NCBI GenBank assembly: GCA_963677595.1
Contig: OY782041.1
Location: 4,000,001 to 4,064,000, forward strand
DNA: 64,000 nucleotides
Source of the DNA: Spirochaetia bacterium
GTDB taxonomy: Bacteria; Spirochaetota; Spirochaetia; CAKZLE01
Direction of reading: 5' to 3'
Part shown: positions 1 through 64,000 of the stretch, piece by piece
How the letters are laid out: each line of letters opens with the position of its first letter
Numbering within the stretch: the first letter of the stretch is position 1
Program-made: the position numbers and the translations under genes
The notes under the pieces: generated by a model
The model's input: the letters and a program-made list of their open reading frames with translations, nothing else
Told to the model about the DNA's origin: nothing
Database searches by the model: none

Positions 1-252
1 GTCAGCCTTGCAGGGGTGATCGGATGGGTCGGACTGATCATCCCCCATATGGGGCGCATGATCGTCGGAAGCGACAACCGCATCCTCATTCCCGTGAGCT
101 TCTGCCTCGGGGCCTCCTTCCTCATCCTCGTCGACAGCCTCGCACGGACCCTGGTAGGCAGCGAGATCCCGCTCGGCGTCCTTACCGCCCTCGTCGGCGG
201 CCCCTTCTTCATCTACCTGCTCAAGGAGACCAAGGCAAGGGGGTGGCAATGA
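1..252 (+). CDS. FecCD/BtuC-family ABC permease, C-terminal part (truncated by window edge)
   Basis: IGWVGLIIPH...EIPLGVLTALVGGPFFIYLL is the typical FecCD C-terminus; its TGA overlaps the next ATG (ATGA). Confidence 0.9.
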   Translation, partial: VSLAGVIGWVGLIIPHMGRMIVGSDNRILIPVSFCLGASFLILVDSLARTLVGSEIPLGVLTALVGGPFFIYLLKETKARGWQ

Positions 253-1067
253 GCCCGCTGCTCGCGATGGAGAACGGTTCCTTCTCCTATACTCCTCAGA
301 AGAGGATCTACTCACAGCTCAGCTTCTCGGTGGAACCGGGAGAGGTGCTCTGTATCCTCGGCCCGAACGGCTGCGGGAAGACCACCCTGCTTGACAACCT
401 CCTCGGGTATTACCCGCTGGATGAGGGGAGCATCCTGATCGACGGCGTAGATTCCTCCGCGATGAGTGCCCCGCAGCGAGCCCGGAAGATCGCCTATGTC
501 CCCCAGATACACCAGAAGACCTTTCCCTATACCGTCGAGCAGGTGATCCTCATGGGCAGGACACCGCACCTGCCGTTCCATACCGGGCCGGTTCGGTCAG
601 ACATAGAGAAAGTGAATGAGGTCATCGACCTGCTGAACCTCGAGAGGCTCCGTCACCAGGAGTATACCCGTCTCTCCGGGGGAGAGACCCAGCTGGTGCT
701 GATCGCCAGGGCCCTCGTACAGGAGAGCCAGGTGCTGGTCATGGACGAGCCGACCAACCACCTCGATTATACCAACGAGCTGATCATCCTTGAGACTATG
801 AAAGGGTTGATACGGGATCGCGGCCTGTCCATCATCATGGCGACCCATGTCCCGAACCATGCTTTCTTTTTCGAGAACCATGCCATTCCCGTCGTGGTCG
901 CCCTGATGCAGCAGGACAGGGGATTCCGCTGTTACGGCTCTCCCGAAGCGGTACTGACGCCTGAGAACCTCGGGGAGGTCTATCATGTGGATACCTGCAT
1001 ACTCGAGTATGCGGGTATTAGTACAGAACAGCAGCTGCGGCACATCGTTCCGCTGCGATTGAGGTAA
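249..1067 (+). CDS. Metal-chelate/cobalamin-type ABC transporter ATP-binding protein
   Basis: Walker A GPNGCGKT, signature LSGGE, Walker B VMDEPT; true start is ATG at 249. Confidence 0.92.
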   Translation: MSPLLAMENGSFSYTPQKRIYSQLSFSVEPGEVLCILGPNGCGKTTLLDNLLGYYPLDEGSILIDGVDSSAMSAPQRARKIAYVPQIHQKTFPYTVEQVILMGRTPHLPFHTGPVRSDIEKVNEVIDLLNLERLRHQEYTRLSGGETQLVLIARALVQESQVLVMDEPTNHLDYTNELIILETMKGLIRDRGLSIIMATHVPNHAFFFENHAIPVVVALMQQDRGFRCYGSPEAVLTPENLGEVYHVDTCILEYAGISTEQQLRHIVPLRLR

Positions 1068-1073
1068 CTATCC

Positions 1074-2162
1074 ATGCACAGAACACGAATATTGATCATA
1101 CTAACCGCATTCATTTTCTCCCTTTCCCTGGTATCTGCCCAGGGCCAGGTTGAAGGAAGCCTACTGCCGGTACAGGCCGAACGGACGGTCATCGACTGCT
1201 TCGACCGTACCGTCTCCCTGCCTGAGACCATCGACCGGGTAGCCTGTCTCTATGCCTTCAGCACGCATGTCATGACGATGCTCGGGGAGGATGACAAGAT
1301 CGTTGCCGTGGTGGAGGGCTCCAAACGAGATATGCTGCTTAACGAGGTCTCTCCTTATATCGGGGAGGCAGCGACCCCCTCGGACAGCGGCATAATCAAC
1401 ATCGAGGAGCTCCTTGCCACTGACCCTGACCTCGTATTCCTGAAAGGAGAGACTGCCCTGCTGGCCGAGGAGACCGCCAAGCTCGAGCTCTTCGGCATCC
1501 CCTACGTTGTGATCGACTTCACCACCATAGCCGAGCAGATGCGGGCGATCGAGGTCATTGGGGATGTGATGGGCGAAAGCGATAGAGCTGCAGCGTACCT
1601 CAGGTATTACCAGCGAATCATCGATGAGACGCTTGCACGGACGAGCAGCCTGTCAGAGGATGAGAAACACCGGGTCTACCATTCGGTGAACGAGGCGACC
1701 CGTACCGACGCGGCAGGCACCCTCACCGCGGAGTGGACGCAGATCGCGGGAGCGATCAACGTCTCGGTGGGTTCTGACCTTCGGGTCTATGAGAACAAGT
1801 TCTATGCCTCCATCGAGCAGATCCTGCTCTGGGACCCGGAGATCATCATCTGCAACGAGTACGGCGTGGATGGGTATATCATGAATAACGAGAAGTGGCA
1901 GACGATCCAGGCAGTGAAGGACCAACTGGTCTTCAAGATCCCTACCGGCATCTCACGGTGGGGCCATCCCGGCGGGATGGAGACACCCCTGGCGATCCTT
2001 TGGACGGTGGGGACGCTCTATCCGGAACTCAGTGAGGATATAGACATGTTCGGGATCACCAATGACTATTACAACGATTTCTTCGACTACCAGATCAGCG
2101 ATGAGCTAGTTGAACGCATGCTCTCAGGCGGGAGGATGCGGATGGCCAAGGAGGATATGTGA
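1074..2162 (+). CDS. Class III (BtuF/FepB-like) ABC substrate-binding protein
   Basis: Signal peptide; DCFDRTVSLP, NIEELLATDPDLVF and SIEQILLWDPEIII motifs; operon context. Confidence 0.88.
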   Translation: MHRTRILIILTAFIFSLSLVSAQGQVEGSLLPVQAERTVIDCFDRTVSLPETIDRVACLYAFSTHVMTMLGEDDKIVAVVEGSKRDMLLNEVSPYIGEAATPSDSGIINIEELLATDPDLVFLKGETALLAEETAKLELFGIPYVVIDFTTIAEQMRAIEVIGDVMGESDRAAAYLRYYQRIIDETLARTSSLSEDEKHRVYHSVNEATRTDAAGTLTAEWTQIAGAINVSVGSDLRVYENKFYASIEQILLWDPEIIICNEYGVDGYIMNNEKWQTIQAVKDQLVFKIPTGISRWGHPGGMETPLAILWTVGTLYPELSEDIDMFGITNDYYNDFFDYQISDELVERMLSGGRMRMAKEDM

Positions 2163-2163
2163 G

Positions 2164-2901
2164 ATGAGAAGATTCTTACTCTGCATCGATGATACCGACA
2201 ACCTGGGCACTCCCGGCAGCGGCCATATCCTCAATGATATCTGCCTGCACCTCCAGGAGAGGGGATTGGCCCGTGGATCGAGGATCAGCCGGCACCAGCT
2301 CTTCGTGCATCCCGATGTGCCCTATACCAGCCACAACTCCTCTATGTGCACGATCCTCACCGGCATCCATGACGAACAGGCGGTGATCTCCGAGGTCGAG
2401 ACGGAACTTCGCGAACGGGCTGCGGAGGGTTCGGATCCCGGGATCTGCTTCACTGCCTGGGATCAGATCCGCAGTCCTGAGCTGCTCATCGATTACGGGC
2501 GCAGGGCAAAGCGAGAGGTCCTCTCCAAGGGAATAGCCTATGAGACGGCGAAGGAATGCGGCCTCTACCTGAACGAACTCGGCGGCACGGGGGACGGCGT
2601 CATCGGGGCTGTCGCCGGCATCGGCCTGCGCCTCAGCGGGACTGACGGAAGGTTCAGGGGGAAGCTCCCCTTCTCCGCTGCCGGACAGCCCTGCAGAGCT
2701 GGCGACTTCGTATGCCTCGATGAGGTCGATGAACTGCGGTGCGCGGTTACAGGAAAACTCCTGGACGAGAGCGACCTGGTCACCTGGCTTCCCGAGATCA
2801 AGACCGTCTTATATGGCCATAAGTCAGTGCTCCCGGTCCTGCCGGATGGAGATCACTGGCGGGTCATGGACAGGGTGGAACTGAAGGCACGGTACAACTA
2901 G
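2164..2901 (+). CDS. Stand-alone TiaS N-terminal-like (DDTD motif) protein, function unknown
   Basis: LLCIDDTDN, HPDVPYTSHNSSMC and GDGVIGAVAGIG resemble TiaS kinase-domain motifs; start lies 1 nt after the SBP stop. Confidence 0.7.
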   Translation: MRRFLLCIDDTDNLGTPGSGHILNDICLHLQERGLARGSRISRHQLFVHPDVPYTSHNSSMCTILTGIHDEQAVISEVETELRERAAEGSDPGICFTAWDQIRSPELLIDYGRRAKREVLSKGIAYETAKECGLYLNELGGTGDGVIGAVAGIGLRLSGTDGRFRGKLPFSAAGQPCRAGDFVCLDEVDELRCAVTGKLLDESDLVTWLPEIKTVLYGHKSVLPVLPDGDHWRVMDRVELKARYN

Positions 2902-3305
2902 AGAAGCTCCCGCAGACCAAGCAGCGTCTCATCCTTCATAGCCTCCAGGAACTCACGCAACCCCTTGAATGCAGACTCCCGGTCCTTGCCCTCCACGGCG
3001 AGGAAGAGAATCGAGTCGTTCCTGTCGATCGTACCGATCGCGTGGACCGCATAGAGGCTGTTCAGGTCATACCGTTCAGCTATCTCCACGGCTTTCGAGG
3101 TGAGAATCGCTTCCGCATCGGGCTGCACCTTGTACAGCTCGATCCTGCTGTAGTCTGCGACCTGCTTCCCGGGGTACTTCGCCTTCCCGTGGTGGACGAG
3201 GATGGTCCCGGTCGAATCAGCCGGTGATTCGTGGAATGCCCTATACAGCTCGACATGGTCGAACCCCTCTGCAAGCTGAAATGATACCTTCTGCCTTGTT
3301 TCCAT
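2898..3305 (-). CDS. MoaE-like protein (molybdopterin synthase large-subunit fold), divergent
   Basis: 135 aa; AVHAIGTIDRNDSILFLAVEGKDRESAF follows the MoaE pattern, with substitutions at conserved sites. Confidence 0.65.
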   Translation of the reverse strand: METRQKVSFQLAEGFDHVELYRAFHESPADSTGTILVHHGKAKYPGKQVADYSRIELYKVQPDAEAILTSKAVEIAERYDLNSLYAVHAIGTIDRNDSILFLAVEGKDRESAFKGLREFLEAMKDETLLGLRELL

Positions 3306-3418
3306 GGTCTTCTATTCCCTCCTTTACTGGTTACCAACTATACCCCGTATACGTGCGTTTCTCAACAGGGATCATGGCTCTTGCCGTTTGCCGTGAGATC
3401 GGTCCATGAATTTTGCAT

Positions 3419-3447
3419 TTGACAATCCAATTCCGGTAACTTATCCT
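3419..3447 (+). promoter_or_regulatory. Sigma70-type promoter
   Basis: TTGACA-N17-TATCCT upstream of the small ORF/APC permease. Confidence 0.55.
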
Positions 3448-3466
3448 GATGCTAAGGGGGTACGCC

Positions 3467-3634
3467 GTGCGTGTTGATGATATCCTCGTCATTGTGATCC
3501 TCATCCTTGCCTATGCCGTAACCTGGGTCCTCTTCTTCGAATCGCTCCATGTCATAAAGACGATACACAAGGAAAAGCTGCTTGACCTCGACAGCATCAA
3601 GAGACGGATCCTGCGATGGAGCAGGCCCTCATGA
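3467..3634 (+). CDS. Small single-TM protein (55 aa)
   Basis: RBS AAGGGGG and GTG start after a promoter; one hydrophobic helix; stop overlaps ATG 3631 of the permease (ATGA). Confidence 0.5.
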   Translation: MRVDDILVIVILILAYAVTWVLFFESLHVIKTIHKEKLLDLDSIKRRILRWSRPS

Positions 3635-5886
3635 GCCCGGAGATACGCCCGGAACTCTCCCGGGAGATGTCCCTCTTCCAGATCACCATGATGGGGGTCG
3701 GGATGATGATCGGGGCTGGTGTCTTCGTTGCCACGGGCATCGGGATCGGTATTGCCGGCCCGGGCGGGATGCTGCTGGCCTTTGCTCTCAACGGCCTGCT
3801 GGCCTTCTTCTCGGTCATGACCTATGCGGAACTCGGCTCCGCCCTGCCGAAGGCAGGCGGCGGCTACAGCTACGTCCAGGAGAGTTCGGGCAGCCTGACG
3901 AGTTTCATCACGGGCTGGATCTCCTGGTTCGGTCACTCGGTGGCCGGGAGTCTCTACGCGATCACCTTCGCGAAATACACGATCCATTTCCTTACCCAGC
4001 TCGAGGTCATCAAGCTGGAAGGGACAGCCCTGGAATACGTTGAAAAAGCTGTCGCCGTCGGGCTCGCACTCACGTTTCTTCTCATCAACTACCGCGGGGC
4101 GAAGGAGACCGGAAAGGCCGGGGCGGTGATCGCCATAGGCCAGACGATCGTACTCCTGCTCATCGGGGTCGGCGGGCTGATCTTCGCAGGTTTGAACCCT
4201 GAACGGTTCTCAAACTTCTCCCCGATGCTCTCAGAGGGCTGGGGAAAGGTCTTCGTCGTCATGGGGTTCAGTCTCATCGGTTTCGAGGGCTACGAGGTCA
4301 TCTCCAATACCGCTGAGGAGGTCATCGATGCACGGAGGAATGTCCCCAAGGGGATCTTCCTCGCTGTCATCATCGTGGTGACCACCTACCTGCTGGTAGC
4401 CTGTACCGTCATCATCGGCGGCGGAGCTGCCGGTATGTCGCTTCCCGACTGGTTCTCCTCACGGGGTGCGACAGGGTTCGCCGATGCACTGGTCAATATA
4501 CTACCGGCAGGCGGTCTCCTGGCTGCCCTGGCAGCGATCTTCGCCAGTACTTCCGCCCTGAATGCCACGATCTTCTCCTCCACGCGGGTGTCCTTCGCCC
4601 TCGGCCGGGACGGTCACCTCCCCGCCATGTTCGAGCATATATCAGAGAAGACGCGTATCCCTGATGTGGCCCTCCTCTTCTCCGGCAGCATCACCATCCT
4701 GGTCGTGGTCCTCTTCGATGTGGAGACCGTCATGGCCGGGGCCAGCCTCTTCTTCATCTTCCTCTTCAATATTGTGACCTTCTCCGGTATGAAGATCAGG
4801 ATCGAGCGTGGGCATGAACTGACCTACGGCTACATCATCCCGCTGTTCCCCGTCATCCCGGTCATCTCCATCATCGGGAGGACCCTGATCGGCCTCTTCC
4901 TCCTCGATATGTCCCTCAGTGCCTATATCATCGCGGCGGTATGGCTGCTGCTGGGGTTCACCTATTATATAATCAAGCCGGCCCGGGAAGTGAAGTCACC
5001 ATTCCATCGTGAACAGACATTCTCTACCGAGGAGGAGAACGGCAAGGGACGCCACCAGGTCGTCGTCGCCCTGGCTAATCGGGAGACAGCTCCCCACCTC
5101 ATCCGCTACGCCTCGATCCTTGCTGAGTCGAAGGACCTGGGGCTTACATTGTCCACGGTCGTGAAGGTCCCCTACCAGACACCGATCGAGGAAGCCTCCC
5201 GCTTCACCGATGAAGCAGAGAAGCTCCTTACCGGTGATTTCAAGGAGTTGAAAGACGGGATCCCCGTGACCCGCCGCCTCCGATTCGCCCACAACACGGC
5301 ACAGGGGATCATCCAGTCGGTACGCACCCATACCACCGACCTGCTGGTCATGGGATGGACCGGCTTCGGTTCTCACAGGAATTACCGCATGGGCAGTACC
5401 CTCGATCCCGTGATCGAGAAGGCCTCCTGCAACCTCATCGTCATCAAGCCGGGAACCGACGAGCCAGAGAAAGAGATCAAGAAGATCCTCTGCCCCACGA
5501 AGGGTTTGAGTGCCCATGGAAAACTGACCTGGGAAGTCGCACGGATACTCGCTGCCCATTACGATGCCGCTATCACGGTCTTCCATGTGACGCCGATGGA
5601 CAAGTCGGGGGAGATCCCAGAACTGCTCCAGGATGAGATGTCTGTCGAGCAGGAGGGCATGCAGTATACCGTCAAGCTCCTCCAGAGCAGGGACCCTGCC
5701 GGCAGGATCTGCAAGGAGGCCGAGGATTACGACCTCGTTGTGATCGGGGCTTCTGAGACCTCACTCTTCGGGCGGTTCCTCTTCGGCCTGAAGCCGATGA
5801 AGATCGCAGAGGGCTGCTCCTGCCCGGTCATCATGGTCAGGAGGAACACCGGTATCAGGTCCTGGTTCAAACGATGGTTCATCTGA
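3616..5886 (+). CDS. APC-family amino acid permease with C-terminal universal stress protein domains
   Basis: GMMIGAGVF, YAELGSALPKAGGGY and GFEGYE motifs; USP motifs DLLVMGW and DLVVIGAS; true start may be 3631. Confidence 0.9.
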   Translation: MEQALMSPEIRPELSREMSLFQITMMGVGMMIGAGVFVATGIGIGIAGPGGMLLAFALNGLLAFFSVMTYAELGSALPKAGGGYSYVQESSGSLTSFITGWISWFGHSVAGSLYAITFAKYTIHFLTQLEVIKLEGTALEYVEKAVAVGLALTFLLINYRGAKETGKAGAVIAIGQTIVLLLIGVGGLIFAGLNPERFSNFSPMLSEGWGKVFVVMGFSLIGFEGYEVISNTAEEVIDARRNVPKGIFLAVIIVVTTYLLVACTVIIGGGAAGMSLPDWFSSRGATGFADALVNILPAGGLLAALAAIFASTSALNATIFSSTRVSFALGRDGHLPAMFEHISEKTRIPDVALLFSGSITILVVVLFDVETVMAGASLFFIFLFNIVTFSGMKIRIERGHELTYGYIIPLFPVIPVISIIGRTLIGLFLLDMSLSAYIIAAVWLLLGFTYYIIKPAREVKSPFHREQTFSTEEENGKGRHQVVVALANRETAPHLIRYASILAESKDLGLTLSTVVKVPYQTPIEEASRFTDEAEKLLTGDFKELKDGIPVTRRLRFAHNTAQGIIQSVRTHTTDLLVMGWTGFGSHRNYRMGSTLDPVIEKASCNLIVIKPGTDEPEKEIKKILCPTKGLSAHGKLTWEVARILAAHYDAAITVFHVTPMDKSGEIPELLQDEMSVEQEGMQYTVKLLQSRDPAGRICKEAEDYDLVVIGASETSLFGRFLFGLKPMKIAEGCSCPVIMVRRNTGIRSWFKRWFI

Positions 5887-5894
5887 GATCGAAG

Positions 5895-5937
5895 CAGAGG
5901 TGCAGATTTCAAGTTGAACTTGGAAATTGCACCTCTG
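5895..5937. repeat. Imperfect 43-bp palindrome overlapping a promoter
   Basis: CAGAGGTGCAGATTTCAAGTT-G-AACTTGGAAATTGCACCTCTG; covers the -35 TTGGAA, followed by N17-TATGAT. Confidence 0.75.
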
Positions 5938-5953
5938 TGGTGTATGATGAACT

Positions 5954-7111
5954 ATGATGATCAAAAGAGCTCTATCAGCAGAGCTGACTGCAGCAAGCAG
6001 GTTCTTCCCAGTCGTCACCCTGACAGGACCGAGGCAATCCGGGAAGACCACGTTGGTGCAGGAGTGTTTCCCTGAACACACCTACTGCAATCTTGAGAGT
6101 CCTGAGATCCGAATGCTTGCTGCTTCTGATCCCAGGACGTTCTTTCATACATATACTCCACCCATGATCATCGATGAGGTCCAAAGGGTTCCTGAACTGT
6201 TGTCCTGGATCCAGGTCTTCTCAGATGAGCATCAGCGTAAAGGACAGTATATCCTGACAAGAAGCAGCCAGCCCCAGCTGAACGAGGCAGCCTCCCAGTC
6301 CCTTGCAGGACGGACAGCAGTGTATCAGCTGCTGCCGCTGTCCCTCGGGGAACTGCAGGCCCATTACCATGAAACACCAATGAAAGAAGAAGTCATGGTG
6401 AACGGGTTCCTGCCCAGACTTTACCATGACAACATCCCGGCAGGCATGGTCTATTCCAGCTATTTCAGGACATATATCGAACGTGATGTCCGTTTGCTGA
6501 GTACTATAAAGAACCTCTCCCAATTTGAGCAATTCATCAAACTACTTGCCGGTAGGATCGGGCAGCTGGTGAATCTTTCTTCTTTATCCAATGACATAGG
6601 AGTATCTTCAACCACCCTTGCTTCCTGGCTATCGGTCCTTGAGGCATCGTTCATCATCTACCGGCTGCCACCGTATCACACGAACAGGAGAAAACGGCTG
6701 ACACGCTCCCCCAAGCTGTATTTCACCGAAACCGGGCTGGCAGCTTGGCTTCTCGGTATTGAGACCCCATCCCAATGCTTGAGGGATCCCCTGCTGGGCA
6801 GCCTGTTCGAGAATATGGTCGTGATGGATGCCGTGAAGCAGCAATTGAGCAGGGGGAAGGTACCCCAGCTCTCGTTCTACCGCGATGCAAAAGGCCATGA
6901 AGTAGACCTCATACTTGAGAAGCAGCGTGTACCATACCCCATTGAGATCAAGTCGGCCATGACCTGGCACGACCATTTCGCAAAAGGGATCACCTGGTTC
7001 CAGTCTGCTGAGCCTGCATCAGGCAGGGGATCTGTGATCTATTCAGGCGATCTGGAGTTCGACAGGGAATCGTATAGTATCAGGAACTTCAATTCCGAGC
7101 TCAGTGTATAG
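5954..7111 (+). CDS. AAA_14/DUF4143 (COG1373-type) ATPase
   Basis: GPRQSGKTT, IIDEVQ, KLYFTETGL, FENMV, EVDLI...IEIKS. Confidence 0.9.
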   Translation: MMIKRALSAELTAASRFFPVVTLTGPRQSGKTTLVQECFPEHTYCNLESPEIRMLAASDPRTFFHTYTPPMIIDEVQRVPELLSWIQVFSDEHQRKGQYILTRSSQPQLNEAASQSLAGRTAVYQLLPLSLGELQAHYHETPMKEEVMVNGFLPRLYHDNIPAGMVYSSYFRTYIERDVRLLSTIKNLSQFEQFIKLLAGRIGQLVNLSSLSNDIGVSSTTLASWLSVLEASFIIYRLPPYHTNRRKRLTRSPKLYFTETGLAAWLLGIETPSQCLRDPLLGSLFENMVVMDAVKQQLSRGKVPQLSFYRDAKGHEVDLILEKQRVPYPIEIKSAMTWHDHFAKGITWFQSAEPASGRGSVIYSGDLEFDRESYSIRNFNSELSV

Positions 7112-7124
7112 GTACTATGTGACT

Positions 7125-7367
7125 ATGAAGATCTTCTTATCAATTCCGGATAACGTATGCAAAGAAGCGGAAAGGACTGCCAGGCAGCTTGGTCTTACGA
7201 GAGACCAGCTGTACATCAGGGCTGTCAAAGAGTTCGTTGCCCATCATCAGCGAGACACCATAACAGAGATGCTCGATAGCATCTATGCAGATAGGCCTCA
7301 AGAAGATCCTGTATCAGATTCGGGATTAGAGGCCATGAGAGAGGCAGCAGAACATGATTCTTGGTAG
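7125..7367 (+). CDS. ChpI-like ribbon-helix-helix antitoxin
   Basis: MKIFLSIPDNV...LGLTRDQLYIRAVKEFV...ITEMLDSIY, ending in W, matches the ChpI pattern. Confidence 0.7.
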   Translation: MKIFLSIPDNVCKEAERTARQLGLTRDQLYIRAVKEFVAHHQRDTITEMLDSIYADRPQEDPVSDSGLEAMREAAEHDSW

Positions 7368-7410
7368 AATCTGGTAAGCGAACCCAGTAGTTAGAGCAAT
7401 ACATTCATGG

Positions 7411-8628
7411 TTAAAACAGACTGGTATCAAGCAGGAATCGACGAAGGGATACATGCCGGACTCCAGAGATGGTATCAGTGAAGTCAGGGTCCATCGTTAC
7501 CACGAATTTGGGATAGGAATCCCTGATCCGTAGAAGTGGGGAGAACTCCCTTTCAATGGTGGTCTCGTTCTCCAGCTTATATGCGACCTGGATATAGACT
7601 AGCTGATCTCTTCGCTCTGCTACGAAATCCACTTCCAACTTTCCTAGCTTTCCGATGTATACAGCGTATCCTCGTCTCACCAGTTCGAGGTAGACGATAT
7701 TCTCCAGGACACCGGATATATGATGGTCCCGATAGCCGAACAGGGCATGCTGCATACCTTGATCTGCCAGGAAATACTTCTCCTGCGTCTTGAGGATCTC
7801 TTTCCCCTGTATATCATACCGCTGTACCTTGCGAAGGATATAAGAACTGACAAGGGCATCCAGGTAGGTATAGATAGTACTGATATCAACGGACCGGTAT
7901 TGACTTTTGAAATAATCAGCGATCTTCTTCGCAGAGATCGTATGACCGATAGATTCTATGACGAATCTCATGATCCTGTTCAGGAGATCAATGTCCCGGA
8001 TCTTATAACGATGCACCACGTCCCGAAGGACGATAGAATCATAGGTATCACGCAGGATGGTATATACCACCTCTTCTTCATACTCACCCACATGGATCGC
8101 GGGAAACCCGCCTCGCCTGATAAACTTCCAAAGCAGCTCATCAGAAACCTCCTGCTCCGCTGTGCTGCGTTGGAAGTCGAGCATCTCCCGAAATGAGAGC
8201 ACCTGAATCTCTATCCGAATAAAGCGACCCGTAAGGAGGGTCGAGAGTTCAGAGGATAGGAGATGGGAGTTCGACCCACTGATGAAGATATTGACCTGAA
8301 AATCTACCATCAGGGAATTGACAGCTTCTTCCCATGAATCGACGATCTGTATCTCATCAAAGAACAGGTAGACCATCTCAGTGCGTGAGGCAAGCATGTT
8401 CGCAACATATGTATACAATGAATGTGCATCACGAAGACTGTAGTATTTCATACTCTCGAAATTGATCGATACGATCTGGTCTTCCCGAATCCCATTATCG
8501 CGCAGGTACTGCTGGGTAAGAAGCAGTAATGTGGATTTCCCACATCTACGAACTCCTGTGATCACTTTGATGAAAGGAGTTTTGATACATTGTCTGATCT
8601 TTTCCGTGTATAAAGGCCTCTCAATCAT
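7411..8628 (-). CDS. AAA_14/DUF4143 ATPase
   Basis: GVRRCGKST, FFDEIQ, ISGSNS, KYFLADQG, LENIVYLEL, EVDFVA. Confidence 0.92.
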   Translation of the reverse strand: MIERPLYTEKIRQCIKTPFIKVITGVRRCGKSTLLLLTQQYLRDNGIREDQIVSINFESMKYYSLRDAHSLYTYVANMLASRTEMVYLFFDEIQIVDSWEEAVNSLMVDFQVNIFISGSNSHLLSSELSTLLTGRFIRIEIQVLSFREMLDFQRSTAEQEVSDELLWKFIRRGGFPAIHVGEYEEEVVYTILRDTYDSIVLRDVVHRYKIRDIDLLNRIMRFVIESIGHTISAKKIADYFKSQYRSVDISTIYTYLDALVSSYILRKVQRYDIQGKEILKTQEKYFLADQGMQHALFGYRDHHISGVLENIVYLELVRRGYAVYIGKLGKLEVDFVAERRDQLVYIQVAYKLENETTIEREFSPLLRIRDSYPKFVVTMDPDFTDTISGVRHVSLRRFLLDTSLF

Positions 8629-8840
8629 ATATCGAACCTCTTTATATGATTATACTCCCAAAAACTTGAATACTATAGTACTTTGTATGGTTATACCCAT
8701 ACAAAATATGATTTTCAGTTCTATGCATCCAGTTCCAGACAGGTTATGCAACACCATACACCCCATCCACAACCTCTATGAGGAATGCCCCTTCAGGCTG
8801 GAGATGACAAATCCTGCAGACCGTAGACTCCCTTGCCTGC

Positions 8841-10133
8841 TCAGTCCCTGAGGCAGCCTATGGGGACGACCTTGACCCCATCAGGTCGGGTATAGGCGAT
8901 CTCTCCACCGGTTATGATGATCAGGGCTCCAGGTTCCCTGATAGCAGTTCCTCCCTTCTGCTGATTCACCTTACGTATGAGCCTTTCTACTTTCAGGAGA
9001 TGGGAAGCTCCTTCCTCGATCCCCCTGCTTCCCAGCTTGAATTCGATCAGGGCATATCTCCCATCGTCCAGGTGCAGGACAGCGTCAACCTCCAGGTTGG
9101 TCCGATCATGGTAATATGACAGTCTGCCTCCTGAAGAAGCTGCATATGCAGAGAGATCTCTCATACAGAGATTCTCAAAGATGAAACCGAAGGTCTCGAA
9201 GTCCTGCAGCAGCGCCTCCGGACTCAATCGAAGTGAGGCAGTCATGATGGACGGGTCTATGAACATCTTCTTTGTCGTACTGCGCATCGCTGTCTTTGAG
9301 CGAATCGCAGGATTCCAGGCGGGAACATCAGATATCACGAACAGGCGGTTCAAGGCACTCACATATTCATAGAAAGCAGATTGTGAAAGCCTGTTATTGG
9401 CATTGATATCTTCTAGAATCGTCTTATTCGAAGCGAGTGTACCGATATTCCTTGCATATGATCTCAATACGCTCTGGACCTTTCCGGGATCCCTTCTGGT
9501 ATGGTCAATCGAGGATATATCACTCTCAATGATCGAATCAACATAAGCCTTTGATACCAGCAGCTTCGCTTTATCACTGGTCTTACTGAGACTTGCAGGC
9601 CAGCCTCCCCTGCATGCAGCAAAGACCAGGTTCTCGATACTGAGTCCTGACAAGCTGCCATCTATATCATACTGCTCATCATACATGAGTTCATGTAAGG
9701 AAATAGTACCATTCGATTCCCCAGACTCGAACAGACTCATCGGGAGCATCTGAAGCCTTGCGATCCTACCTGTCCCTGAATGCATGATCTTAGATTCATC
9801 TACAGTCGTTGAACCAGTAAGGATAAACAACCCTTCCTGTCCAGCTGAATCGATGAAACTCCTCACTGCATCCCATAAAACTGGTGCCATCTGCCATTCA
9901 TCTATCAATCTCGGATATGACCCTTTCAAGAGGAGCGATGGTTTTATCTCAGCCGTGGCCAGATACCTGCTGGAAGTGTCCGGATCCTGCAGCTTCACCA
10001 TACTCTTTGCCTTCTGGCTTGCACTTGTGGTCTTGCCGCACCACTTTGGTCCTGTCAGCAAGACTGCTCCGAAAGCTTCAAGATAATCATCCAATATCGT
10101 GTCGATAATCCGCGGCAGATAGTTCATCAGCAT
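8841..10133 (-). CDS. AAA_14/DUF4143 ATPase
   Basis: GPKWCGKTT, LIDEWQ, ILTGS, FENLC, EVDAV...IEFKLG. Confidence 0.92.
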   Translation of the reverse strand: MLMNYLPRIIDTILDDYLEAFGAVLLTGPKWCGKTTSASQKAKSMVKLQDPDTSSRYLATAEIKPSLLLKGSYPRLIDEWQMAPVLWDAVRSFIDSAGQEGLFILTGSTTVDESKIMHSGTGRIARLQMLPMSLFESGESNGTISLHELMYDEQYDIDGSLSGLSIENLVFAACRGGWPASLSKTSDKAKLLVSKAYVDSIIESDISSIDHTRRDPGKVQSVLRSYARNIGTLASNKTILEDINANNRLSQSAFYEYVSALNRLFVISDVPAWNPAIRSKTAMRSTTKKMFIDPSIMTASLRLSPEALLQDFETFGFIFENLCMRDLSAYAASSGGRLSYYHDRTNLEVDAVLHLDDGRYALIEFKLGSRGIEEGASHLLKVERLIRKVNQQKGGTAIREPGALIIITGGEIAYTRPDGVKVVPIGCLRD

Positions 10134-10180
10134 CCTCCCCTGTATGTAGTATACATCAGAATGCTATTCCATCAAACAGT

Positions 10181-10267
10181 AAAAGAGAGATTTGTCATAT
10201 TTTAAAAGAGAGATTTGTCATATTTTAAAAGAGAGATTTGTCATATTTTAAAAGAGAGATTTGTCAT
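10181..10267. repeat. Tandem repeat, 23-bp unit, ~3.8 copies
   Basis: AAAAGAGAGATTTGTCATATTTT perfect at 10181, 10204 and 10227; partial copy at 10250. Confidence 0.95.
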
Positions 10268-10279
10268 TTAAATAAAAAG

Positions 10280-10309
10280 TTGACGATAAAATCTCCTGAG
10301 ATTTATAAT
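10280..10309 (+). promoter_or_regulatory. Sigma70-type promoter of the patatin gene, with an internal palindrome
   Basis: TTGACG-N18-TATAAT; spacer contains AAATCTC-CT-GAGATTT; ATG follows 6 nt later. Confidence 0.6.
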
Positions 10310-10314
10310 TATCC

Positions 10315-12453
10315 ATGAGTAAAAAGTTACTGGCCCTGGTACTGCTCTTCCTGTCAATGATGTCCTTTACTTTCCCGGATGATGAGAGACCGGTTGTAGC
10401 CCTCGTACTCTCAGGGGGAACCCTCGGGCTGGCCCAGATCGGGGCGTTGGAGGTCATCGAAGAGGTCGGGATACCGATCGATATGGTGATCGGGACCAGT
10501 ATCGGGTCGCTGATCGGCGGGCTCTACGCTTCCGGGTACTCCCCCGGGGAGCTGAAGACGATCGTCGACGCGATTGACTGGCTCGATATCGTCTCTGGCT
10601 CGGTAAGCAGCGGCGATGCCCACGAGAAGCAGTTCTCCTTCGGCTTTGGCCGTCAGGTATTCGGCAGGCAGATGGGACTCATCCCTGACCAGGCATTCCT
10701 CAGTACGCTCTCAAGACTCTTCCTTCCGGTCTCCGGTACCCGCGATTTCGACGATCTCCCCATCCAGTTCCGGTGCGTCGGCACAGACCTGATCACCGGG
10801 GAGACGATCGTGTTCTCTCACGGGAGGATCGTCCAGGCTGTACGCGCCTCGATCGCGTTCCCAGGGGTCATATCTCCCTACCCCATAGACGGCGTCTACT
10901 ACTTCGATGGCGGGATCACGGCGAACCTTCCCGTGGAGATCGCACGGAAGATGGGAGCCGATATCATCATAGCGGTGGAGAACCTCACACCCCCGCTGCA
11001 TGCGGTCGATGATTTCAGCTTCTTCGGTGAAGTGCCGATACAGGCCACGATCTTCATGCTCCAGCGTACAGAGGAGGAAGCCCTCAAAGAGGCAGACCTG
11101 GTCATCCAGCCTGATTTCGAAGGACTGGCCTGGAGTGACGTCTGGAAAGTGCATGAGACCATCGAACGAGGCAGGCTTGCTGCCGAACAGATGAGTGGCC
11201 CACTCGAGGACCTGGCAGCCCGGATCAGTGAGACCCGTCCCCTGGAAGTAAAGGATCCTCACAGAAGGCTGCTCACAGCTGGCTCTCCTGAAGCTATAAC
11301 CCTAGGGATTGATACAGAAGCCGGTAGGGATCAGGATCTTCCTGCTGCACTCTTCGCAGGAATCGACGGATGGCTGCTTGATGATGTGCACCTGACCCTG
11401 CTTGATGCGAGGATCAAGCGGACCGTTTCCGTGCTGCCGTTCGAGTCGATCGGGTACGGACTCACAGCTGGAGATGCTGGTCAGGCCACACTTGAGTTCT
11501 TCCCGGTACCGCAGGCAAAGGGGCTGCACAGCATCGGGACCGCCATGGGGTTCAGCACAGCTATCAATCCGATCTCCGGGGCTTTATCCTTCTCCCCGGT
11601 CTTCCTCAATTCCATGGAGCTCACCGGTATCACGACAGAAGGTTCAACTCTTTCTGTAGATGTTGACCTGCAGCAGGACATAACGATCTCCCTCGGGTTC
11701 AGGCAGCCGGTTTGGGAGGGGTTCTCCCTTGCTCCCCATATCAGCTACGGGCAGGAATACAGCTTCGTCACGGGTGCGAGTATCAACCATGCCTTCGAGT
11801 GGGGGATCAGTGCGGTATATGAGATACCGCTCATCCTCACTGCCGGGATAGATTACACCACTGCAGATCTCTGGGAAGATGCGTTGTCTGGAGTTACATC
11901 GGACCATATATCCATCCTGTCTCCCTTCCTCACCTGGGATACAGCCTACCGGTCCGTGTTCAGCCACCAGGGTGCAGCTGGCAGGTTCTCTGTATCATTC
12001 CCGCTTTCAGGAGGTTCTTCCTGGTATTACCACATAGCGGCAGAGCACCACCAGTACCTCCCGGTCTCCCCTGAGGGGACTCTCTTCCTCGATCTCAGGC
12101 TCAACTCCTACCAGGGGAGTATCCTCTACCCGGACTTCCTGCTTGATGCCGGGGGATGGGACGGCATCCCGGGCTATATGCCTGGGGAACTCCCCGGCAC
12201 GCATGCCCTCCTCATCGGTGCCGGGTACCGGCACAGGCTGCCAAGCGTATCACGGACCATCGGCATGGACAGTTTTCTCATTGCTGGGATAGGGGCAGGC
12301 AACGGTTATACTGGTTTCCCCGGCTGGGATGCCCTCTCCCTCCGCTACGGCGGTGTTGTGGGGATCGGTATCGATACCCCGGCAGGGAATATCATGAGCG
12401 GGTTCGGGCTTAACGACCAGCTGGGTTTTTCCTGGTACCTGGTATTCAACTGA
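10315..12453 (+). CDS. Patatin-like phospholipase with probable C-terminal beta-barrel (PlpD-like)
   Basis: Signal peptide; LVLSGG, GTSIG and DGG motifs; beta-strand-like C-terminus. Confidence 0.8.
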   Translation: MSKKLLALVLLFLSMMSFTFPDDERPVVALVLSGGTLGLAQIGALEVIEEVGIPIDMVIGTSIGSLIGGLYASGYSPGELKTIVDAIDWLDIVSGSVSSGDAHEKQFSFGFGRQVFGRQMGLIPDQAFLSTLSRLFLPVSGTRDFDDLPIQFRCVGTDLITGETIVFSHGRIVQAVRASIAFPGVISPYPIDGVYYFDGGITANLPVEIARKMGADIIIAVENLTPPLHAVDDFSFFGEVPIQATIFMLQRTEEEALKEADLVIQPDFEGLAWSDVWKVHETIERGRLAAEQMSGPLEDLAARISETRPLEVKDPHRRLLTAGSPEAITLGIDTEAGRDQDLPAALFAGIDGWLLDDVHLTLLDARIKRTVSVLPFESIGYGLTAGDAGQATLEFFPVPQAKGLHSIGTAMGFSTAINPISGALSFSPVFLNSMELTGITTEGSTLSVDVDLQQDITISLGFRQPVWEGFSLAPHISYGQEYSFVTGASINHAFEWGISAVYEIPLILTAGIDYTTADLWEDALSGVTSDHISILSPFLTWDTAYRSVFSHQGAAGRFSVSFPLSGGSSWYYHIAAEHHQYLPVSPEGTLFLDLRLNSYQGSILYPDFLLDAGGWDGIPGYMPGELPGTHALLIGAGYRHRLPSVSRTIGMDSFLIAGIGAGNGYTGFPGWDALSLRYGGVVGIGIDTPAGNIMSGFGLNDQLGFSWYLVFN

Positions 12454-12569
12454 GGAGGGGGTTGCGTGTTCCTCACTCGATCCCCTGGGGTTTTCCTATG
12501 GGTTTTTCTTGTAAAACCCTATAGGGTGGATGTATAATGAGTTAACGTACACGCACGAGGTCCCTGTCT

Positions 12570-13586
12570 ATGATCCATGATTCAAAGCATATATGGAAGC
12601 TAATCAGTATACTCCTTATCATCATGCTCACCTGTCTCGTAACCGGGTGCAGGGCACAGAGAGCCAATACCTCACAACCAGAGGATGACGGAATCATCGT
12701 GGGGTTCTCCCAGATCGGTGCAGAGAGCGCCTGGAGGAACTGCAACACCCGATCAGTCCAGGATGCAGCGGCTGAACAAGGAGTACAGCTGGTGTATGCC
12801 AATGCCGAGCAGAAACAGGAGAACCAGATACAGGCACTCCGCTCCTTCATCGCCTACCAGGTCGATGTGATAGCCTTCGTGCCGATCGTCACGGACGGCT
12901 GGGACAATGTCCTGCAGGAAGCCCGGGATGCCGGGATCCCGGTCCTGGTCACTGACCGGAAGATCGAGGTCGCCGACCCGTCACTCTATGCTGGGTTCAT
13001 CGGCACCGACAGCCTGAAGGAAGGCAGGAATGCAGCTCTGTTCCTCCTCGAGAAGTTCGCAGACGAGATAGAGCGGTTCGCAGAGACCGGGGAGTTTATC
13101 AACGTCGTGGAACTAGTCGGAACGGAAGGCTCATCTGTTGCCATAGGCCGTGGGGAAGGTTTCAGGGAAGTCCTCGATGAGCACCCTGAGTTCAAGATCA
13201 TCTACAGCGAATCGGGGGATTTCCTCCGCTCGAAAGGCTACGAGCTCGCGGTCGACTTCCTCGATGCCTATGATGATATAGACGTCATCTTCTCCCACAA
13301 TGACGGCATGACCCTCGGTGCCATCGAGGCCATGGAGGAGAAGGGAATCAAACCTGGTTCGGACATCGTGATCGTCACGATCGACGCACAGCAGGCAGCC
13401 ATCGATGCGCTGCGCGAGGGCAAGGTAAACTGCGTCATAGAGTGTAACCCAAAGACCGGCCCCGACATCATGAAACTCGTCGAGAGACTGGCAGCCGGGG
13501 AGAACATCCCGAAACTCCAGTACGTCAAGGAAGAGGTCTTCTATGAGACCGACGACCTCTCCCTCATCGCGCCGCGCGGGTATTGA
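12570..13586 (+). CDS. Sugar-binding lipoprotein (YtfQ-like), probably sensory
   Basis: Lipobox LVTGC; VGFSQIGAESAWR, KQENQI, HNDGM, ECNP. Confidence 0.88.
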   Translation: MIHDSKHIWKLISILLIIMLTCLVTGCRAQRANTSQPEDDGIIVGFSQIGAESAWRNCNTRSVQDAAAEQGVQLVYANAEQKQENQIQALRSFIAYQVDVIAFVPIVTDGWDNVLQEARDAGIPVLVTDRKIEVADPSLYAGFIGTDSLKEGRNAALFLLEKFADEIERFAETGEFINVVELVGTEGSSVAIGRGEGFREVLDEHPEFKIIYSESGDFLRSKGYELAVDFLDAYDDIDVIFSHNDGMTLGAIEAMEEKGIKPGSDIVIVTIDAQQAAIDALREGKVNCVIECNPKTGPDIMKLVERLAAGENIPKLQYVKEEVFYETDDLSLIAPRGY

Positions 13587-13587
13587 G

Positions 13588-15060
13588 ATGAAGAGCGATA
13601 GATCGATCATAGACAGGATATTCTCCGTCTTCAACAGCTCGAGCATCAAGGAGAGGATAAAGATCTCCTATGTGATCATCATCCTCCTGATGATCACGCC
13701 CCCGGTCATCACGGTCGTCTCCTTCGTCGTCCAGATGGTCCGCTACGACCTCATCATCACCAATGTCAGCAAGACGAACCGCCTCAACCAGACGGTCAAG
13801 ATGGATGTCTCCAACGAGATCTGGGACATCGTGGCCGGGAACAAGAAGTTCGATGAAGGCAGCCAGTACGAGATCATCGACGGCATAAACGAGAGCCTCG
13901 ATGACATCATGCGGACTACCGACGTGAGGAAGAACCGCCAGATGCTCGAGGTGGCAGGCCGGGCAGTCGAGACCCTGAAGCGCAATGTGGACCGGCTCGG
14001 CATCCAGATGGCGAACCAGTCGCTGGTGAGTGAGAACGAGGAGAGTCTTGACGAGATCAGGGGGGTATCTGCCCTGATCTCGGATATCCTGCAGGACTTC
14101 ATCGTCCTCGAGATCGAATCTGCGACAGTCACGAATGAACACAACAAGCGGGTGACGCTCGTACTTACGGTCATACAGGTCTTCACCGTCTTCTTAGTCA
14201 CCATCTTCGCCGTGTTCACCCAGCGGTCGGTTACCGCAAGCATCAACCAGCCGATCAAACGGCTGGAGAACCTCTCCACCCGGATCGCTGAGGGGGATTT
14301 CACCGCCAGGGTGAGATTGCCCCAAGTGAGCGAGCTCGACGGCCTGACTGACAACCTGAACATCATGGCAGTCAAGATCCAGGAACTGATCGCGGAGAAC
14401 ATCAGGGAACAGCAGAACCTCCAGAAATCGGAGATGAAGGCCCTCCAGGCGCAGATCACGCCCCACTTCCTCTATAACACCTTCGACACAATCGTCTGGC
14501 TTGCCGAGGAGAAGAAGAATGACCAGGTCATCGACATTACACGGGCCTTCTCGAGCTTCTTCAGGATATCGCTCAACAAGGGGAAGGATTACCTGACCGT
14601 CAGGGAGGAGTTCGAGCATGTCAGGAGCTACCTCACCATCCAGAAGATCCGCTACCGCGATATCCTGGATTATGACATCACCTACGAGCCGGAGATGGCC
14701 GACCGTGAGATCCTGAAGCTGGTACTCCAGCCGCTGGTGGAGAATGCCCTCTACCATGGGATAAAGAACAAGCGGGGCCGCGGCCTGATCACCGTCAAGG
14801 GCTGGCGAGAGGCAGGACGCCTCTGCTTCTCTGTCGAGGACAACGGCATAGGCATGACCGAAGATCAGCTTGCCAACATCACCAAGCAGATCAGAAGCAC
14901 GGCTGACCCGGTGGGGCTGAGCACGGTCTACGGTCTGTACAATGTAAACAAGCGCCTTGAGCTCTATTATGATGCGAGCACGAGGCTAAAGATAACCAGC
15001 CGGTATAAGGTAGGCACGACCGTCACGTTCAGCGTGCCTGAGGTAGAGGCCAATGTATAA
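13588..15060 (+). CDS. YesM/LytS-family sensor histidine kinase
   Basis: Two TM segments, HAMP, ALQAQITPHFLYNT, LQPLVENALYHG, EDNGIG. Confidence 0.92.
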   Translation: MKSDRSIIDRIFSVFNSSSIKERIKISYVIIILLMITPPVITVVSFVVQMVRYDLIITNVSKTNRLNQTVKMDVSNEIWDIVAGNKKFDEGSQYEIIDGINESLDDIMRTTDVRKNRQMLEVAGRAVETLKRNVDRLGIQMANQSLVSENEESLDEIRGVSALISDILQDFIVLEIESATVTNEHNKRVTLVLTVIQVFTVFLVTIFAVFTQRSVTASINQPIKRLENLSTRIAEGDFTARVRLPQVSELDGLTDNLNIMAVKIQELIAENIREQQNLQKSEMKALQAQITPHFLYNTFDTIVWLAEEKKNDQVIDITRAFSSFFRISLNKGKDYLTVREEFEHVRSYLTIQKIRYRDILDYDITYEPEMADREILKLVLQPLVENALYHGIKNKRGRGLITVKGWREAGRLCFSVEDNGIGMTEDQLANITKQIRSTADPVGLSTVYGLYNVNKRLELYYDASTRLKITSRYKVGTTVTFSVPEVEANV

Positions 15061-16642
15061 GGTATTCATCGTAGAAGACGAGATCGTGGTACGGGAGGGA
15101 CTGCGCAACAGCGTACAGTCCGGGGGAGGTCCCTTCGTCCTCGCGGGAGAGGCCTCGGATGGGGAGATGGCCCTGTCGATCATGAAGGACGTGAAACCCG
15201 ACATCCTCATAACCGATATAAAGATGCCCTTCCTTGACGGCCTTACCCTCTCGAGGATCATCAAGAAGATCCTTCCCTGGATCAAGATCATCATCATCTC
15301 AGGCCATGACGAGTTCCAGTACGCCCAGGAAGCTATCTCGATCGGGGTTGACGAGTACATTCTCAAACCCGTCTCTGCCGCTGACATGCTTTCAACCCTC
15401 AACAAGCTGGTTGAGACGATCGAGCAGGAGAAGCTGAACCTCTCAAGCATCGAGAACCTGAGGCTGCAGGCCCAGTCAAGCTCGGACCTGCTCAAGGAGC
15501 GCTGGCTCTGCGACCTGGTGACCGGGATCGTCAAGACGGAGGATGCCCTTGAGAAGGGCCGTGATATGGCCGTCGACCTCATAGCCCACGCATACCTCGT
15601 CGCGATCATCAAGCTGTCCGCCCCTGCCGGGAACTATGCCGACCTGATCTCTGCAAAGCTGAAGATCAACAGCCTTGTAGACAACCAAGAAGATATCATC
15701 TGCTTCTCCCAGAGCAGGGATACGATCATCCTGCTGTTGAAGCAGCTTGGGGGCGAATCGAGCGAGGAGACAGCGTATACGCTTGGCCAGGCGATAAAGT
15801 ACGAGGTCGAACGGAACACGGACTGCATGGCAGCGATCGGGATCGGTTCTGCAGTCGAAAGGATCGGGGGCCTGCCCCGGTCCTATGCTGATGCGGAGAA
15901 GGCCATACGGTTCCTCGTGAGGACCGGGCAGAAACTGATACTCAGTCACCATGACCTGAACTCCTTCTCAGAGATCGATTTCCTGAAACTTGACGGGAAC
16001 CCCATCTCGGAACAGCTGAAATACGTGAAGCGGTCTGGTATCGATGAGATCATCGCCGATTATATCAGGAGGATCGGGGACACCCCCTTCCAGGCCACGC
16101 TCATCGGCTACTACCTGCTGTGTGACCTGATCGTGGCAATATCGAAGATCATCGAGGAACTCGGCGGCGATATCGCCGAAGTCATACCCTCGCTGTCACA
16201 GAAGACCCAGCTCTCGGAGATAGCCGGGTCGAAGGAGACCTTCTGTGACGGGGTCCGTCTCATCCTCGATACCTTCATAACCTTCCGGGAATCAAGGGCG
16301 GCGGGTAAATACTATTCCATGATCCAGAAGGCAAAGCAGCATATTAACAGCCATTTCGCTGACCAGGATATCTCCCTGCATTCCGTGGCATCGGTCGTGC
16401 ATGTCAGCCCCAACCATTTCAGCACCATCTTCTCCCAGGAGACGGGGGAGACCTTCATCGAATACCTCACCCAGGTCCGTATCAGCAGGTCGAAAGACCT
16501 GCTGCTGTCAACAAACTTGAGGAGCGCTGATATAGCCTATGATGTAGGATTCGGGGACCCCCATTACTTCAGCTTCATCTTCAAGAAGACCACAGGCATC
16601 TCTCCTAGGGAATTCAGGGCTGGAGGCACCTGCCTGTATTGA
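15053..16642 (+). CDS. YesN-family response regulator (REC + AraC HTH)
   Basis: IVEDE, DILITDIKMP, C-terminal VGFGDPHYFS. Confidence 0.92.
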   Translation: MYKVFIVEDEIVVREGLRNSVQSGGGPFVLAGEASDGEMALSIMKDVKPDILITDIKMPFLDGLTLSRIIKKILPWIKIIIISGHDEFQYAQEAISIGVDEYILKPVSAADMLSTLNKLVETIEQEKLNLSSIENLRLQAQSSSDLLKERWLCDLVTGIVKTEDALEKGRDMAVDLIAHAYLVAIIKLSAPAGNYADLISAKLKINSLVDNQEDIICFSQSRDTIILLLKQLGGESSEETAYTLGQAIKYEVERNTDCMAAIGIGSAVERIGGLPRSYADAEKAIRFLVRTGQKLILSHHDLNSFSEIDFLKLDGNPISEQLKYVKRSGIDEIIADYIRRIGDTPFQATLIGYYLLCDLIVAISKIIEELGGDIAEVIPSLSQKTQLSEIAGSKETFCDGVRLILDTFITFRESRAAGKYYSMIQKAKQHINSHFADQDISLHSVASVVHVSPNHFSTIFSQETGETFIEYLTQVRISRSKDLLLSTNLRSADIAYDVGFGDPHYFSFIFKKTTGISPREFRAGGTCLY

Positions 16643-16657
16643 CAGTCTGCGGGATGT

Positions 16658-17749
16658 CTATCCCTGGTCCCCGGTCTTCTGGCTGCCTGGGAACCGCAGC
16701 CAGGGCGGCAGTGAAAGGCTGAACTCCCTCCTGTCACGCAGCGACATGACCACACTCTGCAGCACGATGAAGAGGTAGAGCAGGAGGCCGCTCACGATCG
16801 CCTGGAAGTTCGACTGTACACCTGCCGCACGGATCAGTTCATTGATCACCAGGAGGGTCAGCGTGCCGATCGGCGCACCGAGCAGGTTCCCTACCCCGCC
16901 GTTGAGCAGCGTACCTCCTATGATGGCGGAGGCGATCGCCTTCATCTCAGCCCCTGCAGCGTTACCGACATTGCCGGCGCCTGTCGTCATGATATAGACG
17001 AACCCCGCGATGCCGGCAGTCAATCCGCATATCACGTAGGTGAGGAATATCGTCTTCTTCACATTGATGCCAAGCATCATGGCGCTGCTGCTGTTCCCGC
17101 CGACCGCATAGACGTTACGCCCGAAGCGCGACCACTTCATCAGCAGAGCAAGGAGGATGAGGAGGATTACCACGACGATGACCCCCGGCTTGATCTCACA
17201 GGGGATGAAGACGCCAAGCCGGTTCTTCGTGCCGAGCCAGGGGATCACGATATCGAAATCCCTCAAGCTCACGAACGAAGGCATGGTCACATTGATCGGG
17301 TCCTTGTGCAGGGTCGTCAACAGCCCCTGAGCCAGGAACAGCCCTGACAGGGTGATGATGAACGGCTGGATCTCAAGGTAGGCGATGAGGTAGCCCTGCA
17401 GGATACCGAATGCCAACCCTATGCCAAGGGCAACGAGTACCGCCCCACCGATGCTCCCCATCTTTGATTCCAGCATGACCGCACAGGCCATGGTCACCAG
17501 TCCGCATACGGCACCGATGGAGATATCGATGCCGCCCCCGATCATGACGATACACAACCCAAGTGTCATGATGATGAGCGGGGCATTGAGGTTGAAGAGG
17601 TCGATGAAGGTCTGGAACTGCAGGAAACTGTTCGGGAAACTGATGATCGCAAAGAGGTACATCAGCACGAATATGACTGCAGCTATGAGGAAGAGCAGAT
17701 TCGAATTGGATAGTCTCGTCTTAGGTTTTGTTATGTTCACCTTTCCCAT
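16658..17749 (-). CDS. Sugar ABC permease (YjfF-like)
   Basis: GGIDISIGA, FGRNVYAVGGN, AIIGGTLLNGG; start ATG at 17749. Confidence 0.88.
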   Translation of the reverse strand: MGKVNITKPKTRLSNSNLLFLIAAVIFVLMYLFAIISFPNSFLQFQTFIDLFNLNAPLIIMTLGLCIVMIGGGIDISIGAVCGLVTMACAVMLESKMGSIGGAVLVALGIGLAFGILQGYLIAYLEIQPFIITLSGLFLAQGLLTTLHKDPINVTMPSFVSLRDFDIVIPWLGTKNRLGVFIPCEIKPGVIVVVILLILLALLMKWSRFGRNVYAVGGNSSSAMMLGINVKKTIFLTYVICGLTAGIAGFVYIMTTGAGNVGNAAGAEMKAIASAIIGGTLLNGGVGNLLGAPIGTLTLLVINELIRAAGVQSNFQAIVSGLLLYLFIVLQSVVMSLRDRREFSLSLPPWLRFPGSQKTGDQG

Positions 17750-17750
17750 C

Positions 17751-18836
17751 CTACTCCTCCTTAGTTCCCGGTGTGGTTGAACCTGCGGCCACTGCAGCCT
17801 GCATGGGCCTTCGCCGGCCCCGAATCCTCTCGAGGATCTTCCCTGCATAGGCCCTGACTACCGGTGACGCTACTACCATGAGGATCATGATGAAGACAGC
17901 CTTGAAGACCTTGATCATCGCAGGCTCGATCTCCAGGCGGAGAAGGGTCCTGTTGAGCATCTCGATCGTGTACGCACCGATGATCGAGCCGGTGATGCTG
18001 AACTTCCCTCCGCCGAGCGAGTTCCCGCCTATTGCCACGGCAAGGATCGCGTCCATCATGATGAGCTTGAGCAGGTTCACGCTGTCGTGGCGTCCCGCCT
18101 TGTTGACTGCGATGAAGCCTGCTACTGCGGAACAGACTCCCAAGATGAGGAAGGTCAGGAATATGATCTTCTTCGGATTGATGCCGTTCAGTCGCGCTGC
18201 ATTCGGGTTGATCCCCACCGACTCCACATAGAGCCTGAGGTTGGTGACCTTGAACAGGATAGCTACGATCACGATGAATACGACAGTCAGGATGATCGGG
18301 GTCTGCACCGGCACCCCGGGGATGACCGTGCCGATCTGGTTCGAAATGTCGTTGGCCAGGATGGGCGAGAGCTTGCCGTCGATCATGAAGGCAATTGACC
18401 GCCCTCCCGTGAACAGGATAAGCGACGCGACCATCGGCTGGACCTTGAATACCGAGACCAGAGTCCCGTTGAAGGCCCCGAGGAGAAGCCCTGCTAAGCA
18501 GCTCACAAGGAAACCGGCCACGATGGTCAGCAGCGTGACTTCCCCGGCGTGCAGGACGAACATGACGAATACTGCAGAGGTGATGGTGGCCACCACCCCT
18601 ATGCTTATGTCCTGGCCCTGTGAAGCTGCAGTGACCAGGGTCATACCGATCGACAGGATGACCAGTTCCGAGGCCCCGAACAGGATGTTCGGTATGTTCC
18701 CGTACAGGGCACCGTTGACCACGGTGATGCTGAAGTAATCAGTACCCTTGATCAGGTTGATGACGATGAGCAGCACCATGACCGAGATGGGGAGGAACAG
18801 GTGTGATACGTTCAGTCTCTTTGTACTCATGATCAC
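17751..18836 (-). CDS. Sugar ABC permease (YtfT-like)
   Basis: QDISIG, VGINPNAARLNG, DAILAVAIGGNSLGGG. Confidence 0.88.
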   Translation of the reverse strand: MIMSTKRLNVSHLFLPISVMVLLIVINLIKGTDYFSITVVNGALYGNIPNILFGASELVILSIGMTLVTAASQGQDISIGVVATITSAVFVMFVLHAGEVTLLTIVAGFLVSCLAGLLLGAFNGTLVSVFKVQPMVASLILFTGGRSIAFMIDGKLSPILANDISNQIGTVIPGVPVQTPIILTVVFIVIVAILFKVTNLRLYVESVGINPNAARLNGINPKKIIFLTFLILGVCSAVAGFIAVNKAGRHDSVNLLKLIMMDAILAVAIGGNSLGGGKFSITGSIIGAYTIEMLNRTLLRLEIEPAMIKVFKAVFIMILMVVASPVVRAYAGKILERIRGRRRPMQAAVAAGSTTPGTKEE

Positions 18837-20332
18837 TCTCCTCCCTGGGCTATCATCTGCATGACATCGCTTTCCGTCATATTCGCTCCCCTCAGTTCCC
18901 CGACGATCTCGCGGTCCTTCATGACGATCAGCCGGGAACAGGTCCGGAGCATCTCCTCGATCTCAGAGGAGATGAAGGTCAGGCTCATACCGGCCTCGGC
19001 AAGCTTGATCACGAGTTTCTGGATCTCCACCTTGGTCCCAACATCGATCCCCCGGGTCGGTTCATCAAGGATCAGGTACTCGGGATTGGTCAGCAGCCAC
19101 CGTGCAAGGATCACCTTCTGCTGGTTGCCCCCGGAAAGCGACCTGATCGGTGTGGCTGTCGTCGGTGTCTTGATACTCAGCTTCTCGATATACTCGTCTG
19201 CAAAGGCTTCCGCCTGTTTTACCGAGAACGGCTTGAAGAAGCCGTTGAGGACCTGCAGGGCCAGGATGATGTTGTCGCGAACCGAGAGGTCAGCGATGAT
19301 GCCGTCCCCCTTCCTGTCTTCCGGCAGATACCCGATCCCCTGCTTCATGGCATGCAGCGGTGTCCTGACCTTCACGGGTTTCCCGTTCATCCGGACTTCC
19401 CCGCCGGTGACCTTGTCTGCGGCGAAGATAGCACGGACGCTCTCGCTGCGACCGGAACCGAGGAGACCGGCGAACCCGTTCACCTCCCCTCTCTGTATCG
19501 TGAAGTCGAACGGCCGAACCCCTGCGGCACTCGAAAGTCCTGAACCCGCGAAGACCGGGACGCTCTCCTCAGAGGAGGGAAGTTCGTGTTTCTGTATCTG
19601 CGTGACATCATCAAGGTTCTTTCCCATCATCTTCGAGATGAGCTCGATCTGGGGAAGCGAGGATGTCTCGTATTCCCCTATCAGCTTCCCGTTGCGAAGC
19701 ACCGTGATCCTATCGCTGATCTCATACACCTGCTCGAGGAAGTGGGTGATGAAGATGATCCCCACGCCCCTGCCCTTCAACTCACGCATGAGCCTGAAGA
19801 GCTTATTGACCTCATCCTCATCGAGTGATGATGTCGGCTCGTCGAGGATGAGGATCTTGCAGTCCATATCGACCGCACGTGCGATCGCGATCATCTGCTG
19901 TACAGCCAGCGAGCAGCTGGTAAGCTCCTGAGTCGGGCTTGCCGGTATTCCGAGGGATTCGAGCAGTTGGGAGGCCTTCCCGTTCATCTGTCTCCAGTTG
20001 ACGAAGGTCCCACGGTCTCGACCGATGAACATGTTCTCGGCCACCGTCAGGTTCGGGCAGAGGGTTATCTCCTGGTAGACCGTACCGATCCCCTTGTTCT
20101 GTGCCTCCTGCGGCGACTTGAAGTGGATCGACTCCCCATCTAAGGTGATCACGCCGCCCTCTTTCTCGTAGACCCCGGTTATGACCTTGATCAGGGTCGA
20201 CTTGCCTGCCCCGTTCTCGCCCATGAGGGCATGGATCTCGCCTTTACGCAGCTTGAAATCAACAGTATCCAGGGCTTTCACCCCGGGAAAGGACCTGCTG
20301 ATACCCTGCATCTCGAGTATGGTTTCTGACAT
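18833..20332 (-). CDS. CUT2 sugar ABC ATPase (YtfR-like)
   Basis: GENGAGKST, LSGGNQQKV, LDEPTRGIDVG; start ATG at 20332. Confidence 0.93.
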   Translation of the reverse strand: MSETILEMQGISRSFPGVKALDTVDFKLRKGEIHALMGENGAGKSTLIKVITGVYEKEGGVITLDGESIHFKSPQEAQNKGIGTVYQEITLCPNLTVAENMFIGRDRGTFVNWRQMNGKASQLLESLGIPASPTQELTSCSLAVQQMIAIARAVDMDCKILILDEPTSSLDEDEVNKLFRLMRELKGRGVGIIFITHFLEQVYEISDRITVLRNGKLIGEYETSSLPQIELISKMMGKNLDDVTQIQKHELPSSEESVPVFAGSGLSSAAGVRPFDFTIQRGEVNGFAGLLGSGRSESVRAIFAADKVTGGEVRMNGKPVKVRTPLHAMKQGIGYLPEDRKGDGIIADLSVRDNIILALQVLNGFFKPFSVKQAEAFADEYIEKLSIKTPTTATPIRSLSGGNQQKVILARWLLTNPEYLILDEPTRGIDVGTKVEIQKLVIKLAEAGMSLTFISSEIEEMLRTCSRLIVMKDREIVGELRGANMTESDVMQMIAQGGE

Positions 20333-20424
20333 CGATCGAAGCTCTCCTTTTGCTGGTATACTACAGACTGGCTGCAGCACGGGAGACCGTACTGCAGCGA
20401 AAAGCATGGTGTTGGTGATTCGAG

Positions 20425-21414
20425 TTATCTGGTGATCACACCCTTGCCCGGGTCGGCATTGATGCCCCAGTTGTTGATGTCTTCATCGGTGATCGTGTCA
20501 GTGGTGAAGAGCAGTTCTTCCTGGTAGACGATACCGCTCGGGAGGTTCCCGCTCTTGATCCACCTGGAGATCTCTGCTGCCTGTCTCGGGTTGCACTGCA
20601 TGTCGGCGTCCCAATACCCGGCCTGTACGTTCCTGAGTGCGAACCTGTTGAAGTCGAACCCGATGACCTTGACCTTGCCGCCCTTGCCATGGCTGATGCC
20701 GGCTGCCTCGAGGGCCTGTACAGCACCCTGTGCCATACCGTCATTCTCGGCATAGATGACATTGAAATCCTTGCCTGCAGCGATCGCTGCCTCGACGACC
20801 TTTCGGGCTTCCTCGAGACTCCAGCTATCCCCGCCGGTCCCGTCTGCCACGATGGTGAGTTTCCCCTCTTCTGCAGCCTTGAGCACTGCGGCACTTCGGC
20901 CGATCTCGGCTGCGGAACCCATCTGGCCGCGGATAAGGATCAGGTTGATCTCCGGTAAACCAAGGCCAAGTACCCAATCCACTGCGGTATCGCCCTCATA
21001 GGCCATATCGGAGAGGAGTGCTGCCTGGAAGTTGGATGCAGCCGTGTCGATCCCTCGATCGAAGAGGATGACTTTGATACCTGCGTCCTTTGCGGACTTC
21101 AGGGTGTCGTCCCAACCGGATGCGTTTGCGGCTGAGAGCAGGAGATAGTCCACGCCATCCCTGATATAGCCTTTCGCTGCAGCGATCTGCTCGCTGTTAA
21201 CGCCGGTGTTGGTCTGCTTTGCGTCATAGCCGTTCGCCTCTGAGAAGACATCGTTCATGGCCTCGACATTGGCCTGGCGATAGCCTGACTCTTCCGGCGG
21301 CAGGTTCACGATACCGACCTTGATCAGGCCTGATTCCTGCTGTCCTGCGGCAAACAGGACACCGGTACCCAGTACCAGCATGAGAACTATCAGTACGCTA
21401 AGTATTTTTTTCAT
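20425..21414 (-). CDS. Sugar ABC substrate-binding protein
   Basis: Signal peptide MKKILSVLIV...FAAGQQE; ESGYR, AENDGMA, QCNP; RBS AAGGAGG. Confidence 0.88.
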   Translation of the reverse strand: MKKILSVLIVLMLVLGTGVLFAAGQQESGLIKVGIVNLPPEESGYRQANVEAMNDVFSEANGYDAKQTNTGVNSEQIAAAKGYIRDGVDYLLLSAANASGWDDTLKSAKDAGIKVILFDRGIDTAASNFQAALLSDMAYEGDTAVDWVLGLGLPEINLILIRGQMGSAAEIGRSAAVLKAAEEGKLTIVADGTGGDSWSLEEARKVVEAAIAAGKDFNVIYAENDGMAQGAVQALEAAGISHGKGGKVKVIGFDFNRFALRNVQAGYWDADMQCNPRQAAEISRWIKSGNLPSGIVYQEELLFTTDTITDEDINNWGINADPGKGVITR

Positions 21415-21647
21415 GTATCCCTCCTTTTGGGAATCTATAGAAATGATGAGTCTGCTGCGGCTACGCCGCATCGTTACTGAAAGCTTATAATCGGGAGTTC
21501 CAGAAGTACATGAAGGAATTTATCGAGTTTGGTATGATATTTTACGCGAATGTAAGAAATCTTTGGAAATGAGTGAAAAGGTTGATTATCTTATGGGAAA
21601 CGTTCGTTTTCTTCCGGTAACGGATGTGAAGCGGGGATGTAGGAGTA

Positions 21648-22223
21648 TCAGCCTGTCAGATGTGAGATAAGAATCCTGATCCCGATCCCGATCAATATGA
21701 CCCCTCCAAGTATCTCTATCCGGTTACTGAAGATGTCCCCGAATTTGCTGCCGATCCAGACACCGGCCAGTGAGAGGACGAAGGTGACGACCCCTATCAT
21801 GGCGGCACAGTAGAAGATATCGACATCCAGGACAGAGAAGGTGATCCCTACCGCCAGGGCGTCGATACTCGTGGCAATAGCCAGCACCAATATGACGAGG
21901 AGGCTCTCGTAATCCTGGTCCTTCTCCTTAGACTCATCTGCGAGGAAGGTTGATTCACCGATCATCTTTACCCCGATGAACAACAGCAGCCCGAAAGCAA
22001 CCCAGTGGTCAAACTGCTGTATATATGCACGGAAGGATGAGCCTGCCAGGTACCCGAGCAGGGGCATCACCGCCTGAAAGCCCCCGAAGAAGAGTGCTGT
22101 CCGTAAGGCACTGCGCAGTTTCAGTCTTTTTGCAACACAGCCGCTGGTGATCGAGACGGCAAATGCGTCCATCGCCAACCCGAATGCGATGACCAGTAAT
22201 GTGGTGTGGTCCATGTATCCCAA
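21648..22223 (-). CDS. mntP: Manganese efflux pump MntP
   Basis: GLAMDAFAVS, FGGFQAVMP, DHWVAF, ATSIDALAVG. Confidence 0.9.
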   Translation of the reverse strand: MGYMDHTTLLVIAFGLAMDAFAVSITSGCVAKRLKLRSALRTALFFGGFQAVMPLLGYLAGSSFRAYIQQFDHWVAFGLLLFIGVKMIGESTFLADESKEKDQDYESLLVILVLAIATSIDALAVGITFSVLDVDIFYCAAMIGVVTFVLSLAGVWIGSKFGDIFSNRIEILGGVILIGIGIRILISHLTG

Positions 22224-22364
22224 TCTCCCTGTTCCAGCCTATGTGTGCACCAATCTACCACAGGGGTGTCACAGTTTCAAGATTATGAGATGTCGGTACT
22301 GAGATTCACTACAGGCATATCGTCATATAGACCGGTAGGAAGAGGATATCATCCTGTACATGTG

Positions 22365-22436
22365 CACGTTATTTGGATTAATATCCTTCTGTTTTGACAC
22401 GTTATTTGGATTATTATCCATCTATTTTGACACGTT
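22365..22436. repeat. 33-bp imperfect tandem duplication (2 copies + 6 bp)
   Basis: CACGTTATTTGGATTAATATCCTTCTGTTTTGA / CACGTTATTTGGATTATTATCCATCTATTTTGA / CACGTT. Confidence 0.85.
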
Positions 22437-22438
22437 TT

Positions 22439-23212
22439 TTACTTTAACGCCAATTCCCACAGGACCAGTCCTGTCTCCAGGACCACCGTGAACCCGATCA
22501 GCAGGGCATCCCGCTTCCTGAAACGGATCTCCTTGACATAGGTCCTCTCCGATGCGAAACCGAAAGCCCGGCACTCCAGGGCATCGGCGGTACTCTCCGC
22601 CTTCCGCAAGCCGTTGATGAGGATGGTGAAGATGTAGCGCTGCCACAGGATGATGCGGTGCTTCAGGCTGGTCCCTGCAGCCCGTCCCCTGATGGCATGG
22701 GCTGCCTTGACTGACTCGACTTCCCGCTGGATGAGGGGAAGGAAGCGCAGGGCAAGGAAGACCGTGTAGGCGTAGCGGTAGGGCATGCCGGCCTTTACCA
22801 GGGACTGCATGAGGTCCCGGGTGTCCGTTGTCCAGATGAGGATGAAGCTTGCCAGCACCACCCCGGAGAGGCGGAAGAAGAACACAGGCCCCTGCTGCAG
22901 GCCATAGTCTGAGACCTTCAGGATGCCGAAGGACCAGACGGTCTCGCCCGGGTCGATGAGGAAGTGGAAGATCATGAGCAGGAAGCCCAAGCCGAAGACG
23001 ACCAGGCCGCTCTTCAGGATCTCCACAGGCCGCATCTTTCCCATGAACAGGGCCATCCCCAGGACGAAGAGAAAGACGATCATGCCGGAGAGCGGCTGCT
23101 TGAAGACGAACAGCCCCACGGCGATCAGGAAGACCCAGATGAGCTTCACCAAGGGGTAGACCCGGTTCAGTGAAGATCCCTTGTCCTTGTAACTCAGGTT
23201 ATGCTCAGCCAC
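22439..23212 (-). CDS. ECF transporter T component
   Basis: ALRFLPLI, AHAIRG, ALECRAF (conserved Arg motifs). Confidence 0.9.
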   Translation of the reverse strand: MAEHNLSYKDKGSSLNRVYPLVKLIWVFLIAVGLFVFKQPLSGMIVFLFVLGMALFMGKMRPVEILKSGLVVFGLGFLLMIFHFLIDPGETVWSFGILKVSDYGLQQGPVFFFRLSGVVLASFILIWTTDTRDLMQSLVKAGMPYRYAYTVFLALRFLPLIQREVESVKAAHAIRGRAAGTSLKHRIILWQRYIFTILINGLRKAESTADALECRAFGFASERTYVKEIRFRKRDALLIGFTVVLETGLVLWELALK

Positions 23213-24950
23213 GGGACACCTCCCTTCCCTCGAGCAGCAGGCTCATGAAGGATTCCGTGCTCGGTATATTTCCCTGGCAGGTAACGCCCCCCTCACCCAG
23301 AGCCTTGAGGATCTGGAAGAGCAGCGTTGGCTGCAGGCTTGCTGACCCCAGGATCTCTGCTTTGTCGAAGAGTTCGGTGGGATTACCATCGAAGTGCTTG
23401 AGTCCTTCGCTCATGACCACTACCCGGTCTGCGTATTCCGAGACCAGGCGCATATCGTGGCTGATCATGACCACGGCGATACCCCTGTCCCGGATCCCCT
23501 GCAGCAGATTCATCAGGGTTCGTGTCATCTCCCTATCCTGACCGTAGGTCGGCTCGTCCACGATGAGCACTTTTGGGTTCCCGACCAGCATGGTCGCCAC
23601 ACCCAGACGGCGCTTGTTCCCGGCACTCAAGGTAAAGGGATGCCTCCCCGCTTCCCCTGAGAGCCCCAGCTGTTCGAGCATCTTCTCTCGCTCCCCTGCC
23701 ATGAGCTCCGGATCGTTCATCCCCTTGGACTGGAGGCTGTAGTCTATCTCATCAGCCACAGTGTCGGTGAGGAACTGGTGCTCCGGGTTCTGGAACACCA
23801 GGGAAATATGGTTCGCCAGGTCGGGGACCTTCCATCTGCGGGAATCCTTCCCGAAGAGTTCCAGGGATCCCTCACGGCAGGTGTTCAGGCCGATGAGCAG
23901 TTTCGCCAGGGTACTCTTGCCCGCACCGTTACGTCCTACGATGGCCAGCATCTCCCCGGGATGGACGGCGATATCCACTCCCTTCAGGGCGTAGAGCCCT
24001 GCCCCATAGGAGTAGCGGATCGCTTTCCCGTCTATGAGAGGAGCAGTATCTTTCTGTACGGCAGCTGCCTCATTCCCAGAGAACACCGTCCCATCGGGTA
24101 CGAGGTCCAGGCTGCGAAGCAGCTCCAGTGCTTCGTTCACCCGGATGGGGATCCTCTCCACGGGGAAGCCCTGTCGACGAAGTCCCAGGCCGATCTCCAC
24201 CGTCTCCGGCAGCCAGACGCCCCGCTGTTCAAGGTCGTCGCCATGCTCAGACAGGATCCCGTAGGGCTCCCCGCTGTAGAGCAGCTTCCCCTCATCCAGG
24301 ACAAGGAGCTGGTCTGCCTCTGAGAGGAACTCGTCCAGTTCCCTGGTGACGAGCAGGACCGTCATGCCCTGCTCGCGCAGGGAGAGGATCAGTTCATGCA
24401 CCTGGGAGGTGGAAGCCGGGTCGAGGTTGGCGGTGGGCTCATCGAGGATGATGAGCTTGGGTTCCATGGCCAGGACAGAGGCCAGTCCCAGTTTCTGGAT
24501 CTGCCCGCCCGAGAGGTTCCAGACCAGGTTGTGGCGATAGGTCCCGATACCCGTCAACTCCAGGAGACGTTCCACGTTCTCCCGGATCTTATCCCTGCCC
24601 TGCAGGAGGTTCTCCGGCCCGAACGCGATCTCGTCCTCCACGGTCAGGGTGGCGAACATGGTCTCCGGGTCCTGGAATACCGAACCAACGCTGCAGGAGA
24701 TGTCCTTCATCTCAAGCTCAGCTGTGGATTGTCCTTCCAGGAGGACATCACCTGTCAGCTCGCCTTTCAGCAGATGGGGTATCCTCCCATCCAGGATCCG
24801 GCAAAGCGTAGATTTCCCGCTCCCTCCCGGTCCGACCAGGATGGTGAAGGTCCCCTGCTCCAGGGAGAGGGATATATCCTCCAGTACCGGGTCGTCCTTC
24901 CGGCGGAAGCGATAGCTCAGGTTCTTACATTCAATGAGGGAACGGGACAT
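23205..24950 (-). CDS. ECF transporter fused double ATPase
   Basis: Two ABC domains (GPGGSGKST, GRNGAGKST); FQDPE/FQNPEHQ; DEPTYGQD. Confidence 0.92.
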   Translation of the reverse strand: MSRSLIECKNLSYRFRRKDDPVLEDISLSLEQGTFTILVGPGGSGKSTLCRILDGRIPHLLKGELTGDVLLEGQSTAELEMKDISCSVGSVFQDPETMFATLTVEDEIAFGPENLLQGRDKIRENVERLLELTGIGTYRHNLVWNLSGGQIQKLGLASVLAMEPKLIILDEPTANLDPASTSQVHELILSLREQGMTVLLVTRELDEFLSEADQLLVLDEGKLLYSGEPYGILSEHGDDLEQRGVWLPETVEIGLGLRRQGFPVERIPIRVNEALELLRSLDLVPDGTVFSGNEAAAVQKDTAPLIDGKAIRYSYGAGLYALKGVDIAVHPGEMLAIVGRNGAGKSTLAKLLIGLNTCREGSLELFGKDSRRWKVPDLANHISLVFQNPEHQFLTDTVADEIDYSLQSKGMNDPELMAGEREKMLEQLGLSGEAGRHPFTLSAGNKRRLGVATMLVGNPKVLIVDEPTYGQDREMTRTLMNLLQGIRDRGIAVVMISHDMRLVSEYADRVVVMSEGLKHFDGNPTELFDKAEILGSASLQPTLLFQILKALGEGGVTCQGNIPSTESFMSLLLEGREVSRG

Positions 24951-24958
24951 AGCTTACC

Positions 24959-25594
24959 CTATTCAGCAGACCGGACAAGCCCGGTCTTCGCAACTTTCGT
25001 TGCAAGGAAATACCCCAGGAGACCTGAGAAGATCGCACCTGAGATCATATTGATGGGTACTGCCATCCAGACGTCCTTTGAGTAAGCCGGGTCCCAGCCA
25101 TAGAAGACGGAACTCCACAGGGTCCCGAACTGGGAAGAGGCAATACCTGCCATGATCGCTGTCACGACGCCAAACCGGCTGTATGCACAGATGAGGATGA
25201 CCGCCTCGATCGCGAGGCCCTGGGAGATACCCCAGCCGAGGGTCCCGATGCCGGCTGCATTGCCGAGCAGGACTTCCGTGGCTGCTTCGATGACACCGAA
25301 GGCCAGTGCGACACCAGGCTTCCTGACAAGGAATACCGCCAGGATGTAGGCCCACATGAACATCCCCTGGATCAATGCCCCGCCAAGAGGCCCGAGTGAG
25401 GTGTTTGCCAGGTACCAGAGGTTCCCGATACCGGTGTTGATAACTCCGGCGATGGCTGCAAGGACAGCGACGACTACCAGGTTCCGCGTGGAGTAGCCTC
25501 CCTGTTCCCGGTCGATCACTTTCTTGTCGGTGAAGCGCGCGATCAGTCCCAGGATGACGACGACCGCTACATTGAATGCAGTGTAGATTCCCAT
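24959..25594 (-). CDS. ECF transporter S component (YkoE-like)
   Basis: LVRKPGVAL...EVLLGN...QGLAIE pattern; extra N-terminal hydrophobic segment. Confidence 0.75.
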   Translation of the reverse strand: MGIYTAFNVAVVVILGLIARFTDKKVIDREQGGYSTRNLVVVAVLAAIAGVINTGIGNLWYLANTSLGPLGGALIQGMFMWAYILAVFLVRKPGVALAFGVIEAATEVLLGNAAGIGTLGWGISQGLAIEAVILICAYSRFGVVTAIMAGIASSQFGTLWSSVFYGWDPAYSKDVWMAVPINMISGAIFSGLLGYFLATKVAKTGLVRSAE

Positions 25595-25617
25595 ACTATT
25601 TCTCCCTTGTAATAGTT

Positions 25618-26988
25618 TTAAAGGGGCAGACCCAGCAGGGTCAGCTCCTTCTTTACTTCTTCATAGAGCACTTCCCACTCTGGGATGGGGGTAAGCGTCT
25701 CCTGTTCATAGGCATCCTCGAACGGAAGCCCGGGATTCCCCCCTTCCCGCTCGAAGACCTCTTCGTATTTCGGCAGGAGCTCTCCGATGATCCGGTCGGC
25801 CTCCTCCATTGTCATACCCGAGGCTGCAGCGGCATGTCCCACTTCTCCCATGAGGCGAACCTCCAGCCCCGTGCCGTGAGGCAGGCTGCCGTCTGCGGAA
25901 CCGACCCCTTCCAGATGGCCCCCGCTCACCGTGATGGCCAGGGCATTGGCAGCTACTTCGTAGAGGAGTTCCTTCGTCACAGCACCGCTCTTGGGGTAGA
26001 TATCGCAGACGATGTTCGCAGGGGCGTTACGTGCCATGGCCTGGCAGACCAGGCTCTGGAGCCACATGCACCCCCGTGCGGAGGTGGCGACATACCTGAT
26101 ATGGATGGGGTGGCACAGATGGTAATCAGCCAGGCAGACCACGTTGGCAGCCAGGAAGGAGGCGACCTGCACCAGGGCGGCCCCAGGGGCGTCACCGGCA
26201 AGGCCTCCTACCATGACCGTTGCCAGTGAAGCATTAGCCATACCGTAGTAGAGGGAATTTGCCGCCCGTACCAGGTTGCCGTTGTCTATCATGAGTTCAT
26301 TGAAGAGGGCGACGAGGTGTGCATCACAGGGGCGAAGCAACTCTGGATGGGTCGCTGCCAGATCCCCGATCTCAGTGACGCTGCTCTCCGCGGCGAGCAT
26401 GCCCATACCGGGCCTGCCCACCTCTTCACGGACTTCCCTCAGGTAGGTCAGTTCCCTACGGGATGCGATAACTTCCGTCACGGAGGCTGACTCAACCATC
26501 ATCCCGTCCACGTCGATGAGGGAACCGCAGGTGATCAGGTCCACGACCGGTTCCTTGGCCCAGCTCTTCACCGTGTTCTTGAATATCTTCTCAGGAGTGG
26601 GGACCCCGGGGTTCCCGGCCCAGACCGCAGGGGGACGGCTGTCCACTACTGTTCGGGGCACCAGCTCGAACCGGTCGGCCCCTTCCCCAAGGACGATAGC
26701 CCGGTTCATCCGTTCGATCCCCCGGTCGACCTCTTCCTCGGTCAGTCTCAGGACCTTCCCGGTGGAGAGGTTATAGATGCCGATGTCAAGGATCAGCTCC
26801 TTCCCGGCGGTGAAGATCCGGTCCGCCAGGTCCCCGTCATCGGGACAGATTCGGTTCTGATCCCAACGCAACTCATATTTCTCAACCAGGGCACGGACCT
26901 TGTCTATGATGAGGAAGTCCCAGTCTTCCTTCGAGAGACTCTGCCCGTTACCCATCCTGTCCATCAGGGCCAGGAACTGCTTTTCCAT
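25618..26988 (-). CDS. MtmB-family (monomethylamine methyltransferase-like) corrinoid methyltransferase, pyrrolysine-free
   Basis: GRPGMG, LFNELMID, GGLAG, PIHIRY, TGLEVRLMGEV and KELTLLGL match MtmB; RBS AGGAG before ATG 26988. Confidence 0.85.
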   Translation of the reverse strand: MEKQFLALMDRMGNGQSLSKEDWDFLIIDKVRALVEKYELRWDQNRICPDDGDLADRIFTAGKELILDIGIYNLSTGKVLRLTEEEVDRGIERMNRAIVLGEGADRFELVPRTVVDSRPPAVWAGNPGVPTPEKIFKNTVKSWAKEPVVDLITCGSLIDVDGMMVESASVTEVIASRRELTYLREVREEVGRPGMGMLAAESSVTEIGDLAATHPELLRPCDAHLVALFNELMIDNGNLVRAANSLYYGMANASLATVMVGGLAGDAPGAALVQVASFLAANVVCLADYHLCHPIHIRYVATSARGCMWLQSLVCQAMARNAPANIVCDIYPKSGAVTKELLYEVAANALAITVSGGHLEGVGSADGSLPHGTGLEVRLMGEVGHAAAASGMTMEEADRIIGELLPKYEEVFEREGGNPGLPFEDAYEQETLTPIPEWEVLYEEVKKELTLLGLPL

Positions 26989-27365
26989 AGCGATACTCCT
27001 CGACTCGCCGCCGGGGAAGAGTGGTATCATGTTGTTTAGGGGGTATTCCATGCAACAGTGATCCACAACCTGCCAGGCGTGTCTCATACTATTTCAGCAG
27101 TGCGACCCCGGTACCGTGTAGTACGATCAGGCTTCCCGTCCTCAATGTCTGCACATGGAATTTTCATAGGAAGATGACTATCTTGTCATCCTTGGATTAT
27201 TTTATGCAGAGAATCGGAAAAAACGCAAGGGACAGATTGGAGTCTGCCATGCATTTTACCTCTCCATTCGCACTATTCCCGGTGCTGGTCATGCGTTTGT
27301 ACGTATCACACCTCTTGAGTCGCCCCATGCTCTATGCTACATTCACAATCAGTATGGCAGATGGT

Positions 27366-27860
27366 ATGAGACTTGAATACAGGAAGGCAGCACAAGAAGA
27401 CCTCCCCTTCATGAAGCGGATGCTCTACGAAGCGGTATACTGGAGGACCCCGGATACCCGGCCCTCCTTCGAGGAGGCTATGGGCATCCCCGGGATCGCG
27501 AAATCTCTGGCTGGCTGGGGAGAACGACCCGGTGATACCGGCGTCATAGCCTGGGCAGACGGCACACCGGCAGGTGCGGCCTATGTTCGGTTTTGGCATG
27601 ATGAGCTATACGACCGGGGCTACATCAATGAGGATATTCCCGTCCTGGTGATCGCTGTCGCCGCTGGGTTTCGCCGGAGGGGTATCGCTTCTGCCATGAT
27701 CACGCAGCTCGCAGCCTTTGCAGCCCAACAGGGGATACCGCAGATAAGCCTCATGGTCGCCAAGGACAATGTTGCCCTGGCCCTGTACAGGAAAGAGCAG
27801 TTCACCATGTATGAAGACCGGGACACGGACCTCATCATGATCCGGGACAGCTCACGATAA
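27366..27860 (+). CDS. GNAT-family N-acetyltransferase
   Basis: IAVAAGFRRRGIA acetyl-CoA motif; NVALALYRKEQF; start position uncertain. Confidence 0.82.
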   Translation: MRLEYRKAAQEDLPFMKRMLYEAVYWRTPDTRPSFEEAMGIPGIAKSLAGWGERPGDTGVIAWADGTPAGAAYVRFWHDELYDRGYINEDIPVLVIAVAAGFRRRGIASAMITQLAAFAAQQGIPQISLMVAKDNVALALYRKEQFTMYEDRDTDLIMIRDSSR

Positions 27861-27894
27861 CGGTATTATTCACACGAGGTAAGGAAGGGAACCA

Positions 27895-28782
27895 TTGGTA
27901 CTACAGATATTCATCATCATCCTGCCGCTGCTGGTCGTGGTCGCGGCAGGCTACGGGATCTCCACCATCCATAAGATCGACCCCGATTCGATGACTCGGG
28001 CACTCACTGACCTGTTCCTGCCCGCGATGGCCTTCGAATCCCTCTATACCTCAGAGATCGTCTTCACCGATACAGCCAGGCTCTTCGGTGCGGTCATCCT
28101 CGCGCTGTTGCTGCTTGCCCTGATAGCCTATATCTATGCACGGGTCAGCAGGACCTCCTTCTACGAGATGGCCCCCTCAGTCTGCTTCATGAACACCGGT
28201 TTCCTCGGGATCCCCCTCATGGCCCTGTGGGGTGGAGCATATGCGGTGAATGTGGAAGTGCTCATCGACCAGGTCCAGAATATTTTCATCTTCAGCGTCG
28301 GCTTGATGATGGTTACCGGCGGTTTCAATCGCAGGAGCTTCCACGAGATGCTGAAGGCCCCCATCCTCTGGGCGATCATCGCGGGGTTCCTCTGCAATGC
28401 GTCAGGGATCCAGCTGCCCCCTGTGATCATAGAGACAGCCCAGTTCACCGGTTCCGGGGTGATGCCCCTCGCAGCCTTCCTCGTGGGCGCCTCGATAGCG
28501 GGCAAGCCGATGGTATTCAACCGGCACCTGATTGCGGGTTTGAGTCTCAGGTTCCTCGGAGGGTTCGCTGCAGGTGTGATCGGGGCTGTCGTACTTGGGC
28601 TCCAGGGGGACATGAGGACGGTCTTCATCATGGCCATGAGCCTGCCTTCGGCAGTCTTCACCTACGTCCTGCCCCTGCGGTACGGCAGGGATGCAGAACT
28701 TGCCGGCAGTATCCTGATCGTGTCGACGATCCTCGGGATTCTCACCATCCCTGCCACGATCTACCTGACAGGGCTGCTGTGA
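27895..28782 (+). CDS. AEC (auxin efflux carrier) family transporter
   Basis: MNTGFLGIP, PILWAII, MSLPSAVFTYV; about 10 TM; TTG start. Confidence 0.85.
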   Translation: MVLQIFIIILPLLVVVAAGYGISTIHKIDPDSMTRALTDLFLPAMAFESLYTSEIVFTDTARLFGAVILALLLLALIAYIYARVSRTSFYEMAPSVCFMNTGFLGIPLMALWGGAYAVNVEVLIDQVQNIFIFSVGLMMVTGGFNRRSFHEMLKAPILWAIIAGFLCNASGIQLPPVIIETAQFTGSGVMPLAAFLVGASIAGKPMVFNRHLIAGLSLRFLGGFAAGVIGAVVLGLQGDMRTVFIMAMSLPSAVFTYVLPLRYGRDAELAGSILIVSTILGILTIPATIYLTGLL

Positions 28783-28824
28783 ACAAACGAGCCTGCAAGA
28801 ACAGCAGTCCTAACAGATGATCGT

Positions 28825-31281
28825 TTACCGGTAATCAGGCAGGATATACCCATGCTTCTTGAGCAGGTTCCTGACCGTTGAATACCGGCTCGTCGCGATG
28901 AAGACCCGGTCTCCCTCTGCGATCCTCACATGCTCCCCGAGCTTCCCGTCTTCTGCTATGACCTGACGCACCTTCTCATCAACGATCAGCGAGATATAGG
29001 GCTGGTACTCGATCTCGAGGACCTGGTTCTTATCGAGGATCTCGGCGAAGAAGGACTGCCAGATCGGGGGAAGCCCCTGCGCCCCGAAGAGCCCGATGAA
29101 GCTGTTCACCTTGTCGTTAAGCTCCTCGGGGGTACTGCAGTCCTTGGTGAAACTCTTCGCATCGATGACATAGAAGATCTCCCCGACTCTCTTCCCTACC
29201 TTCTCCAGGAAGATCTTCCTGATGGGGTCCTCTCCCTTGAGGGTGACCAGGAGCATATGCTCATCGAGCAGGCTGAGTGTGTCATCCTCCTGGACCTCCT
29301 CCTCATACTCATCACTCAGCCCCAGGACCTTGAGCCCGAGACTTGTGAGCCTGAAGCCGGAGATACCGTCAAAACCAGTCAGGTAGTACTTGTTCTTGAG
29401 ATGGTACTCGTTCTCAGTGAACGTAAAGCAGAGATCGAGGATCCCGATGGTATTGAGCAGGAAGAGCACCATCTCCACAAACGGTTTCTGGACTACCTGC
29501 CGATAGTTCGACGTCGTCACGACGAGCTTTCCCCGGTGGTAGGAATCGCTCGAGGGGCCCTCTCCCGAGCAGAAGAGCTCCCGCCATAAGAGGGGACCAT
29601 AATAGGGGGTCCCCAGGAGGTCTACCGATACCAGGTGGGAGATCATCTCTTCGACGCTGTACCACCGTCCCTCCTTCATCCGGGAGATGAGGATGGCGAT
29701 CCCGCATGCCGGATTCAGGAATCCATGGTAATCGAAGTCTCGTTCCGGGATCATATTGAGGTGCGGAAGCAGTGACTCGATCTCAGCCGCCTCGGGGATA
29801 TAGGGGGAACATATCTTGCGGTAGAGTTCCTCTATAAGCTCAAGTCCCTGGGAAGCTTCCGGGTGGATGAGCTCGAGCATCTTGAGTACCAGTTCTGTCC
29901 GCAGGTGATCAAGTTTGCTGTCCGACCCGAAAGGTTCCGGGATCGACCCGACCTGCCGGAACTCCTTAAGGGTGGACTTGAGGACATTCTTCCCGCTCTT
30001 CGAGTATTTCACCCCAACCGACTGGTGATACCCCACCAGCAGGCTGTGGACCTGCATATAGGATTCGAAGCCTTCGACCACGATATCGGAGGCCGGTTGG
30101 TCTGAGCTGCTCAAGGGGCGCAGCGTATCATCGGCAAAACTCCTCCTGAGTATCGGGACGAGACTTGAAGGATAGGAGCAGGTCTCATTATCAGTGGTAT
30201 CCCAATAATAGGAGCTATAGTAGACCAGGAGGGGGAAATGTTTCTTCATGAACAATTGCCTCTGGTATGTGTCCTTCGGCATCCTGGCGTTCTTGACGGA
30301 GAGATCCCTCACAAACCCATGGCCGCTCCCGATGAGGAGTTCAGGCAGCATCTTCTGCAATGCTGGGGGCAGTTTCGGTACTGCAGCCTTGAAGAGTGCC
30401 GGGATGGTGAATACATAGCCGAGGACCTGGCAGAGATCATTCTTCGCCGTCATGGACCCTCCACGCAGCAAGGGGGTGAGATACCGATTCACCTCACCCT
30501 TGATCGGGTTCGCATAGCGCATATAGATCCTCTTGATATCCTCAGACCTATACTGGCTATCAAGCTTCCGTGCCAGCATCTGAGCCTGGATATCAAAGAA
30601 GAGTTCGAGGTCACTCCTGTCCTCTCCCATATGTGTCAGTGCATGATCGACCCAGTCGATCAGCTCAAAGGGGGTGTAGCGGGAGATCAGGACCCCGTCT
30701 ATGTCACGTGCGAAGGTCGAGACATAGTCAGCCCCGACATGCTCCCTCACGGCCTCCACGACGAGCCGGGTCTCCGGCGATTGGGGGGCACAGCTCAAGA
30801 GGACAAGCAGGGCATACCGGGAGAACTGGATAGGGTCATATCTCGTCATATCTGCAGCTATCTCCCCTATCATGGAGATCAGGACCGCTGCTGCCTCTTT
30901 CCGGAATTGCAGGAGGAGTTTCATACTGAGATAGATGAGCTGCCTCTTCAGCGGGTGGGAAAGCCGCTCTGCGAGCTGCCGGCCTATGGTTCCCAGCACG
31001 GGAACCAACTCATCCGGCGGGATCCTTTCGATAAGCTGCTGGTTCAGGAGCATCCCGTACCGCAGTTCGACTGGTTGGGATGCCGTGAAACGGCTTGCTA
31101 ACTTATTGCCGGAGATCTCCTCCCTGAGGATCTGGGTCCCCTCGCTTCCCAGCATGCGGTTGAGGCATCGGATGCAGATATGCTTACCATTCTGGGACAG
31201 CAGGACCCGGTAGGATCCCTGACCGCAGTACGAGCAGGTCGCAGGGTGTGTAGTTTTCTTCCATTCCCGTATCGTGATCAT
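28825..31281 (-). CDS. Large hypothetical protein with N-terminal CxxC...CxxC and a helicase-associated-like C-terminus
   Basis: 818-aa ORF coupled to SNF2 by ATGA overlap; CSYC...CIRC; FRLTSLG segment. Confidence 0.6.
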   Translation of the reverse strand: MITIREWKKTTHPATCSYCGQGSYRVLLSQNGKHICIRCLNRMLGSEGTQILREEISGNKLASRFTASQPVELRYGMLLNQQLIERIPPDELVPVLGTIGRQLAERLSHPLKRQLIYLSMKLLLQFRKEAAAVLISMIGEIAADMTRYDPIQFSRYALLVLLSCAPQSPETRLVVEAVREHVGADYVSTFARDIDGVLISRYTPFELIDWVDHALTHMGEDRSDLELFFDIQAQMLARKLDSQYRSEDIKRIYMRYANPIKGEVNRYLTPLLRGGSMTAKNDLCQVLGYVFTIPALFKAAVPKLPPALQKMLPELLIGSGHGFVRDLSVKNARMPKDTYQRQLFMKKHFPLLVYYSSYYWDTTDNETCSYPSSLVPILRRSFADDTLRPLSSSDQPASDIVVEGFESYMQVHSLLVGYHQSVGVKYSKSGKNVLKSTLKEFRQVGSIPEPFGSDSKLDHLRTELVLKMLELIHPEASQGLELIEELYRKICSPYIPEAAEIESLLPHLNMIPERDFDYHGFLNPACGIAILISRMKEGRWYSVEEMISHLVSVDLLGTPYYGPLLWRELFCSGEGPSSDSYHRGKLVVTTSNYRQVVQKPFVEMVLFLLNTIGILDLCFTFTENEYHLKNKYYLTGFDGISGFRLTSLGLKVLGLSDEYEEEVQEDDTLSLLDEHMLLVTLKGEDPIRKIFLEKVGKRVGEIFYVIDAKSFTKDCSTPEELNDKVNSFIGLFGAQGLPPIWQSFFAEILDKNQVLEIEYQPYISLIVDEKVRQVIAEDGKLGEHVRIAEGDRVFIATSRYSTVRNLLKKHGYILPDYR

Positions 31282-34028
31282 TGGGCACCTCCAGAGAGGA
31301 TGAATTCCACATCCGCGGCATCAAGCTGCTTCAGGGCTGCCCCATCACTCTTGATGAGGGCATCGATGAGTTCCTTCTTCTCCTGCTGCAGCTGGAGGAT
31401 CTTCTCCTCGATCGTATCCTTGACGATCAGTTTGTAGCTGAAGACCGGTTTGTCCTGCCCGATCCGGTGGGTACGGTCAACTGCCTGCTGCTCTGCTGCG
31501 GTGTTCCACCAGGGATCGTAGATGAAGACATAATCGGCTTTCGTGAGGGTAAGCCCCACCCCTCCGGTCTTCAGGGTGAGGATCAGTACCTGGTAGGCAT
31601 CCTGCTGCTGGAACCCGTCTATGATACCCTGGCGGTCATGGGTGGACCCGGTGATCGTCCCGAAGGTGATCGCCTGCTCCTCGAGGGCTTCCTCGATGAG
31701 GGCGACCGCATTCAGGTACTGGGCGAACACCAGCACCTTATGCCCGTTCCCCACGGCCTCTGTCAGGGATTCCATGAGCAGTTCTATCTTCGGGCTGGCG
31801 ACCATCTTCTCAGAATAATCCTCCGGTATCGATGCGATCTGCCTGAGTTCGGAGAACGCCTGGAGGATCGACATCCGGGAGGGGGCGAGCCCCTCCTCAA
31901 CGATCTGGTTCGTGATTGCCTTCTGGAAGAACTTCCTTCGTTCCTCATAGATCCGGGCGTGTTCCGGGCTCATGGGGACATAGAGTACCTGTTCGTTCTT
32001 GGGCGGGAGGTCCTTGAGGACCTCATCCTTCACTCTCCGCAGGAGGAAGGGGGTGATCATGCGCTGGACCGCCTTGAGTGCGTCGGTATCGTGCTCGACG
32101 GCCACGGGGTCACCGAACCGGTGACGGAAGGAGCCGAAGGAGGAGAACATCCCCGGGACGATGAACCGGAAGAGTGCATAGACTTCGAAGATATTGTTCT
32201 CGATCGGCGTCCCGCTCAGGGCTATCCGGTGCCCCGCCTGCAGCTTGAGCACCGACCTTGAGATCTTTGACTGTATATTCTTGATCTGCTGGGATTCGTC
32301 TAAGACCACACAGCTGAAGGGCCTATCCTGAAGGATCTCGATGTCATTACGTACCGTATGGTAGGTGGAGAGGATGACATCCTGGGCATACACCTCGTCG
32401 AGGGAGCGTGATCCCCCATGGTAGATCGCGACCTGGAACTGTGGGGCGAACTTCCGGAACTCGGACTGCCAGGTATAGAGCAGGCTCTTCGGCATGACGA
32501 TCAGGGCGGGATGCTCTTCGGACGGGAGTACGACTGAGAGCAGGGAGATCGCCTGGATCGTCTTCCCGAGCCCCATGTCATCGGCGAGGCAGCAGCCGAT
32601 GCCGTGGGTATAGAGGTAATGGAGCCAGGAATAGCCGTCCTTCTGGTAGGGTCTCAGCTGTGCCTGGATCTCAGGGTCCGGATGGGTATAGCCCGAGAGG
32701 TCCTGCAGACCCTTGAGCGTCTTTCGGAACTCATCCACGGTCTCATGCGCGATCTCCTCGTCGAGCATATCCTCAATTCCCGGGATATCGAAGACAGAGA
32801 GCTTGACGGCACTCTTCTTCGACCTTCCGAGGAGGATCCTGATCTTCCTGATCCACTCCTCAGGGACGATCACCTTCTTGCCGTTATTCGCGGGTATATA
32901 GCCGTATTCCTCATAGAGGGCGAAGAACCGTTCCATGCTCAATGCCTCATCATCGAGTTCCGTGCCGACACTCCCTTCAAGATACCCCCGCTCCCCTTTC
33001 TGGATCTGCACATGGAGCGGCAGCTTCCTGATACTGATATCGAAGGATTCCAGGTGGGACGCCCCGCTGAGGGCATAGCTGCTGATCAGCTCCCCCAGTT
33101 CCCCGGAGAGGAAGGAGAGGGCGAACTCCCGGTCGAGGATGAAACGGTCCTCGACACGATAGAAGCCTGCAGGGATGTGTCTCTTCCGTGCATGGGATGC
33201 CATCTGCCTCTCCAGGTTCCTTGAGATCACCTCAAGCTCTATATCATAGATGAGGGGAAATACCTCGAGCCGGGAGGAGTGTCCATCGAAGTTCGTCCCG
33301 AACGAGGGCCTGAACCCGTTGACGAAACCGGTATCGAGTCCCTTGCAAACGAAGCCGGTATGGAGGTGCAGGGACCCGGCAGCATCGATGGTATCGAAAT
33401 AGAGCGAGGCGGATACCGGACGAGGTTTCCCGGCTGCTATGTGGAGATCCGGCGAGATCATATTGGGTTCGTGGGTATAATGGCAGAAGAGTGCTGCCAC
33501 CTCCCCGAGCTGCTCCTCCGGGAACTTCCAGGAGAAGAGTTCCAGGTCCCGGTATTCCGGGAACCGCTTGATGCGAAGCAGTCCCGTCTCACAGATGACG
33601 AAACCTGGTGCTATCGAATGGAGCAGCTTATGGACCTTACCTGAGAGGTCTACGAGCTCCACGACAGCCTGCCAGTGCCCTGCACCTTCAGCGCGTGTAA
33701 GCTTCAACTGCAGTTTCCCCCTGCCGGGTGAAAGGGGTATGGCTTCTGCCCGGTTGCCAACCAGCACCCCCAGGGAGGCAGCAGTCTCAAGGAGGTCCAG
33801 GTTCCGTTCCAGGGGGAGGCTCCCTTCTTCCCCACTCCCTGCCCGTTCCCCGAACTCAGCAAGGAGATGGAATACTTCAGGGGAGGACGGTGGAAGCCCC
33901 TTCTTCATCGCAAGCTCCAATGCATAGTCATCCTGGTCCCTCTTCAGCCTCAGGGCATTGGCTTTCACCGCAGTGGAACCGGTCCCAGTAGTCAACATGG
34001 AACCAAAATGTGTGTGGATCGATCTCAT
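31278..34028 (-). CDS. SNF2-family helicase/ATPase
   Basis: LRPYQ, LADDMGLGKT, LDESQQIKN, LSGTPIEN, DPWWN, DRTHRIGQ. Confidence 0.93.
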   Translation of the reverse strand: MRSIHTHFGSMLTTGTGSTAVKANALRLKRDQDDYALELAMKKGLPPSSPEVFHLLAEFGERAGSGEEGSLPLERNLDLLETAASLGVLVGNRAEAIPLSPGRGKLQLKLTRAEGAGHWQAVVELVDLSGKVHKLLHSIAPGFVICETGLLRIKRFPEYRDLELFSWKFPEEQLGEVAALFCHYTHEPNMISPDLHIAAGKPRPVSASLYFDTIDAAGSLHLHTGFVCKGLDTGFVNGFRPSFGTNFDGHSSRLEVFPLIYDIELEVISRNLERQMASHARKRHIPAGFYRVEDRFILDREFALSFLSGELGELISSYALSGASHLESFDISIRKLPLHVQIQKGERGYLEGSVGTELDDEALSMERFFALYEEYGYIPANNGKKVIVPEEWIRKIRILLGRSKKSAVKLSVFDIPGIEDMLDEEIAHETVDEFRKTLKGLQDLSGYTHPDPEIQAQLRPYQKDGYSWLHYLYTHGIGCCLADDMGLGKTIQAISLLSVVLPSEEHPALIVMPKSLLYTWQSEFRKFAPQFQVAIYHGGSRSLDEVYAQDVILSTYHTVRNDIEILQDRPFSCVVLDESQQIKNIQSKISRSVLKLQAGHRIALSGTPIENNIFEVYALFRFIVPGMFSSFGSFRHRFGDPVAVEHDTDALKAVQRMITPFLLRRVKDEVLKDLPPKNEQVLYVPMSPEHARIYEERRKFFQKAITNQIVEEGLAPSRMSILQAFSELRQIASIPEDYSEKMVASPKIELLMESLTEAVGNGHKVLVFAQYLNAVALIEEALEEQAITFGTITGSTHDRQGIIDGFQQQDAYQVLILTLKTGGVGLTLTKADYVFIYDPWWNTAAEQQAVDRTHRIGQDKPVFSYKLIVKDTIEEKILQLQQEKKELIDALIKSDGAALKQLDAADVEFILSGGAQ

Positions 34029-34245
34029 ACTCAGCAGTCCTTCATAGTCATTGAAGGGAGTATATCATAAGAAGGTGAGAGAGAACATGTATAAGTGTTC
34101 CTGATTGGTATATATGACCTCATGTCATCCTAGGATGGAGATTGTTCTGGATATAGAATCCTTCCCTTTTGAACAAAGATTTCGCCAACTTGATTCTCCT
34201 CACAGGCATCGTTATACTTGCTTTAGACTGACCGGGGAGCATTTC

Positions 34246-34395
34246 ATGGATAAAAAGAAAGAGATCCAGACATTCATCAAAGAGTTCGAGAAAAGAACGA
34301 AGGAGATCACTTCATCCAAGAAGAAAGCCAGAGAATACCTGATCAGTACTGGAATCTACACAAAATCAGGCAACCTCTCAAAGCACTACAAGTAG
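34246..34395 (+). CDS. Small basic protein (49 aa)
   Basis: Promoter TTGATT-N17-TATACT (34190-34218), RBS GGGGAG, ATG at 34246. Confidence 0.6.
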   Translation: MDKKKEIQTFIKEFEKRTKEITSSKKKAREYLISTGIYTKSGNLSKHYK

Positions 34396-34399
34396 GTAT

Positions 34400-35224
34400 C
34401 TATCTCATATCCTGTAAGAAGTCAATTGTTGTAAGCAGGATTGCACAAAGCTTTACCTCTACCTCTTTTCCTGTCTTTATTACTTCTGCATGACTCAGCG
34501 GCTTATCAAGAATACCTGCTGCCATATTGGTCACACAGGAGAATCCAACTACGTTCAAATCCAGGTAATTCGCTACTATCACTTCCGGGACTGTCGACAT
34601 ACCTACAAGGTCTGCTCCAAGTATTCCTGCCATCCGAATCTCAGCCGGAGTCTCATAACTGGGGCCATTGAATGCCATATACACTCCCTCTTGTAGCTCA
34701 TAACCCAATTTCTCAAGTATTCCAGCTTTAATCTTCATCCGCAACCTACGGTCATATGCATCACTTACGTCAGGGAATCTTGGACCATAGTTATCATCAT
34801 TTGCCCCTTTCAAAGGGTTATATCCCATATAATTGATATGGTCTTTAAGCATGATGATATCACCGGGCACATATCCCCTATTAACTGCTCCTGCTGCATT
34901 CGTCAAAATCACCTGCTTGACTCCAAGTGACTTCATGATTGCAATCGTTAGTACAATATCATCCTCATCGGTCCCCTCGTAAAAATGCGTTCGTCCTGCA
35001 AACACACACAAGTCATCATGTATCCTCATAACACCTGCATGCCCAGAAATCTTTCCGACATGCATCCCATCGATCTCACTGTACGGGATATCTACACCAT
35101 CGATGGTATGTAGTATAGAAGAGAGGCCTGAACCAAGTACTAACCCGGTCTTTGGTTGACAACTGCTTACCAGCCGTATTGCATCTACAGCTTTCTCTAC
35201 TCGTTCAAAAAAGTTTTCTTTCAT
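34400..35224 (-). CDS. punA: Purine nucleoside phosphorylase (trimeric PunA type)
   Basis: VLGSGL, GRTHFYEG, LTNAAG, GPSYETPAE, GMSTVPE, TNMAAG. Confidence 0.92.
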   Translation of the reverse strand: MKENFFERVEKAVDAIRLVSSCQPKTGLVLGSGLSSILHTIDGVDIPYSEIDGMHVGKISGHAGVMRIHDDLCVFAGRTHFYEGTDEDDIVLTIAIMKSLGVKQVILTNAAGAVNRGYVPGDIIMLKDHINYMGYNPLKGANDDNYGPRFPDVSDAYDRRLRMKIKAGILEKLGYELQEGVYMAFNGPSYETPAEIRMAGILGADLVGMSTVPEVIVANYLDLNVVGFSCVTNMAAGILDKPLSHAEVIKTGKEVEVKLCAILLTTIDFLQDMR

Positions 35225-35387
35225 GGTTCTTCCTTCTGAAAATGGGTATGAGATTATACCCAAAGTGCATATACAAACATTCCTGCGTGATCAGATTCAG
35301 ATCACCCAATGATCCTTATCAGAGATTATTCCCCTGTTGATTTTGCTGTGGTGCTTAGTATCCAAGCGCCTATGTATGAGAAACATT

Positions 35388-36722
35388 TCAATAATCGAGT
35401 CTTCCCATAAGCATAGCTCGTAAATCCTGTTCCACAGCCATAAAGGATTGGTCCCCAGCAAGATTGATCTGCTCATCCGGATCATGTACCATATTGAACA
35501 GCATATATGGCTCAAGATCCTGATTGAAGACGATTTTCCACTCCTCCGTCCTGATCATATATTCATGATTGAGTTCAGAGAGAACATGATCTCTTGGTAC
35601 GGTTGACAATGGATCCTGAGCATCACAGAACACACTCTCTCCCCCGCCGATACGGGTGATCATGGGTCCTATATCCATGAGCTCAGTCAACTGATGGGAT
35701 TCTTTAGGAACGGTCTTTCCTGGTAAGCGAACTATTAGGGGGATATGGACAGAAGATTCAAGGAAGTTCGATTTATAGAACCTATCTTGGTCCCCATTCA
35801 TCTCACCATGATCAGAAGTGAAGATTATTGCTGTATCTTCAAACTCTCCCCGTGCCTTCACAACGTCAATGATCTTGCCGATCTGTTCATCGATCAAGGT
35901 AATGTTCGCCGCGTAATTACGTCTGACTTCCTGTATATGCTCAGCCGTCGGTCGATCATAGGGAAGCGGTTGATCAAATGTTCCTGTAGCCCTATCAGGG
36001 TTGCTGTCAGTGAATCGGGGGATCGCATCCGGGAATGTGGTGTGCCTATATCGTTCCACATATTCATCAGGGGCATCCCAGGGCTCATGGGGCCCGCCGA
36101 ATCCGACAAAACAGAACCAGGGCTTTGAATCATGGTATGTCTCAAGATAAGAACAGGTCTCTCGCCCGACGTAGATATCAGGATACTCTTCCAGGGGGAG
36201 CACATGAGGCCGTACTGTCGCAGGTCCCTGTTCATATCGATCAGCATAATCGTCCTGAAGCTGTTTCCATAACCCCTTGCTCTGCCATCCTGCTGTCATA
36301 TGGGAGAGAATCGAAGTACTGACTCTCGGTCCGGGAATCTCGTTCACATCATCGAACCCATAGCTGTTCAGCAATGGTTCTGCCCTTCTCATATCGGGGA
36401 TTGACCCGTTATGGGGATACAAATGGACCTTCCCGATACAACTTGTATGGTACCCAAGCTTTTTCAGTTCCTGAACGTAATTAGGTGTATCTGGGGAGAG
36501 GGTATGAGGATCATTGTTCCATAACCCATTCTCATGGGGATACGTCCCCGTCATGAGAGCCAATCTGGCCGGTGCGCATAAGGGAGCATTCGAGTAGGCA
36601 TTGCAGAAAACCATTCCCTGCCGTGAAAGCCAATCGATGTTGGGGGTCTCTATGGGGTACCCTTGGAATCCAAACACGTTATACCGAAGCTGATCAAGCA
36701 TGATACACAGGATATTCATCAA
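35388..36722 (-). CDS. Cys-type sulfatase
   Basis: DQLR, CAPAR, GKVH, TSDHG. Confidence 0.9.
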   Translation of the reverse strand: MMNILCIMLDQLRYNVFGFQGYPIETPNIDWLSRQGMVFCNAYSNAPLCAPARLALMTGTYPHENGLWNNDPHTLSPDTPNYVQELKKLGYHTSCIGKVHLYPHNGSIPDMRRAEPLLNSYGFDDVNEIPGPRVSTSILSHMTAGWQSKGLWKQLQDDYADRYEQGPATVRPHVLPLEEYPDIYVGRETCSYLETYHDSKPWFCFVGFGGPHEPWDAPDEYVERYRHTTFPDAIPRFTDSNPDRATGTFDQPLPYDRPTAEHIQEVRRNYAANITLIDEQIGKIIDVVKARGEFEDTAIIFTSDHGEMNGDQDRFYKSNFLESSVHIPLIVRLPGKTVPKESHQLTELMDIGPMITRIGGGESVFCDAQDPLSTVPRDHVLSELNHEYMIRTEEWKIVFNQDLEPYMLFNMVHDPDEQINLAGDQSFMAVEQDLRAMLMGRLDY

Positions 36723-36725
36723 GTA

Positions 36726-37589
36726 TTACCCCTTGATCCCGCTCGAGGTCATTCCGGCAATATAGTACTTCTGCAGGAAAAGGAACAGAATGATGACCGG
36801 TATTGTCGAGAGAAGCGATGATGCGAAGATCAGCTCCCACTCGACACTCTGGTCTGTGAAGAGATTCGCTATCGCTACGGAGATCACCTGTTTATGCTCG
36901 TTCCTGATGATGATCAGAGGCCATACATAGGAATCCCAGGCAAGGAAGAACTTGATCAGCCCCCCACTGATGAGTGCCGGTACGATATTCGGGAACATGA
37001 CACTCCAGAACACTCGCTTATGGGAACACCCGTCGATAATCGCTGCATGATAGAGATCATATGGTACCTCTGCGAAATGGTTCGAGAACAGGAAGATCAG
37101 AAAAGCATCAGCTACCCAGGGAAGGAATAGCGCAACGAACGTATCACTCAAGCCCAATCCCTGCACTACCAGGAACGTAGGGATCATCCTTGCCTCGAAC
37201 GGTACAAGCATAGTGAACATGATGAGCAGGAAGATCGTTTTCCTGCCCGGGAAATCGAGCATCGATAGAACGAATGCCGTCATACTGCAGAAGATCATGG
37301 TTGTAGATACCGTAGCAGCTGACAATAATAGACTGTTGAATATATTCCGGTAAAACTCAAGATCAACGATGAGCCTGACAAAGTTGTCTACCGTCGGAGC
37401 AAGCGGGATGAATGTCTTCCAACTCATAGGTATCACAAAGGTGAAGAGTTCACTTCGCGTCTTGAAAGCTGAACCGATCATCCACAAGTATGGAAGCAGG
37501 AAGAGGATTGCCAGCAGTCCAAGACCAATCACCTTGAGCAGCGTATGGAAATACCTGTTTCCGGCAGCTTCTACTCGTATATTACTCAT
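36726..37589 (-). CDS. Carbohydrate ABC permease
   Basis: EAA-like loop AAIIDGC; FLFLQKYYIAG. Confidence 0.9.
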   Translation of the reverse strand: MSNIRVEAAGNRYFHTLLKVIGLGLLAILFLLPYLWMIGSAFKTRSELFTFVIPMSWKTFIPLAPTVDNFVRLIVDLEFYRNIFNSLLLSAATVSTTMIFCSMTAFVLSMLDFPGRKTIFLLIMFTMLVPFEARMIPTFLVVQGLGLSDTFVALFLPWVADAFLIFLFSNHFAEVPYDLYHAAIIDGCSHKRVFWSVMFPNIVPALISGGLIKFFLAWDSYVWPLIIIRNEHKQVISVAIANLFTDQSVEWELIFASSLLSTIPVIILFLFLQKYYIAGMTSSGIKG

Positions 37590-38542
37590 ATACTGCTCCT
37601 CCGATTCCTAGAGGTATAATATCGCTGCAGACCGGTGACTACTATCAGGATCAGAGCCAGGATGACCGACATGGCGGAAGCGTACCCCATCCGGTTGAAC
37701 GTGAATGCATACTCGTATATATGCATCACCACGACCCTGGTTGAGTCCACCGGGCCTCCCCCCGTGGTCAGGAGGATGGGACCGAAGACCTGGAAAGCCC
37801 GTATCGAAATCGTCATCAACAGGAACACTATAGTACGTTTGATCAACGGCAGGGTGATATAAATCTGCTGCTGCAGATAGCTCGCGCCATCAATCGTCGC
37901 CGCCTCATAGTACGAGGCGGGGATAGCGAACATCCCGGCAAGGAAGAAGAGCATCGTGAGCCCGACATTCTTCCAGACCGTGATTCCCACGATCGAATAG
38001 AGGGCCTGACCAGGACTGGTGAGGAACGGCTGGTGCGGGATCCCCACCAGCTGGAGCATAGCGTTAAACAAACCGTTCGTTGGATGCATCATCAGGCCGA
38101 GAATCGTGGTTATGACGACCATCGAGGTAACGACAGGCAGTAATATGAATGTCCGAAAGGCATCAGTCCATTTGTGTTTCCTGACCAGCAGGAGTGCCAG
38201 GAGGAACCCGAAGATCAGCTGTAATGGGACCCTCAGGAGGAAGTAGTTGACCGTCACCTTCAGGGAGTGGAGGAACTGCTGGTCTTTGAACGCGTTGACA
38301 TAGTTCTTCAATCCGAGAAACACCTTTTTCCCTGATATGAGGTTATAGGAATAGAGACTGTACTGTACTGCCTTGATGATGGGGACTAACTGGAATACGA
38401 TAAGCAGCAGGAGTGTCGGTATCGTGAAAAGCAGGATCGTCACTAACAGTTCTCTCTGCCCTGAACCGGGTATATAGGTGATTTTCTTCATTACACCATT
38501 CCTCTTGATTCTGTATAGCAGGGGCATGACGCCCCTGCTCAT
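37586..38542 (-). CDS. Carbohydrate ABC permease
   Basis: YEAATIDGAS, GGGPVDST, GYASAMS; start may be further downstream. Confidence 0.88.
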   Translation of the reverse strand: MSRGVMPLLYRIKRNGVMKKITYIPGSGQRELLVTILLFTIPTLLLLIVFQLVPIIKAVQYSLYSYNLISGKKVFLGLKNYVNAFKDQQFLHSLKVTVNYFLLRVPLQLIFGFLLALLLVRKHKWTDAFRTFILLPVVTSMVVITTILGLMMHPTNGLFNAMLQLVGIPHQPFLTSPGQALYSIVGITVWKNVGLTMLFFLAGMFAIPASYYEAATIDGASYLQQQIYITLPLIKRTIVFLLMTISIRAFQVFGPILLTTGGGPVDSTRVVVMHIYEYAFTFNRMGYASAMSVILALILIVVTGLQRYYTSRNRRSSI

Positions 38543-38557
38543 AGTCAGTCTGTACTA

Positions 38558-39856
38558 CTACTTGAACTGAGCCAGCTGAGATTCCAGCTGGTCGATCTTC
38601 TGTTTTACTGTTGATTCGACATCAGCCCCAAGCGCAAGGTCAGGATACAGGTTGAATCCCATGATCTGGTTATAGAGCACATACCCGGGAGTCAACGGCC
38701 TTGCCTCTCCATACGCATTCATGACCTCTACGAAGAATTTCTGGTAATCTTCCTGATAGTATTCCGGGTACTTGTCTGCGAAGTCGGTTCGTGAGACTAT
38801 ATCACTCCCGCCAATTGCATCAAAATAGAGTTTAATACCATCATCAGATCCCGCGAACTTGATAAAATCCTTGGCAAGCGTCTGATTCTTTGATTTCGCC
38901 GAGATTCCCATGGTGAAACCGCCGGTATGGACGATCGGCGTCTTGAAGAATGGAATCGGCATCAACCCCCATTCCGTCTCCGGGAACTTATTGTTGAATG
39001 TCGAAGCTGAAGACATGAAAGAGATCATGGTAATCGCCTGTCCTGTCCCGAAGGCATCAGGGACCTCAGCTGACGGAGCCAGTTCATAACGCGTGTAGAG
39101 ATCCTGGAAGAAATGATATGCTTCCATAGCCTCCGGAGTATCCCCGTATCCATGAACCGTCAGACCATCTTCTGAGATCGCCTTATAGGTGTTGGATCCC
39201 TTCTCCCCTGCACTTCTGATCATTGGCGTGATCCAGAAATCTCCCGTTCCCGGATTACTGAGAAACACAAGGCCCCAGACATCCTTTCCAGCCTGTTCCT
39301 TCACGACATCCTTCACTTTCTGGACATTGGTCAGCCATTCAGACCAGGTCCAAGGATGTTCGATATCAGGAGCGGTGATTCCCGCCATATCGAAATATGT
39401 CTTGTTATAGTACATTGCAGAGCATGCTTCTCGGAATGGGTAGGCATAGACTGATCCATTGTAGCTGACGGCTTCGATAGTTGATGCAAGGAACTGGCCC
39501 TTTTCGCTATCGGAAAGGATATCATCGATCGGGGCAAGCCCTCCGTAATAGGCATAGTTCCTGATATCAGTGGACCCTGTCGTGATGATATCATCCACAT
39601 CGTTAGAAGCCCACATAACCTGAAGCTGTTCTTTGTATTTTGCGAATGGCACTGACCTGATAGTGACAGTCACATCAGGGTTTTCGACCTGATACGCATC
39701 TGCAATTGCCTGGAACCCGTCAACCAACCCCGGGCTCTGCGGGAGGAAGAGTTTCAACTCCCCACCTGTCGCAGTCGCCTCTTCCTGGGATCCCCCCGCC
39801 CAAATGAATGAGATCCCAATGATCATAATCAGCAGCATAATCAATAATTTCTTCAT
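38558..39856 (-). CDS. Carbohydrate ABC substrate-binding protein (family 1)
   Basis: Signal MKKLLIM...WAGGSQE; MYYNKTYFDMAGI, PWTWSE. Confidence 0.88.
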   Translation of the reverse strand: MKKLLIMLLIMIIGISFIWAGGSQEEATATGGELKLFLPQSPGLVDGFQAIADAYQVENPDVTVTIRSVPFAKYKEQLQVMWASNDVDDIITTGSTDIRNYAYYGGLAPIDDILSDSEKGQFLASTIEAVSYNGSVYAYPFREACSAMYYNKTYFDMAGITAPDIEHPWTWSEWLTNVQKVKDVVKEQAGKDVWGLVFLSNPGTGDFWITPMIRSAGEKGSNTYKAISEDGLTVHGYGDTPEAMEAYHFFQDLYTRYELAPSAEVPDAFGTGQAITMISFMSSASTFNNKFPETEWGLMPIPFFKTPIVHTGGFTMGISAKSKNQTLAKDFIKFAGSDDGIKLYFDAIGGSDIVSRTDFADKYPEYYQEDYQKFFVEVMNAYGEARPLTPGYVLYNQIMGFNLYPDLALGADVESTVKQKIDQLESQLAQFK

Positions 39857-39954
39857 CTTACAACCCCTTATCTCTTGTAGAGTTACGCTGCAGAACGTGA
39901 AGGCCTTATACACTCCTGCAACTGTATGTGTCATTGTAGGGCACAATGCGAATC

Positions 39955-39976
39955 AAACAATGCCATGTGGCATGTT
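39955..39976. promoter_or_regulatory. Putative Crp/Fnr-family activator site (copy 1)
   Basis: AAACAATGCCATGTGGCATGTT, identical to 43766-43787; minus-strand -10 TACAAT at 39938-39933. Confidence 0.7.
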
Positions 39977-40079
39977 CATACCATTCTTTGAAAAAACTTT
40001 CCGATCTCCGTTTCAGCTATACGACCTGCAGGTAGCATACTCTGAGAGAATAAACTGGTAATTGGTGTGAAGTGACCTG

Positions 40080-40808
40080 TCATATTTGATCGAACAGATC
40101 TTCTTCGCGCTTCAAGAAGCCCGAGATACGCTCCATCTGCACTGCAGAGATGGTGATCTTTTTCTTGATGATGGATGCCATATCACGATCGACTAATTCC
40201 CTGCAAAGGCGGTACATGGTCCTGATGCTCATTCCGAGTTCCTGACAGATGGCTTCCCTGGTCTCTTTCACGATTATGACTTCCGCAGGTTGAACCTTCC
40301 TTCCATATTGCTGATAAATAAAGTTAACCAGTGAATAGTATCCACTGTAGACAACCATCTTTCCATGAGAATTGATGGACGGGTACAGTTGCTGTGCGAA
40401 GATCCTTACCAGCTTCTTTAGGGCATGAGAATCTTCATCGAGCCAGCGGGAAAGGACACTCTTCCTGATCCTGATATACGAGGACTTTTCTGCTGCTTCG
40501 ATCGTAGTAGTGGCTATGGAGTACCCAGAGAAGAATTCCAACAAGCCGCTGAGAGACCGGCCGCTCCTATTGGTACTACGGGTTGAGGAGAACTCGAACA
40601 CCCTGCCATTGTTGAACTCATTGATGACCCGGTTGTTACCAGCATACAGAATATAGACAAAGGGGTTCTCTGTCCCTTTCGTGATGATCTTATGTCCTGC
40701 CGGGACGGTAATCAGTTCCAGCTGGGCAATGAAGCGTCTGGGCATGTCAGCAAATAGGTCCTGTAGCCATTGATTCGTTTCGATAACCTGCTTCACACTC
40801 ATTTCCAT
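40080..40808 (-). CDS. Crp/Fnr-family transcriptional regulator
   Basis: cNMP-like N-terminal domain; HTH TREAICQELGMSIRTMYR. Confidence 0.85.
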   Translation of the reverse strand: MEMSVKQVIETNQWLQDLFADMPRRFIAQLELITVPAGHKIITKGTENPFVYILYAGNNRVINEFNNGRVFEFSSTRSTNRSGRSLSGLLEFFSGYSIATTTIEAAEKSSYIRIRKSVLSRWLDEDSHALKKLVRIFAQQLYPSINSHGKMVVYSGYYSLVNFIYQQYGRKVQPAEVIIVKETREAICQELGMSIRTMYRLCRELVDRDMASIIKKKITISAVQMERISGFLKREEDLFDQI

Positions 40809-40841
40809 ACCGCTTGTCTCCTCTTGTGGGCAGTATACAAT

Positions 40842-42323
40842 CTAACCATCCAAAAGAGCCATACCTTCACTATCACCAAGCTGCTCAAGCTCGTCTCCTA
40901 GCATCCTCCGAAAAGGCTCTGCCAGTTCTTCATCATCTTTCAGGTTATGCAGTTCGTAGGGATCCCGCTCTAAATCATAGAGTTCAGAAATATCATCCTC
41001 ATTCACAGTATACTTATGCGTACCGGTAATCAGGGTCCTGCTCATACAGGTATCGCGGTACCCCTGCCCGTAACTCTCAAGCATCATCTGTGTCCTGCCG
41101 GGTCTCTCAAGTCGGCATACGGGAAGGAGGCTCTCCCCGTCAATCGGTTGTGAGAACGTGATCCTGGCAGCATCAAGGATGGTCGGGGCGATATCGATCG
41201 AATTCACGAGATTGTTCATCCTGCTGCCGCCGTACTCATTCCGGGGCAGTTTCAGAGCCAACGGGATACGCACAGTCTCCTCTGTCATGAATGAGCCTTT
41301 ATCGAATATCCCCCCATGACTACCGAGTCCATCTCCGTGATCACTGGTCCATATGATCAATGTATCTTCATACATGCCGAGTTCTTTCAGTTTCTGGATG
41401 ACCAATCTGGCAGCATCATCTGTCATGGTGGTCTGTGCATAGGCCTTCACCATGATGTCACGCCACTCTTCCCATGAGAAGATACTCGGGATAATCAACT
41501 TGAACTGTTCATCTGCAATCGGCCTGTTCATGTTCCGATAGGTCCCTGGTTTGTTCGAGAGATCATCTGAGAAATTACCATATTCCCTTATCTGAGAAGC
41601 ATCATACATATCGACGAATTCCTGAGTTGGAAAATAGGGTTGATGCGGACCCCATAGATCCAGTCTCAAGTGGAATGGCCCCTGACCATCCTCACGGGCT
41701 AGCTGTTCCAACTGCCTGCAGGCCATATCAGCCAGGAAGTATCCCTCATGTGTCTCTTTCGGTGTGGTCGTGATGCCTACACACGGTTCTCCACACCAGG
41801 TATGAGTACAATGATAATGGTCATTGCCTTCATAGAGTTCCCGAAACTGCTTCTTTGATGAGTTGTTCCAGAAATATCTCTCGATGCTGTGCTCGGCAGG
41901 GGGAAGTCCCTTACGTCCTATGTACTCCTTATATTCTTCAGTGATATAAGGATTCCCATAGAACTCTGGACAGAATCCTTCTGCATGATGATCCAGAGCT
42001 GTTCCGGGACCCGCATGCCATTTCCCGAAATAGAAATTCCTGTATCCAGCTTCCGAGAGCTTATCAAGATAGATCTCGTGATCATAGGGAGATTCCGTCT
42101 GGTTGTGAATATTCCGATGATGGTGAGGATAGAGCCCTGTTAGCAGAGTCCTCCGTGCCGGCCCGCACAGGGGAGTGACCGCATAAGCACGTTCGAAGAG
42201 AACAGAATCCTTCGCCAGTGCATCAAAACCCGGGTGCAGCGGCTTTTCGCCGCCATCCCAACCATGTCGATAATGGAGCTGATGATCTGTTACGATCATC
42301 ACGATATTTGGTTTCCTATTCAC
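40842..42323 (-). CDS. Cys-type sulfatase
   Basis: KPNIVMIVTD, CGPARRTLLTG, GKWH, TSDHG. Confidence 0.92.
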   Translation of the reverse strand: MNRKPNIVMIVTDHQLHYRHGWDGGEKPLHPGFDALAKDSVLFERAYAVTPLCGPARRTLLTGLYPHHHRNIHNQTESPYDHEIYLDKLSEAGYRNFYFGKWHAGPGTALDHHAEGFCPEFYGNPYITEEYKEYIGRKGLPPAEHSIERYFWNNSSKKQFRELYEGNDHYHCTHTWCGEPCVGITTTPKETHEGYFLADMACRQLEQLAREDGQGPFHLRLDLWGPHQPYFPTQEFVDMYDASQIREYGNFSDDLSNKPGTYRNMNRPIADEQFKLIIPSIFSWEEWRDIMVKAYAQTTMTDDAARLVIQKLKELGMYEDTLIIWTSDHGDGLGSHGGIFDKGSFMTEETVRIPLALKLPRNEYGGSRMNNLVNSIDIAPTILDAARITFSQPIDGESLLPVCRLERPGRTQMMLESYGQGYRDTCMSRTLITGTHKYTVNEDDISELYDLERDPYELHNLKDDEELAEPFRRMLGDELEQLGDSEGMALLDG

Positions 42324-42335
42324 ATCACTCCCCTG

Positions 42336-43715
42336 TTATTCCTTCCATGCCTCTAACACATTATACTCAGGAAGTTCAGAAATCATATTGATTCCATCAA
42401 ACTTCTCTGACGTATATAAGGAGAAGAATGCTTTGATCCGTTGCTGGAGCTCCTGTTTGATCTCTTGGTACTCAGATTCATGATAGAAGTTTTGAACCTC
42501 GTCCGGATCACGCACAAGGTCCGTTAATAGGGATTTCCCTTCGTCAGGGAACTCTATCAGTTTATATCGGTTGGTCTTTACCATCCTGACTGGACCATAC
42601 TCCCCAAAGTGAATATCCTCCCATGTGCTGGCGTCTCCCTGATTCGTGACAAGGGATAGGAAACTCCTGCCTGGGTATGTGCAGTTTTCCGGGCACCTGA
42701 TCCCAGCAGCGTCGAGGATAGTCTGGAAGAGATCTGTATGATTGACGAATTGGCTTCTTCTCTGTCTGTTGAAGAGCCTGTCAGGGCTATACAGGATCAT
42801 CGGGACACGGATTGACTGTTCAAGCATGTTCACCGGGTAGGTGGCATTCCCTTTACCCCACAGTCCATGATCCCCGCAGTTCAGCCCGTGATCTGATGTA
42901 TAGATGATGATGGTATTCTCTAATAACCCCTGGCCTTCCAATTCATCAAGAATGGTTCCTACTGATTCATCGATCTGGGTTACTGCTGCATAATACTGGC
43001 AGAGCGCCTCGACAGGATCTTTGCGTGTATCATCAAGCGACTCGTTCCTCTGGATCCCGAACGGGTAATGCACGCTGTTGTCCCGAGATGATACACCTTT
43101 ATCACGATACATATTCACCAGCCGCTCAGGATGATTCCGCCACTGGCTATGTGTTGCATAATGGCCGATGGTCAGGAAGAAAGGCTTCTCAGTCTCCCGG
43201 GATCTCAGGAATGTTACAGCTTCATTCGTGATGGTCCTCGTCAAAGGTCCCTCACAGGTCACGGGTTCTGCCCCCCGATAGAACGTCCTTGGTCCCCCAT
43301 GGTTGATGGGATATGCCGTACCTATGGAAAATGAGTAATCAAATCCGGTTTTCGGTATCAGTTCCTGGCCAAGATGCCACTTCCCGATGAGAGCAGTCTG
43401 GTAGGAGTGCTGCTTGAATATCTCCTGAAGAGTCAGCTCATCCTTCATCCAGTACTTGTTATCATCACGGTCAGGAGTATTCCCAAGATAGTCATGGACC
43501 CCATGCTGTGATGCGTACCGTCCAGAAAATAAACATGCTCGTGCTGGGGAACAAACAGGCGTCGGAGTGAACGCATTCTCCATGACAACACCCTGGTCAG
43601 CCAAGTAATCAAGATTTGGCGTCTCCACAAACGCATCTCCATAACAACTATTTGCCCACGCGGCATGATCATCAGTCACAAATAGTACAATATTCGGTTG
43701 TTCTTGCATAAACAC
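42336..43715 (-). CDS. Cys-type sulfatase
   Basis: QPNIVLFVTDD, CSPARACLFSG, GKWHLG, TSDHG. Confidence 0.92.
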   Translation of the reverse strand: MFMQEQPNIVLFVTDDHAAWANSCYGDAFVETPNLDYLADQGVVMENAFTPTPVCSPARACLFSGRYASQHGVHDYLGNTPDRDDNKYWMKDELTLQEIFKQHSYQTALIGKWHLGQELIPKTGFDYSFSIGTAYPINHGGPRTFYRGAEPVTCEGPLTRTITNEAVTFLRSRETEKPFFLTIGHYATHSQWRNHPERLVNMYRDKGVSSRDNSVHYPFGIQRNESLDDTRKDPVEALCQYYAAVTQIDESVGTILDELEGQGLLENTIIIYTSDHGLNCGDHGLWGKGNATYPVNMLEQSIRVPMILYSPDRLFNRQRRSQFVNHTDLFQTILDAAGIRCPENCTYPGRSFLSLVTNQGDASTWEDIHFGEYGPVRMVKTNRYKLIEFPDEGKSLLTDLVRDPDEVQNFYHESEYQEIKQELQQRIKAFFSLYTSEKFDGINMISELPEYNVLEAWKE

Positions 43716-43765
43716 TACTCCACATTCTAAAACCTATGTGGAAACTATAATGTGTCGGAGACAAG

Positions 43766-43787
43766 AAACAATGCCATGTGGCATGTT
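43766..43787. promoter_or_regulatory. Putative Crp/Fnr-family activator site (copy 2)
   Basis: AAACAATGCCATGTGGCATGTT; minus-strand -10 TATAGT at 43749-43744. Confidence 0.7.
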
Positions 43788-43946
43788 ATGTGCATTACGG
43801 CTCAATATGATCTCTTGTGGAATTGGCTTCTCGATATAAACAGCCAGTTCTCTCCCAAGCAACGCTTTCCTGAATTATGTTAAATATGTTCAATCACGGT
43901 GTGTATCATGACGGTTTTCCATACAAAGTAACTTCGTAAAAAGCAT

Positions 43947-43972
43947 TGGGATTGCATCCATCTGCAATCCCA
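43947..43972 (-). terminator. Probable intrinsic terminator after the amidase
   Basis: TGGGATTGCA-N6-TGCAATCCCA hairpin with a T-run nearby on the minus strand. Confidence 0.55.
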
Positions 43973-43999
43973 TAAGAATCTTAACACTCCTCCCGGTCA

Positions 44000-45266
44000 T
44001 CACAGGAACTGCGGTTGATGCGTATCATGCCAGGGCGCAAGTTTCTCTATGGCCCGGGCTGCCCTGAAAACCAGTTCATCATTGAACCGGTTGGCTAGGA
44101 TCTGCAGGCCCACCGGCATGCCGTTCACAAAACCCGCAGGGATGCTTATGGCGGTCAATCCAAGTATGTTTGCGAAAGATGTGAATGCGGAACTCGATGT
44201 TTCCCTATACGCCTGGTATGGATACGGCATCTCGAAGGGATCTTCCGGTCGTAGAGGGGAGATGATGTTCAAGGTGGGGGTGCACAGGAGATCATAGGTC
44301 TCGAATATACCGTCCGCCCACAGCTTGAGGTTCTTTCGTTCACGTAAGGCCTCTATCTTCTCTTCCTTTGTGGTCGGAGCTGCCCCGGCGTGGGTTATGC
44401 CCATCATCTTTCTTGTCGCGGGATTGAGGAGCCCCATCTTCTCAGCTGTCATCTCCCCAAGGACAGCTAACCGGTCTTTTGACATCATGATGGTTTTAGT
44501 CCCGATCTCCATGAAATCTTCCGGGATCCTGATATCTGCATCACCTATGAGTGCACCTGCCTGCTCGAACAGGCTGAATGTGTCATGAATCCGCTTCGTC
44601 ACGTCTGGTTCATAATCGGACCTGGTGAAGCTGTCTTGAACAACTCCGGCAGCTGTTCGGGGATCCTACCCGGGCTGGGGAAGAACCCGACCACCCCGTT
44701 GTGGTGCGAGGGTATACGGGTGGAGCCGCCGCCGTCACTGCCGATCGAGAACGGTGACATCCCTGCTGCGACTGAGGCGCCGCTCCCGCCGCTGGAGGCC
44801 CCGCTTATCCTTGAAGGATCCCAGGGGTTCACGGCTTCCCCGGCGATCGAGGTAACGGTCCGTGTCGTCATCGCGAACTCACTGGTCTGAGTCTTGCCCA
44901 GAATGATCGCCCCAGCGTCCTTCAGTCGTTCGATGAATAGCTCGTTCGTTACCGGCATGTAATCTTTCAACAGTTCAGACCCACGGGTTGTCGGGTACCC
45001 GGAGTAATCGTAGAGATCCTTGACAGAGACCGGAAGTCCGCACAGCGGTCCCTGCTCCTCCCCCCCCGTGCTATTGCCTCATCGATTGCCTTGGCTTCTG
45101 CTAACACCATCTCTTCCTGTACGCTGATGTAGGCATGCAGTACCGGTTCAAACTGCTGTATTCGATCCAGGTAGTGCTTCGCGACTACCACAGCGGATAG
45201 TTCTCCAGATCTGATCATCTCGACCAGTTCATATCCCGGTACCCAGGTTATCTCTTTCGTATTCAT
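44000..45266 (-). pseudogene. Amidase-signature (GatA-like) family pseudogene
   Basis: Three fragments; frameshift at the C8 run 45060-45067; second break near 44610; GASSGGS and GSDGGGSTRIP motifs present. Confidence 0.85.
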
Positions 45267-45551
45267 TGAGATCCTCCATTTACAACCCTATAGATAGATG
45301 CAGGATAGCACTGATTCAACCTGTTCAGTATTGTACAGATGTCATCATATGTGCAGATAGATGGTAACCGCTGCTCACATACCGAAGAGTTGATCATGGA
45401 GTACTGCAGGACACTGGTAGTAAAGACAGGTTTCGATGCAGTTTCTGTAAGTTCTATTTCCAGGGCGCTACATCTCAGCCGGGGCTTTTTCTATTACCAT
45501 TTCGGGGATAAGTTCGATCTGGTCAACAGGATCATCGAACATGATCTCCAA

Positions 45552-46109
45552 TGACATCCTCCCCGACCCAAGGGTCGGGGTATCCTAGTCATTGGTTAAA
45601 ATCAAGTTCTATCTGACCCGAATAGATTTTCTTGTATTCGTCCTGTTTCCCTTGATTCTCTATGTATCTTCTTATGGTTTCCTTCCCTGCGTACAGCCCA
45701 ACGGTATTTGCGTAAAACCCTGCTGTCCACAAAGATCCTCCCCATAGCTGTTCCCGTCTAATCTTTGGATGCCTCTTAAAGATCTCCCTTGCGGTGATAC
45801 TTTTGATGGTCGTTACGATTTTACTCACAGCCATCGTCGGAATCCCTTGTACCAAAAAGTGCACATGGTCTTCTTCCAATCCTATCTCGATAAATCGTAA
45901 CTCGTATCGTTGTTCGATTCCCAGGCAAATCTCTTTTAGGCTTTCCTCTACCTCACGGGTAAAGATCTTCCGTCTATACTTTGCCGGAAATACCAAATGA
46001 TACATTAGAAGGCTCTTGTTATGACTTTTATAGATATGTTCATCCATCCTTCTAATGTATCATACTCAACCGCCCCAAGGGGCGGGGAATGTAACCCCCT
46101 TCAGATTCA
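45552..46109 (-). mobile_element. IS200/IS605-family element, tnpA only (558 bp)
   Basis: Subterminal hairpins CCCCGACCC-AA-GGGTCGGGG and CCGCCCC-AA-GGGGCGG; minus-strand end GGGAGGATGTCA; no target duplication. Confidence 0.88.
45589..46047 (-). CDS. tnpA: IS200-family Y1 HUH transposase
   Basis: YHLVFPAKYRR, DHVHFL (HUH), LWGGSLW, IRRYIENQ. Confidence 0.95.
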   Translation of the reverse strand: MDEHIYKSHNKSLLMYHLVFPAKYRRKIFTREVEESLKEICLGIEQRYELRFIEIGLEEDHVHFLVQGIPTMAVSKIVTTIKSITAREIFKRHPKIRREQLWGGSLWTAGFYANTVGLYAGKETIRRYIENQGKQDEYKKIYSGQIELDFNQ

Positions 46110-46573
46110 GTGGTCATCACAGTAGGGGGCCATCCGGATTTCGTGTATCTTGGCTCCAATACGATGCTCGAAATGATGAAGGACAACCAGGTATTCTACA
46201 GGCGGGTATTTGATGTATTCGGGTATGAATCCTTCTTTGACTATTTGGGGAAACTGATCAGGAGGCAATTACTGATATGGATCCAGAAGAGGGATCTCCC
46301 CCCGGAGATATCGATCGAGTTCGTGGTCGACTTCTATACCGGGGCCATCCAGAAAGTGATCAAGACCTGGTTCGACGGAGGGCTGGCAACTCCTCCCAGG
46401 GAGATCGCAGAACAGCTGCATCTTCTCATTGAGGCACATTGAATCGTGACAATACCGTCTCTTGACGATGTGTTTCAGGGCGTATGAAATTCAACTCTTT
46501 GGGATCTACAACCCTGGTATTGAAACGACCATGCACGCTTGACGTTATTACTGTATAGCGTTATTATTATAGT

Positions 46574-46855
46574 ATGATAAATTCCTTTAAAGACAAGGAA
46601 ACCGCAAAGGTCTGGGACCAAACGTACTCGAAGCGATTGCCAAAGGATATCCAGCGCATCGGTCTCAGGAAACTGATCATGCTGCATAAGGCAAGAGACC
46701 TGAATGATCTGAAAGTCCCTCCAGGGAATCGACTGGAATTCCTATCGGGAGATAGAGAAGGTCAGTATAGTATTCGGATCAATGAACAATGGAGAATCTG
46801 TTTCAGGTGGAATCAAGGACAGATTGAAGATGTAGAGATCGTAGATTACCACTAG
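46574..46855 (+). CDS. higB: HigB toxin (RelE/ParE superfamily)
   Basis: MINSFKDKET...PPGNRLE...YSIRINEQWRICF...IVDYH; promoter TTGACG-N17-TATTAT with an inverted repeat in the spacer. Confidence 0.92.
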   Translation: MINSFKDKETAKVWDQTYSKRLPKDIQRIGLRKLIMLHKARDLNDLKVPPGNRLEFLSGDREGQYSIRINEQWRICFRWNQGQIEDVEIVDYH

Positions 46856-46864
46856 GAGAAGAAC

Positions 46865-47158
46865 ATGGACAGGATACCTGATATTACACCCGGTGAGATT
46901 TTGTATGAAGAATTCCTCATCCCCATGCATATCACAGCCTATCGTCTCGCAAAAGACACGAAAATACCGGCAACCCGCATTTCAGAAATCATCAAAGGCC
47001 GCAGGAAGATAACAGCAGACACAGCCTTGAGACTTTCTGCCTACTTCGGCAACTCAGCTGAGTTCTGGGTTGGTATCCAGGCTGAATATGATCTCAGACG
47101 CGAGAGACGCAGAATCTCAGATGAACTGATGACTATCCCACATATTGAGGCATCATAG
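46865..47158 (+). CDS. higA: HigA antitoxin
   Basis: PGEILYEEFL...RISEII...ITADTALRL...FW..Q..YDL. Confidence 0.92.
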   Translation: MDRIPDITPGEILYEEFLIPMHITAYRLAKDTKIPATRISEIIKGRRKITADTALRLSAYFGNSAEFWVGIQAEYDLRRERRRISDELMTIPHIEAS

Positions 47159-47341
47159 AACCAGGCTGTATGCAAAATACTACGTCCAAAAAGCTTCTAT
47201 GTATGCTGCATAGACCTTATGGAAACACATCCAACACATACTTCTATAGTCATAGCAAGCCACAAGTCATCATTATTCCCTGTATTGAAGAAAAACATAG
47301 TATAATATTTTAGATCAAGGGTTATCGTACTTGGAGGGAAT

Positions 47342-48304
47342 ATGCAGCATCTCCTTCTCCTATATCTCATTGTAAGTATACTTCCCGGAATAGCTGCCTT
47401 GACCGTCCTCTCTGCTTTGACCACAAGACTCCGGATCAAGGCTCTCACCTATTACCTCATAGCATACGGCAGCTTCACAGTCTCTATCCTCATCAACCTG
47501 ACGATGTTCTATCTGGGGATAAACATCTCAAAAGAGATATCCTACGGTCTCTATATTCTCATCATCATCGGGATCCCCTTTTCCATCCTCATGCATACGA
47601 TGCTGACGTTGGCAGTGAATGAAGCGACAAGACCGCCAGGTAAGCGATTCATTGACGGATTCATCATCCTGATCGGCTTCGTTGAGCTGGGACTGTTCTT
47701 CACTCCCCTATTGATGCAGTATTCCAAGGAGACTCACAGCCTCATCTTCGGCCCGATATACCCTCTCAGCAGCATCATCGAGATCATCAGTATCATCTAT
47801 GCGATCACCCTGGTCATTATTCTCCGCAAGAAGATCACCGATACTACCATCAGGAAGTACATCATCACCCTCATCATCATCATTGCGGTGTTCCTGCCGG
47901 CGATCGGGCATGACCAATTCTTCTTCTTCGGCATCCAAGCCATCAATGAGGTTCCTATCGAACTCATCCTCTCACCGGTCTTCTATATGGTACTCTCCAT
48001 TGTGACGCTGATCTTCGGCACAAGATTCCTGAAATCCACTATCAGACTGGAACGATCGGTGAACTCGACTGCCCGGGAATCGAATCAGCTTACGATAGAG
48101 GCAAAGATACAGGAACTTGCGAAGCGTGCAGGATTATCTGAACGGGAAGTATCTATCATCCCTCTGATAGGCAAAGGTCTTGGGAACAAACAGATCGCAC
48201 TTGAGCTGAATATATCTTCCAAGACAGTAGGGAACCATATCTATAACATCTATAAGAAACTAAAGATCTCAAGCAGATATGAGCTCTTAGCCCTGTTGAA
48301 TTAA
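47342..48304 (+). CDS. Multi-TM protein with C-terminal LuxR-type HTH
   Basis: About 7 hydrophobic segments; LSERE...GLGNKQIALELNISSKTVGNHIYNIYKKL. Confidence 0.85.
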   Translation: MQHLLLLYLIVSILPGIAALTVLSALTTRLRIKALTYYLIAYGSFTVSILINLTMFYLGINISKEISYGLYILIIIGIPFSILMHTMLTLAVNEATRPPGKRFIDGFIILIGFVELGLFFTPLLMQYSKETHSLIFGPIYPLSSIIEIISIIYAITLVIILRKKITDTTIRKYIITLIIIIAVFLPAIGHDQFFFFGIQAINEVPIELILSPVFYMVLSIVTLIFGTRFLKSTIRLERSVNSTARESNQLTIEAKIQELAKRAGLSEREVSIIPLIGKGLGNKQIALELNISSKTVGNHIYNIYKKLKISSRYELLALLN

Positions 48305-48415
48305 CATATTCCCCTACTTTTGGGTATCATTCCTCAGTCATTTGAGAACCATTCCCCATTTCTCTCTCCCTATGGTGGTGCTAGGCTTTAATCATCACCT
48401 TTCAAGGAGTCAGGA

Positions 48416-49030
48416 ATGAAAAGATTAACCGTTTTAGTGCTATTGATCATCTGCAGTACGCTGCTCTATTCAACGCCTCAGGAGATAGACCTAGGCAGCC
48501 TGCAGTCATCAAGGAGTATGTTCTCACTATCTACAGGATATGCTTCCGACCTTTCAGGGGCTCAAGGCTATTCAGCATTCATCAAGTCGTCATCTTTCAT
48601 AGGAGAGAGCCCCTTCTATTATGGATTCGCCTCCCTGCTTGGGATGTTCTCAACTACCGATGAGAGTTTCTTTGAGACGGGAGTCCTGTTCGGGTATACC
48701 GATGAGATCGATGACACGAATCTCTATTACGACCTGTTTTTCGATCTCCTGGTCACAGGAGGCCGTATCAACAATGCGACCTCAACCTACCAGGCATCCG
48801 CCCCTGCTCTCCATCTGGGAATGGCTCTCGGGTTCCCCTCCACTTCTGATATCGATGGGGCCATCTCCATCGCACCAGTCATACGTCCCTACAACCAGCA
48901 GACAGGGCTTTGGGACTTCTCGAGAAGTTATATCAACCTCGGTGTGACCTTCAATATGAAATCCTTGATAGTAGGAAAGCAATTACCATGGAAAGAATTC
49001 CATGAATCAGCAAAGAGCGAAGGGGAATAG
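48416..49030 (+). CDS. Exported hypothetical protein, possibly a small beta-barrel
   Basis: Signal peptide; amphipathic aromatic-rich strands; RBS AAGGAG. Confidence 0.6.
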   Translation: MKRLTVLVLLIICSTLLYSTPQEIDLGSLQSSRSMFSLSTGYASDLSGAQGYSAFIKSSSFIGESPFYYGFASLLGMFSTTDESFFETGVLFGYTDEIDDTNLYYDLFFDLLVTGGRINNATSTYQASAPALHLGMALGFPSTSDIDGAISIAPVIRPYNQQTGLWDFSRSYINLGVTFNMKSLIVGKQLPWKEFHESAKSEGE

Positions 49031-49031
49031 T

Positions 49032-50837
49032 ATGAAACTTTTTATCAGAGCATTGATCATCTTAGTGATCATCAGCCTGTTAGTCCTTGTGTTCATCACG
49101 TTGGCAGGCTGCACGAGTCTATCGGAGGAACAGGAGGGATCAGTGATACCCCCGACACACAGGTCAATCGGGACACTGACCGATACCATCCATAAAGAGA
49201 TGAAAGCAAAGAATATCACGGGGATTTCCATCTCGGTCATGAACTCTGAAGGTCTCCTCTGGGCTGACGGATTCGGTCTGGCCGATAAAAAGCACAAGGT
49301 TGCTTTTACCAGAGACACTGTTTCCAATGTAGGGTCGGTATCAAAACTCATAACCTCTGCTGCGATCATGCGACTGGTTGAGATGGGTCAGGTTGACCTG
49401 GATGAACCGGTATCAACCTATATCCCGGAATTCAGGCCCGTAGGGGCTGAGCATTCCTCTACACCTATTACCGTACGCATGTTGTTGAACCATGAATCAG
49501 GATTGGAATCTGATGCGTTCCAGGACTTCTTCCTGGGTTATGACCGACCGGACGATTTCCCTGTCCCATATCGGAAGGCTATAGATGCGGTAAATAGAAG
49601 CGGGATCGTAAGAGATCCATACGAAATCTTCTCTTACTGCAATCTCGGATACTCACTGCTGGGTATCATCATCGAGAGAGCGATGGGAGAGAATTTCCAG
49701 CAATCTGCCAAGGAATTAGTCTTCGATCCCCTGGGGATGGATGACTCATCTTTCAATATTGATGACATCCCGGAAGGGAGGATGGCAATGGGATACCTCC
49801 AGGGTAAACCCAAAGAACTCCCCTACATCCGTGACATGCCGGCAGGCAGCCTCAACAGTACAGCGACTGATATGGGGAAGTTCCTGCAAAGCATGCTTGC
49901 TTCATACACAACAGGGGAAGGACTGCTCTCCCGGCAGACTGTGCATGAGATTTTCAGCCCCTCCAATATCGATGTAGCTGCTGATCTTGATTTCAAGATC
50001 GGCCTAACCTGGTGGATAGTAGATCTCAAGGATCTGTCCGGAGAGTTCATCGTAGGACACGGCGGGGACCTCCCTCCCTACCATGCCCTGGTGATCATGC
50101 TGCCCGACAGGGATATATCAGTATTCGCTATGGTCAATTCTGTAGAGGGCGTCGGTTCTTTCAGTTTGGCGAAGATTGTGACAGAAGCTGTCAGGACCTT
50201 CCTGGATGAAGAGGTCGAGCAGAGTATTGCTAAGAAATCAGATCAAAGCCCGATCATAGAGATCCCGGCATCCCTGAAGGCATACCTCATAGGCTATTAT
50301 GCCTCTCCCGTAGGACTTTCCCAGATTAAGGAATCAGGGGGCAAGTTAAAGATCTTCACGTTCAATAAGTGGTTAGATGCATATTACCATGAGGATCACA
50401 GCCTCACTTTGGGATATAAACTCTTTGGGATCTTCCCCATACACATGCCTGTCTTCGATGAGATCTCTATCAGTCTGGAAGATATCAATGATGCACCTGC
50501 AATAAACCTGCGCATCCAGGATATCCTCATCAGTCCTGCAGTGAAGATCGAACCAACACCTATAGATCCCAATTGGATCGCACGTATCGGTAACTATGAG
50601 CCTGTGGAGACTGAAGTCATGCCGCAGTACACTGATTTCACGATCGATATAGACAAGGAGAGTGGGTTTCTCTGTCTCAACCTGAAAAGCGAAGGAGAAT
50701 GGTCAAGATTCCCGCTTCAGACAATCAACACAACTACTGCACAAGTGATGGGAATAGGAAGGAGCCTTGGTGGTTATCTCAGGATCGCCGAAGAGAGTAC
50801 CATCAGTTTCCAGAATTTCACGTTGAGAAAGAAATAG
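49032..50837 (+). CDS. Beta-lactamase-family serine hydrolase, probable lipoprotein
   Basis: SxxK (SVSK), LLNHESG, YCN, HGG; LAGC lipobox. Confidence 0.88.
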   Translation: MKLFIRALIILVIISLLVLVFITLAGCTSLSEEQEGSVIPPTHRSIGTLTDTIHKEMKAKNITGISISVMNSEGLLWADGFGLADKKHKVAFTRDTVSNVGSVSKLITSAAIMRLVEMGQVDLDEPVSTYIPEFRPVGAEHSSTPITVRMLLNHESGLESDAFQDFFLGYDRPDDFPVPYRKAIDAVNRSGIVRDPYEIFSYCNLGYSLLGIIIERAMGENFQQSAKELVFDPLGMDDSSFNIDDIPEGRMAMGYLQGKPKELPYIRDMPAGSLNSTATDMGKFLQSMLASYTTGEGLLSRQTVHEIFSPSNIDVAADLDFKIGLTWWIVDLKDLSGEFIVGHGGDLPPYHALVIMLPDRDISVFAMVNSVEGVGSFSLAKIVTEAVRTFLDEEVEQSIAKKSDQSPIIEIPASLKAYLIGYYASPVGLSQIKESGGKLKIFTFNKWLDAYYHEDHSLTLGYKLFGIFPIHMPVFDEISISLEDINDAPAINLRIQDILISPAVKIEPTPIDPNWIARIGNYEPVETEVMPQYTDFTIDIDKESGFLCLNLKSEGEWSRFPLQTINTTTAQVMGIGRSLGGYLRIAEESTISFQNFTLRKK

Positions 50838-50896
50838 GATAACAGGAAGAAAGATTCACGGTACTCAGCTACATCGAATGCTCTACCTACCAGAAA

Positions 50897-50936
50897 GAAA
50901 GCCAGTCTTCTCTTCATAAAAGAGTGACTGGCTTTC
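50897..50936. terminator. Hairpin terminator
   Basis: GAAAGCCAGTC...GACTGGCTTTC 11-bp stem. Confidence 0.65.
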
Positions 50937-50941
50937 ATTCA

Positions 50942-50968
50942 TTGTATCAAATTCGTCTTTTAAAGATG
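50942..50968. repeat. Island-boundary direct repeat, left copy
   Basis: TTGTATCAAATTCGTCTTTTAAAGATG; 25/27 identical to 61366-61392. Confidence 0.8.
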
Positions 50969-51207
50969 ATATTCGTACCCTTTCAGATGAAACCACTGGA
51001 TATAGAGAGCCTGAAATGACAAATACTGGAATGACTGGCAGTGTACAGAACGGCCTAAGCCTGATAACGGAGACGGGTTTCCGTTCAATGACTACAACAA
51101 CGGACTCCCATGGAAGAGACCCAAGACCGTAGTGCTTCATTGGAATCTATCATGTAACGGTAACAACGCTCGACTAGTGTCAGAAATACATGGCTACCAA
51201 CACAGCG

Positions 51208-51239
51208 GATCCCCCTGAATCATACGAATAGGGGGGATC
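51208..51239 (-). terminator. Probable terminator of the AOR operon
   Basis: GATCCCCC...GGGGGATC stem just downstream of the transporter stop. Confidence 0.5.
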
Positions 51240-51259
51240 TTGATGTACTAGCAAATTGG

Positions 51260-52546
51260 TTATCTCAATATCCGCAGGAAAATGAGCAACTGCATAACCA
51301 TGAGGCCCAATCCAAGATAGACAAATTGCTGCCAGAACCCCCTCTTCCGTTCTGCAGCCTCTGGCATATTCGCGATACAGATTGCCCCGGCATCTGAGAA
51401 CGGCGAGAATCCTGCAAACATCGCTCCTGCTGCAATATATGAGAACAATACGGCAGGGGCCATACTAGTGAAATCACCTATTGAGAAAACCAGCTGCCCT
51501 AACGTCGGTATGACCACACTGAACGAGCTGGAGAACAGGCTCATTACTGCAGCAATAAGCGTAATAATGTATTTTACCAAGTCTGATGCCACATTTGCCT
51601 GCAGCAGCTGAATGAGGGTATCGATAAACCCTGCCTCTGCAGCCATATCTATCATGACCCCCATACCACAGACTAAGATGATCGTAGACATGGGAACCAT
51701 TTTCAGAGCATCCTCTTCAGTGCCGATCTTGAATACCATTCCCAGTATTGCAGCCAACGTACAAACCCACATAATATCCATTTTTGAACGTACGTACGTC
51801 AAGAAACTGATTCCAGGGAAAATTGAAGCCAGAAATGGCGGCACAATGACAAGAATGACCGATGCAATGATAAGAATCAGGGTAGTCCGCTGTTTTTGAT
51901 TGAATGCTTGCGGTCTTTCCAGATCAGTGGCACTGAGCTTATAACATTTTGTGATGATATATAGTCCTGTAAACATGATGAAATGAAGTATCGTAACATT
52001 CCGAAGGGTACTATAGATAATCGTATCTGCCATCTCCGGGAACCCTTGGGTATTGCAGATATTATATACGATCATCCCTCCCATGGATATTGGTGTAAAA
52101 CTACCTGCTGACGCACCAAACAGAATAATCGCAGACCCTAATAGTTTCGGCATTCCGATCTGAGTAGCGATAGACATGACCATCGGGGTAAGGAAGACCA
52201 GGACAGCAAAAGGTCCAGCTCCCATGCCCCCGATAATGAATGCAGTCACCCACAGTACGTATGGAATGATCGGGGCGAAGTTACGAGCCATATAAACAAG
52301 TTTCCTCCCCATGAGATCAATCGTCCCATTGACGATGGCAAATCCATAGAAGAACGTCACCGCGAATAATCGGAAAAACAGACTGATCGGCCAGGATGCG
52401 ATGACCTGTGACGCAGATTTGTCCATAACGAAAATACCGATGATGAAACTGAGAATCAAGGCAATATAGCCAATGTTAACTTTCAGAATAAGGCTTAATA
52501 TGATGGTTAGAATGATTGCGTAAATAAATAGTATTGGTAAACTCAA
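51260..52546 (-). CDS. SLC13/MatC-like (di)carboxylate/anion transporter
   Basis: 428 aa polytopic; KVNIGYIA, WPISLFFRLFAVTFFYGFA, FSPFSDAGA; TTG start with RBS AAGGAG. Confidence 0.75.
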   Translation of the reverse strand: MSLPILFIYAIILTIILSLILKVNIGYIALILSFIIGIFVMDKSASQVIASWPISLFFRLFAVTFFYGFAIVNGTIDLMGRKLVYMARNFAPIIPYVLWVTAFIIGGMGAGPFAVLVFLTPMVMSIATQIGMPKLLGSAIILFGASAGSFTPISMGGMIVYNICNTQGFPEMADTIIYSTLRNVTILHFIMFTGLYIITKCYKLSATDLERPQAFNQKQRTTLILIIASVILVIVPPFLASIFPGISFLTYVRSKMDIMWVCTLAAILGMVFKIGTEEDALKMVPMSTIILVCGMGVMIDMAAEAGFIDTLIQLLQANVASDLVKYIITLIAAVMSLFSSSFSVVIPTLGQLVFSIGDFTSMAPAVLFSYIAAGAMFAGFSPFSDAGAICIANMPEAAERKRGFWQQFVYLGLGLMVMQLLIFLRILR

Positions 52547-52600
52547 AGTGTTATCTCCTTACAAAACGTTTCAATTTTTTATGTTAAGTATTCAATGATT

Positions 52601-52855
52601 TCAGCCGCCGTGCGCCTGACCAAAAACGTATAATCTATCTTCCGGCTTCAATCGGGCATTTCCATCTGCCCGCCTATCGTTCAAAGCCACTACACTGGTA
52701 TTCATAATATCATCCCCGAAGATAGAATGAAGGAAGCCTTCAACCGTTGTCCCCTCTTCTACCTGCATACGTATCTCTTTTGCACGTTCCAAACCTGCGA
52801 AAGGTTCAGCTGGTGATATGTAAGACATAAACATGATATGAATCTTCTGCCCCAT
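52601..52855 (-). CDS. MoaD/ThiS-family sulfur carrier
   Basis: 84 aa; LKPEDRL motif; C-terminal GG; follows AOR. Confidence 0.82.
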   Translation of the reverse strand: MGQKIHIMFMSYISPAEPFAGLERAKEIRMQVEEGTTVEGFLHSIFGDDIMNTSVVALNDRRADGNARLKPEDRLYVFGQAHGG

Positions 52856-52858
52856 TTC

Positions 52859-54586
52859 TTATATATCCATTCCATATGGTAATGCGCTTTGGACATCCTC
52901 ATCAGGAATATCAAATACGCGATTATCAACGGACGGCAAGCCCTCTGTATACATGAACTCAGGCAATCGATCATCCTTCTGGGTGAATCCAGCCAGACGA
53001 TTAAACTCTTTTTCCATACCCAGACACTCTGTCGCCAATGCAAACAATTTGCCTCTATCCCAATCACCACCGAACTTGCCCTTCATGATGTCTGCCAGCA
53101 GAGGCCAGCTGTCAGGATTTCCTGCGCAGGAGCTTGCGAAAATGCATGCTCCCATCAGATCAAAGAGCGCAAAAATTACCTGCATTGTATTGGATACTTT
53201 TACTTTACCCTCATTCTCATAGGAATTTGGATCCATGTTCCTAGTCGGCGCATTTCCTGCTGTATGGTCTGCCCCCATCGGAGAGATCGCATAGGTGATA
53301 CCAGTACCTTTCAATCCTCTGGGATCATAGCCCGCCATGGACTGTTTCTTGACGGTCGGTATCCTGCTCACCCCGAAATGCGTTCCAGCATAATAGGTAC
53401 CGTTACCTAATACTCGGCCAAGCTCAGTACCTTCTTGCAGTTCTTTGAATAACCCGCGGACTGCCTCCTGGTCTCCCCATCCGATGATTCCGGCTTCCAT
53501 GCACACAGCAAGGGTACAGCCAAGTTCCATGGTATCAAGTCCTAGATCGTCGCATTGACGATCCATCCAGGCGATGAAATCGAGGTCATCGATTTCACAG
53601 TTCGGTCCACAGAGTGCAATTGTTTCATATTCCAGGGCTGAAGTCACATGGTTACCTGCAGGATCAACATACTCGTTGGAACATTTTATAACACAGCCTC
53701 TCTGGCACGCATGGCCAGTCTTCCCTCCGCGTTCGTTGATCATCTCTGCCATCTTCTCACCGGATACATTCCCTGCCTTATCCCAACGTCCATCACTGTA
53801 ATTCTTTACGGGCATCCATCCCATGGTATTACAGATCCTCACCAATGAGGCAGTACCCAGGTAGGGCAGCACGTCTTTGACCGTCGGGACGTTACGCAAT
53901 AGCTGGATATATTCACGATTGGCTTTGAGAAACGTATCCTTATCATAATATGAGGCCGGGACCTTCACCTTATCCTGCTTCAACACTATTGCCTTGATGT
54001 GCTTACTTCCCATCACGGCACCCATTCCACCTCGCGCAGCCGCACGAGCCGGATATTTATCAAGATCTGTGATCTGGACGGAAGAATTGAGATACTGCCG
54101 CTCTCCAGCGATGCCAATCGATATAACGGCAATCTTATCCCCGAAATCTTCCATCAATTTCTCTGTCAGAGCGTAATTATTCAAACCCATATAGGAATCT
54201 GCCTCTATAAGCTCCGCATCGTTATCCGTTATTTTGATAATGTACCATGATTCATCTGCAGGTTTTCCCTCCAGGACAATCGCCTTTATACCGAGAGATC
54301 CCATCATCCCTGCAGCAATACCACCAGAATTAGCTTCCTTGATACCGCCAGTCAGAGGACTCTTGCCCCCTATCGACAGACGAGAGGAAGTCGTGAATGC
54401 TGTATTGTTTAGAAGTCCATTACAACATATGAATTTATTTTCAGGCCCTAACGGATCACATTGAGGATTCACTTCATCAAGCATCAGTTTGACGATAAGA
54501 CTTCTACCACCATACATCTGCATCTCTTGGGGAAATTCCTCCCATACTAATTCCTTTCTATCAGCTTTATAACTTAGCCTGTTCAT
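52859..54586 (-). CDS. aor: Aldehyde:ferredoxin oxidoreductase (tungsto-pterin AOR family)
   Basis: KSPLTGGIKEANSGG, RGGMGAVMGSK, CQRGCVIKC, EYET, DDLGLD, YDPRG, GADH. Confidence 0.93.
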   Translation of the reverse strand: MNRLSYKADRKELVWEEFPQEMQMYGGRSLIVKLMLDEVNPQCDPLGPENKFICCNGLLNNTAFTTSSRLSIGGKSPLTGGIKEANSGGIAAGMMGSLGIKAIVLEGKPADESWYIIKITDNDAELIEADSYMGLNNYALTEKLMEDFGDKIAVISIGIAGERQYLNSSVQITDLDKYPARAAARGGMGAVMGSKHIKAIVLKQDKVKVPASYYDKDTFLKANREYIQLLRNVPTVKDVLPYLGTASLVRICNTMGWMPVKNYSDGRWDKAGNVSGEKMAEMINERGGKTGHACQRGCVIKCSNEYVDPAGNHVTSALEYETIALCGPNCEIDDLDFIAWMDRQCDDLGLDTMELGCTLAVCMEAGIIGWGDQEAVRGLFKELQEGTELGRVLGNGTYYAGTHFGVSRIPTVKKQSMAGYDPRGLKGTGITYAISPMGADHTAGNAPTRNMDPNSYENEGKVKVSNTMQVIFALFDLMGACIFASSCAGNPDSWPLLADIMKGKFGGDWDRGKLFALATECLGMEKEFNRLAGFTQKDDRLPEFMYTEGLPSVDNRVFDIPDEDVQSALPYGMDI

Positions 54587-54625
54587 ATACCACCTCTCCT
54601 TTTGGCTAATTATATTTCAAATTAT

Positions 54626-54641
54626 AGCAAAAACAATGCCA
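54626..54641 (-). promoter_or_regulatory. Sigma54 -24/-12 promoter of the AOR operon
   Basis: Minus strand TGGCATTGTTTTTGCT (GG-N10-GC). Confidence 0.85.
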
Positions 54642-54901
54642 ATTCCTAATTTATAAGTTCTGAAGAACATGCAATACCAGAAATACTGATTGCTTACAAT
54701 TCATTACCACGCATCTAGACAGTGTCCTGAAAAAGGTTGAACACGAATCATCCCACTCGTATCTCTTCAATACCTGCCCCCTAAGCATATTTTACGTATC
54801 CTTATACCGATTGCTATGAGATCTCGATTCTATTGGAGAAATTATCCAATATCAGCTCTTCGCTGAGAATTTCCTGCTCTCCTCAATTAAGACTGACATA
54901 T

Positions 54902-54949
54902 TGTAAGACTTGTTTACAAGCATGATATAGCATGTAAAGTATGTTTCCA
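54902..54949. promoter_or_regulatory. Tandem upstream activator sequences
   Basis: TGTAAGACTTGTTTACA and TGTAAAGTATGTTTCCA, 31 bp apart. Confidence 0.65.
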
Positions 54950-55057
54950 TTATTTATTTGCTTCCGGTATGTTCTTAGGTTATAATCAAAAACTTGATGA
55001 AACTTAGTGGTTTACATCCGATAATGTATGGTCTGGATGACCTAAGGAGCTGTAGAC

Positions 55058-56554
55058 ATGGCGCATGAAGTAATGAACGCTTTTATAGCTAATTTGGACA
55101 AGAATGGTCTGGATGGGAAAAACTTTGTAGACTCCATGAGAGACACATTGAAATATATGGAGATTCCAGATATCGCATATTTGATCGTCAACAGAAGCTA
55201 CCAGATAGTATACTGTACGGATAACTATCCAGCATTGATCGAGATAGATACTTCGGTAAACGGGATAATCGGTAAGACGATCTCAAACCTGATCGGGGAG
55301 TTCCTCTATGATAAGGATCCTTCCATTATAGACAAGAAATGCCTGGCCTCAGCCATTAATGCATTTCAAACCAAATCCTGTGTACACTCTCTTCGAAGGC
55401 TGCTCAGCGGTAAGGAACTCATGGTGTATGCAAAGCCTATCCTCGACAGAGCAGGAGAAGTCCTCTGTGTCTTGAACAGTGTCATCAACGTCACGGACGT
55501 CGATCAACTGCGGAACAAAGTCACTACATTTTATGAGGTACTGGGAATCAACATCTCATCGAACTTTAAAGTAAAGATGATCTCTGAGAGTGAGGTACAT
55601 AAAAAAACGATTGCACGAGCAAATCGAGCTGCCGAATTCGAAGCGAACGTACTCATCACAGGAGAGAGTGGAAGCGGTAAGGATGTACTTGCTAAGTATA
55701 TCCATTTCTGCAGTAAGCGCAGAAATAAGAGATTGATTCAGATAAATTGCTCAGCCATACCAGAAAGCTTGTTAGAGAGTGAACTTTTTGGATATGAGGG
55801 AGGCGCATTCTCCGGAGCGAAACGCAAAGGGAAACTCGGGCTTCTGGAGCTGGCGAATCATAGTACCATCTTCTTAGACGAGATTGGAGATATCCCGCTA
55901 GCAACGCAGGTAAAACTGCTTAATTTCATCCAGGACCGAGCGTTCTATCGTGTAGGGGGAACAGAGAAGATCGAGGTCGATATTCGTATCATAGCGGCTA
56001 CCAATGCAGATCTCAGGCTGAAGATTGATAATAACCAGTTTAGGGAGGACCTGTATTATAGACTAAATACCATCCCGATCAGTATTGCCCCGTTGAGAAA
56101 TCGCAGGGAAGATATAATCCCTCTTATTGAACAATTCGAATATGAAAGTAATCTGCAATATAAAATGGATAAACATTTTTCCATCGAGGCAAAAAGCTTC
56201 CTCCTATCCCTTGACTGGCCGGGAAATATCAGGGAGATGCAGCATTGTGTAGAGCGTTTGATGATCCTGACAGAGAAGGAGACCATTGAGGTTGACGATA
56301 TCCTAGCTGATCAGCAATATGACGGCAAACAGAAATCCACTGTTCATACCAATAGTGATGAGGATGAGGGAGTGCTCGTGAAATCCCTGAAAGCTGTTGA
56401 ATACCATCTACTGAAGAAGACTGCTGAAGAGTATGATTCCAGTCGAAAGATCGCAGCGGTCCTAGGTATTAGTCATACTGCGGTCAACTCCAAATTAGCT
56501 AAGTATGGTATTGCCATCAACGGAAAGAAGAAATCACAGCCAGGAATCTTGTGA
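55058..56554 (+). CDS. Sigma54-dependent transcriptional activator (PAS-like + AAA+ + HTH)
   Basis: GESGSGKD, ESELFGYEGGAFSGA, FLDEIG, FREDLYYRL, WPGNIRE; C-terminal HTH. Confidence 0.93.
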   Translation: MAHEVMNAFIANLDKNGLDGKNFVDSMRDTLKYMEIPDIAYLIVNRSYQIVYCTDNYPALIEIDTSVNGIIGKTISNLIGEFLYDKDPSIIDKKCLASAINAFQTKSCVHSLRRLLSGKELMVYAKPILDRAGEVLCVLNSVINVTDVDQLRNKVTTFYEVLGINISSNFKVKMISESEVHKKTIARANRAAEFEANVLITGESGSGKDVLAKYIHFCSKRRNKRLIQINCSAIPESLLESELFGYEGGAFSGAKRKGKLGLLELANHSTIFLDEIGDIPLATQVKLLNFIQDRAFYRVGGTEKIEVDIRIIAATNADLRLKIDNNQFREDLYYRLNTIPISIAPLRNRREDIIPLIEQFEYESNLQYKMDKHFSIEAKSFLLSLDWPGNIREMQHCVERLMILTEKETIEVDDILADQQYDGKQKSTVHTNSDEDEGVLVKSLKAVEYHLLKKTAEEYDSSRKIAAVLGISHTAVNSKLAKYGIAINGKKKSQPGIL

Positions 56555-56821
56555 GCATGATCGATATCTAAGGATGAATCCATCTTGATACCATTGGCCG
56601 TACATTGGTGATGGGATCTGAAACTGCAAGCCTAGAGCAACAAGGGAAAAACTGATACAACGGTATGAGAACTTTTCGATATCTGCAGCATCTCTGCTCC
56701 TTGATATCTGCCAAAACTCCATGATCCAGGATTCAAAATCCAGTTGAGCTCAATAGATTCTGTATGACATGCCAGACAGTAAAAACAGCAGCAATCTAGA
56801 ACAAAGGGATTAATAGAATAT

Positions 56822-56869
56822 TGTAAACATTTTTTACGAAAATATAGATTCCTGTAAACATGTCTTGCA
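56822..56869. promoter_or_regulatory. Tandem upstream activator sequences
   Basis: TGTAAACATTTTTTACG and TGTAAACATGTCTTGCA, 31 bp apart. Confidence 0.65.
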
Positions 56870-56931
56870 GCATATACTGATTATGAGACAAATCGATAGG
56901 ACTGCATTGGTTACTCACCATATTCTTTCTA

Positions 56932-56947
56932 TGGCATGATAATTGCT
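56932..56947 (+). promoter_or_regulatory. Sigma54 -24/-12 promoter of the GRE operon
   Basis: TGGCATGATAATTGCT; RBS AAAGGAGGAG follows. Confidence 0.88.
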
Positions 56948-56994
56948 TATTACTTTTACATATTTCTTAATCTTTCTAAAGGAGGAGATTAATT

Positions 56995-59433
56995 ATGGCT
57001 GAAATGATGGAACTAGCCGAAAAAGAACGACTAGGGATGGTCACAGCAATGGGCAGCACGGACAGAATCCGGAGACTGAGCCATAAGTCCTACACAACAC
57101 CACAATCAATCTGTTTACACCGAGCAAGAGCTTATACTGAAGTTTTTGCTGAAACAGAAGGTGAACCAATAGAATTGAGACGTGCAAAAGGCTTCAAAAG
57201 AGCATTGGAGACTGTACCGGTTCTCATTGAAGAAGATGAACTTGTTGTTGGTAATCGTGCTTGTCGTATCCGAAGCGTGCCTGTCATTCCAGAGTGTCAT
57301 GGGGCTTGGCTTCAATGGGATCTGGAAAAGCTTCCGACTCGTGAGCAGGATTCTTTTGAAGTACCCCCAGAGCAGATGAAAGAGGCAAAAGAACTTCTGG
57401 CATTCTGGAAAGGAAAAACCATCTTTGATGAATGGGCTGCAACAGTGCCTGGGAATATGGCAGACAAACTGCTTGGGACAGGATGGGCCGATATTGCCTG
57501 CGGTGTCTTTTTCCTGGGGTACCATTTCACCCCACCATGGGAAAAAATCGTAAATGGGGGAATAAAGGCTTTTGAAGATGAAGTAGATGCACGCTTGGAC
57601 AGCCTTGATTACCTGAAAAATCCACAGGATATGGGAAAAGAGGTCATTCTTAAGGCCTTTAAAACCATCATCGAAGGGATTAAGATCTTCGCTGCCCGGT
57701 ATGCTGAAAAAGCACGGGAACTTGCTGCTACTGAAAAGAATGCTACAAGAAAACAGGAGTTACTCCGAATCGCAGAAAACTGTGATCGTGTTCCCTATTA
57801 TCCAGCCAGAAATTATTACGAAGCCATACAGTCAGTCTGGTTTGTACATACCTTGATGCATGTTGAGGGAACTGGGCCCGTCTATACGTTGGGACGTTTT
57901 GATCAATACATGTATCCATTTTATAAAGCCGATTTAGAAAGTGGTGCCATCACGAAAGAAGAGGCGGTGGAACTACTTGAGAATTTCTATATCAACTGCA
58001 ACAACAACCTGTTCCTGTATGATACACAGTCTGCCTATAATTCCGCAGGTTTCACACAGTACCAGGTAATCTCTCTTGGTGGAGTAGATGAAACCGGCAA
58101 AGATGCTTCTAATGTTATCACTTATCTCTGCCTTGATGCTGCAAAGACCCTAAGGACTGTACAGCCAGACCTATCATTACTGTGTCACCCCAGGGAAACG
58201 CCGTATGAATTGAAAATGAAAGCTGCTGAACTGGTAAGGGAAGGACTGGGCCTGCCAAAGTTCCATAGTACAGAAACGATCAAGACCGGCTTAATGTCCC
58301 TGGGATATACCCTGGAAGAAGCCCGTATGGGATGGGTCAGGGGCTGTAGTGAATTGTACGGTCCGGGATCAAAGCAGTACGGGCATACAGCAGGGGCTTT
58401 TGTGAACATCACCATGGCTCTTGAAGCTGCTCTGTTCAATGGGATCAAGCAGGTTAAAGGACAAAAATGGAGTGGCGAACAAATTGGGTTAGCAACTGGC
58501 AATGCAGAGGATTTCTCTAGCTACGAGGAACTGGTCGACGCATTGAAGGCACAGTTGACGTTCATGCTCCAGGAATCGCACATTGGCGGATCGTATATGG
58601 AATTGGCTCAGAAGAATTTCCCGCAGCTCCTCCAGAGTCTGTTCACTGACGATTGTATAGGTTCATGCTTACCTGCGAATGCCGGCGGGGCAAAAATCAA
58701 TGTCGGTCCAGGTCTGGCAATCTGTAGTGGATGGGCAACGATCGCTGACTCACTCGCTGCCATCAAGAAGCTGGTCTTCGAAGAGAAACGAATTACCATG
58801 CATGAGCTGTTAGAAGCACTTCAGGCTGACTTTGAAGGCTATGGAGCAATCCAGAAGATGCTGTTGAACAATGCCCCTAAATTCGGGAATGACATTGACT
58901 ATGTAGATGACATTGCACGGGACATATTCAAGCATGTACATGATGAAGGAAGGAAACTGGTTGGGATCAATGGGAATATCAACAGTGTAGGTACTGATAT
59001 ATCTGTCTCCCACATCATATTTGGTTCCTTTATAGGTGCTACACCAGATGGTAGGAATGCAGGAAAAGCTCTTTCTGACAATGTCGGACCATCTGACCAG
59101 AGAGATGTCAACGGTCCGGTAGCCCACATCAATTCTGTGACTAAAATGCCAATTGAACGAGAATTCGGGTCGATCCATAACATCTATCTGACCAATATCG
59201 ACACCGAGGACAAGATGCATGACATGATTCATCTGGTTGATACCTACCATATGCGAGGAGGCCATCACCTGCAGATAAACTGTATTGACAAGAACGTGTT
59301 ACTAGATGCACAGAAGACACCGGAAAAATACCCTTCACTGATAGTCAGGGTTGCCGGATACTGTGCATATTTCAACGATCTGTCAAAGTATGTTCAGGAT
59401 TATATTATATCTCGAACTTCCGTGAACTTCTAA
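56995..59433 (+). CDS. Glycyl radical enzyme (PFL2/dehydratase-like), substrate unknown
   Basis: RVAGY glycyl loop (Gly788); single-Cys loop RGCSE (Cys451); GRFDQYMYP, PKFGND, ATPDGR. Confidence 0.93.
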   Translation: MAEMMELAEKERLGMVTAMGSTDRIRRLSHKSYTTPQSICLHRARAYTEVFAETEGEPIELRRAKGFKRALETVPVLIEEDELVVGNRACRIRSVPVIPECHGAWLQWDLEKLPTREQDSFEVPPEQMKEAKELLAFWKGKTIFDEWAATVPGNMADKLLGTGWADIACGVFFLGYHFTPPWEKIVNGGIKAFEDEVDARLDSLDYLKNPQDMGKEVILKAFKTIIEGIKIFAARYAEKARELAATEKNATRKQELLRIAENCDRVPYYPARNYYEAIQSVWFVHTLMHVEGTGPVYTLGRFDQYMYPFYKADLESGAITKEEAVELLENFYINCNNNLFLYDTQSAYNSAGFTQYQVISLGGVDETGKDASNVITYLCLDAAKTLRTVQPDLSLLCHPRETPYELKMKAAELVREGLGLPKFHSTETIKTGLMSLGYTLEEARMGWVRGCSELYGPGSKQYGHTAGAFVNITMALEAALFNGIKQVKGQKWSGEQIGLATGNAEDFSSYEELVDALKAQLTFMLQESHIGGSYMELAQKNFPQLLQSLFTDDCIGSCLPANAGGAKINVGPGLAICSGWATIADSLAAIKKLVFEEKRITMHELLEALQADFEGYGAIQKMLLNNAPKFGNDIDYVDDIARDIFKHVHDEGRKLVGINGNINSVGTDISVSHIIFGSFIGATPDGRNAGKALSDNVGPSDQRDVNGPVAHINSVTKMPIEREFGSIHNIYLTNIDTEDKMHDMIHLVDTYHMRGGHHLQINCIDKNVLLDAQKTPEKYPSLIVRVAGYCAYFNDLSKYVQDYIISRTSVNF

Positions 59434-59460
59434 CTGAGTAAACTTGACCGGGTGATAACA

Positions 59461-60411
59461 ATGACGAAGGAAACCAAAACGAACCTAAGGAACCGAGACC
59501 AGGCATTCATCTTCAAGATTGATAGATATGCAACTCATGATGGTCCCGGGATCAGAACTACTATCTTCTTTAAAGGCTGTCTGATGAACTGCACATGGTG
59601 CTCCAATCCTGAGAGCCAGAAGACAACAGCTGAGCTTGGTTTCCTCAAGATGAAGTGTGTTGGCTGTGGCACCTGTATCAACAGCTGCCATGCCGATGCT
59701 CTTTCCCTGAAAGATGAAAAAGCGACCATTAATAGGGAACTGTGCGATAACTGCTTCGACTGTGTGCCAGTGTGTCCATCAAACGCACTGCAGATCTATG
59801 GCTACGAGGCTACTTTACCGGAATTAATGGATATCTTGAATCGAGATAGGCACATCTACCGTCGTTCCGGCGGTGGTGTGACCTTGACCGGTGGCGAACC
59901 GACTCTGCAGTATTCTTTCGTGAAAAAATTGCTGGAAGAATGCAGGCGGGTCGGAATCCATACAACGTTGGAAACTTGCGGGTTCTCGAGTCCAGAAGAT
60001 TTCAAGCAGTTATTACCCTATGTTAACTGGTTATATTTTGATCTGAAGCATTGTGACCCGGATCACCATCGAAAGGTAACAGGGAACTCAAACAAGATCA
60101 TCTTGCAGAATCTTACCTTTGCATCCCACTACATGCAGGAACATGGCAAACCTCTGGTAGTCAGACAAGTTGTTGTTCCTGGAATTAATGATACTCAGTG
60201 GATCGGCAGGATGGTTGAGCTGATTAGTCAGTTACCCTATGTGACAGCCATGGAGTTTTTACCATACCATAATTATGGTATGGACAAGTATGCCGCTATC
60301 GGGAAGGTGTACGATCTCACGGATGTAAGACCTCCCGCAGAATCAGACCTGAAAACATATGTTGAAATGGCAGAAGCCAGAGGTCTGAAATGTACTATTG
60401 GAGGACTGTAG
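59461..60411 (+). CDS. GRE activating enzyme (radical SAM with ferredoxin-like insert)
   Basis: HDGPGIRT, GCLMNCTWCSNPE, two CxxCxxCxxxC motifs, GGEP; start may be GTG 59452. Confidence 0.93.
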   Translation: MTKETKTNLRNRDQAFIFKIDRYATHDGPGIRTTIFFKGCLMNCTWCSNPESQKTTAELGFLKMKCVGCGTCINSCHADALSLKDEKATINRELCDNCFDCVPVCPSNALQIYGYEATLPELMDILNRDRHIYRRSGGGVTLTGGEPTLQYSFVKKLLEECRRVGIHTTLETCGFSSPEDFKQLLPYVNWLYFDLKHCDPDHHRKVTGNSNKIILQNLTFASHYMQEHGKPLVVRQVVVPGINDTQWIGRMVELISQLPYVTAMEFLPYHNYGMDKYAAIGKVYDLTDVRPPAESDLKTYVEMAEARGLKCTIGGL

Positions 60412-60463
60412 AGTAGATGAATCAATAGAACCAATAGTATAAAAAAACAAATAGGAGACAATA

Positions 60464-61105
60464 ATGAGTGATATTAAAAAGGCAACCAGTGCGCCTGTAG
60501 TAATGTTTATAATAGCTATTCTGGCATTCGTAGATGGAATTAACCTGCTCGGTTTCTTACCACCAGAAACAACACTTCTCCGAGGAGTCTTCGCAACCCT
60601 AGCCTATCCTACATATTATTTTGCAGCAAAGAACCACCTAGAAATCGGTGATGAGCTTTTTGCCAGGACGTTCTTATTCTTTGGATTATTCTTCTCTTTG
60701 ACAGGAATCATCATGCTGGTACAAATGTTCGCAACAATGGCAGGCATCCCCTATGATACCAAGATGATGGGCGTGGTATGGTTTGTAGTAGTTCTTTATC
60801 TGCTATCTGTAATGCCTGCATTCTGGTATGGCGATAAGGTCTGCCTGCTGTTCATGATCACTGCAACACTCGGCTTCCTGATAATGTCAATCGTCAACTT
60901 CCAGTTCAGTTTTAGCTTTTGGCCAGGATTTTTCGTCATTGCCGGGATTTCCTTCTCAATTACCGGTCTAACTGCTGCGTATTTCGGGATGTTCCTCATG
61001 CTGGTCCCTCTCGGAGTTGTTCTGCCATTAGGAAAACCAATCTTCAAAAAGAAAGAAACCGTTTCTGCAGGTTCAGTAAAAATAGCAACGTCGGAAGAAA
61101 TCTGA
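60464..61105 (+). CDS. Six-TM protein, SatP/GPR1-FUN34-YaaH (or AmiS/UreI)-like channel
   Basis: About 6 TM; ATSAPVVMF resembles NPAPLGL; C-terminal LPLGKP. Confidence 0.55.
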   Translation: MSDIKKATSAPVVMFIIAILAFVDGINLLGFLPPETTLLRGVFATLAYPTYYFAAKNHLEIGDELFARTFLFFGLFFSLTGIIMLVQMFATMAGIPYDTKMMGVVWFVVVLYLLSVMPAFWYGDKVCLLFMITATLGFLIMSIVNFQFSFSFWPGFFVIAGISFSITGLTAAYFGMFLMLVPLGVVLPLGKPIFKKKETVSAGSVKIATSEEI

Positions 61106-61128
61106 TAGTTTCATAATCAATAATCATC

Positions 61129-61157
61129 CCCCCTCAAAAGGATTTCTTATGAGGGGG
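61129..61157 (+). terminator. Probable terminator of the GRE operon
   Basis: CCCCCTCA...TGAGGGGG stem. Confidence 0.6.
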
Positions 61158-61365
61158 TCTGTTATATCGTCTTACATCCTCAAGAGAATAGCATCGGTAT
61201 ATAATCAAACTGTTAGATTATTCATGGAGCCAAAAACCCCTACGTTGAATCCGTTGCTTTTTTTTCTTCACAAAGAATAAGTATACCCGATGGGGTGACG
61301 ATTTAACCTAATTGGGCTAAAAATGAAAAAGCCAATCTCCCATTTATAGAATATCAGCTTTTAAT

Positions 61366-61392
61366 TTGTATCAATTTCGTCTTATAAAGATG
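61366..61392. repeat. Island-boundary direct repeat, right copy (abuts tRNA 3' end)
   Basis: TTGTATCAATTTCGTCTTATAAAGATG. Confidence 0.8.
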
Positions 61393-61474
61393 CCGGAAAC
61401 GAGACTTGAACTCGTACAGCTTTAAGGCCGGGGGATTTTAAGTCCCCTGTGTCTACCAATTCCACCATTCCGGC
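61391..61474 (-). tRNA. tRNA-Leu(TAA)
   Basis: GCCGGAATGGTGGAATTGGTAGAC...CT-TAA-AA...GTTCAAGTC...TTCCGGCA; long variable arm; CCA not encoded. Confidence 0.96.
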
Positions 61475-61572
61475 TGATGTTCATACATACTACCGGTGAG
61501 ATAGGCATTGGTCAACTAGCAATGTTATTTTCTGCACTTGAAACGAAGGTGCTAATGCAGTAGGGTCAACCT

Positions 61573-62346
61573 ATGAGATTCATCGATTCACACTTCCATC
61601 TTCACCATCTCGAGAAGCGGGGGCTAAACATCCCGGCCATGATGGAGCGCCTTGCTGCTGCCGGCTTCATCGGCGGGCTCGACATCGGGGTCGACCCCGA
61701 TGATATAGCTATCCGTAAACCGTTACTTGATGCCTATCCCTTCCTGCACTACTCCGTGGGGCTCTACCCGAGCCATGCGGAGGATGAATCGGTACAGTCA
61801 CTGCTTGACGGGCTTGAAGCCTCTATTAATCGCTATGCACCCCATGCCCTCGGGGAGATCGGGCTTGACTACCACTGGGGGTTCTCCACCCCTGAGCGGC
61901 AGCAGGAGCTGTGTATCGAGCAGATCGGGATTGCCAACCGGTACAGGCTGCCGGTCCTCATCCATAACCGGGAAGCAGACTATGACATGGTCACCCTGCT
62001 GAAGGGACACCGGCCTGAGTACGGGCTGGTCATGCACTGCTACTCTGCAGAGCAGGAACTCTTCGATGAGTTCGTCTCATTGGGAGCCTATCTCTCCTTT
62101 GCCGGGAACCTCACCTACAAGAACAGTGAACACATTCGGTACGCTGCTGAACATGTCCCGCTTGAAAGGATACTCATCGAGACTGACAGCCCCTACCTTG
62201 CCCCCATACCGAAACGAGGTAAGGTCAACACGCCGGAATACATCCCCTACACCTATGAGTTCGCCGCAGGTTTGCGGAACATGGAACCTGAGGAGTTCTC
62301 CGAGATCATCTGCAATAACTATTCAGCTCTTATCCCTAACGCATGA
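61573..62346 (+). CDS. tatD: TatD-family DNase
   Basis: IDSHFH, GEIGLDY, IHNREA, MHCYS, ETDSPYLAP. Confidence 0.93.
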   Translation: MRFIDSHFHLHHLEKRGLNIPAMMERLAAAGFIGGLDIGVDPDDIAIRKPLLDAYPFLHYSVGLYPSHAEDESVQSLLDGLEASINRYAPHALGEIGLDYHWGFSTPERQQELCIEQIGIANRYRLPVLIHNREADYDMVTLLKGHRPEYGLVMHCYSAEQELFDEFVSLGAYLSFAGNLTYKNSEHIRYAAEHVPLERILIETDSPYLAPIPKRGKVNTPEYIPYTYEFAAGLRNMEPEEFSEIICNNYSALIPNA

Positions 62347-62890
62347 AGGAGAAACCGACCGAGAGGCCCGGGTTGATCACACCGAAAGGCACGAACCGCA
62401 GGTCAAAGTCGATCTCGGCAAAGAGCTGGGTGGGGTAGATCGTGTAGCTGAAGCCGGTCTTCCACCGGATGAGGCTGTCGTTGAGCAGCGATGAGTACCC
62501 TGCCCCGTCATTCTGCCCGTCACTGTCTGCATCGACACCGAGATTGGGACCATAATAGAAACTGGTTCCCGGGCCCATATAGACCGCCATGTCCCCGTAG
62601 TACATGGTGAGCTGCGCCAGGGCATAAGCCGATACCATCAGCAGGCTGCTGGGGTTGTTCGAGTCATAGCCCCGTGAGTTGGTCGGGAAGTACTCCACGG
62701 AGAACTCGGATCCGACCAGTCCCCGGCCCCCAATGAACCGGTAGTCGATTCCAGGATGGACCTGGAATGTACCAGTCGGGGCGATCTCCCCGGTCAAATG
62801 GGCCCCGAACGAGCTGTCAACGGCGAAGGTCATCGTGGTCGGTATCAGTATCATCAGTGCGGCAAAGCACAATATCTTCTTCATGGTCAT
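62336..62890 (-). CDS. Exported hypothetical protein, beta-barrel-like
   Basis: Signal peptide MKKILCF; terminal SVGFSF strand; RBS present. Confidence 0.6.
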   Translation of the reverse strand: MTMKKILCFAALMILIPTTMTFAVDSSFGAHLTGEIAPTGTFQVHPGIDYRFIGGRGLVGSEFSVEYFPTNSRGYDSNNPSSLLMVSAYALAQLTMYYGDMAVYMGPGTSFYYGPNLGVDADSDGQNDGAGYSSLLNDSLIRWKTGFSYTIYPTQLFAEIDFDLRFVPFGVINPGLSVGFSFMR

Positions 62891-62900
62891 GCAGTAACTC

Positions 62901-63809
62901 CTAGTAGGGCACGAACACCCTAGTCGATCGTATGAATTGTATCTCATCACGGGCATTTATTGAAGCACCTGGGAGCCGATCACCGATCCCTTTGTAATCG
63001 ATGCTGATACTCCCGTATAATGACTCCCTGCTGCCGGGAAGGTACTCGCCTCCCTCGATGATCGCGAGCATCCCGCCCTCTTCGAGATTCCTCACGACGT
63101 TCACCGAGTCGGCACCTCCCATGACGCAGACGATCTCCACCCCCTTCCCGGCGAGCCGTGAGACGGCGTCCTTGCCCTTCGCATCGGTGATCGAGGCTCC
63201 GTCGACCGTGATGAGCTCCGGCCGGTTCTCCAGGTCGCTGAAGAGCAGCGGGAGAAGCTCCTCAGGGGCAGCTGTGTAACCGAAGGCTGAACGGTTGTAG
63301 ATCACCCCAACCCGGTGCAGGTCCTCATAGAGGCCGTGAAGCAGCGTATCTGCATCATCCCAGCCCTCGTGGATGTCATAGACGAGGTAGATGTCGCCGT
63401 AGGAGAGGGAGAGTTCCTCGGCTTTCTGGGCTTCAGTTGCCTCCACCCAGGCCGCGAGCTTCGCGCCCTTCTCCTGGAGGCTTGCCAGTTCCCCGCTCAA
63501 GCGGTCATCCTTCTTCAGGGCGTACTCCGAGGAGAGCATCGGGGAGAGCAGGACGACCTTGGCGGTTGAACCCTGCAGCTCCCGGCTGAATGTCCCGGTC
63601 TGGTCGGCCTGGTCGTAGAGGATGGTCCTGAAGCCCTGTCCCGCACGGTCTGCACCCTCCCTGAGCTCCCCCAGGTGGTCATCGGTCAGCAGGACCTCCT
63701 CGTAATAGGGGTCCGAGATGAGCAGGATGCCAGCCTGCCCTGAACAGCCGGTAAGCAGGAGAGAGATGAGAAGGATGGCACTGGCAATGGATACAGCCCT
63801 GACATTCAT
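62901..63809 (-). CDS. Hypothetical lipoprotein
   Basis: Lipobox LLTGC; 302-aa ORF. Confidence 0.65.
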   Translation of the reverse strand: MNVRAVSIASAILLISLLLTGCSGQAGILLISDPYYEEVLLTDDHLGELREGADRAGQGFRTILYDQADQTGTFSRELQGSTAKVVLLSPMLSSEYALKKDDRLSGELASLQEKGAKLAAWVEATEAQKAEELSLSYGDIYLVYDIHEGWDDADTLLHGLYEDLHRVGVIYNRSAFGYTAAPEELLPLLFSDLENRPELITVDGASITDAKGKDAVSRLAGKGVEIVCVMGGADSVNVVRNLEEGGMLAIIEGGEYLPGSRESLYGSISIDYKGIGDRLPGASINARDEIQFIRSTRVFVPY

Positions 63810-63965
63810 ACCAGTAGTCTACCAATGGGTATCAGGGAGGTCAATACGAATTATTATTGTGCCTGAGGTGCTGATTAATATCTTCAGGCTAGCGACTTAT
63901 TGACCAAAGGGGTATAAATACAGTAGGTTCTTAGGTGAATTCAACTTTAAATCAAGGGGTAACAC

Positions 63966-64000
63966 ATGACTTCCTACAAAGAATTGGGATTGGTAAATAC
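63966..64000 (+). CDS. fba: Start of a probable class II fructose-bisphosphate aldolase (truncated by window edge)
   Basis: MTSYKELGLVN matches the spirochaete/Bacteroides-type Fba N-terminus; RBS AAGGGG; only 11 full codons visible. Confidence 0.6.
   Translation, partial: MTSYKELGLVN

What the first reader, a model, noticed from the sequence alone, without database searches (positions are those of the whole stretch)
22439..26988. Pyrrolysine-free MtmB homolog co-transcribed with a dedicated YkoE-like ECF importer
Seen: the MtmB-like ORF reads GRPGMGM-L-AAESS, with Leu codon CTC (26395-26397) where methanogen MtmB has the amber-coded pyrrolysine (GRPGMGV-O-GPETS). It is followed directly by S, AA' and T components, and no corrinoid protein or activase is in the window. 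Known: non-Pyl members of the MttB family demethylate quaternary amines (e.g. MtgB, glycine betaine); ECF importers scavenge micronutrients. I know of no characterised non-Pyl MtmB. Inference: an undescribed uptake plus (de)methylation pathway for a trace N-methyl compound or vitamin-like molecule.
Basis: partly seen in the sequence, partly recalled or inferred. Interest (0 to 1): 0.75.

Follow-up and report, generated by a model that had tools for sequence, protein, structure and literature searches.

The report
Riboswitch-led B12 demethylase with swappable importer
A spirochaete-like bacterium places a pyrrolysine-free relative of the methanogens' methylamine enzyme directly in front of a vitamin-type importer and behind a conserved leader, predicted to fold as an RNA and matching no catalogued family, and the genes beside its relatives suggest a likely oxygen-free, B12-dependent way of stripping a methyl group from an imported purine base.

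Summary
Observation confirmed. The gene (26988-25618) is an MtmB-family protein with Leu where MtmB has pyrrolysine, followed by YkoE-like S, fused ATPase and T genes. The link is conserved: 59 of 65 loci found with the S component carry this MtmB clade. Two first-reader points need correcting. A pyrrolysine-free MtmB is now characterised (MtqB, 2026). Corrinoid proteins and activases exist elsewhere in this genome and beside many relatives. In other members the ECF is replaced by a purine-base-type BMP ABC importer or a UraA-fold-like permease, and three unrelated adenine deaminases were recruited nearby. The likely substrate is therefore a methylated purine (about 50%; untested). New here is a roughly 55-80 nt leader (27165-27084): 17 distinct copies, a near-invariant core, 5 of 11 pairs with compensatory changes, and no Rfam match. 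It heads both mtmB-ECF and mtmB-permease operons and is a riboswitch candidate.

The parts
27084..27165 (-). Conserved structured leader, riboswitch candidate; stems span about 27154-27100, near-invariant 20-nt core 27147-27128
   Evidence: 17 distinct copies; 98.4% of cells paired, 5 of 11 pairs with two-sided changes; core identity 0.99 vs 3' flank 0.32; no meaningful Rfam hit
25618..26988 (-). Pyrrolysine-free MtmB-family corrinoid methyltransferase (substrate-specific MT1), 456 aa
   Evidence: PF05369; 1L2Q alignment; model TM 0.95 to MtmB
26395..26397 (-). CTC (Leu198) at the pyrrolysine position; Leu in 65 of 65 clade sequences
24959..25594 (-). Group I ECF S component, YkoE-like; keeps E107 and Q125 (YkoE E77, Q95), has F79 for W49, Q76 for Y46 and S/T161 for D131
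23205..24950 (-). Fused double ECF ATPase (AA')
   Evidence: TIGR04520 and TIGR04521 above cut-off
22439..23212 (-). ECF T component
   Evidence: PF02361

Best explanation
The locus encodes a pyrrolysine-free MtmB-fold protein and a YkoE-type ECF importer behind a conserved leader predicted to fold as an RNA; the importer likely brings in an N-methylated purine base (most likely a methyladenine from RNA or DNA turnover), and the enzyme likely hands its methyl group to a B12 protein encoded elsewhere in the genome. Shown: fold, Leu at the Pyl site, gene order, conserved linkage, interchange of three transporter types within one enzyme clade, a covarying leader. Inferred steps: (1) the S component captures an aminopyrimidine-edged heterocycle with E107/Q125/F79, and AA'T imports it. 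(2) The enzyme binds it in the barrel, where clade-invariant W123, N126, C154, H293, D329 and E360 would stack and protonate the ring so that Co(I) attacks the methyl group directly, as non-Pyl MttB and MtqB enzymes do with cationic donors. (3) A corrinoid protein in trans (C1:301.9 kb or C1:417.5 kb), reactivated by RACE, passes the methyl group to an MtaA-like enzyme or MetH; relatives use homocysteine- or THF-methyltransferases. (4) The freed adenine is salvaged or deaminated to hypoxanthine. (5) The leader RNA would sense the substrate or product and set expression, taking the place of the GntR/UTRA repressor found in other lineages.
For: Linkage: 59 of 65 loci found with an S-component alignment carry clade mtmB; 4 of the other 6 have under 250 bp upstream. 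One enzyme clade (at least 52% identity to ours, next relatives at most 40%) sits with ECF 39, BMP ABC 8, permease 5, none 4 of 56 de-duplicated loci. BMP and permease members fall at several places among ECF members in the tree, and barrel-strand residues are invariant or nearly so across all three types. In L212 and L213 the same leader and a 70-72% identical mtmB are followed by the permease instead of the ECF. The best solved relatives of two BMP proteins are 3S99 and AtzT, which hold adenine and guanine (PMC6834077, passages). Adenine deaminases above the TIGR01178 cut-off lie within 6 kb in 5 of 56 loci, including one ECF locus (L118). Three representatives are only 38-44% identical to each other, so likely separately recruited. 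The genome's second MtmB paralogue sits in a BMP-RACE-corrinoid-Mo-hydroxylase-MtaA cluster. The YkoE pyrimidine-binding residues are kept and the thiazole-binding ones are not.
Against: No assay, ligand or expression data exist. Adenine deaminase is near only 5 of 56 loci and none of the 14 leader-bearing ones. The permease's family is weakly fixed: no Pfam hit, no BLAST match to the genome's own putative AzgA-type permease (E 0.098; label from my reading of its sequence), a low-confidence model (pLDDT 52) whose weak hits are SLC26/BicA before UraA/UapA, and one Atlas cluster named AGZA-family. BMP matches to purine binders are distant, and that family binds other ligands. One sub-branch (4 of 56) is co-oriented with pseudouridine-glycosidase-like, PfkB, SIS and BtpA genes, which points elsewhere. 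L113 has the S component with an MttB-family gene instead. Pocket residues were read from strand positions; model coordinates could not be inspected. The loci are related and enriched for ECF by the way they were collected. The single leader folds no better than its shuffles (z -1.4 and +0.5).
Confidence: 0.5

Rival explanations
1. The substrate is a methylated pyrimidine, C-nucleoside or thiamine/HMP-like compound (for example a methylpseudouridine or a methylated aminopyrimidine), and the module rescues a vitamin moiety or nucleoside.
For: The S component is YkoE-like with the pyrimidine-binding Glu/Gln kept. A PsuG-like (PF04227) + PfkB + SIS + BtpA cluster is co-oriented upstream in 4 of 56 loci. 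ECF importers mostly carry vitamins (established knowledge).
Against: No TPP or other known riboswitch reached the gathering score in the 39 loci scanned, although the genome has a TPP riboswitch elsewhere. The thiazole-binding Y46 and D131 are replaced. The PsuG cluster is one sub-branch. The adenine deaminase and purine-type BMP links are not explained.
Confidence: 0.17
2. The donor is an S-methyl adenine derivative (5'-methylthioadenosine or 2-methylthioadenine), and the methyl group feeds methionine synthesis.
For: It fits adenine-type importers and deaminases. Homocysteine S-methyltransferase domains lie nearby in 2 of 56 loci, one with an IF-2B/MtnA-like gene (L134). This genome has only MetH as a pterin-binding methyltransferase and MtaA-like partners.
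Against: Thioether methyl groups are poor donors without metal activation (established chemistry). The family's known activities are on N-methyl groups. The homocysteine link is rare.
Confidence: 0.12
3. It works like MtqB: a quaternary amine (choline, tetramethylammonium or similar) is imported and demethylated.
For: The only characterised non-Pyl MtmB uses these donors (PMC13044021).
Against: No BCCT, OpuABC-type or choline genes turned up among the neighbour proteins annotated (a selection of those near the clade genes). A high-affinity ECF with purine-type substitutes fits a scarce heterocycle. No MttB and no PylS domain was found in the genome to process released trimethylamine.
Confidence: 0.1
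4. The enzyme simply uses monomethylamine, released when a deaminase acts on imported N6-methyladenine.
For: MtqB has low monomethylamine activity (11 vs 37-42 nmol/min/mg). Deaminases sit nearby in some loci.
Against: Pyl is absent, and the positions of MtmB Glu229 and Glu259 are Leu225 (65 of 65) and Thr/Cys257 (their catalytic role is recalled, one search found no paper). The deaminases pass the canonical adenine deaminase cut-off. The ECF pocket suits a ring, not methylamine.
Confidence: 0.06

Closest known systems
MtmB monomethylamine:corrinoid methyltransferase, Methanosarcina barkeri (PDB 1NTH/1L2Q, PF05369)
   Same: Same fold along the full length (TM 0.95), 30% identity, same GRPGMG loop
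   Different: Leu for Pyl202, Leu and Thr at the Glu229 and Glu259 positions; bacterial; no corrinoid gene beside it here; tied to an importer and an RNA leader
MtqB/MtqC tetramethylammonium/choline methyltransferase, Methanococcoides methylutens Q3c (PMC13044021)
   Same: Non-Pyl MtmB-family MT1 shown to methylate cob(I)alamin
   Different: MtqB sits next to its corrinoid gene in a methanogen; that paper's main text has no occurrence of purine, adenine, ECF or transporter; sequence relation to this clade not testable
YkoEDC group I ECF thiamine importer, Bacillus subtilis (PDB 5EDL, PMC5037267)
   Same: S - fused AA' - T order; PF09819; E77 and Q95 equivalents invariant
   Different: W49 to F, Y46 to Q, D131 to S/T; extra N-terminal segment; no TPP riboswitch; linked to a methyltransferase
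mlp gene clusters (MGCs; PMC10418091)
   Same: The genome's candidate partner clusters hold a corrinoid protein, RACE and an MtaA/UroD-family protein with no THF methyltransferase
   Different: Type 1 MGCs hold at least two Mlp types and no MtmB is mentioned in the version read; orthology not tested

Membership tests
MtmB family (PF05369) | Profile match above cut-off and MtmB fold | tested here: met
   318 bits vs 25; TM 0.95
Pyl-dependent monomethylamine methyltransferase MtmB | In-frame amber codon/pyrrolysine at 202 and Pyl machinery | tested here: not met
   CTC/Leu; no PylS N-terminal domain found in the 95% complete genome
Pyl-dependent monomethylamine methyltransferase MtmB | Active-site Glu229 and Glu259 (role recalled) | tested here: not met
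   Leu225 and Thr/Cys257 at these alignment positions
MtqB clade | Groups with MtqB; Met/Cys/aromatic pocket; adjacent MtqC | not testable with these tools
   MtqB sequence not retrievable; the supplement search gave only a legend. No adjacent corrinoid gene here
Corrinoid methyltransferase system (MT1, corrinoid protein, RACE, MT2) | Partner genes present | tested here: met
   In trans in this genome; adjacent corrinoid in 16 and RACE in 7 of 56 clade loci
Corrinoid methyltransferase system (MT1, corrinoid protein, RACE, MT2) | Methyl transfer to Co(I) | not testable with these tools
   needs an assay
Group I ECF importer | S, A, A', T in one operon | tested here: met
YkoE thiamine importer | Thiamine-binding residues W49, E77, Q95, Y46, D131 | tested here: not met
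   2 of 5 identical, W49 to F, Y46 and D131 replaced (numbering offset of 2 inferred from the alignment)
YkoE thiamine importer | TPP riboswitch in the leader | tested here: not met
   no Rfam TPP hit; the same family rings elsewhere in the genome
Riboswitch | Non-coding 5' location, conserved core, covarying stems | tested here: met
   15 of 19 pattern hits lie about 160-210 nt upstream of clade mtmB; 5 of 11 pairs change on both sides
Riboswitch | Clear expression platform | tested here: inconclusive
   Stems covering the ribosome-binding site fold in several leaders but weakly and without controls; no terminator-like site between the motif and the start codon
Riboswitch | Ligand binding and gene control | not testable with these tools
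   needs in-line probing and a reporter
NCS2/AzgA nucleobase permease (substitute transporter in relatives) | Profile or structure match | tested here: inconclusive
   No Pfam hit; Atlas neighbours AGZA-named and PF00860 at 0.90; weak UraA/SLC26-fold hits from a poor model

The most novel reading that the evidence does not exclude
A new riboswitch class that senses a methylated purine controls the first anaerobic, B12-dependent nucleobase N-demethylase together with the first ECF importer for a modified nucleobase: a salvage route for the methylated bases that RNA and DNA turnover release, spread over spirochaetes, Anaerolineae and gut Lachnospiraceae.
Probability: 0.25. Interest if true: 0.9.

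Novelty: new variant of a known kind. Interest (0 to 1): 0.7.

Why it matters
Most of the roughly 1,000 MtmB-family proteins lack pyrrolysine and have no known substrate (PMC13044021). How anaerobes remove N-methyl groups from modified bases without oxygenases is, to my knowledge, open. This module offers three independent handles on one ligand: an S component that can be purified with its cargo, an enzyme with a simple cob(I)alamin assay, and a 60-nt RNA that can be probed. A positive result would name a new ECF substrate class, a new activity of a family present in gut Blautia and Robinsoniella, and possibly a new riboswitch class.

Tried and rejected
Longer start at 27087: rejected because close homologues begin at the MEKQ ATG and the extension overlaps the leader. 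Leader peptide: the short ATG..TGA in our leader is missing in other copies. Known RNA families: Rfam gave only chance-level hits. Resemblances to TPP, c-di-GMP-I and SAM-I cores were noticed from memory only and not supported by those searches. DNA operator reading: the core is not palindromic and its flanks covary as stems; not excluded. Motif outside spirochaete-type leaders: none within 400 bp upstream of other clade genes (best 6 mismatches of 20), none in viral contigs; one weak model hit in G726 (E 0.037) was not followed up. An outer stem from the 5' A/U-rich arm appears in about half of the 12 leaders by a crude script and may overlap a -10 box; not claimed. Expression: no RNA holder listed. 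Clostridia sample: 3 of 400 scored genomes had a match, one genome unscored. Anaerolineae-class sample: S component in 2 of 301. The permease structure was too poor to fix its family. Literature searches returned no paper linking a non-Pyl MtmB to purines, ECF or an RNA motif; one search was swamped by sigma-factor papers and is uninformative. No complex prediction was run.
Full report
OBSERVATION. The minus-strand ORF 26988..25618 (456 aa) is PF05369 MtmB. Against 1L2Q/1NTH it aligns over the whole length (E 9e-59), and Leu198, codon CTC at 26397-26395, stands in the pyrrolysine column. A model from a 62-sequence alignment (pLDDT 96) matches MtmB at TM 0.95; MttB-family structures follow at about 0.5. 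S (PF09819, YkoE 5EDL E 1e-15), fused AA' and T genes follow at 23 bp, 8 bp and an 8-bp overlap. Co-transcription is inferred from spacing. The closest named relatives are Spirochaetaceae/Spirochaetales records.

PARTNERS IN THE GENOME. The 4.33-Mb genome (95% complete) has no MttB match and no PylS N-terminal domain match. It has two RACE activases, each with a stand-alone corrinoid protein and an MtaA/UroD-family protein. One cluster (C1:411-426 kb) also holds a second non-Pyl MtmB paralogue (28% identical), a BMP ABC importer, DUF1638 and a xanthine-dehydrogenase-family Mo enzyme (TIGR03313 above cut-off). The other (C1:298-305 kb) has no MtmB or MttB of its own and is the obvious candidate partner in trans (inference). 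The only pterin-binding match is a 1210-aa MetH-like frame, so a stand-alone methyl-THF methyltransferase was not found. FTHFS and an adenine deaminase are present. In five relatives RACE was found in 5 of 5, and in five leader-bearing genomes B12-binding cap domains in 5 of 5.

LINKAGE. From the transporter side: a scan of metagenomes with an alignment of 25 S components returned 65 loci. 59 carry a clade mtmB beside S. Four of the remaining six have under 250 bp upstream, L113 has an MttB-family gene plus corrinoid gene instead, and L158 has neither (the L159 row comes). From the enzyme side the picture differs: of 19 genome loci, 2 have the ECF, 8 a BMP ABC importer, 4 a 517-aa permease, 4 none of these, and 1 is cut off. 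Pooling all full-length clade loci and merging those at 97% identity or more leaves 56 of 69 (the window itself not counted): S 39, BMP 8, permease 5, none 4; corrinoid gene nearby 16, RACE 7, GntR-type regulator 12, adenine deaminase 5, PsuG-like 4, homocysteine methyltransferase 2, leader RNA 14. This pool is enriched for ECF by construction and its members are kin.

ONE CLADE, PROBABLY ONE REACTION. Among 193 aligned family members, 65 are at least 52% identical to ours and the next is 40%. Leu198, T153, C154, H224, L225, E231, N252, L255 and H293 were invariant in the 59 members with an assigned transporter; W123, N126 and D329 differ in one of them each, and E360 in none. W123, N126, T153, C154, H293 and E360 are rare outside the clade. 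These lie on or just after barrel strands. I could not inspect coordinates, so calling them pocket residues is inference. BMP-linked and permease-linked members arise at more than one place among ECF-linked ones (FastTree, several weak nodes). The positions of MtmB Glu229 and Glu259 hold Leu and Thr/Cys; their catalytic role is recalled, and one search found no paper.

SUBSTRATE POINTERS. For a purine: the two BMP proteins tested match 3S99 and AtzT best (E about 1e-34 to 1e-38), and AtzT binds guanine (110 nM) and adenine (2.5 uM) while 3S99 has adenine modelled (PMC6834077, passages). Adenine deaminases above the equivalog cut-off flank permease, BMP and ECF versions, and three representatives are 38-44% identical to each other. 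The S component keeps YkoE's pyrimidine-binding Glu and Gln and an aromatic residue, and loses both thiazole contacts (PMC5037267, passages). Against, or neutral: the deaminase is near only 5 of 56 loci; the permease family is weakly fixed; one sub-branch is joined to PsuG-like, PfkB, SIS and BtpA genes; methyl acceptors vary (homocysteine, THF or MtaA-type). Which methylpurine cannot be told. Ring-N-methylated adenines that are easily protonated are the better methyl donors on chemical grounds (established chemistry, not tested).

LEADER RNA. Aligning leaders showed a block shared by the window, L001, L017 and L019 but not L002. A model from 8 copies found only those 8 in the 65 sources searched, then 4 new copies in the 65 S-scan loci. 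A 20-nt pattern with up to 2 mismatches hit 19 of 401 genomes of the class (the backwards control hit 2). 15 of the 19, including all 13 exact hits, lie about 160-210 nt upstream of clade mtmB; the other 4 have no mtmB downstream and by eye lack the stems. Five of the 15 were new. Over 17 distinct copies, 98.4% of cells pair and 5 of 11 pairs show two-sided changes; sliding the partners drops pairing to 18-61%. The structure was derived from the first 12 copies and the copies are related, so this is supportive, not a significance test. Core identity is 0.99 against 0.32 in the 3' flank and 0.37 at third codon positions of conserved Ala/Gly/Pro/Thr/Val in 8 mtmB genes. The predicted form is an outer stem, a variable hairpin and between them an invariant stretch that may form a short hairpin. 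Single-sequence folding is unremarkable. It is single-copy in this genome. None of the 14 leader-bearing loci has a GntR-type or corrinoid gene nearby, which fits a regulator that replaced the repressor. In L212 and L213 the leader (one core change) precedes mtmB plus the permease, not the ECF: regulator and enzyme stay while the importer is swapped. Rfam has no match, and no known riboswitch reached its gathering score in 39 loci scanned (only tRNAs, T-boxes, an S4 leader and one sRNA elsewhere in them).

WHAT IS KNOWN. MtqB is the first characterised non-Pyl MtmB (PMC13044021; I read the abstract, Results, Discussion, the supplement list and one term search in both supplements). It uses QMA, choline and weakly MMA, and the paper leaves the other non-Pyl clades without function. 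PMC9768040 (passages) notes another non-Pyl MtmB of unknown role. PMC10418091 (abstract, first part of Results) describes corrinoid/RACE/MtaA-like clusters. The bioRxiv paper 10.1101/2020.03.09.984617 (passages) added nothing. Searches found no paper tying this family to purines, ECF import or an RNA motif. The library lacks most subscription journals, and I did not search RNA-motif supplements, so the motif may be listed somewhere. Earlier notes of this scan proposed the methylated-purine reading and the ECF link on other DNA. My reading was noted before I saw them, and they are not independent evidence. A look-up with the leader sequence returned nothing.

VERDICT. A real, conserved import-and-demethylation module of a known enzyme family with an unassigned substrate (system about 0.9; methylated purine about 0.5), plus a structured cis-element (real RNA element about 0.8; ligand-sensing riboswitch about 0.45). 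New variant of a known kind; interest 0.70.

Noticed in passing
G000:C1:411-426 kb (L028 3639-18412): Second non-Pyl MtmB paralogue in an operon with BMP ABC importer, RACE, corrinoid protein, DUF1638, xanthine-dehydrogenase-family Mo enzyme and MtaA-like protein; similar clusters in L088-L092. Its pocket positions differ from the window's clade, so probably another substrate.
   Followed up: partly
G000:C1:298-305 kb (L029 8510-15643): RACE, AraC regulator, corrinoid protein, MtaA-like protein, CobW-like GTPase with no MtmB/MttB nearby; candidate partner in trans.
   Followed up: partly
G000 whole genome: 23 URO-D/MtaA-family matches in one 4.3-Mb genome.
   Followed up: no
L113 2465-7678: The same S-AA'-T importer lies near a divergent MttB-family gene and corrinoid gene instead of mtmB.
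   Followed up: no
L106, L112, L116, L123, L154 upstream of mtmB: PsuG-like glycosidase, PfkB kinase, SIS and BtpA genes co-oriented with mtmB-ECF in one sub-branch (L154 shows BtpA only).
   Followed up: partly
family f16 genomes of the same phylum: 16 of 17 genomes carry MtmB-family genes, up to 6 matches each, some in tandem.
   Followed up: no
window 22365-22440: 33-bp tandem repeat, 2.3 copies, right after the T-component stop codon.
   Followed up: no
window 56995-61105: Glycyl-radical enzyme (PFL-like, 812 aa) with radical-SAM activase behind a sigma-54 activator; substrate not examined.
   Followed up: no
window 34400-43715: Three sulfatases with a sugar-type ABC importer and a nucleoside phosphorylase on the minus strand.
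   Followed up: no
window 21648-22223: MntP manganese efflux gene 216 bp downstream of the T gene, same strand; not seen at this place in relatives.
   Followed up: no

Follow-up and report, generated by a model that had tools for sequence, protein, structure and literature searches.

The gene block at positions 51260..61105 of the 64-kb window, by which we mean the whole stretch of DNA analysed, contains seven intact open reading frames free of internal stops, with coordinates and order as noted earlier. The transporter-moaD-aor, activator and GRE-activase-channel arrangement of the original prediction was confirmed by these reading frames, their order and their domain matches, the moaD call being the weakest. 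On the minus strand, aor (52859..54586) encodes a 575-aa protein of the ~570-aa subfamily of AOR-family tungstopterin aldehyde oxidoreductases, with matches to AFOR_N and AFOR_C. Cys294, Cys298, Cys302 and Cys481 are invariant in 60/60 aligned sequences, the catalytic Glu is kept in 60/60 and the His in 59/60, and the DxxGxD motif is present, all features that define the AOR/WOR tungstopterin family in sequence; the cofactor ligands expected of an AOR are thus intact. The cysteines are spaced C-x3-C-x3-C, whereas those of P. furiosus AOR are spaced C-x2-C-x3-C. No ferredoxin subunit gene was found in the block. The moaD gene (52601..52855, minus strand) was assigned from the size of its 84-aa product, the C-terminal Gly-Gly and its place behind aor as a probable MoaD/ThiS-type sulfur carrier; the product generated no Pfam match at E 10 and one paralogue-like match in the genome (E 1e-6). 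The last gene of this arm (51260..52546, minus strand) encodes a 428-aa MatC/CitMHS-type (SLC13-like) carboxylate carrier (MatC_N, 6e-31; CitMHS, 2e-13), whose closest plasmid relatives, 30-33% identical, are annotated as SLC13 family permease; a sequence search found no solved structure for it.

The other arm lies on the plus strand. The glycyl radical enzyme (GRE; 56995..59433, 812 aa) belongs to an uncharacterised clade and carries PFL-like (PF02901) and C-terminal Gly_radical domains, with His177, Cys451-Ser-Glu453 and, in the motif RVAGY that fits RVxG[FWY], Gly788. It is followed by the GRE activating enzyme, a radical SAM protein with a ferredoxin insert (59452..60411, possibly starting at the ATG at 59461), which scored 307 bits against a TIGR02494 cut-off of 174. 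The third gene (60464..61105) encodes a 213-aa protein whose structure model is a six-helix channel of the SatP (GPR1/FUN34/YaaH) fold in a divergent branch (TM 0.73-0.75, E about 1e-5). Neither this channel nor any of its 23 nearest relatives matched Pfam, PF01184 included, and a sequence search with its profile turned up no solved structure; relatives at a greater distance do match PF01184.

Between the arms lies the gene of a 498-aa sigma54 enhancer-binding protein (55058..56554, plus strand) with a PAS-like N-terminus, an AAA+ domain and a TyrR-type HTH (Sigma54_activat and HTH_50). A strict sigma54 pattern matched 26 times in the 4.33-Mb genome and only twice in the 64-kb window, at 54641 on the minus strand and 56932 on the plus strand, giving -24/-12 promoters just 5′ of the aor-moaD-carrier arm (54627..54641, minus) and of the GRE arm (56932..56946, plus). 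Each is accompanied by a pair of TGT-N11-ACA boxes with the same 31-nt spacing, the left pair (54902..54949; boxes 54902-54918 and 54933-54949) 269-300 nt from its promoter and the right pair (56822..56869; boxes 56822-56838 and 56853-56869) 71-102 nt from its promoter. When TGTAAA-N5-TTTACA pairs were sought with at most 2 mismatches and boxes 29-33 nt apart, two were found genome-wide, both at this block, with a motif derived from these same sites. Because the motif was read from these sites, one pair was cross-validated against the other: a profile trained on the right pair ranked the left pair 1 of 4,325,278 positions, and a profile trained on the left pair ranked the right pair 3 genome-wide. 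With a 6-nt spacer, the TyrR box gave a poor fit; the actual spacer is 5. No IHF-like site was found at one mismatch, and sigma70 and terminator scans gave results at chance level. Upstream of the activator gene, the left box pair overlaps a weak sigma70-like site. With -24/-12 promoters, repeated upstream activator sites, an adjacent activator gene and rpoN in the genome (which also carries rnfC), the locus has the makeup of a sigma54 regulon, and the matching promoters and paired activator sites claimed for both arms hold up in the genome-wide pattern counts and the cross-validated profile. These predicted activator sites support the view that both arms form one regulatory unit, though the left boxes could instead serve activator autoregulation.

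The GC content of the block is 44% (0.44) against 55% (0.546) for the genome, and its GC3 is 0.45-0.51 against 0.68-0.76 for two flanking host genes. A 27-bp repeat at the left edge (50942..50968) is 25/27 identical to a copy at the right edge (61366..61392), which lies at the 3′ end of a tRNA-Leu(TAA) gene (61391..61474, minus strand), the probable insertion site. Three further copies of the repeat occur within a low-GC region (genome 2.179-2.221 Mb) with tRNA-Leu(CAG) at its start. In one sequencing run, possibly of the source sample, a single variant-free contig spans 50758-61391 and ends at the tRNA, and no joint between the two repeats was found in that run. The module was not found in the genomes of 60 relatives (0/60 had a GRE match above 37% identity), genome searches for the GRE clade found no second copy, and plasmid records contained no relative of at least 60% identity, the best of 173 being 37%. 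The shift in GC and GC3, the repeats at both edges, the lack of a match in 60 relatives and the single contig mark the block as one unit, and it is likely a horizontally acquired catabolic module.

As originally claimed, no shell, aldehyde dehydrogenase (CoA-acylating type included), alcohol dehydrogenase, Pta or Ack gene lies within the block. No PF00936 (BMC) match, and hence no sign of a microcompartment, was found in the genome, which is 95.4% complete. Elsewhere the genome does carry an AdhE-sized Aldedh and Fe-ADH fusion, 7 Aldedh and 14 Fe-ADH matches, eight further AFOR genes, and a moaA-like gene whose match fell under the cut-off (228 of 284 bits). The host AdhE and other dehydrogenases could also take an aldehyde released by the GRE.

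The GRE model (pLDDT 94) is a 10-stranded barrel whose closest folds are glycerol dehydratase (GD), CutC and HypD (TM 0.93-0.94), and the protein scores below every curated family cut-off used. Pyruvate formate-lyase was rejected, as the Cys loop holds a single Cys and not two adjacent cysteines (TIGR01255, 141 against a cut-off of 994). Against the glycerol/propanediol dehydratases, Ser350 replaces Phe333 of the small-diol pocket (TIGR01774, 571 bits against 678); against HypD, Asp278 and Asp339 are replaced by Pro295 and Gln355 (NF043068, 560 bits against 1100); and against CutC, Asp216 and Phe389 become His177 and Ser350 (TIGR04394, 550 bits against 1050). In the comparison with the IslA/IseG/HpsG sulfolyases, Arg189, Gln193 and Arg678 of IslA, mapped onto the GRE through the HypD positions given in PMC8473560, become Phe173, His177 and Gly666 (544 and 444 bits against 1000). 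The GRE decarboxylases HPAD, IAD and AAD were likewise rejected, the family models used giving 390 bits (cut-off 1100) and 280 bits (cut-off 1150); no gene for an HPAD-type small subunit is present, and AAD is a weak structural match at rank 47. The GRE instead belongs to a separate clade (at least 47% identity to this GRE) of about 80 protein clusters, 47-80% identical, in which the catalytic core is fixed and the pocket variable. Its hosts are uncultured sediment and digester anaerobes that include Chloroflexota, Syntrophorhabdales and Desulfobacterota.

His177 is present in 79/79 clade proteins at the beta-1 site occupied by His164 of GD and His160 of HypD; as 25/28 outgroup GREs also have this His, it is not clade-specific. 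Cys451 (79/79) and Glu453 (76/79) form the Cys-loop CXE motif, which is kept in all six known C-O eliminases, among which GD uses His164, and is shared by GRE isomerases (PMC13450708). Because all three residues are kept, the closest folds are GD, CutC and HypD, and the known C-O eliminases share CXE, an eliminase-type chemistry is supported for the GRE by sequence; the claim of an uncharacterised eliminase-type enzyme stands, with cut-offs and key residues setting it apart from the characterised families. In HypD, the substrate carboxylate is held by Ser334, Thr645 and Tyr450, and Ser334 is Phe in other eliminases (PMC7077986). These positions align to Ser350, Ser670 and Phe469 of the GRE, and Arg449 aligns to CutC Met487, one of the residues described as lying near choline (PMC12838924). 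Position 449 is Arg or Lys in 28/35 nearest relatives and in 0/28 outgroup GREs, and Ser670 is Ser in 35/35. Position 350 is Ala in 18/35 and position 668 is variable (D/A/N/H), so several substrates are possible across the clade. Pocket roles were assigned from sequence alignment, and strand shifts are known to alter which residues contact the substrate (PMC8473560). On this alignment, Ser350, Ser670 and Arg449 are predicted to sit where a carboxylate would bind. An anionic substrate, as first proposed, is thus likely, the pocket residues pointing the same way as the carrier type.

Ten related loci (39-54% identity, 3/10 on contigs of 7-11 kb, the neighbourhoods of a 57-66% subclade lying outside the set) were compared for co-occurrence. 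An AOR gene lies nearby in 2/10, co-oriented and within 3 kb upstream, against 0.07 expected within this distance, which was picked after data inspection; the other 8/10 have no AOR in the DNA examined. The hosts are rich in AFOR matches (13-31 in 6/8, 2 and 4 in the others), so that 0.79 AORs are expected by chance anywhere in the related loci (P 0.19). The AORs at those two loci share only 26-28% identity with that of the block. A control set from generic GRE patterns (at least 160 loci, 32-38% identity, none in the clade proper, 76/160 at least 15 kb long) gave, among the matches listed, 4/160 loci with an AOR in the DNA examined. The resulting Fisher P of 0.04 for 2/10 against 4/160 was not relied on, given the lack of independence among the loci and the unequal numbers of AORs in their hosts. 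The carrier, channel and activator occur in none of the ten loci, Tct carboxylate transporters flank 3/10, and several loci have short-chain dehydrogenases instead of an AOR. Of the expected GRE-AOR-SLC13 association, the AOR part is therefore seen in 2/10 related loci and the carrier part in 0/10. Clade matches were found in 4/401 genomes of the class of a Dehalococcoidales genome, in 1/401 of the phylum of a Desulfomicrobium genome, and in 2/68, 2/202 and 2/7 genomes of other sets (both of the last already known). Sets of 162, 301 and 201 genomes yielded none, and two further sets consisted of one genome each; the large searches scored 2-6 candidates per genome, and no search reached the 57-66% subclade.

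We favour, with somewhat better than even confidence, a pathway in which the GRE dehydrates a small hydroxy-carboxylate to an aldehyde and the AOR oxidises the aldehyde to an acid with reduction of ferredoxin, neither CoA nor a microcompartment being involved. The PAS domain would sense the substrate or the aldehyde, whereupon both promoters would fire, and the activase would install the radical at Gly788. With the carboxylate held by Ser350, Ser670 and Arg449, Cys451 would take H from a terminal CH2OH, Glu453 would deprotonate it, and His177 would supply a proton to the adjacent OH as it leaves, in line with the mechanism put forward for glycerol dehydratase. The AOR would convert the aldehyde-acid to a diacid, with reduced ferredoxin usable by Rnf. 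C3-C5 acids that end in a vicinal diol are offered tentatively as the substrate class. The lead pairs would be 3,4-dihydroxybutyrate to succinate, glycerate to malonate, threonate or erythronate to malate, and 4,5-dihydroxypentanoate to glutarate, any one of which has at best a slim chance of being the substrate. A further candidate, conversion of 2-keto-3-deoxy-pentonate to 2-oxoglutarate semialdehyde, was weighed for its likeness to the HypD skeleton and ranked lower because non-radical enzymes carry out the same conversion.

The original prediction had the carrier importing the substrate and the channel releasing the product. That direction is no better supported than its reverse: the channel gene belongs to the GRE arm and the gene of the dicarboxylate-type carrier to the AOR arm, and elsewhere relatives of the channel occupy what seem to be uptake positions. 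The roles may thus be reversed, in which case the channel would admit a monocarboxylate substrate and the carrier would export or exchange the diacid. At one locus, which also encodes a PocR-type sensor kinase, a close channel relative comes after another GRE and its activase; others end sigma54-type operons that look like lactam-use operons, with AOR and LamB/carboxyltransferase/biotin-carboxylase genes at two loci and the same genes without AOR at a third. The same neighbourhoods, together with the non-polar beta-2 face given by Pro295 and Val296, are consistent with a variant in which the GRE-to-AOR logic holds, the channel takes in a small neutral molecule (diol, amino alcohol or ether) and the carrier serves only for acid export. 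We consider this variant unlikely, since Arg449, Ser350 and Ser670 favour an anion and the Phe, Asp and Tyr lining the small-diol site of glycerol dehydratase are lost; we take Asp447 and Tyr640 to be two of these residues. The third, Phe333, is placed there by PMC7077986.

The shared activator might also serve an AOR of the AorR aor-moaD type that scavenges aldehydes in general or reduces acids, the GRE product being a ketone or isomer, or going to AdhE elsewhere. Sigma54-controlled aor-moaD genes with TGT-N10-12-ACA boxes are predicted in nine Clostridiales species with no GRE named there (PMC6615313), no AOR is seen at 8/10 related GRE loci, with short-chain dehydrogenases at several, and CXE is kept by isomerases too. 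The identical box pair, 31 nt apart, before both arms and ranking first genome-wide argues against such a scavenger; moreover, the host has eight other AFOR genes, so a ninth kept inside the island suggests a dedicated substrate. We therefore judge this explanation rather improbable. Still less probable is a GRE acting as a decarboxylase or as a C-S, C-P or C-N lyase on an anion of aryl-acetate, sulfonate or phosphonate type: the anion carrier, the basic pocket residue and the Lys or Arg at position 469 in 20/44 sister-clade proteins would suit it, but the sulfonate-binding Arg189 and Arg678 of IslA and Asp216 of CutC are replaced, the decarboxylase models score lowest, and the small-subunit gene is absent. 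That the AOR acts first, preparing the GRE substrate (e.g., a sugar aldehyde oxidised to an aldonic acid that is then dehydrated), is hardly credible, since the aldehyde or ketone product of the GRE would be left without an enzyme in the block, even though AORs are described as reversible (PMC9295118) and a carboxylate-binding GRE could accept an AOR product.

The favoured GRE-to-AOR module is likely an undescribed anaerobic route. Textbook GRE clusters send the aldehyde through NAD/CoA routes; if an AOR took it instead, substrate-level ATP would be given up in exchange for low-potential ferredoxin. A 2026 review lists six C-O eliminases, none acting on an acyclic hydroxy-carboxylate, notes that whole GRE clades lack a function, and contains neither 'AOR' nor 'tungsten' (PMC13450708). 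Full-text searches of non-subscription literature, judged by title and abstract start, listed no paper on a GRE coupled to an AOR or on this clade. Sigma54-driven aor-moaD is already published (PMC6615313), as is an AOR gene in a B12 eliminase cluster (PMC3543383). As the clade has about 80 clusters with a fixed core but differing pockets, assigning a single member could give access to a family of new radical reactions in Chloroflexota, Syntrophorhabdales and Desulfobacterota that are poorly known. Of the loci found, this one offers the best entry to the clade: a single 10-kb unit brings together the regulator, the boxes, both transporters and the downstream enzyme, and with an activator and boxes of its own the inducer can be sought directly. 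It is possible, though doubtful, that the clade as a whole is a radiation of hydroxy-carboxylate (sugar-acid-type) dehydratases and the module a complete CoA-free, shell-free route from diol acid to dicarboxylate with reduced ferredoxin as its energy yield.

Among known systems, the aor-moaD genes behind a sigma54 promoter with TGT-N10-12-ACA boxes resemble the AorR regulon of Clostridiales (PMC6615313), compared by target genes and box shape alone; here, in contrast, the same boxes also precede the GRE operon and the carrier follows moaD. In Pelobacter carbinolicus, an ethanolamine ammonia-lyase cluster that includes aorA2 likewise groups an aldehyde-releasing radical eliminase with an AOR gene, but the enzyme there is B12-dependent, the cluster has 43 genes, the substrate is known and the proposal is genome-based (PMC3543383). 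The channel shares the six-helix fold of the SatP/GPR1-FUN34-YaaH channels (5YS3, 5ZUG) at 15-18% identity, and unlike them misses Pfam. Glycerol dehydratase DhaB1/DhaB2 (1R8W) and propanediol dehydratase (5I2G) share the fold (TM 0.94), the His164-type acid, CXE and an activase directly behind at 35-36% identity. In our GRE, however, the Phe333, beta-2 His-Ser and Ile of glycerol dehydratase are replaced by Ser350, Pro295-Val296 and Arg449, its Asp447 and Tyr640 have no equivalent, and an AOR takes the place of an alcohol dehydrogenase or shell as partner. CutC (35% identity) shares the fold, CXE and a Thr at the Thr502 position, but its Asp216, Phe389 and Met487 are His177, Ser350 and Arg449 here, and no microcompartment is present. 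HypD (6VXC/6VXE) is matched at His160, Cys434, Glu436, the aromatic Phe340 (Tyr356) and 2/3 carboxylate-binding positions (Ser350, Ser670), whereas its essential Asp278 and Asp339 are Pro295 and Gln355 and no P5C reductase gene lies nearby. IslA/IseG/HpsG and HpfG are, like the proposed enzyme, eliminases that act on small anions and give aldehydes or ketones; both arginines of IslA are absent from our GRE, and HpfG, a DHPS dehydratase that yields an aldehyde-sulfonate, is the closest chemical analogue of the proposed reaction.

All seven ORFs of the block were found intact at their predicted coordinates (about 51260 to 61105). Pfam and NCBIfam confirmed a MatC/CitMHS carrier and an AFOR-family oxidoreductase (AOR) on the minus-strand arm, a PFL-like glycyl radical enzyme (GRE) with its activase on the plus-strand arm, and between the arms a sigma54-type activator with a TyrR-type HTH, the N-terminus of which resembles PAS domains. 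The moaD label of the small gene rests on size, Gly-Gly end and position. The protein of the last gene generated no match in a family search; as the best six structural matches of its model, built with 23 distant relatives (pLDDT 90), were all SatP (6/6), the SatP-like label is correct at the fold level.

The strict sigma54 pattern matched 26 times in the genome and twice within the window, once upstream of each arm. Each arm also carries two TGT-N11-ACA boxes spaced by 31 nt, and such pairs, at two mismatches or fewer, occur twice in the whole 4.33 Mb genome, both at this block. As the motif was read from the sites themselves, cross-validation was performed, searching for one pair with a profile from the other; the held-out pair ranked 1 and 3 of 4,325,278 positions. 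The matching promoters and predicted activator sites on both arms were borne out. The boxes lie 71–102 nt (right pair) and 269–300 nt (left pair) from the promoter; in PMC6615313, which predicts aor-moaD as a sigma54 regulon, the usual distance is 100–250 nt, and its supplement places one AorR box at −397. The left pair overlaps a weak sigma70-like site upstream of the activator, and may have an additional role in activator autoregulation. The host genome contains rpoN. Shared control of both arms by the predicted boxes and promoters is the best-supported inference from the sequence.

The GC content of the block is 44%, against 54.6% for the genome, and the block is flanked by two copies of a 27-bp sequence (window 50942–50968 and 61366–61392), the right-hand copy directly adjoining tRNA-Leu(TAA) at its 3′ end. 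Three further copies (G000:C1, the host contig, about 2179404–2179430, 2209172–2209198 and 2221340–2221366) mark a second low-GC region, rich in transposases, at tRNA-Leu(CAG). Copies of the sequence directly adjoin two different tRNA-Leu genes at their 3′ ends, and others lie within both neighbouring low-GC regions, one of them beside a degenerate fragment of tRNA-Leu; this has the look of an attachment scar left by repeated insertions. As no integrase gene was found among the ORFs scanned, mobility of the block is only inferred. No GRE of > 37% identity was found among 60 related genomes. Sequencing run X1, which may derive from the source sample, gave the block as a single variant-free contig (50758 to 61391) with fragmented, polymorphic flanks. 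Low-depth contigs of the run match the window to 56820 (first activator box) or 60458 (gap before the channel gene) and then diverge; the run may hold a related locus with different neighbours. The module is real, and probably both co-regulated and acquired. The left part of the low-GC region carries three sulfatases and apparent ABC transporter genes (35388–43715, minus strand) and a HigB/HigA-type toxin-antitoxin pair (46574–47158, plus strand); an amidase-family gene in three overlapping pieces (44000–45266, minus strand) adjoins an IS200 transposase (45589–46047) with 16-nt inverted repeats at 45997–46063.

The GRE fell below every NCBIfam cut-off, coming nearest with 571 bits against the 678 required for the broad PFL2/glycerol dehydratase subfamily, and shows ≤ 35% identity to solved GREs. 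It belongs to an uncharacterised clade of about 80 protein clusters (47–80% identity; outer ring 39–45%); in a tree built on a subset of sequences, the branch that separates this clade is long (0.46, with support 0.86). The members with a name come from MAGs of Dehalococcoidia and other Chloroflexota, Syntrophorhabdales, Thermodesulfobacteriota, Peptococcaceae and one Pseudomonadota. A module centred on this uncharacterised clade has a fair chance of representing new chemistry. Searches of full-text literature, most subscription papers lying outside its coverage, listed no publication that by title or abstract opening dealt with a GRE-AOR pathway or with this clade.

Co-occurrence of GRE, AOR and SLC13-like carrier, proposed as a check, was investigated at ten further loci from the clade in its wider sense (39–54% identity): a co-oriented AOR lies just upstream of the GRE at two, immediately preceding it at L186 and separated by one short-chain dehydrogenase at L192, while carrier, channel and activator were found at 0/10. 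The DNA examined at the other eight contained no AOR. Because the L186 and L192 AORs are only 26–28% identical to that of the block, they were recruited separately. Tct carboxylate transporters flank three of the ten; other neighbours are short-chain dehydrogenases, an enolase-family protein, HpcH aldolase, a phosphotriesterase-family protein, acyl-CoA ligases and hydantoinase-family genes. Six of eight hosts are AFOR-rich (13–31 matches; 2 and 4 in the remaining two), so finding two AORs anywhere in ten loci is compatible with chance, by which 0.79 would be expected. Chance accounts less well for their close upstream placement (0.07 expected, in a window picked after seeing the data). Five clade hosts (G098, G589, G093, G229, G135) have 18–31 AFOR_C matches each; in G098, 26 GRE candidates lie within 5 Mb. 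At other GRE loci, AOR was present at 4/160 among the matches listed; GRE-AOR pairing therefore recurs and is not a fixed trait of the clade. At L153:1099-8776, GRE, activase, AOR and ThiS genes form an operon, but the GRE is of another kind (best specific model HpfG, 817 of 1000 bits); the AOR there is 39% identical to that of the block, and the operon also encodes a SPASM radical SAM protein and a second ThiS protein. L145:35-12364 carries MtmB, an amino acid permease, ThiS, AOR, a flavin/Fe-S partner and a GRE that resembles CutC but scores below cut-off; it may pair an amine-releasing GRE with AOR.

The AOR of the block belongs to a widespread subfamily of about 570 aa (50–59% identity to many uncharacterised proteins), with the four cluster cysteines and catalytic residues conserved. 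The host genome has nine AFOR matches, four GREs, rnfC, an AdhE-sized fusion and a moaA-like gene matching below cut-off; the three other GREs (G000:C1 1109497–1123686 and 3508786–3511128) pass the broad TIGR01774 cut-off and reach no specific one. The predicted lack of NAD/CoA-linked enzymes and microcompartment stands for the block, and no BMC match was found in the genome, but the AdhE-sized fusion elsewhere means that absence from the block does not exclude use of such enzymes. An AOR uncoupled from the GRE is considered unlikely.

Channel-family genes were present in 45/162 genomes of one Bacillota class. At the best-scoring of 30 loci retrieved, the channel closes operons of biotin carboxylase genes, mostly preceding a PAS sigma54 activator. 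At L230, L231 and L232 (G1010, G1003, G986), the operon is of LamB/carboxyltransferase type, with a class III aminotransferase transcribed divergently, and AOR in two of three; the recurrent set, which also comprises biotin carboxylase, the SatP-fold channel and a PAS sigma54 activator, may convert a lactam to an acid by way of an amino acid and its semialdehyde. At L229 (G1010:C2, about 75600–87400), the channel is 3′ of an activase and a GRE resembling diol dehydratases, with a PocR-type sensor in control, a kinase fused to a B12-binding domain; a response regulator, UroD-family protein and RACo activator there join the GRE to a corrinoid methyl-transfer set. Because these relatives look like occupants of uptake positions, and the GRE arm here carries the channel whereas the proposed acid-making AOR arm carries the dicarboxylate-type carrier, we favour at modest odds import by the channel and export or exchange by the carrier, the reverse of the original prediction.

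In the proposed mechanism, an inducer would act through the activator to switch on both arms, an acid with a terminal diol would be taken up and dehydrated radically by the GRE to an aldehyde-acid, and the AOR would convert this to a diacid with reduced ferredoxin. Transfer of a GRE aldehyde from an anionic substrate to the AOR is slightly favoured overall; a C3–C5 diol-acid class is a tentative assignment, the named candidate compounds coming from chemical reasoning.

Residue roles were carried over by alignment from PMC13450708, PMC8473560, PMC7077986, PMC12838924 and PMC12451663. GRE His177, Cys451 and Glu453 occupy the acid, thiyl and base positions of C-O eliminases, and Ser350 and Ser670 correspond to the carboxylate ligands Ser334 and Thr645 of HypD. 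Position 449, Arg in this GRE, is basic in 28/35 near relatives and 0/28 outgroup GREs (proteins < 700 aa and the 39–45% ring excluded). Since these residues are present and key residues of HypD, CutC and IslA are absent, the pocket points to a hydroxylated carboxylate without amine. A neutral GRE substrate is accordingly given a low probability, a lyase or decarboxylase a lower one, and an AOR acting first is highly improbable. Pocket residues differ across the clade, so relatives may use other substrates; in P0017, P0018 and P0065, Gly replaces the CXE glutamate, and their chemistry may differ. Compared with known systems, the GRE lacks the essential Asp278 and Asp339 of HypD, Asp216 of CutC, whose Met487 position is Arg449 here, and both arginines of IslA. 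PMC3543383 places an AOR gene of Pelobacter carbinolicus within a B12 ethanolamine lyase cluster.
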